DNA of 52,174 bases from Chara braunii (GCA_003427395.1 BFEA01000041.1:2545790-2597963), one strand, 5' to 3'; positions 1 through 52,174 are shown, numbered from the stretch's first letter. A program made the numbers and translations. Notes: generated by a model from the sequence alone, not told the origin.

Positions 1-12912: not shown

Positions 12913-13499
12913 ATAGAGAATTTCCGCCGCCACCCCAAACTCACAGAAACCCGAACTCAGGACCGTTTCCCGTTAGTCTACCGGTGTATCAACCGAACCA
13001 GCCCCGTCGGTCTCAGAACCGATTACCAACAAGGACAAAATTTGATAATAAAATTAACCATTAAAAAATGAAAATTTAAAACACGGAACTGAATAAAAGT
13101 CGGGCCATCACCCCGCCAACCTTCGATGCTGCTACCTCGTTTATCATGCAGAAGTCCTACCGTTGTCGAAGCCGTCGTCCTCGCACACGCGCTCGCCTTG
13201 GTCAAACGTACCAATCAACCGAAAATATCCCTAATTCCTACTTAGCAAATAAATATTAATAATATCTTTTAAAAAAAACGACCGATACCCGCATCGGCTC
13301 TACAATCAACAACAGAAACGAATCACGCGCACCTTAAATCTGCGCGCCCACACGCTCCCTACTGTAGTCAATCACCCAGTCAACGTTATCACAGACACAG
13401 CCGCGCCTAGCGCGGTATACTTAAATTTTAATCCAGACTTATTTTCTGCTGCTTGCACAAACCAGGGCGGATACCCTTGTAAGGGTATTCGCGCCGACA

Positions 13500-14500
13500 A
13501 CGCGCTATCAATTGCATGCTTTGGAAACTTCCTGAGAATCTCCACTTCAACCTTCGACGGACTAACGATCTGATGAAACATATTGTGCTTGTTAATAGTA
13601 AACTGAGGAAGGGAGACGGGTTCTTGGGAGACTCTTTTGACATTAAGGAGATGTTTTCGCATTTGGAGCATCGATCTATCTTACGGTCACTACAGTGGAT
13701 TTTGGACTATTGGCTGGGGGAGGGTGTCGATGCTGTGATGGTTCGCAAGTTTGGTAGGATGGCTAGATTGATTGTGGGAAAGCAGAAAAAGGATGGATTC
13801 GATTGGAATCGTGAGCCATTCTGTCATTTGTGCAGTATGAGCTTCAGAATACGTATTTTGTAGCATCTGGTCGTACTCTTCGACAGACTGTGGGCGTCCC
13901 CATAGGAAAAAACACCAGCTCGGCGCTGGCTTGTCTTCTCTATGCGTATGATGAGTTTTCCTTTCTCTCTTCTATGGGTAATGACCGACTCCCGGTGCAT
14001 GGTTGTTGTCTTGTCGATGACGTTTCTGTTTTTGTCAAGTTTCGACTGGATGATGAGGTCTCACGAAGAAAGGTCGATTGTGTGATTGATTGATTTCGTA
14101 CCTGCTATGACGATAAACTGGTGCTGGAGCAGACTAATGAAGGACAACGTTGGGATTTTATCGAATGTGCGGTTCTGGTTCTTCGAGATCCCTATCGGAT
14201 TGTATGTCGAGTTACTCATAAGAATCAGAAATGAGGCGTTGGTCAGTCCCTCATGTTTCATTGCATTCAGGACCATGTTTCTTACTCTAGCAAGCAGTAG
14301 AAGGTTGTTGTTATTGGGTCCTTCTTTCATCGTGTGAGGACGTTTACGTCAGTACCTGGTTTGGAATTCTATTTTCTTCTTACGCTGAAGAATGAGTTGT
14401 GGATTCGAGGTTATCAGGATGACTTCTTCGATCATACTCTGATCAACTTTTCTCGTAAGTTTGCACGTTGCTGGGATGCCTAGATCCCTATTCTGACAGG
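13500..14500 (+). pseudogene. PLE reverse transcriptase, C-terminal part
   Basis: SFDIKEMFSHL, LRQTVGVPIGKNTSSALACL and CLVDDVSVFV motifs with frameshifts. Confidence 0.85.
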
Positions 14501-14622
14501 ATGGGGAGGCATGTTTCGGGCGAAGATGGTGTAGCAATTGACCACTGAATCCATGGTGGTCTGAACATTGTTTATTGTGACGCTTTGATGACTGGTTATG
14601 ATGACGGGGCTCGTTGACCGCA

Positions 14623-14932
14623 GTTGGTCTGTTTCATGAGCCGAGTTGTTTTGATGTGCCTGATGTGCAGTGCGGGCCCTTGCTTTTTCTATGCGGACCC
14701 TGTATGAAGTAGTGCTGGGTACTTGTTTCGGATAGGCCTATTTCACGGTTGGTCTGTTTCATGAGCTGAGTTGTTTCTGGATCTGATGTGCCTGATGTGC
14801 AGTGCGGGCCTTTGCTTTTCCCATGCAGACCCTGTACAAAGTAATGCGAGGTACCTGGTTCGAATAGGCCTGTTTGACTGCAGTTTCTTTGGGATCGATT
14901 TGTTGACTTCAAGAGTGGTTTCCTTTTGGCAG
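14623..14932 (+). repeat. 3' pseudo-LTR direct repeat, truncated before the hammerhead
   Basis: Matches 2788-3024 and carries one further partial subunit. Confidence 0.9.
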
Positions 14933-15254
14933 GTACGGTCGTTTCCTGGAGCATGTGGTTGCCGGAAAGGCTAGATGCTTCTAGGAATGGAAGGCCCTGG
15001 TTCCCCTAGGGGAATATCAACGTTTCTGACTTTTGATCGTTAGTTCAGGTCAAGGCTCTAGCTCAACTCCATTTTTTTGGACTGTGGGCTAGGCAGCTGC
15101 CCACTGTCCTCAGCTGGCTATAAAATTCAACATTCCACCCAACAACATCACACTTGTGGCAGTGCTTCTGGGACATTCAATTGACAATGTGTGAATGCTG
15201 GCTATCTGCCGCATGCTACTGTAGAGGGGATGTGCTGCTGGTGGAGGTACTGGA

Positions 15255-15473
15255 GGTCTGCAAGTTGGAGGGAGATGCTGGAGGAGGACAGGCCAGTGTA
15301 GCCATAGCCAAGGTTTGGAGACTCACTTCCCCACCCCTGTGCTAGTGATGTAGCTGACGGGAGGTACTGGTCTGCAAGTTGGAGGGAGACGCTTGAGGAG
15401 GACAGACTAGTGCAGCCATAGCCAAGGGTTGGAGGCTCATTTCCCCACCCCTGTGCTAGTGTTGTAGCTGACG
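15255..15473. repeat. ~113-bp tandem duplication
   Basis: ggtctgcaagttggagggaga...gtagctgacgg occurs twice. Confidence 0.9.
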
Positions 15474-16199
15474 GGCTGCATCAGGTTCCGAACGGTGCGG
15501 CAAGCGACACTTATTTTAGTGGGGTTGCGTTGTCGGACTGCCATCGCAGCATCAAGACCTTCCTAAGGTAAGGTGTTGCCGGACCGCTGCCGCAACATCC
15601 AGACCTTCCGAAGGGAACGTGCTGCCGGATTTACTGCGCGACGCCAGTGTTTTTTTTTAATGTGAGTGTGAGGAGGTGCTGCTCGATCAGCGGCACGACA
15701 ACAACACTGTATCCAGTAGGATCATGCTGCCGAAATTGGCAGCGGCAGCGACAATGTCAATGGGGAAGTGCTGCTATTTTTTTGGCACGGCGGTAGCAAC
15801 ACTTTTCAGTAACGGCACGGCGAGCGTCGAGCGATGGTCGTGCCGTTGTTCTTTTTTTTTTTTGTGGCGGCTATGGCGGACCAGCATGGTATAGAGGTTG
15901 GATTAGTGTTGGTGCACGGTTGGGTTTGTGTGGCAATGATGCGTGGATCGACGACATGAAGAGAGTGTCGAGTGAGTGGACGGGGCGATAGCCATTGGGG
16001 CTCGCGACACGTGCGGTTTTCACCAGGGCCACCTTTATTTTTTTTGCAGCGCGCGATGTGAGCGGTTTTGAGTTCAGGACCATCTGGTATTGCGGGCGAC
16101 GGTATGGGACTGCACTGGGACCATCTGGGACCATTTTGGGACCGGGTAGAACTGGTTTTGATGCTGGTATGGTTATTGTGAGCGGACGTGGTGATTTGA

Positions 16200-17843
16200 G
16201 GCAACGTGGACTCGCTGTTGGTTGGGGAGTATCCTTGGAGGTTGTGGTGCAGTAGGGACTACCTTGGGACCGGTCTAAGCAAGGTGCAGCTGGGACTATG
16301 TGGTGCAGTTGGGACCATGTGGTACTTATTATTGAGAACACCCTTCTCGAGAGTTATCTCATTGAGTTATCTGAGTGGACCCAACCTTGGCCTGTTCGAG
16401 CACCCGGAGAAAGAGAAGGACCGCCGTTCAGCGAAATGACCACAAACTGTGGAGTTGTGGGCCTCATATTGTCAGCTTCAACGATGATTATCCTTTACTC
16501 TGATTGAAATATTACTCGGCTTCCTTAAGTGAGACAGGTCAAACTTCACTCAAGGTCAGTTGAATGACTCAGATTTCCCTTCACGCCTGTGTGAACCCGC
16601 ACTTTGTTTGACCTTGTTTCTTTTGAATGTTCAAAAGAAAAAGGTAGAGAAAAGTTGTGCGAGTCATGGATGTGAATGAAAATGTCTGACTTTGGGTATG
16701 GTTTTTTTGCTTGTTTTCTCAAACTTGTTGCTTCGGTTTGGTGTACAGGTAGGTAGAGGGATGTTTGCAAATGAGATTGAATATGCCTATTTGAGAAAAA
16801 GGAAAAGGATTGTCTTCTTTTTAGTTCTCACCTGCTTGCATGTCAAAAATGATTTGTTGTTTTGAAAAACTTTGGTTTTTTGTGCACCATGAAACGAATT
16901 CGATTGAAATAAAGCAGATAAGGTCAGATAGACTTAGCCTTTTCCCGAGGATTACCCTTTTTATCTCGAATGACCTTATCTACCTAAACATATCCAAATG
17001 AATTTCATTCCTTATCTCCTCCTGACTTTGTTCGTCTAAGTTACCCTGAACTTATGAGAAATGAAAATAGTTAAAAGTTACTTGCAGTGAACACATTCTC
17101 TTTCTCTAGTGAGCATCTGGGACGGGGGTTCGTTGTTTTAGGAGTCGGCCCTGTTATCGACCCAGAGTGGACCGTTCTACAGGGGGGTACTCTGCCGATC
17201 CGGTGGAGATGGCCCGACTTATGGGATCCGAGTTTTGAGCCCGGACGATGAGGAGGAGTACCTCAAACCACTTCCTAGAAGGTGGGATATGCAACACTTC
17301 AAGTAATGCACCTGACCAAGAATTATTCGCAAAGCAGACTGTCATCCAATAAGATTAAAAACGTATGGAGACGAGTGTGTGCATGTCTAATCTTAGGTCG
17401 ACGGTAAGATGAAATGAATAACTTTGGCGGCACATCTCATCCAGTCAAAACTAAGGCAGTCCGACTACCTTGTCGGTTGCATTGAGGTTATTGTTAGAAA
17501 CCAACTCCTCGTTGACAGTTGTATGACTTTTATCGAATTCGACATGAGGTGGTCGAGTTTTTAATCTTATGATATTGGATTTATCATATGATGAATTGTA
17601 TTCTTTCGATTATCATTGCAGATTTGATCTATTCCTATCGACTACGGTCGATTCTTTACGATGTAGATATTTGTGGTTGTTATAATTTTTTTTTTACTAT
17701 ATGTCTAAGAGACTAGGATAAATTTTGGGTTTCCCGCTTGGTTGAGACCGTCCAGTCGACCGGCGTACGCTTCGTACTCAGTGCCCTAAAGGACGGATGA
17801 CGATCGGGTTCGCTTGGCGTTAACCAAGTGTATCTATACTACA
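16200..17843 (-). mobile_element. possible LTR fragment
   Basis: Non-coding, ends ...ctatactACA at 17843 (TGTAG start on minus); other end and TSD not established. Confidence 0.3.
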
Positions 17844-18239
17844 GTGAACGAGCAAACATCATCAGCTGACCCATCTCTGCAATTGCATTTAAGAACGTTT
17901 GCACGTGGGTTAGTATCTCGGTAGGGATATACCCTAACGGTGGTGAAAGTCCCTTAGGGAAAGCAAGTTGTGCCCCGGGGGAACCTATCCTGTCGTAGAA
18001 CACCGAAAAATTTACAACTGGCGCACCCGGCTAGAGCGGTGAAGGGACGACGCAACCACGAGCGTCTCGGTGGCTCGCAGAGTTATTTTGAGTCATTCCC
18101 AAGTTGTCTCTTGTTTTTTTATGTTTACTCCTGCGTGTCGTGGTCGGGAGAGCTCCCACACTTTGCAAAAAAGCAGGAGCAGATGCGCTCGACAACGCGA
18201 ACTGGTTTTTCCTTTACAAATGTCTGGAAAAGCTAAATT

Positions 18240-21190
18240 TTGAACCCTACTTCCATAGGTAGCTAGAAAATATGCACCAAAATACCACCACCTAAGTCCA
18301 AATAAGTGGAACATTTGCCCCTGAGATCCACCTCCAAAGATCGGTGCGGTAAGGTAATCCGATGGCATCCTTTCTCTTTGTGATAGTGGTTGAAGCACTA
18401 GCAGCGAACCTAAGAGTCCACAAAAAATACAAAAAAAATAGGTGAACCTCAATCCTGGAGGAGGCGGTGTCTATCTGCTCCTTGTTTGCGGACGACCTGA
18501 CGCTTATGGTAGAGGGGTCTTTGGAAAACCTTATAGAATTCACGGCATTGATGGACAAATTTTGTATGCTCTCATATATGAATGTTAATTGGGGCAACAA
18601 AACGTCAGGCCAGTGGGTCCAATACCAAGGAGGAAGGCTTCCAAACAATCCACAGATAAAATGGATGCCCCTGGAGACCCCGATTAGGGTACTGAGGGTA
18701 TCCATGTCAGCAGGGGGCAAACCCACAACCAATGATGCATGGATCATCAACCCAGTGATCGAAATGTTAGCCCAGTGGAAGGACAAGCACACCTCACTGT
18801 TTGGTCGTTCTCTAGTCATCAATGACGGGATCTTAGTTGCCTTGTGGTATTAGTTTTCCATTTGGGTAATCACCAAATGACTGCATTCCCTGTAATGTTT
18901 GATAGCAGCCTACCTATGGAGGGGGAACCATGAATGTCGTCTCCAGTCAGATAGCTTGGCAACCAGTGATCCAACCAAAACCCAAAGGAGGGTTGGGCAT
19001 TATAGACCCGAGCACCTAGGTGATGACCCTGACCATCCAATGGGAGAAGACCCCCCTCCTACACCCACAAGCCCCATGACGAGCTTTGGCACTAGAGCAA
19101 ATCGCACAGCTTGCCCCTACAGTCCCGAGTATCACAGATCCTACAAGGAGGACTGAGGATCGTTACTGGATCATCCCACAATACTCCACTCGGTCCCAGG
19201 GCTCAAACCGACAGGCGACGAGAGGAGACTTAAGAAACAACCCTTTTCGGATCAATCGATTGAAAACTTTGTGCAAATTTCTCCTCCCGGACAAAATCCC
19301 CCCCTCGAGGTGAGAGGAGGTATACAGACAGCCATTGTTTGGCAACAAATGGCTTACTAACCCCCAGGGGGTTGTTTTCCTCTGTGGCAAGGGTGGACCA
19401 AAAATGGGGTTATGAGAAAAGGAGACATCTGGGATCAGGAACAACAAGATTGGGTCACGACAACTCACCTAAGAACGAAATTGAGGTACTGCCACAATCC
19501 CAGGAGCGCACTCTCCGTGAAGGGTACACCCATTGACCTAGGTGGAGGACCGATCTTAAACAATCCCACACAAACTCCCATGAAAGAAGAGGAGGACCAG
19601 TCGAAGGACACCTTTTGGCTATCTCTACTGACAGTATGGAGGAGGTTAAACTTTCCGCTCCCTAACAGAACCCCCCCTAGACCGTTGGGAAGGGGTGTAT
19701 CGGCAACCCTTATTTGACAATTGATGGCTGATGGATAAGATGGGCTACGCCAAGTCGAGCTCAGCCTCGCCATGGAAAAGTTGGGTCAGACGCAAAGTGC
19801 TCAGGATAGGAGATATGTGGGACCAGGAGAGAAGAGACTGGAAGACAGTTAACCAACTACGAGAAACTTTGCGTTATCACCACCATGTGAAAGAACACTT
19901 GGAGGATCTGATTGAGACTGTTCCACTTGCATGGTATCGAACCCTCAAACAAGGGCCCTCCTTCAAAGAAGGAGATTGGGTAGCGACCAAGGAGGTACCA
20001 CCACATATTGGTCAGGTTCATATGGTAGACCCTCAAATGGTCCTGGTGGAGTATTATGTGAGTACATGAAACGGAACACTAAAAGAAAGCACAATTCCCT
20101 TCGAATGGGTAAACAAATTCTTGGATTCGGGTTATGGAAGGGAGCAGGGAGAAGGTGGCTTATCAACCGCAATTGGCAGTTCAAGAATTGGCGTGGGACC
20201 CAAGGGAACCGACTTGGCCCCCCCATGCAGGGAAAGGGGGGGGTTGCAACAGGCCATATAGCCCTTTACCGACTGTCCGTTAAATCCACCTACAGGATGC
20301 TCAGGCCCCGGAGGAATTTAAGGGATGTGGTTATAGATCGCTGGGCTAGTCAGTTAAATCTGGACCGCTCCCTCCTGATGCCGATCCGCTGGTTTAGAGA
20401 CTAGAAATCTAAACCTGCAAAAACCTCTTCCCTGCAGTGGCAGATAGTGCACCGCTGCCTGTTCACAAATGACTGGTTAATAAATCGTACCACCTTGGAG
20501 CAGAGGGGACTGGCGCTGCCATGGTGTCAACGATGTCTACACATGTTTCCCCCCCACAAGAGGGCAGAAACTATTGAGCATATTTTTATGCAATGCCCAA
20601 TAGCTCAGTTTATGTGGTGGTGGTGGGATCGTGTCTGGCGAAAGATGGTGACTGAAGTTCCCTGGCCATGGTCATGGCGGGTCATTTTGGTAGGCCACTG
20701 GCCCTTGGAAGGGGATGGCTCAGCCTTTGTTGAGAACATGTTTTGGTTGGGTAGGAGGGCGGTGATGTGGGCTCTCTGGTGGCAGAGGTGCGTTCTGGCC
20801 CTGGAAAAGGTGAGGATAAAGGGGGTGGAAATCATCGAACGAATCCAACAATAGGTACAACTAACTCTCTTAAGGAAATGGTCAGACACGAGGTCACAAC
20901 TGGATCGTTTCACACAAATCACAGATGTTAGGAGAGTAATTACAACATTTTGCATGGACTGGTTGGGAGGAGAAAGAGAAGGATGGGTAGCAAAGGTCAC
21001 ATAGGGAGGGGACAGGGCTAGTGGATCACGAGATTTGGAAGACATGAGGGATTCCAAGTTAGTGTTCAAGGATTGGATTCATGTGGAACCTTCATTCCCT
21101 TTGCGGCCCCCCACAAATTTCCCAGACCCTTTTCCTCCCCATGCTCTCTCTTTGACGGATATTCTGGTATAAAAGATGGTTTTCAAAATA
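18240..21190 (+). pseudogene. L1/Tx1-clade LINE ORF2 fragment(s): RT C-terminal half to zf-RVT
   Basis: LFADDL, SLFGRSLVIN, PK..GGLG, WQIVHRCL and CQRC...ETIEHIFMQCP; internal duplicated segment suggests two joined pieces. Confidence 0.92.
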
Positions 21191-23105
21191 TTTTCAAGTT
21201 TTCACCCTGGGGCAGGAAAGGGGACAAAAGGAGGTTCCACTGGTGCTGTGAGCCTGTGACGCATAATTTTCTGTAACCACGCGACTTTCTGCGCGAAGCT
21301 GCTTTGGGGGAACGGAACGGGTTAGCCGGGTGGAGTACGTGGGGGTGGGTCGGTTGGGCAAGTTGCATGGATACCCTCGCTTCTTTTTCACTTTCATTTT
21401 CGATTTTGTTGGGCCGGTATTGGGAGAGTCCCGCATAGGCAGTTAAGAGACCGCGCCTTAGAGAGCGCGAGAAATAACTGTTGCCATAGTTTCTTTCTTG
21501 TTCTGTTGGGGCTAAGGGAAGCGAAAATTTTGGAGCAACGAACACGCGGGAATGTCGTTTTCTTTTTCAAAATTTCCTTTCAACTGATGTTGAGCCCCCG
21601 TGGGCTCCTCGGAATTGTTTTGGAGTTTTCGCTCTTCGAAATTTTCTTTTTCTACAATTCGGACTTAGATAAGAGCTTAGGAACTTTGAAATTTTTGCTA
21701 CGCTGTGCTTCTTGCTTGTTCGAGCCTTTTTGTGGCGGGAGCAAAGTTCTAACTGAGAGGCGCTTTTAATCTTGCGTGTAACTGTAACTTTTGGCGGTCA
21801 CAATTGTGATTTTATTCCTCTTCTTAATTCTCTTGCCTTCTTTCCGCCTCCTTTCTTCTTGCTATTCATGTGACAATGTCTCCCTACGATCTGATTGGCC
21901 AAGACGTTGCATGCTCAGCTCGATGCGTGGAGAGTGGCTACGTCCCCCGCACTGCGGCCTGGCCATGCAAAACGTAGGCACTTCCTTTCTACTCCGTTCC
22001 TTTTCGAAAGTGCAATCCCATATCCGCCGCACATGCATGCACACTATAAATCTTGCGAGCGCGATTAAAGCTCTCTCTCTAAAAAAACTTCGAGGATTCT
22101 GAGGGTTAGCGCGATCAGTGAGGGTCGACTAAGATGTAAGTGAAGAGGTGAGTTGATGTGAGGGCCGGGCGACCCGACGGGCTGGTGCTGAGTATGCGGG
22201 GTTGACGTGCGGGCCGCAGCGGACTGTGGCGCATGGGCGAACCTGGCTTGCATACTTGGGCTATGTGGGAGTGACAACTCGGTGTTGGTGCAAGGCGATG
22301 GACCGCCCGCAGTAGAGGTGATGTAGCGTGGAAGAGAGAGAAAGAGGGAGAGAGAGAGATGTGTGTGTGGGATGATGCCTTTCTCCAATCTTATGTCTAA
22401 AATTTTGATTTCCACCTTGACCGACCTTGTGCGGCCATTTTTTTGTCAATTGGACTTTCTGCCTATGGTGTGTGTGTGTTTGTGGAATGAACTCTCGAGC
22501 TTCCCTCACCCCTCCTCGCATAATTTTTGGCTGACTAGTTTGACTCGAAATTTGCCGCTTTCCTGCCCTCACCCCGTGCTCGAATTGGATGCTCCTCATA
22601 CATGCTACGAAATTATTAGCCTTCAAATCTTGTGTGATCAGTGAGAAACAGACACGACGATTGTTCAATGGGGTTAAGATGATGTAGGCCTCCTCGGTGA
22701 TATGGCTTGATGTACACACCTTTGTCGATTTTTGTTTATGGTTGATTGATGCATGAGTTTGATCGATGCTTGAATATGCCTGATCAACTTCTCGTTCCCT
22801 TTTGGAACAGAAAGATCTAACGAATGTTCGGCGGTCCCGACTGATGTATGCCCCGACAGGTAAACGAATGGTTGATTCAAATAGGTGACTGCCCACGGGT
22901 TGCCTTCCCAGTATCCGTTTCTCGACGCACACACGGACTAATGACGGACCAGGCGATCTCCCAACCAAAGGGATAGCCGGTTGATTCGACCCGACAGACC
23001 TAAACGTGGTCTTGCGCAGGATCGATTAAAAGCAGCCCCCGCCTATATGCGCGTCTACAAGACTGCGCTCGAGTCCACGTCTAAAACGCCCAAAACACCG
23101 GTAGC

Positions 23106-23690
23106 ATGGACGATAGGACTCCCTTCCACATCACGGATCGGGAAAGTCTGAGACACCGCCGGTTTCGAGAATACTGGGAGTGGAAAAACGCCTGCCTTCT
23201 CGCACAACCCCGCCCCAACCCTCCGAAATTCCCCTTTCGGACAGGAAACGAACGTGTCTGTGAATGGGACATTGAACGGGCCCTAAGTGCAATCCCCTTC
23301 CCCTCTCAGTTTCCCAGCTCACGCGTAAGCCACATCATCGCCGAGCCTCGTACCGCCATCATTGAGACAGACTTCACCCCCTACCGCCTCGTGTTGCCTT
23401 TTCACTGCCTGACGGCTGCCCCGTGGCACGCACTTGCCTCCTACTGGCCACGAATCCCGTGCTCCGAGTGCCAACAGAACTGTAAGTATCGAGCCGCGGG
23501 GTTCGTGCAACGAACCCGGACCGAAGCCGAACAACGAGCACATGGCCTGCGCCTGAGGCCTGCTTCGTCCAACTCGGAGGCCTGCCACGAGCGGCGCCAG
23601 CGGCTGATCACCCAGTGGGACACCCACAGTGTCCCGGTGGTCCATCGGATACAGGACCGACCGCGACGACCACACTCACACCGGAGGTAG
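23106..23690 (+). CDS. hypothetical 194-aa protein with C52/H76/C119/C122 putative metal site
   Basis: Intact ORF with gtagcATGG start; aligns by eye to a paralogue at 39889-40326; followed by the LINE-type tail motif at 23914. Confidence 0.65.
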   Translation: MDDRTPFHITDRESLRHRRFREYWEWKNACLLAQPRPNPPKFPFRTGNERVCEWDIERALSAIPFPSQFPSSRVSHIIAEPRTAIIETDFTPYRLVLPFHCLTAAPWHALASYWPRIPCSECQQNCKYRAAGFVQRTRTEAEQRAHGLRLRPASSNSEACHERRQRLITQWDTHSVPVVHRIQDRPRRPHSHRR

Positions 23691-23913
23691 CCCCATCTCC
23701 CGAAGTCCAGTATAAATCGGGATTACCAGCTTGCTCAACTACCCCTCAGCTTTCCACCGGAGATCTCAGTTCCGACCTGGGACTCCACCCCCACTTTCCT
23801 AAAATCCTTGGCACACCCCCTTTCCGCACTTCGGGGCCCCCTAACACTCCAAGCATCACAGTGCCCCCCAGTGGCTCCTTCCGTTTATTCCGCATGGTAC
23901 CCAGGCAGACAAT

Positions 23914-23937
23914 GGGACGCTGGACCCGTTTTCCAGC
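23914..23937 (+). repeat. 3'-tail motif copy 1, interrupted
   Basis: gggacgctggacccgttttccagc; a degenerate continuation may resume near 24282-24318. Confidence 0.75.
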
Positions 23938-23939
23938 TA

Positions 23940-24282
23940 GCATGGATCCAATGGACTCAATACGGCTCCATGGAAGGGAGGAACTAGTGTGTAGCGATGT
24001 ATCTGGCACCGTTTTTAGGGTGAAGAGGTTCCCCCTTCCTCCCAATATCCTGCTCAGTCAATCCCCTGGATCCCAGGGTAATCAATGCTGGCAGGAACAC
24101 CCCACAATGGTTTTCCGATGTATTTCAATTTCAGTCTGTATAAGGGACGCTGGGCCCCGCTTTCCAGCAGGTGATGCTCCCCACTAATAGATGGAGCCTC
24201 TCCAACAAGTGGTGTCTGCTCTTATCAGCGCCACTAACACTGGTGGGGAAGTGTTAAAAAAAAAAAAAAGAAAAAAAAAAAA
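23940..24282 (+). mobile_element. 5'-truncated LINE 3' end (motif copy 2 from 24144, polyA)
   Basis: Colinear with the reverse complement of 43589-43870; A-tail 24256-24282. Confidence 0.9.
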
Positions 24283-24379
24283 GGAGCGCACTCGAAACAA
24301 TTATAGATGTAGTCCCCTTGGACTGGGTCCATACTCCAAAAGGGTCCACATCTCGGAGAGGGGGGCTGGGTTGCTCTCA

Positions 24380-25912
24380 GGGAGTGGAGGGACATGGTTG
24401 GCAACATAGTAGACATTCATCCCGATGGAGAAGTCCTGGTCAGCTGTTTCAAACTGCAAAAAAAACACCATCTGACCAGGAATCAAGGATTCTTCTGACA
24501 GAAGACTGATGGCTCCCACCATCGGTAGTCTTCAGGATGAGACTCCTGAGAGAGAGAGAGAAAATTGGATAGCTTCCCAGCCAAACATCCCAGTCTCCCG
24601 TCTAGCGTGTGACCCAGAGACACTAGTCTGGACAGTACCCAACCCACGGAGAGCCGCCAACCAAAACCACTTGCACTCCTTGACAGTTAAAGCTACCTAC
24701 CCGCTGTTCAGGCCAAAGCTCAACCTACGGGACACAGTGGAATCTTCTTGGATGAGACAGTTGAATGTGGCAAAGGAGGCCTTGAAAGGAATACGTCGGT
24801 TTAAGCATAGCAAAACCAAACCTGCTAAGCTGGTGTCGCTGCAATGGCAGATTGAACACAGGTGCCATCCAACAAACAATTGGTTAATAGACCGCACCCA
24901 CTTAGAACAGAACGGGCTTGCCCTACCGTCGTGCAAGCTCTGCAGCACTGCCTACCCATCAAGGACCCGGAGACCATAGAGCATATCTTTCGGTGTGGCT
25001 CTGGAGGTGGTGGGACTGAATCTGGCGTCAGCTAGGCACCTCCACGCAATGACCATGGGACTGGAAAGCGCTGCTTTGTGAGACCTTGAGCCCTGATCAA
25101 CTGAGCGACTACGAACTCAACATGTTTAAAATAGGGAGGAGAGCAGTTTTGTGGGCCATATGGTGGCGCTGCTGCACAACGGAAATGGAAGGTAGTCGAC
25201 AGGATAGACCGGATTTTATTGACTTAATCAGGCAGCACATTCAGACAGAGATAACAATACAATGGGACTTGACAAAAGAAAAGCTGACATTTCTCAACTC
25301 CAAAAAGATGATCCAAACAACTAGCATCTGAAACTTCAGCGAAGACTGGCTGGGGGGGAAACAAGGGGGCAGAACGGCAACAGCGGTCTGGAAAAGGGGG
25401 AATGGGGAGGAACTGGGGAATGGTGAGGAACAGGAAGTGTTGGTTGGAGATTACTCCCTCTCCTTTCAGGATTGGATTCTCTCTGTCCCCCTGAGACCGC
25501 TCTTTTCCAGATATCTTCCCCCCCTTGGAGCTCTCAATAGTAGGGACGTCATGGCATGGGGGGGAAGGACAGTGAGAGAAAAGAAAGGAAGCTGCCAGTG
25601 CAATGAATTATGGATCTGGCATCTAGAAACTTCCAAGAAAAGATGATTAGACCAGGGATGCGTAGCAGCTGCACAGTTAACCCCCAGGTTCACTGGGGCA
25701 GTCAATGCTGGCAGCCAAAATCATGTCTTGTTCTCAGGTGATTCGTCAATGGAGACAATGTTCTGGGACGCTGGACCTGTTTTCTATCAGGTGCTGCTCC
25801 CCCACAAATAGATGGAGCCTCCTCGAGAAGTGCTAGTGGTGCCTGCTTCTATCAGCACCTGAGCACCGTCCGGGGAAGTTACGGTAAAAAAAAAACAAAA
25901 AACAAAAAAAAA
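24380..25912 (+). mobile_element. 5'-truncated L1/Tx1 LINE (zf-RVT, 3' UTR, motif copy 3, polyA)
   Basis: SLQWQIEHRCHPTNNWL...CKLC and GRRAVLWAIW; motif at 25765; A-tail 25886-25912. Confidence 0.9.
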
Positions 25913-25933
25913 GCCTGGAATGATGTGGAATCT

Positions 25934-25936
<3 letters not shown>

Positions 25937-25967
<31 letters not shown>

Positions 25968-26446
25968 AAACGACCTCGGAGGCAGCTTGAGGTGCTGGTA
26001 GGAGCAGTCACTTCAAGCTGGTCCGGGGGAGGCTCCATCTATTGGTGGGGAGCAGCACCTGCTGGGAAACGGGCCCAGCGTCCCAACTTACAGATATCAC
26101 AGGATTCACAGTAATTATACATATAGGCCGCCTGATGAGGGTGTACAGTCTCTGACGTATGGTGTGTGTGATGTGTATGTTTCGAAGTACATGGTGTGGT
26201 GCTGTCTGTGGCTGCATTTAGCAGCATTGGCAATGCTGTACTGAGTCGTAGTATTTAGCAGCATTTGGCAGTGCTGTATTGAAGCCTATCTTCTGACTTG
26301 TGATGCATGAACTCTGCCTGTAGTGCGTGTGATGTATGTGTTTCTAAGATGTGGTGTGATGCAGTCTGTGGCTGCATTTAGCAGTATTTGGCAATGCCGT
26401 ACTGAGTCCTAGCATTGAGCAGCATTTGGCGGTGCTGTATTGAATC
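25937..26446 (-). mobile_element. retroposed 3' end (motif copy 4) with internal ~161-bp tandem duplication
   Basis: T-run 25937-25965, motif to 26084, repeats at 26166-26283 and 26327-26444. Confidence 0.85.
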
Positions 26447-26447
26447 C

Positions 26448-27430
26448 TTTTTTCTTTTTGTTTTTTTCCTTTTTTTTTATCTATTGGTGGGGAGCAGCAC
26501 CTGCTGGAAACCGGGTCCAGCGTCCCATAATCCTAACTTCTGATGCATAAACACTTTCTCCGCTGGCCGCTCTTCTAATGAGAACAGTAAGGTAGTCAGT
26601 CCCTGGCCGAGGGGGGGGGAGGGGCGAATGGACAGAGAAGGGGGAAGGGGGGGCAAGGGGGAGGGGGATCGGAAGCTGTAGAGTGTAGGGAGGAGGGTAG
26701 TACATTGTTTAAGACAGTAGAGGATGGTCAGTCATAGATGAGGACAAAGTAGGTTGGTTGATGGACGACTTGGAAATGGTGCGTTGGCAGTCTTTCCCAC
26801 AGCCTGTCAGAGAGGAGCCAGGGATGCCATGTGAGGGTGTTATCATCATTGAGACTGCAGAGTCTCTGGTTGAGTCAGTCCATGTCGCCGCAAAGCTGTT
26901 CCCTGGTCTTTGATTTTTCTCAATGTCCGGCTCAGTGACCATCTTATTCTGCAGCTCTTTCCATGCTGCCCGAGTATGAGCTGAGATCGTGTCTATTATG
27001 GTTGACCGAGCTCGCATGAAGCCGTAGCTATGCTGTTTTCTCTCATAGGAACAGTGCATCCTCCAGGCTACCATGAGCACGGTTAGTCTGGAGTATGTGA
27101 AGAGATTAGTCATGAACGGGGTCCATTCCCTGACCTCTGTCAGGGGGCGGGCTACTAGGAGGGTGGGCACTTCCCAGGGGAGGTGGTGATCTGTAAGGTA
27201 GTGCCACGCTGCATCTCACCATCTCCACAGTTGGAGCACCATGGGGCATTCCAGCAACTTGGCAGCGAGCAGTGCTCCAGGGTAGGTCTTCTGTTGGGAA
27301 GTGTGAGGGAGCAGTAAGAGCACAGTAGGGAGAGCAGACCTTTTTCCTCCAGGTCAGTCGATGATGTGATCCAATCCGGGGTAGGCCGACATCTATGTAT
27401 GATTTGCCACTGAAGGGCTCTATGGCTAGT
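26448..27430 (-). mobile_element. 5'-truncated LINE (zf-RVT, motif copy 5, polyA)
   Basis: Minus strand WQIIHRCRPTPDW...CAL...LEHCSLP and RLTVLMVAW; motif 26479-26526; T-run 26448-26478. Confidence 0.85.
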
Positions 27431-29021
27431 CCGACAAATATGTGAGAGGGTGCCAAATCCCGGTGGGGGACGATGGGAAAGGGAGGCACAACTACTGGAA
27501 AAATGCGCGGTCTTTGCATTAGCCGGGGCCCCACCTGCGGCCCCACCCCATCTCTGACTACCTCGTTTGCGAGGCCCTATGCTTGCTGGCGTCCCCTCTA
27601 TATAGTCTTAGGAGTAGTGGTAGGAAGGTAGTGACAGGCAAAAAACAAATGCGCTAGTTTCTCCGAGCCTGCTTTTGCCGACCCTGAATTTAACTGCTCT
27701 CCGAGTTTTGCTGAGCCTGGGTCCAACTCCATTTTCTTTATGGTACTCTCACAGGAAGGGAAAAAAAAGAAGAAAAAAAAAAAAATTGCAGGCGTGAAAC
27801 TCACAAAACAAGAAAACAAAAAAGCTCTGGCCGTGATTGAGGTTGTATACATTCTTGGAAGTGCTAGTGTGAGTGTGCCTCAGTGAGGGCATCTCAGCCC
27901 CGTGGCCAGATTGTCAGATTCCAGAACAGATTCCAAAACAATTGTCAGATTCCAGAACAACCAAACAAGAACAAAAAATCGAAAAAATGGATTCAGCCGT
28001 GAAAATGGCTGGATACATTCCTCTAAGTGGCAGTTTAATCAGGGTTACAATCCTCTGAGCAGATCACGGATTCCGCCCTGCCTGGTTGGCAAGGGACTCA
28101 TAACAAACACACGAAAAATAAAAAAAAAGAAAACAGCAACTTTCAGAATGTGATCGTGTTTGCCGTAAGATGCATTCTGTAGAGAAAGACTGTGAGCACG
28201 GCCTCCTAGACTACCCTGCCCGACATCATTGCAGTACAGAAAGCTTTTTTTCTTTTTCCTTTTCCTTTCACGCGGGGGAAAAAGAAAAGTAAGATTTATG
28301 GAACTCGCCGACCCTGGGTCCCACCCACGAATTCTTCGGGAACTGGCAAAAACTCGCAATTTCCCAACACTGCCAAAAAAAAAAAAAAAGGGGGGGGGGC
28401 ACAGTCACGAAATCAGTTTCTAAATGCATTTCAAACTGCGTTTTAGCAGTCTAGGCAGGGCCCAAGATTCAAATATAGTCGAAACTCCGCTTCGCAGAAA
28501 TGTAGCACCGTGGAGTTTGTAACTGCAGTTGAGTCAGGCACGTGGCTCGGTTTCTTTTTTCTTTTTTTTTCAATCTCGGGCGTGGCCAAGGCATCTCGGC
28601 CGTGGTGCGACCACAGGACAAGATGCTCTTTTTTTCTTTTCTTTGGTTGTTTACAGAATGTGGCCAAGGCATCCTGGCGTGAAACTCAGCAAAACACGGC
28701 AATAGGGAAAAAAAAAAAAGAAGGGGGGGCGGAAAAGCAACAACTCTTCGGAAGTGAAAGCTGCTGGATACAGAACATTGGGCACAGGTGAGAATATGCC
28801 CTTCCAAAGGGCGTTACAGCCCTCAGCACACACGGCTGTACGAGAAAAAAAAGAAGAAAAAACAGCAACAACTCTTTGGACGTAAAACCAGCTGGATACA
28901 GAATCTTGAGTACATGTGAGAGTGCCCCATTGGTTGCAAGTGTCAGTTGTCTGTGGAAAGCGCCCTGCCTCGTGGGCAGGGTACTAAAACTAACTTGAAA
29001 AAAAAAAAAAAAAACAAAAAA

Positions 29022-29994
29022 NNNNNNNNNNNNNNNNNNNNNNNNNNNNNNNNNNNNNNNNNNNNNNNNNNNNNNNNNNNNNNNNNNNNNNNNNNNNNNN
29101 NNNNNNNNNNNNNNNNNNNNNNNNNNNNNNNNNNNNNNNNNNNNNNNNNNNNNNNNNNNNNNNNNNNNNNNNNNNNNNNNNNNNNNNNNNNNNNNNNNNN
29201 NNNNNNNNNNNNNNNNNNNNNNNNNNNNNNNNNNNNNNNNNNNNNNNNNNNNNNNNNNNNNNNNNNNNNNNNNNNNNNNNNNNNNNNNNNNNNNNNNNNN
29301 NNNNNNNNNNNNNNNNNNNNNNNNNNNNNNNNNNNNNNNNNNNNNNNNNNNNNNNNNNNNNNNNNNNNNNNNNNNNNNNNNNNNNNNNNNNNNNNNNNNN
29401 NNNNNNNNNNNNNNNNNNNNNNNNNNNNNNNNNNNNNNNNNNNNNNNNNNNNNNNNNNNNNNNNNNNNNNNNNNNNNNNNNNNNNNNNNNNNNNNNNNNN
29501 NNNNNNNNNNNNNNNNNNNNNNNNNNNNNNNNNNNNNNNNNNNNNNNNNNNNNNNNNNNNNNNNNNNNNNNNNNNNNNNNNNNNNNNNNNNNNNNNNNNN
29601 NNNNNNNNNNNNNNNNNNNNNNNNNNNNNNNNNNNNNNNNNNNNNNNNNNNNNNNNNNNNNNNNNNNNNNNNNNNNNNNNNNNNNNNNNNNNNNNNNNNN
29701 NNNNNNNNNNNNNNNNNNNNNNNNNNNNNNNNNNNNNNNNNNNNNNNNNNNNNNNNNNNNNNNNNNNNNNNNNNNNNNNNNNNNNNNNNNNNNNNNNNNN
29801 NNNNNNNNNNNNNNNNNNNNNNNNNNNNNNNNNNNNNNNNNNNNNNNNNNNNNNNNNNNNNNNNNNNNNNNNNNNNNNNNNNNNNNNNNNNNNNNNNNNN
29901 NNNNNNNNNNNNNNNNNNNNNNNNNNNNNNNNNNNNNNNNNNNNNNNNNNNNNNNNNNNNNNNNNNNNNNNNNNNNNNNNNNNNNNNNNNNNNN
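29022..29994. other. assembly gap (N run)
   Basis: N characters. Confidence 1.
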
Positions 29995-30249
29995 TCTGTC
30001 AGTCTTTCTTCTGTTCTGCCCTCCCTGATTCTTACTAAGTTTTTTTATGTGCCCAACTGAGCACCCTTACGTAGTGCCAAACAGTCGGTGGTTCCTCGTC
30101 TGGAGTGCCTACTGCACTCTTAGGGGGGCCGCTCGGTTCGGAATGTCTGTGTTGCCTGTGGGTGATGACTGGTGCTCGTCGGAGTGACTCCATGGCTCAG
30201 TGGGCGGTGGGAACCAACAGTCTGCGGGGTTCAATTGTGATGTGAGTAG

Positions 30250-30720
30250 GGCATGTGCTGCTTTCCTCCGTGTTGGATGTGTGGACTGCCTCGTCTGTGC
30301 TCTGCGGCTGCCTTTCTGCCTTGCTGCCTGTCCCACTGGCTTCACATGTGGTTCTCTGTAAATTGCTGTGTTTGCTGCGTGGTGTGGCCGTGTTGTTGGT
30401 ATTGCCTTGTGCTTTGCTGCTCCGCTGCCTTGCCGCTCATCCGGTGGACGTGCCTTCCTTGCTGCTTGTGTGCCTTGTTGCTGGTGCCCTGTGCTTCGCT
30501 GCACGGTTGCCGAGCTGCTGGTCCATTTTCCCTGTCATCCCTTGAAGTGTGGCTGCCTTGGACATTGGTTGTGTTGTCGTGTGCTTCACTACATGGTTGT
30601 CGCGCTGCATGTCCTGCGTGCCATGTCGTTCCTTGCAGTCGTTTTTGGCGTTGTGCACCCGTGTTGCCTCTACTGTGTTGCCTGTTGCTCCTGGGTTGTC
30701 GTCCGCTGCTATGTTCCTCA
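30250..30720. repeat. TG/TGC-rich low-complexity degenerate repeat
   Basis: Recurrent tgctgc/tgtgct units; gtgcttc(g/a)ct(g/a)ca(c/t)ggttg occurs twice. Confidence 0.7.
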
Positions 30721-31530
30721 TGAGGATAGTTTGCCTTCAACAAGGGTTAAAGGGTTCATGACCCAAACCATCAAATACGAAGATTCCGCACATTGTCGAG
30801 GGTTCAGTCTCGTGCTGAGTCGGTGCAACTCCTACAAAACAATCTTGTTATCATCAGTTTTATTTTTTTTCGGTCTTTCGTTTTTTTCAGTTTTGCTTGT
30901 TTTATGTGCTTGCGTCGTCTGCCCTCTAGCCTCCTTTGTGCATAGAGCCTCCTGCCATCGCTCTTTGTTGCTGCTTGTTCGCTGATACCTTGTTGTCCTA
31001 TGCCGTTGTGTCACTTGTGTGCCCATCCGCCTCCCCCTTGCCCTCCAGCCTTCGCCCTTTGTTGATGCCACATGCCTTTCTCCATTGCTGTTTTTTTTCT
31101 GCCTTCCCCTAGTTGCGGCATATTGTTTGTTTCAGCTCACGAATTAGTACCCTGGGGCTCCAGTCCTTGCATCTTTTTAGGGAAGTCAGCGAGGTCGTGC
31201 ATACCCAGTCGAATGGAATATTCGCTTGGATCAGGGTGTGATTCGTTCGATGTTTTGATGTTTGTGCTATTGGCATTATTTATGTTGTGTCCACTCGTGG
31301 TCAATAGGTGGTGTTGTTTTCGGCGAATTTTTCATCGAAACTGCCGACTTTCCCTGAATTTTTTGTTTTTTTTTTGTTTTGTTTTTTTGTCTGATATGTA
31401 TAAGCTTTAGGGCAGAGGGGCGCCAGACAACTTTTCCCTTTTTGTTTTCTGGCTCAGCACTATTTAGTTTAAAAAAGGACTGATGAGTAGCTTCGGGCAC
31501 TTTTTCTTCAAGTGTTGCAGGGTAGGACTC

Positions 31531-33238
31531 GACAACGATAGTCAAGTGCAGATGGAAGAGAGACTCTCTAGTGTCTGAGCACAACCTGCGCCACATCCCA
31601 TGGACTACGTACGCCCATATAATGCCCACCTCCCATAGAGCTCTTCAATGGCAGATAACCCATCGGTGCCTTCCGACACCGGACTGGGTAACAAGGAGAT
31701 CAAATTTGGAGCAGAAGGGAGTCCTATCCCCTATTTGCGCCCACTGTGGTCCCGGCACCCAACCACGAAGGGCGGAACTAGAGCATTGCCTCCTCGACTG
31801 CCCAATGGCAAGAAGAGTATGGCAATGGCGGGATGCGATGTGGCACATGCTCAAGGGCGAGGTGTTCCGCTGGGACGTAGTTCTTATTCTACTAGGAAAG
31901 TGCAAGAATACTCCCCCAGCATGGACACCCTTTCAGCGCAACCTGTTTAAACATATGAGGTTGGCGGTCCTTATGGTTATCTGGCGTGAAAGGTGCTCAG
32001 TGGAAAGGCAAGGGCGGTTTTCGGCCTCTATCAAGCCAAGGCAGAATTAGTAGAAATCGTTCATGCTAATTTGGTAAAGGCCAGCAGTAAACTCAGGCAT
32101 GCGTTAATGGCTACAAGGGAGGGGCAGAATAAGAGGAGAGTTGTGGCTGCCTTCTGTGAGCTTTGGCTCGATCCTCAGAGGAAGATGGCAGAGGTGAACG
32201 AGAATGGGATTTTGATTTGGAAAAACTGGGCTGCTCAGGATGACCAGTGGTCATACCGGAGGGCGGAATGCTTCACTACACCTCTACCGGGCCAAACACG
32301 GAACGCGTTGACAGTACTCACTTAGGACGCTGTCCAGGGTCATCACGTACACAATGGGCTAGCTTCCCAGCCTCCACAGGTGGCGCAAGCCCCTCCCCTG
32401 CCCACGCAAATGTCGCCACCAATGCCGTCAGTCTCCCCCCCGGCTACCCCGTCGGCCCCCCCACCCTCGCTGCCCTTGAGCCCTCCCCCTACCACCCCTC
32501 CACCGCCCTCATCCTCCTCTCCACCAACACCCCCTCACCCCCCTCCCTCCCTGCCCAGAACCCATGGTCGGGCCAGCCGAATTCAGTACACATCAGCAGG
32601 TGATCTCACTGAACAAGGATGGGACTGCAACAACTACAAGGCATCTCAAGGATGACACTGGTTCTTCTGGACAACAGCAGCAATGAAGCGGGACATCGGT
32701 TCATACGGACTGCTGGCATGTGGGCAACTGGCTCAGAAGGCTTTGTAGTGCTACCCGCCAAAATCTCTCTTTTGTAGATGAGCCCGACAGCCTGTTGGTG
32801 TCACAAATGCATGCTACCTCCTCTACCTGCACTCATGATACTGGCCATTTCATTACTGACCATAGGCTCTAAGGTAGGTTAGCATCACAGATTACTGTGC
32901 AAATCATGCTGGCAAAACTTCTTTTTCAGCAAGAGAACTCGGTAGCTTACTGGTATCATAACGACNGTCACTACAAATGCATGTTGGTTTTTCTAGCTGT
33001 AGTCGTGGCAATGGGGCATACCACTTCTCACCAAGGGAGGTCTGATAGGCATGCCGCTCAGGCCATTGTGATCACATGAATAAGTACAACATTCAGGGAC
33101 GCTGGACCCGATTTCCAGCAGGTGCTGCTCCCCACCAATAGATGGAGCCTCCCCAGCGGTGCTAGCGGTGTCTGCTCTTACCAGCACCCCTAGCTTCCGC
33201 TTGGCTGTTTTTTGGGGGAAAAAAAAAAGAAAAAAAAA
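31531..33238 (+). mobile_element. 5'-truncated L1/Tx1 LINE with TSD (zf-RVT, motif copy 6, polyA)
   Basis: LQWQITHRCLPTPDW...CAHC...LEHCLLDCP; TSD aggactc at 31524-31530 and 33239-33245; empty-site paralogue at 34352-34550. Confidence 0.93.
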
Positions 33239-33592
33239 AGGACTCTGTACTTTAGCTAATCTCCCGCCATTCCTGATGACACTTGTCCCCACTTATTGTT
33301 CAGTTGGCAGAAACACCGAATTCGGGAAACATTTTGGCGAACTTTGAAAGCTACTTCGAATAGGGTTTTATAGTGCTGTTCATTTTATTTTTTTCCGTTT
33401 TGTTTTGCCTGTTTGTTTTTTTGATGCTTGTATTATGAGCCTGCATAGTTTGTTTGCAAACGTTTCGACGACATTGTTTGTAGTGATGCGGCGAAAAACC
33501 CCGAATTCTGGGCCTTCCATTAACCTCGTGTCGTTGTGTCTTATATAAACGTGGCTCATTGCATCGCGCGGTGCAATGGACTCATCACCACA

Positions 33593-33621
33593 CACATACA
33601 CACACGCACACACGCACGCAT

Positions 33622-33680
<59 letters not shown>
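33593..33680. repeat. (CA)n microsatellite
   Basis: Direct reading; resumes at 34094-34108 after the MITE. Confidence 0.97.
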
Positions 33681-33682
<2 letters not shown>

Positions 33683-34091
33683 GGGTCTCGCTCCACTACT
33701 ATACACTCTCCGAATTTGGAGAGTTCGGCATCGCTCCACTTACTGTACACTATACACGTGCAAAAATAGCTTGGATAACTGTCAGATATCGGTCGGAGAT
33801 TGCACTCTCCGTCGGTGTATAGTTCCCAGCCTGCAAAAGTCGTTACTCGGATACTCCTCAAAGGAAACCACAGACCCGCTGCGTTTTTGTANGGTGAACC
33901 TCAAGTCTGGACGGACAAATTGCTGTCTTCTAGTGCTGTTAGGGTGTTGCGTAGTGAACTCAGGAACTGGAGACTTTGTATAGCAGATAGTAAGTGGAGC
34001 GACGCCGGGTTCTATACATTTTTTCGCGGTCTGACAGCTATACGGCAACTATACGAAATTGTGTATAGCGGACAGTAGTGGAGCGAGACCC
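33683..34091. mobile_element. MITE, possibly PIF/Harbinger-like
   Basis: 18-bp perfect TIR gggtctcgctccactact/agtagtggagcgagaccc, subterminal inverted repeats, AAA on both flanks. Confidence 0.85.
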
Positions 34092-34769
34092 AAACACACA
34101 CACACACCATTACTTTTTGCGGCAGTGCCACAAAAACCACGTGCTTCAAATCCGAATTTTCGGCACAAGGGCATGATGGAAAGATGCATGCGCTCATGAG
34201 GGCACATCACGCAGGGATCGGTGGAATGGGACTGGCCGTCCAGTAAGGGAACCGCGGAAAGCGGCGCCCCTCGCTTGGGCATGCAGGAAAGTTCAAGGCA
34301 CGACACGGTAAGTGGTCCGTCGGAGGGGAGTGACGCAAAAGAATGGAAATTAGAGGGGCGCCAGACAAGTTTTCCCTTTTTGTTTTCTGGCTCAGCATTG
34401 TTTAGTTTAAAAAAGGACTGATGAGTAGCTTCGGGCACTTTTTCTTCAAGTGCTGCAGGGTAGGACTGTGTACTTTAGCTAGTAATCTCCCGCTATCCCT
34501 TCATGGCCTTAAGGTTATTCCTGATGACACTTGTCCTCACTTATTGTTCTGTATTGTATGCTTGCTGGGGATTAGTAACCGGAGTGGCACCGTCACAGAA
34601 TACAAAGAGGGCCTTTTGTCAGGAAAAAAAAAAAAAGAAAAGACTGGCTGAGATCAAGGGTGCAGCCAGCATTTTTTTTTTTCCCCCTTCCCTCTTTTCT
34701 CCTCTCTCTTGTTTCTTTTTTTTTTAAAAGGGCAACGGGCTTGAGATGTCAGCCCCAGGAAATCCTTAA

Positions 34770-35020
34770 ACCACCAGTACGTTTCCCAGCCATTTTTTCA
34801 AAGTCGTGCCTTGCATGCTGCTGCAACTTTCAAGGCTTGGCCTCTGGATCAAAATGACTGGCGGCACCAGCCAATTGCATGCTGCTGCAACTTTCAAGGC
34901 TTGGCCTCTGGATCAAAATGACTGGCGGCACCAGCCAAAAGGAGGCCCACTCCGGTTTCTCATTTTTTGGCGCGCAGGGCATTTCCAGCCCCAGAGAAAA
35001 GTGCTTGAGAAGTACGATTG
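34770..35020. mobile_element. degenerate copy of the TTAA-flanked MITE, with internal ~64-bp tandem duplication
   Basis: ttaa|accaccagtacgtttcccagc; colinear with 36819-37009; duplication at 34812-34938. Confidence 0.7.
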
Positions 35021-35280
35021 CATCTGAATTCGAACTTGGGTCAGTATTTCAACAGTTCATTGGTGTACCAACTGAGCTAGGGCCCTGGTGGGGCAGCCAG
35101 CTTTCATCAGTGAAGGGCACCATTTGTCTGTTTATGTTTGTTTCTGGCATGAATCATCAACAAAGGTAGCAGTTGATCACCCCAACTGCTAGGCTAGTCA
35201 GAGAAAGCCTGCTGACTGAGACTGACAGATCAGATTCTTTTCCTGCTCACAAAATCTCGCTTCATTTTCCTTCTTTTTTT

Positions 35281-35335
35281 TGTGTGTCATCCTTGCACAG
35301 GGGGCCTGCTAATCTTCTCTGGATCATTCCAATTT
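35281..35335 (-). pseudogene. U6: U6 snRNA retropseudogene fragment
   Basis: Minus strand aaattggaatgatccagagaagattagcaggccccctgtgcaaggatgacacaca plus A-run; matches central U6 with the ACAGAGA box mutated. Confidence 0.92.
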
Positions 35336-35366
35336 CCCTGTTTCATTTTTTTTGAACTTTTTTTTT

Positions 35367-35565
35367 AAGGGGTAACTTCAGTAGAGTCACAAAAACGAGT
35401 TGTACTTGCACTATGGGCCAAGATACAGTTAGCAATTGCATTTCGGGCACCCTACCTGGCCAGAAAGCTTGGTCGTATACATTGCCCAGACTGCAATTCT
35501 AAACTGTATCTTGGCCCATAGGGCAATCATAACTCATTTTTGTGACTCCCTCCTAGTTTCCCCTT
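35367..35565. mobile_element. foldback MITE with ~90-bp imperfect TIRs
   Basis: gagtcacaaaaa/tttttgtgactc and ctatgggccaagatacagtt/aactgtatcttggcccatag are inverted pairs. Confidence 0.85.
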
Positions 35566-35664
35566 TTTTTTTATATGAGAAGGCCCTTTTTTTGGAAGCC
35601 CTGCATCCCAGCAGTGGTGAGGGAACCACTGGGATTGAGGTCTTAGCTATCGGGCTTCTGCATG

Positions 35665-35704
35665 TATTGGTGGGGTGAGGCACCTGCTGGAAACCACAGC
35701 GTCC
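35665..35704 (-). repeat. 3'-tail motif copy 7, degenerate
   Basis: tattggtggggtgaggcacctgctggaaaccacagcgtcc. Confidence 0.75.
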
Positions 35705-35799
35705 TTCAGATATAACATTTGCATACAGTGTAAGCTGTTCCATTTGGTTCGTGGGGCCACAGCCTTAACTTTTCCTGTCGTCGAGCTCACATTTCCCTC

Positions 35800-35846
35800 G
35801 TTTGTTTGTTTGTTTGTTTGTTTGTTTGTTTGTTTGTTTGTTTGTT
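35800..35846. repeat. (GTTT)n microsatellite
   Basis: Direct reading. Confidence 0.97.
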
Positions 35847-36299
35847 TTTTCTTTTTACATTTCCCTCGTTTTCTAGTTCATCGGTCAGCTTCAATTTCCT
35901 TTTGACTGCTGACAGCTTCTTAGAGCAGATGAACGACATGTCATCATCCTGGCCAATTCGGTTGGGATACGGGTGGCGTCAGGAATAGCAGGCAGCCACA
36001 TTAATGAGGGCAAAGGAAATTAGCAGCCAGAGGTCTGCACTTTGCCCGGTTGCGTTTTGTCGCTTGTGGGGCTTTCTGTTTCGGGTAATGTTGTGTCCGA
36101 CTCGCCATTTATAGGGAATTCGGGGTCATTTCGGGGTTGAGCGAAAGAAAAGAAGGGTATGGTTGCGTACAGGTATAAGAGTGGTCGTTCAAGCGGTAGC
36201 TGCAGGTCTTTAGGACGGGCGACCGACACAGGTCGTTCTGGCGTTGTGGCAGGCAGCATCCCTGAATTCCTCTTCGGGAGGAAGGGCGCACCCAATCGG

Positions 36300-36575
36300 A
36301 GGGAGGCAGGGACAGAATGGGAGGGGCTTGTGGGGTCTGTTCTGTTTGTTGTTTCCCTTTCCAGTTTTTTTTTTTTTTCTGGTCAATGCTGACAGAAGGC
36401 TCCCATTCCCTGAGTAACTGTCTGAGTAACTATCTGAACACCAATCTGATGTAAGAACTGTTTTGCAGCAAGATGTATCAATGGGACGCTGGACCCGGTT
36501 TCCAGCAGGTGCTGCTCCCCACCAATAGATGGAGCCTCCCCGAGTGTTTTCAAAAAAAAAAAAAAAAAAAAAAAA
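36300..36575 (+). mobile_element. LINE 3' end (motif copy 8 from 36483, polyA)
   Basis: Near-consensus motif, A-tail 36552-36575, upstream gtcaatgctgacag sub-motif; 5' boundary uncertain. Confidence 0.85.
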
Positions 36576-36600
36576 GAGATAGTGGCAACTTCCCACTGGC

Positions 36601-36670
36601 TACCTGGTTGATCCTGCCAGTAGTCATATGCTTGTCTCAAATACGAAGCCATGCATGTGTAAGTGTGACA
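36601..36670 (+). pseudogene. 18S rRNA 5'-end fragment
   Basis: tacctggttgatcctgccagtagtcatatgcttgtctcaaa...aagccatgcatgtgtaagt is the start of SSU rRNA; flanked by ttcccactg direct repeats. Confidence 0.95.
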
Positions 36671-36818
36671 CTTTAGAAAGGGAAGGGGATTTCCCACTGC
36701 AAAAGAGGATCATTGTAAAGCCTGAAATGCGTGTATCTGGACGTGCCACTGGTTGGATAGGGGCAGAAAATGGCCACGGAGTCTGCTTTCCTCTGACAAA
36801 CACGCCCAGATTCCTCAA

Positions 36819-37009
36819 CCCACCAGTACCTTTCCCAGCTATTTTGCCACGGCGTGCTGCGTAACGCGGGAGGCCGGCGGGGTTTGGTGCTACCAGATCG
36901 AAATGGTTGGCGGTGCCAGCCAAAACGAGTCCCGCAATGGTTGTTTTTTTTCTCGGCGCGGAGGGTGATTTTAGGCTCGGCATCTATCGCTGAGAAAGGT
37001 ACTGGTGGT
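36819..37009. mobile_element. piggyBac-like MITE
   Basis: TIR cccaccagtacctttcccagc / gctgagaaaggtactggtggt; flanks tcaa (36815-36818) and ttaa (37010-37013). Confidence 0.75.
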
Positions 37010-37099
37010 TTAATAGCAGGGTCATTGTTTTCTTTTTCACGTGCTTTTTTCTTTGCTTCTTCCTTTTGATCGCATTGAGATCGCAGCAACGTATTTTAC

Positions 37100-38420
37100 G
37101 ACGACGCTGCATACAAGTCCACAAATCACAAGATGAGTTGGATCCGGGAGAAATTCGCGACCTGCAAGGGATGTGAGAAGGGAGCGCATGATTTCTTCCT
37201 GATCCAACCGATCTCAGCGTCAGTCACAACTGTGATAAGCAAGTTCAATGCGGACAGACAAATCATGGACAGTTGACGAAGTGTATGGTGTGACCGTCCG
37301 AAGTCCGCATCTACCCGTGGTCTCCTCGGAAACAGCAGTGCCCAGAGGAGAAACGGGAACAGATGATGGCCAACCACTTTGGGTGGAATTCTGCCACATA
37401 CCGATCGAAATCCAAGCAGCCTTTGTCAACCATTTCGGACAAAAGTTTGATATCATGGAGTTTATTGCCTCGCCCTCCAGTACAAAAGAAGGCTGGCCAC
37501 CCAGCCAGACACATCCGGGCATGGAGGCTGGAGCGGCGGCGCTGCTGGAAGAGTCAGCGGTGTCCAGCAACCCAGGAAAGAAGCCGCTGTGGTTGGAGTG
37601 AGCAGGAAAGGGGTGCCAGCGATGGGCAGGCTGTGCACGGCATAGCCATATGAGCCCTCCCCCTGTATGTACAGAAGCATGATGACTATCTGATGCTGGC
37701 CTTAGACCTGCCGGAGGGGCAGGTTTTCACAATCGACGACGTCATTCCAAACGGACTTGGGGGAAAGACGTTCAAGATCCACACTGCACATGCATCCCGC
37801 CCCTTGTGGTTCAAATGCGAGTCACACAAAGACCGACTCCCTACAGCACCCGGCTAGACGGGCAAGATCAACGGGCTGGCTGTTGCGTGAGCCATTTAAG
37901 CAAACACATTGGCAGACAGTTGATCAGGGGAGCAAGGGGTAGGTTTACATCGACGAGAGGAAAGAAAGGGGAGAAGGGGAGATGAGAGAATGGACATGGG
38001 AGAGGCAGGGGGACCAAGATTGGATCACTAGACCCCCAGACACATGGACCGCCCCCCAGGCCAGTGGAACCACATGTCAAGGGGCCTGCTCAGCGCTGTC
38101 CCCCCCTGCCTCTACAATGGAGACCCAAGGAAGGCGGCAGGCGACAGGGCCTGCAAAACCCGCTGCGCAGAATTATTTGGGAAAACTGGCCTGCCGGATT
38201 CATGGCAACAGGTGACCCCCAAGAAAACCAAAAGACAGGATGAGAAACCTGCCCACTCCAGTGTCCAGGAACAGCCAGGGGGCAAGGGGCTGATCATCCA
38301 CAAGAACACTCCCAAGGCCAACGGGGTTATAAGGGGGGGCTGGAAACAGATATACAACCTTAGCAGATTCAAAAGACACAGAAGGATGAGGGAGGGCCCT
38401 TAGGTGGCGAGGAGCAGGGG
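37100..38420 (+). pseudogene. LINE ORF1-like fragment
   Basis: PLWVEFCHIPIE resembles the plant L1 ORF1 WV..lP motif; decayed Cys/His knuckle near 37800-37850; low-complexity tail. Confidence 0.5.
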
Positions 38421-38449
38421 GAAGCGGGGGGATAGGAAGTAACAGTTTT

Positions 38450-38513
38450 AGCCACGTGATGCCTGTAGTCCGGGCTGTGATAAGCCACGTGATGCCTGGA
38501 GTCCGGGCTGTGT
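38450..38513. repeat. 33-bp tandem duplication
   Basis: agccacgtgatgcctg(t/g)agtccgggctgtg occurs twice. Confidence 0.9.
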
Positions 38514-39888
38514 CCACACTCGGTGGTTTCCCGTACCCCTAAGGGAAAATCCCATGTAGAACCCCGAACTTCCCCGAAGTACAGATTCAAGATAATGGGG
38601 AAAAGTGGTGTTTCATTTTCCTTTTTCTTTTTCCGTTTTGTTTAAAGAGGGGGGGGGGATGGGGAGAGGAATAGAAAATGCAATTCGGGTCTGGCGTGGC
38701 CGGTTAGCGGCCGCGCCAGGAAATTCAAGAAACAGTTGGGACTTAGCGGGAGTGGGAATTTTGAATTTTTGCGCGCGTGGCGGTTTCTGAATTTTTGCGC
38801 GCCCCGTAAACATGTTCTCCTGCTCTGCATCCCCGCGCCATCTTCCCTTCTTGCTGTGCATCTCCTTCCTGCATGTCTCTTCGTCTTCCCTCTAAGCGAA
38901 GTCCGATCCCCTCCTCCTCCTTTCCCTGCGAATGATTGGCTGTCTGAATGGGATGGTCGGGCCAGTGTGGTGGCCGCGGGAAGCGCACCCCACTTGGACG
39001 ACCACCCCAATCACGCAGACCATTCGACTCGCCTCCTTCGATCTTTCTGGAACGTTTGCCCTTCTTCTGTCCCGGTCATCTACACTCCGCGCTTCGCGCA
39101 GCCTCTCTGCCACCTTCCACGCTATAAATTTTTGCAACCCCTTCCTCTCACTCTCTTTGATCTCGGCTGCAAGCTGCGCACGCTATGCGTGAAGCCCGCG
39201 CCGCCGGAAAGGCTTGACGTGCCCCGTGCTGGCGGAGTGACGGCGGGTGGCGGAGTTAGCGGTAGACTTGGGGTAAGGCAGTTAGAGGGACTGAGCGGTG
39301 GTGGAGATCATACGCCGACAGTAGCAGGGCCTTGTGGCTATGGTTGTCGGTGGTTTGACGGATTGGGGACTGGGCCCGGAGCGGCCAGTTGAGAGAATTC
39401 TGTATTTTTAAGACGAAGTTTTTTCTCCATTGCTGCTTTGTCCCCGTGTGATGTGTGCAAGTTCCCCAATGTGGGGGTAGTGTATCGTATGCCTTCTCGG
39501 GTATGGAAGTCCATGGATGTGATTGTCTCAGTAAGGGTTGATGATCATAGGGTACCAAGTGTTGATGGCTTACATGAGTGCATGAATGCGTCGGTCCTTT
39601 CCGTCTCCCTCCCTTTTTGATTAATTGCCCTTAATCCGCACAAGTGTGTCTGATATGTGCCAACCTCCTCTCGCCATCTCTCTCTCTCTCTCTCTTCGTG
39701 CGGGGGTCGGGACTCCCAGGGGAAGCGGATACTTTCAGAGGGATCGGCCAACCGTGTCCGCGCGAAGCGGCCGACCTCTCTATCTCCCCCAAGGGTTCCC
39801 GACGCCGCGTTCGGGTGGAGGTTACAGAGAAGAGACGGAGAAAGAAAGTTGGGTGCATCCTTCTTCGGCGGTGTTCGTCGATCTTTGC

Positions 39889-40326
39889 ATGGAGTCAGGT
39901 TTCGTCTCGACGAACGGAACTGTGGGTCGTGGCCCGAGCTCGGACCTTGTCTCAGAGCGTCGTAGCGCGCTTCCGCCCTTCCCGATCACAAACAACGATG
40001 GCATATACTGCGATGCGGGTGTGCGGAGCCTGCTGCGACGCACTGAGCCAATCCATCTTTACAACCCGACCTAGGCGTGCCACATAGGCGGGAGTGGGTT
40101 TGTGCTGATTGAGCGATTTGCTTCCCCGCCCTTAATTTTGCCGTACACAGACCTCACGGTGTTGCCCTGGTCTGTCGTGCACGCCACCTAGTGTCCGCGG
40201 TTTAATTGTCACTGGTGTCGCCAGGGAGACTCGCGCTCGTGGCAACGGTTGGTCCTGGGGTACGAAGGGGCCACTCGATTCCCCGAACTCTCCCACAACA
40301 CGGGTGTGCTCCCCGCCCCTTTCTGA
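39889..40326 (+). pseudogene. paralogue of the 194-aa C-H-CxxC protein, two in-frame TAG stops
   Basis: Read-through gives ...PPFPITNNDGIYC...T*ACHI...LIE...PLILPYTDLTVLPW...T*CPRFNCHWCRQ; stops at 40072-40074 and 40189-40191. Confidence 0.7.
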
Positions 40327-41465
40327 ACTTGGGTCCCATCGACCTGCCCAACCCCGGGCGAGCCCGTGCCGCGCCGTCCGCACGGACTCGATGAGTCTGA
40401 CAATGAAGCCTGAACCTGTTCTTGGGGCCTTCGACCCCAAGGGCTGCGCGAACCACGCGCCTCGAGGAACGGAACTTCGTCCCCGTCGGCTTCGTTTCTC
40501 TTCTCCCCTCCCCTCTCGTTTTGTTTTCTTTCCTTTTTCCATGGGGGAACGGCGGTCGGCCCGTAGGACGTCGTCGTTTGCCCCTAGCGACAGCTCGAGC
40601 CCCAGCCTGGGCACCTTGGCCTGAAGCAAGAGTCCCCCGTTTCGACTGGGTGGCTCAACCCCCATGGCTAAAAATCCTCAGCCACGCCCCTAATAACTCT
40701 GATCGGTGTCCGAAGTACAGAATGTCGCGCGCGGCGTGAGGTTGCGCATCACAGGCTGCGCAAGGGGACGGGGGGGGACAGGAAGTAAACAAGGGGAGCA
40801 CTCAGGGAGTGAAGTAAGGGCACTGCAGCAGGCTCAACCACACCAAGCGGGGACCAGATCAGGATGTATCAGAGCAGCAACAGACACGCTTGACACATCG
40901 AGATGGTAGGACCCACTCAAAGAGGCCTTCCGTCCAAACCCATGGAAGTGGATGAACCATCGGACCCGCTGCCCCCCCCACCACTGGGCCACCAGAAGTG
41001 ATAACGACTGATAACTTCCCGGATCCCACGGAAAGCCCGCATCAACAGGTGGATAGAGAACAAAGAAAAGCAAGGGGACTACCGCCTGATATGCCATGAC
41101 TGGACAAACGTGGACTCAACAGTACCCCTTCGCCCCCTATCAGAGTTCCCAGATCCCTTCCCCCCCTCCTCATTGTCCCTGGTCCCCATGAGTTGGTATG
41201 GCTGTGCATGAAGAGGAAAATGTCTGGATAAGCTGTAACCAGCTAGATGGAAATGTCTGATCTGGCGGCCATATAAGGCTGAAGAGGCTGATTACAGAAG
41301 GTACAGCAAGATGGGTAGGGAAGGTATTTGAGTGAATTCATTATGACAGGAGAAATAGATGTAAGAGGCTGACAGTCTGGAAAGATAAGACACAGCCAAC
41401 CCTCAGTTTCTAACTTCTAACACATTCAAATGCTTCTCATAATCTTCCCGAAAAACTATATATAA

Positions 41466-41629
41466 GGGACGCTGGACCCGTTTTCCAGCAGGTGCAGCTC
41501 CCCACCAATAGATTGGAGTCAACAGGTAGCCTGCTAGGGGTAGGTGCTGGTATCACTATCCCTAGCAAGGCCAACTGATGGTTTAAAACAAACAAACAAA
41601 AAAAAAAAAACAAAAAAAAAAAAAAAAAA
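41466..41629 (+). repeat. 3'-tail motif copy 9 with long hairpin and polyA
   Basis: Core motif, then tgctagggg...tccctagca hairpin and an A-rich tail running into the gap. Confidence 0.9.
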
Positions 41630-41697
41630 NNNNNNNNNNNNNNNNNNNNNNNNNNNNNNNNNNNNNNNNNNNNNNNNNNNNNNNNNNNNNNNNNNNN
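41630..41697. other. assembly gap (N run)
   Basis: N characters. Confidence 1.
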
Positions 41698-42310
41698 GAG
41701 GGGAGTACCGGACTGGCAGTTGGACAGACTGAAAGCACAGTACAGTCACGGATCCGTAGAACTCTGGGACAAGTTCAACATGTATATTCAGTTATTCTCA
41801 ATTCTAGACAACAGCCCTACCCTCAAGTACGGCTTGAAGCATGGTCCGCTGCGAACCATGAGTTGGACAGATGTCCTCTACAGACTGTTCTGCATAGTGA
41901 ACGCACAATTTCAATGCCCCCCCTCCGCAGCCACAGGCTGCAACCTAGGAGGATAGACCCAAACCAAACCTGGATCAGCAGATCCCCCCCTGCCCCCAGC
42001 CCTGTCTGGCACAGCCAAGGCTGAAACGGAACGGCAGAATCGGGAAAACGAACAAGGGGAGCAAAGTGAAGGGGGGGAGGCATTGTACCGGCAGAAGAGG
42101 CTTAGGCACCTGGTAGAGCAGGGACCGTACGGGGGTGTCTATCAAAGGATGAGGGAGTCTTCGTCTTGCTGTTAAGGAAGAAGGAAGGGAGGTGGGAAAT
42201 CGGACTGACAGTAATTCCCAAAAACAGGTACGGTACTAACTGCGAGGGAATTACCCTACTGGGCTGGCAAGCCAGCGATAGCCTAGTGCCATATCAGCTG
42301 AGGGACTCAC
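41698..42310 (+). pseudogene. LINE fragment homologous to the pre-endonuclease region at 1880-2330
   Basis: LRKKEGRWEIGL...EGITLLGW vs MRKTNGKWEIGL...GVTLQGW. Confidence 0.7.
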
Positions 42311-42355
42311 TCTTTTTGTTTTTTATTTTTTCATTAACACTCCCCCACCAGTGTT

Positions 42356-43587
42356 TTTTTTTTTTTTTTTTAATAAGCCCAGGTTGTTGTAGAGGTGGGA
42401 TACTAGACGGATGGCAGTCACCCACAGTACTCGGCCACTCGGTTGTCCAGATGAACCCCTCTGAAGAACCCACCCACCCTTTTTGCTCTGGCACACCCCC
42501 ACCCCCCCTGTCCTACCCTGGTGTTAACCACCCAGGACCATCACCCATTGCCATCTTGGCTTGGTGACCTGACTAGACAGCGGTTGAAGCAGACGCCGTG
42601 CAAGCCTGATTGCACGGGGACTTCGGGAGCTAGGTTTAAACATGCTACTACAGGTCTTCATGAGGGTGCACAGTGACTCCCATCTAGCTTAGTTGTATGG
42701 TGATGATAGAGAGCTGGGTATCCTCCGTTCCCTCGTATGTCCCTGGAGCCCGTTCCGGCCATGACACCTCCAACATCCCGTACTAAGGAACTGCTATGCC
42801 AGCCTCAACCCTATGCTACGTACTAGGAGGATAGCCAACCCTAGGTCATGAGTTATGGACTGAGTTTCTTTATCCTCATGTTGTCTTTTTACTACAGTGT
42901 ACTATGATGTTGATGGTAGAGAGATGGGGATCCTCCATTCCCTCGTATATCCCTGGAGCCCGTTCCGGCCCCGTGGTAAGGTGCAGTATCTCCTGACACC
43001 CCCGACATCCGTACTAAGGACTGCTATGCCAGCCTCAATCCTAAGGTACGCACTAGGAGGATAGCCCACCCTCAATCGTGAATCATGGACTGTATGTATT
43101 GACCCTGGATAATCTCTAAGCCCTGTGTTGTCTGATAATCTGAGAGCAGACAATCCTCTATTCCCTCGTATGTCCCTGGAGCCCGTTCTGGCCCTGCGGT
43201 AAAGTGCACTATCTCCTGACACTCCCGACATCCCGTACTAAGGAACTGCTATGCCAGCCTCAATCGTTTGACCACGTACTAAGAGGATGACCAGCCCTAA
43301 GTTACAGTCTGGTATCGAACACAGGACCTTATGTGAATCGTGCAAGTGACCTAACCTATTGCCATACACTGTGAAATAGTATGTAGCTGTGCTCTGCTGG
43401 GCTCGAGTAAACCGGACGATGCGAGCCACCCAGCAGTCTCATGACAACCCCGTAGACCAAGAACATCAGGATACCCACCATCGCCCAGTCCCCTCATACA
43501 ACAACCATGGACTACCGCTTGGGTGGTGCGCAGGCAGTGTCTGTAATAACTTACCTGCGTCATCCCAAGGGGATGTGCGTCCAGTCG
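42356..43587 (-). mobile_element. non-LTR retroposed insertion with polyA and ~210-bp internal repeats
   Basis: TSD tcccccaccagtgtt at 42341-42355 and 43588-43602; T-run to 42372; tccctcgtat(g/a)tccctggagcccgttc three times. Confidence 0.88.
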
Positions 43588-43899
43588 TCCCCCACCAGTG
43601 TTAGTGATGCTGATAAGAGCAAACACCACTAGCACCTGAGGAGAGGCTCCGTCTATTGGTGGGGAGCCTCACCTGCTGGAAAGCGGGTCCAGCGTCCCTT
43701 TATACAACCTGAGTACATCCGAAAGCAAGTGTGTGGGGATCCTGCCAGCATTGATTACCCTGGGAACCAGGGGATTGACTGAGCAGAATATTGGAAGGAG
43801 GGGGAAACCTCTTTACCCTGAGCCCGGCGCCAGATACACTAGTGCACACTAGTTCCTTCCTCTCCCTGGTCCCATTTCTTTGCCTGAGAATCTAAGCCA

Positions 43900-46800
43900 C
43901 CCCCCTTTTCTACTGCTGACAAAAACATTGCCTCTGTACTATGGTTGTGGCTGCCAGAGGGAACATGTCTGGGAAATCCTCGGGCCTTTTCATTGGAATG
44001 ATGGGGTCAAATTGCAGCCAATCGTGGAATTTGAGCTTGTAGTACTTGGCAAAGTCACTGCCGCCCCCCTCATCTCCCTTTTCCCCAGGCCATTCTACCT
44101 GAGCCATCGTGCCCCCCCTTTCCCCCCCCAGACATTTTGCGCAGAAGGTGTGGATCTCCTTGATGATGTCTAATTTTTGTGTGAGAATTTCCGTTTTTTC
44201 TGAATTCTTTGTCATTGTGCTCTTATTTCTGTTTTCATAAATTGTTTAATTGTAATCGCCACTTCCACTTCCTCCATTCTGTCCCCTTCTTGATCGAATG
44301 TGCACCTTCTTGTCCACAAGGTCCAGATCATTGCCTTTCTAGATATGGTAAAGAGGTTGTTGGCGAAGCAGGATGCTTGTGGCCTGCTCCATTGTCCCAA
44401 TAGAAGAGCTTCTCATTTCCATGGTCACTCCTAATTGGTGCCCAGTTGAGACCAAATGCGATCCCACCAACGCCACAGCAAGGTAGCACCCGAACATTGG
44501 AGAAAAATGTGTTCTATTGTCTCACATATTCTTCGGGTCATGGGAGTACGACCCCCCTTTGCTCCAAGTCCGTCCTGTCTATAATCCAATCATTGGTGTG
44601 GAGGCATCTGTGGCAGATTTGCCACTGTAGGGAGACGAACTTTGCAGGTCTCATTTTCACCCTTTGAACCACTGCAGCCTTCTAACTTGATCTCTATGCA
44701 GGCCAAGGTGTTTCTGCCATTGTTCTTCTATCCTTGCCCGAATGTCGACCCGGGGTTTGAGCATCCTAGAAGTGGCTTTTACAAACAACTCAGAGAGGTG
44801 CACAAATTGTTCATTCTGTCCCCTAACCCATTAACATTCCAGAGGTGCAGGGCTAAAGCGAAAAGGGGGACTTCCGGTAGGTAGGCATATCATTGAGTCC
44901 TCCCTTCCTTATGGCTTTGCAGGACCTGGATCCGGTAGAGGTTGGTCTTTTCATGCCATTGGACCGAGTCTGGGTGGTAGCGGACCAGGGTGTCCTCCCC
45001 TCTTCTTTTGAAAAGGTTGACCATGACCCCTTCCAGTCTGACTTTCACTAACGTGTCAATTTGCAAGGGGAAGTTCTCTACCCTTACTGCTACCCAATCA
45101 TGTTCCTGTAGTATCGGGTCCTTTCTTAGGGTCACCACCCAGGCAAGGTGGATCAAAACAGGGTGCCCGCCAGCTTGTGAGTGTAACGTAGGAAGGGTTG
45201 TAGTTGTTGGGTCGTTTTCCACTCTTTGGTTGCCCCATCCCATATATCCCCCACTCTAAGAATTCCTTGACTAACCCATGAGGCCCAACGAGGGTCCGAG
45301 CTGGCAAAAAATTTTCCTTGCCTATTCGTAATTGCCCTGTTCCCAAACAGGGGTTGGCGTAGGATCCCCTTCACTCGTTCTGGGGCAGGCCTATCTGGGA
45401 TTGGGAGCCTCCTCCAGTTTTTAATAAGGTCGATTTATAACTTGTATTTTATCAAGTCTTCCCCAGTCGCTCCTATGTCCCCTTCCTCTTGAGAGCATAA
45501 ACAAGGGTGGGGTATAGACCAATACCGGTCCTCGAACCATCTGAAGGGGTTTACTGTGTTGGCGGATCTCAGTGCGAGTCTGCGCATTTGTTCCAAAGCC
45601 AGATCCCCACACGGAGTATTTATTTCGACAATCAATTTTTTGATCCATTGGATTGATAACGCAGTAGCTTGTAGATCGGGGATCCAACAAGCCTAATCCT
45701 CCCCTAGTTTTGGGTTGGATTACCTTGTCCCACGCCACCTTGTTTATCACGTTTTGTTGCTCATAAATCCCTCGTTAGAGAAAAACAACCACGTGTTTTT
45801 TTAGGTTCATTGTGCTATCCTTTCTCAGTTGCCAGAGGGCCGATCTGTACCAGATGTATGTCGGCACCACGTTATTTATTATTAGTGCCCTCCCTAAAAG
45901 TGATGTGTTTTTACTGCCCCAATTCTGCATTTTTTCCAGTGTCGGTCTAATGATCCATTCGTCATTTCCTACCGGCGGTCCATGGGTTAATAGCACCACC
46001 CCTAAGACTCTCATTGGTTCCTCCAGGGGTCTCCAGTCAACCTTGGGTTGTTCAGGGGGGCGAACTCCATGGAAGTGGATCCACCAGCCTTGCGTTTTGC
46101 TACACCAATTGATTGACATGTCGGATACCAAGGTGAACCGGCCCATGAGGGTTTGGAATTCGGTCATGTTGTTGTGGGTAGCCTCGGCTACTATTGTAAG
46201 GTCATCCGGGAACATTGAGTAAATAAGTATGGCTTCTTTTGGGATGCCAGACAGCCGAAGCCTGGAAATTTTGTTGTTAGTTCTCAGATTAGCAGTCGTT
46301 GCTTTCATCACTACCAAAAACAGGAAAGGGGCTAGAAGGTCACCCTGTCGCACGGGGGCCAACAATTTAATTTATGGGGCCAGCAAGCCGTTCACCTGCA
46401 CCCGTGTGGTTGCATTATGATTGAGTATCATAATCTAGTCACGAAATTTGACCGAAGTTCATTTTTTGCAGGCATTTGTCCAAGAATTTCTAGTCTACAT
46501 GGTCGTATGCTTTTTCAAAATCAATAAAAACTATGACTGCATTTTGTTGTGACTGTCTTGATAGCTTGATCGGTTCATTAACCAATAAAACATTGTCTTG
46601 GATGTTCCTATTGCGCATGAACTTTGTTTGTGCGGGGTGAATTATCTCCTCTAAGGTAGGTGTCATCCTGTTGGTCATCGCCTTGGCCACCAACTTATAA
46701 ACCACAGTAAGGAGGGTGATTGGTCGACAATTCCTTATGTTCGTTTTATCCCTTTTTTTGTACAGAAAGGTGAGGATCCCCTGACTAACCATCTCCCCCA

Positions 46801-48900
46801 TGTCTCCTAACGATTTAACTTGACGATAGTATTTCATCAACTCCTTTGACATAGAAGACCACAGATCTTCCCAAAATTCCTTAGGGAATCCGTCCACCCC
46901 TGGGGTTTTGTTTTCCTTCATCTGCAGGCAGACATTTCAGATTCCATCCTTCTGTAGCGGTTTATCGTGAGTCTCCCGCTACTCACTGGATAATCGTGCA
47001 GTGAGGGGGTGTAACCGTGTAGGAATTATGTAATTTTACCTTCCCTTATCTGCTCTAACTCGTCGGTTAGGATGAAGGAAAAAAGTTATTTGTGAAACTC
47101 CCTGACCACTTTCAAGCCATGGGCCGAGGAGTATGTGGTGACTTCGCAGGTTTTGATCGGGTCATATAGCCCCTCTATGATGGATCGTCTGGCGCTGGTT
47201 TGTGCCAACGCAAAGAAGGATGCGTCCATTTGACCTTCAGTGAAGTGTCTGGATAACTTGCCTCTGATGATAGAGCCCTGCCACCTTTGCTGTGCGAAAT
47301 CTAGTAGTTGTTTTTTAAGCAGTTGTAATTCAGGGAATTCAGTATGGGGATGAATGGGCAGCGACGCAGTGCTTTCCTTTTCAAGGCTGCAAATTTTATT
47401 CTGGATGTTAATTTTCTGTGCATTTTTTTCTTTGGTTCACATTTTTGAAAATTCGTTGCATTTCCTGGCCATGGTTATTGAACCACACGATATAAGAGTC
47501 ATGACGATCCCATGTGGTCCTCCAATATTTCCTACGTCTTTAAGAAAAACACGGAATTGATGTTGCTTCAAGGTAGATGTGTTGAGTTTGTAAAAGTCAG
47601 GACATTGGTCTGTTTTTTTGCGGAATCTGATTAATATCACACACATCTTGTGGTCTTCTCTCGGTCATGGACTTAGTGGGAAGATGGCGGCTGCCTGCAG
47701 AACCCTGTTCAGATCCTCTGCCAAGAGGATGAGGTTTATTATTGACCTGGATTGTAAAGGTGTATTGTTTTTGCGAATGCAAGTGAACAATTTTCTTTCC
47801 GGGTGTAGTCGCCTATAAGAATCATAGAGGTGCTCCTCTTCACAGAGCTTGCAAATTATTCCTTTATCCACTTCTATATAAGTAGGGCACGGGGAGGGGA
47901 CCCTCCACCTCTCAAGGCTACGATCCGGGGCTGCATTAAAATCACCTGCGATGATTGTCAGTATACCTTGTGGCAGTTGGGACCGTATATGTTCAAAAAG
48001 ACTTTAAATTTACGTTGTTCAACGTCATCAGGGCAATAGATGCAAATCACACTAACTACTTCTATTTCCAGCATAAGGAGGGCGGTCACCCATCTCCCCT
48101 CCCTCGTATCTACGGCGGAGTAGATAACTTCCGCTCGATTCAGGGAATCCAAATCGCCACTCCTGCCGACCCCGGTCTCGACGCGTGTGCTGCAATCTTT
48201 TCGAAGGGTCAGGCCAGGTTATGTGCCCTGGCATGATCTGGAGAGTTTGTGGGGTGGGTTTCCTAAATGCAGATTAGGTCCGACCAACGCCTCCCCCCCA
48301 CCCCCCTTATTTGCTATAGTATTGTCTTTCGTTTCAAAAGGTTTGTTGTCGACAACCCATTCACGTTAAGAGAGCGCAAGTCCAAATCTGCCACATGGGA
48401 TGCCCTAGTCCAGGCCTTATCCTTTCCATACAGGATCTGCAACTCATCTGTTCCTAGGGCGGGTTGCCAGTCCCGTGAACGTTGTTGCTGATTTCTGAAT
48501 TCAGACTGGTTCATTGGTAAACATAAGCGCCCGGTCTGCATTGTCTAGAGTGGAGGGGTCCTGAAGGGTGTTGTGCCTAAGGAGTGAACATAAGTAGTGT
48601 ACTACCTCCGGGGCACTCCCACAGATATTGTCCCTAATCCTTGTCTGGTGCACTTCCAAGAGCTCCGCGTGGGTGAGCCAAATCAAACCAGATTCCTTGA
48701 GTTCGCCGAATCGGGCAAAGGCTACCTTTTGAGCCATGTGCGCTTCACCTTCCTTTGCCACTCACTTAGCCTCCGCCCCCGGCTCGTACTGAGACACCAC
48801 AAATCTATCCAGATCCCACTGGAGGACCTTCTCCCCCTCAATGTCGTAATCCTGGAAGGAGGACCACCCCTTGATCTTTTAATCCCATTAATTCAAAAAG
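43900..48900 (-). pseudogene. LINE ORF2 (APE - RT - zf-RVT)
   Basis: DLRSLNVNGL; KTPGVDGFPKEFW; RPITLLTVVYK; IDFEKAYDHVD; VRQGDLLAPFLF; MFPDDL; PKTRGGLG; WQICHRCL. Confidence 0.95.
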
Positions 48901-50799
48901 GATAAGTTGCTTTTCTATTCTGAATTTCTGGTTCGCGCATCTGAAAAATAATTTCTTATATTTTTTTCGTGCTATACATCTTCGCTAAGAGTTTCTCAAA
49001 CCACGGTTTGGGAATCATATTCGAAAATCCGTTATGGATATCTAACCCTGATTTTCGTATAATTTCTCGTAGTTTTTGTCATGCAGTAGTCTTCCTTATC
49101 ATTGATCTTATGGTCTTATGGTCCTGTTTTTTTCTTATTTTTGATACAAACTCATTTTCTGATGGTCAATGCCTAATAGTGAGCTTCTGCATTTTTCCAA
49201 ATCCTATGATTACTAATCATAACATTGTGCGGTAAAATTTAATCCGGATTGGCTTGTTAATTCCAACTTCCTGGTCTTGAGGGGGGTGATTGTGGCTTGC
49301 TGTGTATGCCTGGGGTGTCTTCCTTGAGGGTTGGAGCCTCCCCCCGTGAGGGTTTCACAAGGTGGGAGGTGTTATCCTCGGAGGGGGGAGGCGGTATTGG
49401 GGGATTGCTATCTCTTAGCCTGACTGATTTAGGGTCGGATCAGCACTGGCGGGTGGGGAGAGAAGGCAAGGGGGTGGCTGCTTATAGCAGTGTTAGGATC
49501 TTTTGAGGAAAGAAGAGAATTTCAGGGCTACATAGTGAGCCGAAAGGGGGGGGAAGCTAGGTTTGAAGAAGGGAAGGTAGTAAGGGGATTTTCAACAGAA
49601 ATGGTTGTTTGTTTGAGTAAGTAAGTCATAAGGACGAGGCTGGGATGACACAGGCCGGTGCTGGAGCCGTTGCTCTATAACCCGGGGGGAGCTGGAGGCC
49701 TGGGAAGTTATGCCGAGGGTGGAAGGCATAACCAGATCGTCCGACATAGCTGGCGCTGGGGTATTGACCCTGTAACCTGCTTAGGGGCTTGCCGCTACGG
49801 GAAGTGTCGAGGGAGGAAGGCATTTCCTGTCCGTCAGAGCTAGGTTGATCGGTACTGGGGAGGGTTGTGGTGCCCTGTCACCCTAGCAGAAGGGGGTGTG
49901 AGATCAAGTGAGTTCTGGTACGAGGGCTGAAAGCTTGGACCGACGCTCTATCTATTGGAAGAGGGAAACTAGGATAGCGGACAGTTTTAGTTTTGCCCCC
50001 CCCGTTCTTATATTTTTTAAAAACATTTTTTGAAGGTCCTAAAGAGATTTGGGCGCTTAGTGGTCCTAGGATGTTTTTAGGACTTAGGGATCCCCACCGA
50101 CTCGTCTTACGTGGCGTCATCACTGTTGTACTCGAGACCTGCGGTTGTTCGATGCCAGAACGATGCTGACCGGAGCTGGGGTGTTGCCCTGTAACCTGCG
50201 ACGCAGGAGCGTGAGGTCTGGTAGAGAGATCTGGGGAGGTCTTGGGGGGGCTTCCCACGGGACAACTAAGGGTTGCTGCTGGGATGACGCTGGTCGGAGC
50301 TGGGGTGAGTTGCGTTGCCCTGTAACCCAGCAGAAAGTGGGGGTGTGAGACCTGGAAGAGAGCGGCAAAAGTGTACGACAGTTTTGGAGAACGTTGGAAG
50401 GGTGTGTGTGGGTTTTCAAAGTTTTTGGAAAAATCGTAGGACCTTTGTGGCCTATTGTCGTGCTTCAGGAACGACGGTAAGAGTTAATAAGGTGAGTGGG
50501 AAAAGAGGGTGGGTTATCACGCGTCCTACCAGTGAGGGGGTTAGCTGGTAGGATGGGAGTATGGCATAGCAGTAGTAGAGATGGTGGCTCCGCTGCAGTC
50601 AGTCTTGTCGGAGTGAGGCAAAGCCGATCGATGGGGTTTTTTCCGAGTCGAGTCGTTTCTGAAAATTTTCATGAAGTTGTCATAAACTGTCTGAGGTAGC
50701 TCCAATAGTTCCGAGCTAACATTTTCTAGTAGCTTCTTGTCTCATTTTCTTGAAAGTGTCTGATGAAGTTTTCTGCAGTTTTATGAACGTACTCGTTAT

Positions 50800-50920
50800 G
50801 GGACGCTGGGCCCGGTTCCCAGTTTCTGCCAATTAGTGTGGATATGGTTGTATCTATGGGATGCTGGACCCGGTTTCCAGCAGGTGCTGCTCCCCACCAA
50901 TAGATGGAGTTTGTTTCCAG

Positions 50921-50958
<38 letters not shown>
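50800..50958 (+). repeat. 3'-tail motif copies 11 (partial) and 12 (with polyA), antisense to the host LINE
   Basis: gggacgctgggcccggttcccag at 50800; gggatgctggacccggtttccagcaggtgctgctccccaccaatagatggagt at 50858; A-tail 50921-50958. Confidence 0.9.
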
Positions 50959-50960
<2 letters not shown>

Positions 50961-52065
50961 AGGACCACCCCTTCAACGTTGCACCGCCCTTCCCCGGACA
51001 GAGACCCACCTCCCATGATCCTGTGCTCTTTCTCACTTGGATCAGAGGGACTTTTGTTATGGACACTTTCCCCGTCTCGCTGCCCTGCTCTAGACACTGT
51101 CTCAACCGACGCCTCTTCGCGGGTTCATTCTCCTACAGGGGCCCCGTCTCCAGACTTGGGTTTTCAGGGGTGTTTTTTAATGGCATCTGTTGTCGGCGAT
51201 CTACTTTACCCACCCTTTTGCTGACACTCGTTGGGCTTTGGTTATCATTCCCTTGTTGGGGATCAACAAACCTTCGTTCCTGACCGTCTTCACTTCTCCC
51301 CCCCAATAGTGGTTTCTCCCAACTCTAACGCTTGGTTCTTTGATGAATTGTGTCTATCCTCCTTGTGGGGTGGGGGAGGCAGCAGCTCTGCCACCGTGTG
51401 TAATACTCAGAAGCCAACTTCGGACCAAGGCAGTCCCGGAGGGAGCCCCTCCGACATCACCTTTTTGTGGGACTACCATCTAAAATAGGGAAAATGTTCA
51501 AATATGTGGTATCCCAGAACTCGTCCGTCGCCAGGCCATATATATCTTTCAGGCTATTGAGGAGCCAATCCGCCAGTTGAATAAGTTTTTGCTCTACGGA
51601 AATTTGTTGCTCCTGGCAGGTCTCCTTGGTGGCTGCCTCCTGAAACTCCTCCATTATTATATCGGGGGGTGGTGTAGAACGAAGGGGAGATGGTCCCACT
51701 TCCATTGGGGCGGGTCCGAAGGCATCCATAAAGGGGTCGAGATCAGGCGAGCCTGTCTCCCCTTCTTCTTCCCTTGCCGGGGTCTGCTTTACCTCCTCAC
51801 TCTCCTCTCCCTTCTCCTTCAGTTGAATAAGTTTTTGCTCTACTGAAATTTGTTGCTCCTGGCAGGTCTCCTTGGTGGATGGCTCCTAAAACTTCTCCAT
51901 TATCTGTGTGTCTGATTTTCGATTCAACAGGGGGTTCCCGTTGAAAGGTTCAACGGTCGTTGAACCCCCGTTACAACGCCGCGCTATACTGCGTTAGAAC
52001 GCGGTACAACACGGCCCGCGAAAGTTTTTTTCGCAGACAAAAAATAATAAATATATATATATATA

Positions 52066-52174
52066 CAGGGTTGTCGGTGTTCAGGATGGGCCGAACACCC
52101 GAACCCGAACGCCCGAACGTTTGGGACCCCCTCTCGACGCGTTCGGACGTTCGGCCAAACGCGGAACCAAAAAA
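52066..52174. mobile_element. possible DNA-transposon/MITE terminus after (TA)n
   Basis: cagggttg start with clustered ccgaac/gttcgg motifs; cut by the window edge. Confidence 0.35.

Follow-up and report, generated by a model that had tools for sequence, protein, structure and literature searches.

MMTV encodes its superantigen (Sag) in U3 of the betaretroviral LTR, and the product, a membrane glycoprotein of type II topology, targets T cells of the host. Plant Ty3/Gypsy elements carry extra reading frames (aORFs), which include ORF1 of Ogre, the env-like frames of Athila and Bagy2 and the antisense ORFs of Grande, RIRE2 and Retand (PMC7264820). These frames are placed in the internal region of the element, where they either precede gag, behind the 5′ LTR, or follow pol, ahead of the 3′ LTR (PMC7264820).

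Based on our analysis of 52,174 nucleotides of Chara DNA, the whole of which is referred to as the window, we propose that a further arrangement occurs in a streptophyte alga. Two units, about 17 kb apart, carry copies of a small-protein gene. We interpret both units as LTRs of one Ty3/Gypsy retrotransposon family from Chara, with C. braunii as the likeliest species: unit 1 is a solo LTR whose ORF is intact and unit 2 an older, decayed LTR, an explanation to which, as a whole, we assign a probability of about 0.88. The Chara ORF resembles the aORFs in being extra, family-wide, without an assigned function or similarity to host genes, and conserved to about the same degree as element proteins. 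It differs from them in lacking similarity to Pfam families and in lying within the LTR, upstream of the primer-binding site and thus outside the internal region in which aORFs are placed. With MMTV Sag it shares its position as a protein gene inside a retroelement LTR. However, the Chara ORF is downstream of a TATA box (in R or U5), no transmembrane segment is predicted in its product and its carrier is an algal Gypsy element; homology between the two was neither found nor expected. The features used in the argument are listed below in window coordinates.

21243..21246, plus strand: 4-bp target-site duplication around solo LTR 1, left copy (GTGC)
21247..23860, plus strand: solo LTR 1 (unit 1), 2614 bp, Ty3/Gypsy; starts TGTGAG and ends ATCACA; empty-site contig; ends checked
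21891..21900, plus strand: CCAAT-type box CTGATTGGCC; the same motif at the same relative place in locus L002 (46045), a variant in unit 2 (38932)
22044..22051, plus strand: TATA box CTATAAAT; conserved counterparts at 46172 of L002 and 39122 of unit 2
23106..23690, plus strand: uninterrupted ORF of 194 aa, a member of the orphan protein family embedded in the LTRs; supported by homologues and dN/dS
23755..23823, plus strand: conserved non-coding block downstream of the ORF; contains TTTCCTAAAATCCTTGGCACA
23861..23864, plus strand: target-site duplication around solo LTR 1, right copy (GTGC)
23897..23937, plus strand: fragment of a LINE/SINE 3′ tail motif in the flank, 37 bp beyond the end of LTR 1; motif 23914-23937
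23968..24283, plus strand: separate SINE-like element that has both poly(A) and the tail motif; over 288 bp it shares 82% identity with minus-strand 43869-43590
38476..40753, plus strand: decayed LTR 2 (unit 2); 5′ end uncertain (38476 or 38509); 3′ end reads GCGCATCACA
39910..40230, plus strand: decayed remnant of the ORF core, interrupted in frame by stops (40072-40074, 40189-40191)
41461..41629, plus strand: poly(A)-bearing LINE/SINE tail outside the unit, 707 bp past where LTR 2 ends; motif 41466-41489

Boundaries of the two units and layout of the full elements

Unit 1 has what is expected of a solo LTR: it stands isolated, no internal element region was found near it, its TG..CA ends carry short inverted repeats and a short target duplication flanks it. 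What sets it apart from an ordinary solo LTR is an intact frame together with promoter-like boxes, which might in principle leave it capable of producing a protein. A DNA contig of run X1 provides the empty site, joining 21242 to 23861 at single-copy depth and skipping 2618 bp; four letters at the joint are compatible with either side. This single contig carries the continuity of the flanks, and the left flank has no second copy in the sequence searched. Within the unit, the TATA box lies ~1.06 kb upstream of the ORF and, with the CCAAT-type box, would constitute a promoter. The non-coding block downstream of the ORF is 75% identical to 47856-47919 of L002, whereas the ORF DNA reaches only 59% there; the block occurs once per locus, in every case 3′ of the ORF, and the summed contig depth over it is very high. 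RNAalifold gave a weak energy and no convincing covariation for this block. The ORF found at the equivalent position in L001 bears no resemblance to the antisense ORF (22261-22968) that lies upstream of the gene here.

Full elements at other loci reveal the architecture to which these landmarks belong. In L006 and L007, both reached via gag homologues, ORF-bearing direct repeats flank a complete gag-PR-RT-RNaseH-integrase region (gag with a CCHC knuckle, PR, RVT_1, RT_RNaseH and rve). The ORFs are found at 8267 and 19726 in L006 and at 8264 and 19362 in L007, 11.1-11.5 kb apart. The LTRs of these two C. braunii elements measure ~2.7-2.9 kb and the members of each pair are 94-95% identical. The termini in L006 read TGAGACG or TGTGACG at one end and GTTACA at the other, and the duplication AGAA flanks the full element. 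In L002 gag, its CCHC knuckle and protease come ~300 bp after the ORF, and inspection by eye revealed no canonical poly(A) signal from the ORF to the end of the LTR; a 3′ LTR was not found at this locus, where the element is truncated after protease by AT-rich DNA. The landmarks of solo LTR 1 are collinear with the LTRs of all three elements. Throughout, the ORF lies 170-260 bp upstream of the 3′ end of the LTR, before a putative, iMet-like primer-binding site that follows the 5′ LTRs and reads TGGTATCGGAGCC (TGGCATCGGAGCC in L002). The former is one base off TGGTATCAGAGC, the plant iMet primer-binding site; a search of the examined loci for a tRNA gene with which to compare it found none.

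Two traits of these elements are unorthodox. A purine-rich tract is absent before the 3′ LTR, where a palindromic junction, ..CGTCACA TA TGTGACG.., is present instead, and the LTR end is split: the final ~10 nt, present in six of six 3′ or solo LTRs, are missing from all three 5′ LTRs. The missing polypurine tract and the unequal LTR ends are a lineage-wide departure from the textbook layout and no argument against LTR identity.

Unit 2 displays the same series of marks in a decayed state: the variant CCAAT-type box, the TATA box, the ORF remnant and a 3′ block at 40666-40689. Its terminus, GGCGTGAGGTT..TCACA, is common to 3′ or solo LTR ends in L001 and L006, while the LTR end in L005 is a shortened variant of it; L005 and L001, like LTR 2, end in TCACA. 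No target duplication matching LTR 2 was found when one was looked for. As the original prediction stated, similarity between the two units at the DNA level is almost nil apart from short blocks, and neither of them contains RT or endonuclease. An assembly gap (29022-29994) lies between the units and touches neither; nothing was read across it. Taken together, the LTR of this family would read, from 5′ to 3′, a TGTGA terminus, a CCAAT-type box, a TATA box, a leader of ~1 kb, one sense ORF of 164-194 codons, the conserved non-coding block and a TCACA terminus.

The open reading frame and its protein family

The original prediction described an intact ORF at 23106-23690 and a stop-containing frame at 39889-40326 that aligned with identical FP-x8-C and C-x23-H spacings. 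Both frames and both spacings are as described. Are the two frames homologous? The direct match is marginal: tblastn within the window returns E = 0.03-0.08 only, and tblastx of one unit against the other missed the match, which is split by the stops. The pairwise local alignment scores 72, as against 29 +/- 4.8 for shuffled sequences (none of 4000 shuffles reached 72), and the unit 2 frame is the best non-self match of the ORF across all six frames of the window. Intermediates settle the question, since a metagenomic ORF, P0005, matches window positions 39976-40230 at E = 2e-10 (5e-10 and 52% identity for the middle piece alone) and the ORF of L002 matches the unit 2 remnant at E = 5e-5.

The protein family is real and was hitherto unrecognized, and it is carried on retroelement-derived units that have no RT of their own. 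An exhaustive HMMER search of 1.84 billion representatives returned four matches only: an exon from a chimeric gene model of C. braunii, a pair of short ORFs in assembly GCA_003427375.1, and P0003; a profile search added P0005. P0003, a 1032-aa tandem-repeat protein with 30% identity over 60 residues per repeat, is a doubtful member and was left out. The gene model, GBG61242.1, fuses the ORF to a DCP1 gene 29-40 kb away. No member of the family matches Pfam, zinc fingers included, and the ORF protein shows no similarity to the gag or pol of its own element. Searches with a profile against PDB sequences, by exact-sequence look-up, with a word-indexed protein search restricted by its length window and by features in the ESM Atlas (two members) were likewise without match. 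The Atlas model of P0005 has a pLDDT of 0.35, and its structural neighbours, at TM < 0.36, are meaningless; AlphaFold2 yielded low-confidence models, with a mean pLDDT of 41.6 from a 5-row and 48.4 from a 10-row alignment.

Conservation does not bear out the C/H/C/C zinc-binding site that was initially suggested. C52, C119 and C122 are among the invariant residues and are the only invariant cysteines, but the family has no invariant histidine, H76 aligning with F or Y in other members. The isoelectric point is 8.2-10.1 for the whole protein and 10.4-12.0 for its C-terminal third, and no transmembrane segment is predicted in the family. The product is predicted to be soluble and basic, with a core marked by the three cysteines and a Pro/aromatic motif, and with a strongly basic tail rich in Ser, Asp and Glu at the C-terminus.

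Is the frame a gene of the element? All 11 LTR copies seen contain it, and in five of them it is intact; nine copies can be translated over their full length (the five intact ones and four with one or two in-frame stops), and the other two, window unit 2 and L001b, have degenerated. The frame is kept open over 164-194 codons in five lineages whose amino-acid identity is no more than 30-50%. Between elements, dN/dS is 0.11-0.28 in the ORF frame as against 0.7-2.4 in the shifted frames, whereas it is 0.95 between the two LTRs of L006. At the DNA level the ORF is 76-92% identical, compared with 21-73% for the LTR segment upstream of it. Because dN/dS is low in the ORF frame, high in the shifted frames and close to 1 between the LTRs of one element, these comparisons of sequence show the ORF to be a real gene of the element, under purifying selection in replicating lineages and decaying neutrally after insertion.

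Weighing the alternatives

The original prediction envisaged a different vehicle: a non-autonomous, protein-coding retroposon with a LINE 3′ tail at its end, for whose copying the LINE machinery would act in trans. The tail motif is indeed present at 23914 and at 41466, the latter with poly(A), which places same-strand tails 224 bp and ~1.2 kb downstream of the two ORF copies, and the L002 unit too is abutted by a tail motif. The units, however, do not run into these tails, which lie outside the LTR boundaries. LTR 1 ends at 23860 in TCACA, its duplication and the empty-site contig set the tail beyond it, and that tail, ending at 23937, has no poly(A); the poly(A)-bearing tail at 24144 is part of the separate SINE. 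Elsewhere the linkage fails as well: the motif is absent from 85 kb around eight other LTR copies (0/8 further copies tail-linked in L001, L003, L005, L006 and L007), and L004 likewise contains none. The ninth copy, in L002, was inserted into an opposite-strand tail, which it interrupts and which abuts its upstream end. LINE-dependent SINEs do occur in the window (23968-24283 and 43590-43869) and share their tail with 5′-truncated LINE copies, but the ORF units differ from them in being tail-free, in having LTR termini and 4-bp duplications, and in occurring in pairs around gag-pol, in full elements with an RT and integrase of their own. With ~10 copies of the motif in 52 kb, nearness to a tail comes cheaply, and closeness to so abundant a sequence is weak evidence for linkage. 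We consider LINE mobilization extremely unlikely; the tails would be the remains of older LINE/SINE copies beside which the LTRs landed.

Two further explanations accept the LTRs and question the gene. One holds that the ORF is untranslated and that its conservation reflects constraints on LTR RNA or DNA, such as packaging or reverse-transcription signals. In favour of this, no RNA reads fell on the ORF of the window copy in three oligo-dT RNA-seq runs, of which 6-13% of reads were sampled. Nor could a fold be predicted for the protein, and the adjacent non-coding block, better conserved than the ORF between subfamilies, indicates that cis constraints exist there. Yet neither a conserved RNA structure nor covariation was found in that block, and the frame-specific pattern of substitution, together with an open frame maintained across five diverged lineages, speaks against it; we hold this explanation to be very improbable. 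The other regards the ORF and the CCAAT/TATA region as a captured host gene or nested foreign element, a passenger of the LTR without a role in its life cycle. The unit does resemble a small gene, with promoter boxes, GT donors after the putative start and an ORF, and transduction and nested insertion are discussed as possible origins of plant aORFs (PMC7264820). Against this stand the lack of any homologue outside LTR contexts among the representatives searched and the presence of the gene in all five divergent subfamilies seen, with purifying selection along element lineages, which is unexpected for a passenger. A mere passenger is thus very unlikely, although capture may be the distant origin of the ORF.

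A gene inside the LTR

What are the implications of a gene of a Ty3/Gypsy element that resides in its LTR? Location inside the LTR means that each element has the ORF twice and that solo LTRs keep it. Placed as it is, after the TATA box but ahead of the primer-binding site, the ORF would come before any other reading frame on an LTR-initiated genomic RNA, and each LTR, solo ones too, would carry a promoter plus a gene. The product would most likely be an accessory factor, nucleic-acid-binding or nuclear, that acts in transposition, transcription or counter-silencing; the accessory or anti-silencing role put forward in the original prediction is possible. We tentatively entertain a bolder idea, which is rather doubtful at present: each LTR might be a self-contained gene, with CCAAT/TATA promoter, leader and ORF, and solo and paired LTRs together might be a dispersed, multi-copy source of a trans-acting accessory protein that the lineage needs. 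If so, the protein might act as a transactivator, might suppress silencing by the host or might assist the unusual end-joining step to which the split LTR terminus points.

The finding also bears on annotation, since an orphan ORF in a Chara gene model can stem from an LTR, GBG61242.1 being a case in point. Little is understood of the extra genes that LTR retrotransposons carry, and Chara, a streptophyte alga close to the land-plant lineage, offers an orphan gene inside an LTR under clear purifying selection: a gene that is duplicated per element, survives on solo LTRs and would come first on the genomic RNA, and hence a testable candidate for a retrotransposon accessory factor.

Homologous frames and a restricted protein family

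The window is eukaryotic DNA rich in repeats, in which translation recovers two frames as described in the original prediction, including the stops in the second:

23106-23690: intact ORF of 194 codons (unit 1)
39889-40326: homologous frame with two in-frame stops (unit 2)

Their local alignment score is 72 against 29 +/- 4.8 for shuffled sequences, a value reached by none of 4000 shuffles, and across six frames of the window the 194-aa ORF has no better non-self match than the unit 2 frame. A tblastn search within the window is marginal alone (E = 0.03-0.08). The homology is settled because the relative P0005, found additionally by profile search and derived from an ENA metagenome, bridges both units: it matches window 39976-40230 with E = 2e-10, and the middle piece alone with E = 5e-10 and 52% identity. 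The observation of two homologous frames is thus confirmed. An assembly gap (29022-29994) lies between the units and touches neither; no reading was taken across it.

The 194-aa ORF has no match in Pfam or among PDB sequences and no neighbour in the Atlas, and an exhaustive HMMER search of 1.84 billion representatives matched four proteins. One is the Chara braunii protein GBG61242.1 (P0001), a chimeric gene model whose exons are strung over 78 kb of the C. braunii locus L002 (10001-88218), fusing a Myb/SANT-like exon, two more exons, an LTR-borne ORF (47269-47736) and a DCP1 gene (86650-88215). Two others, P0002 and P0004, stand alone as ORFs on short contigs belonging to assembly GCA_003427375.1. 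The membership of P0003 is doubtful: some eight repeats arranged in tandem make up this 1032-aa predicted protein, every one of them matching residues 87-145 of the window ORF at 30% identity, which may reflect either chance or a decayed fragment of the gene that was amplified in tandem. The family is real and restricted.

Structure of the units and their Ty3/Gypsy relatives

The units are Gypsy LTRs, and embedded in them is an orphan gene that is under purifying selection. In L002 the ORF spans 47224-47745, and gag, a CCHC knuckle and an aspartic protease come after it within some 300 bp. The window and L002 have in common the order CCAAT-type box, TATA box, ORF and non-coding block, with these sequences in both:

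CTGATTGGCC: CCAAT-type box
CTATAAAT: TATA box, preceding the ORF by about 1.1 kb
TTTCCWAAAATCCTTGGCACA: contained in the non-coding block 3' of the ORF

A single contig from the DNA sequencing run X1, at single-copy depth, joins window position 21242 to 23861 and omits 2618 bp, four letters at the joint fitting either side. The omitted piece begins with TGTGAG, ends with ATCACA and is flanked on both sides by GTGC; together with the empty-site contig, these ends and flanks are the signature of a solo LTR. This reading was tested by a search with the L002 gag, which retrieved three C. braunii loci (L005, L006 and L007). L006 carries the ORF twice, at 8267 and 19726; the two copies enclose gag, PR, RVT_1, RNase H and rve integrase, arranged as in Ty3/Gypsy elements. 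The repeat pair is 94-95% identical, and the whole is delimited as follows:

L006 6352-20509: full element, TG..CA ends, duplication AGAA

L007 is arranged like L006, the ORF of L005 is located in the 3' LTR, and a putative iMet-like primer-binding site, TGGTATCGGAGCC, follows all three 5' LTRs. Since the window is without gag or pol of this Gypsy family, unit 1 is a solo LTR (21247-23860). Unit 2 is an isolated decayed LTR at about 38476-40753, its 5' end and duplication being insecure; it carries the CCAAT-type box, the TATA box, an ORF remnant, the 3' block and the terminus GGCGTGAGGTT..TCACA common to related LTRs. A tandem duplication of ~33 bp (window 38449-38514) across its presumed 5' junction creates two candidate TGTG starts, 38476 and 38509.

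The LTRs have asymmetric ends. In each of the three 5' LTRs, ..GAGGT leads directly into the primer-binding site, and the last ~10 nt (GCRCGTCACA) are missing; these nucleotides are present in six of six 3' or solo LTRs. A single copy of them, with TA added, is found immediately upstream of the 3' LTR and makes the junction palindromic, ..CGTCACA TA TGTGACG.., in place of the expected polypurine tract (L006 9030-9052, 17540-17557 and 20489-20509; L005 18378-18394 and ~21150-21165; L002 47983-48005; L007 9021-9043; window 40733-40753). Textbook reverse transcription would not rebuild this right LTR end.

The conserved block after the ORF (window 23674-23840), one copy in the window and one in L002, always stands 3' of the ORF. 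Its summed DNA contig depth, which is not a copy number, is about 83,000 (single-copy flanks about 10, ORF core 1500-1800) and suggests that the LTR lineage is very abundant. On the 4-kb contig L001, two LTR copies of different subfamilies stand tail to tail (1270-1791 (+) and 2614-3037 (-)); the second, L001b, is a pseudogene with one stop and one frameshift, and an AT-rich insertion of 533 bp, including a palindrome of 177 bp (2154-2330), splits the 3' end of the first.

Relation to the LINE tail

The original prediction had both units ending in a LINE 3' tail, as non-autonomous protein-coding retroposons mobilised by LINEs. This reading is refuted, as the tail lies outside the units and the homologues are unlinked to it, the latter being a result that the original prediction had itself named as refuting. 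The 24-nt motif occurs in about ten copies in the 52-kb window, seven on the plus strand. Its copy at 23914 sits past the LTR end and duplication of unit 1 and lacks poly(A); the poly(A)-bearing tail at 24144-24283 is part of a separate SINE, with a second copy at 43590-43869. At unit 2, 707 bp separate the LTR end from the tail start. The motif is absent throughout L001 and L003-L007, which hold eight further LTR copies. It is present in L002, where an opposite-strand tail is interrupted by the 5' end of the LTR, which indicates that the element inserted into the tail. Other repeats of the window, too, recur in C. braunii sequence with identities reaching 87%; together with the tail motif in L002, they place the window in C. 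braunii or a close relative. The tail itself belongs to LINE-family copies, whose ORF2 C-termini give a weak zf-RVT match (E = 0.001 in the second):

24509-24979: 5'-truncated LINE copy, running into the tail motif at 25765
31571-32050: 5'-truncated LINE copy, running into the tail motif at 33095

Elsewhere in the window, a degenerate U6 snRNA match (35251-35356 (-), Rfam 59.8 bits) and, some 150 bp further downstream on that strand, a tRNA-like stretch ..GCTCAGTTGGTA..GTTCGAATTC.. (35040-35110 (-)) may be the remnant of a U6- or tRNA-headed SINE.

The embedded gene and its proposed working

The ORF is a gene. Independent elements from one subfamily give a dN/dS of 0.11-0.28. The two LTRs of L006, a single element whose repeats began to diverge only on insertion, give 0.95, and the two shifted frames of the same alignments give 0.7-2.4. 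Between elements the ORF DNA is 76-92% identical, as opposed to 21-73% for the LTR segment upstream, and an open frame of 164-194 codons is retained at an amino-acid identity of just 30-50% between subfamilies. Five of nine full-length translated copies are intact; the other four have one or two in-frame stops, as expected of old insertions, and window unit 2 and L001b are further degenerate copies. The protein is unrelated to the gag and pol of its element. The gene is shown to belong to the LTR and to be under selection along the lineages that replicate. No RNA reads fell on the unit 1 ORF in three oligo-dT RNA-seq runs, 6-13% of each being sampled.

Among the invariant residues of the protein are C52, W54, the core FxP..L(L/V)LP..L...PW....WP...C..C and R/S positions in the C-terminal third. 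The C/H/C/C zinc-binding site proposed originally is unsupported, because its histidine aligns with F or Y in other members, leaving just three invariant cysteines. The protein has a basic pI, 8.2-10.1 overall and 10.4-12.0 in the C-terminal third, and no predicted membrane span. Two AlphaFold runs gave mean pLDDT of only 41.6 and 48.4.

How might such a gene work? The LTR promoter would be the conserved TATA box, which lies about 1.1 kb 5' of the ORF. In that case the ORF would lie in R or U5 and would be the first long frame of the genomic RNA, before the primer-binding site and gag; promoter and gene would also be kept together on solo LTRs. ORFs inside LTRs are not described in a review of plant retrotransposon aORFs (PMC7264820), and a full-text search for LTR-encoded proteins returned mainly the MMTV superantigen and foamy-virus microRNAs. 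The Chara ORF works like a plant aORF, but differs in its position inside the LTR. Its tail, basic and rich in Ser, Asp and Glu, suggests an accessory factor that binds nucleic acid or is nuclear, and that might act in transcription, packaging, integration or counter-silencing.
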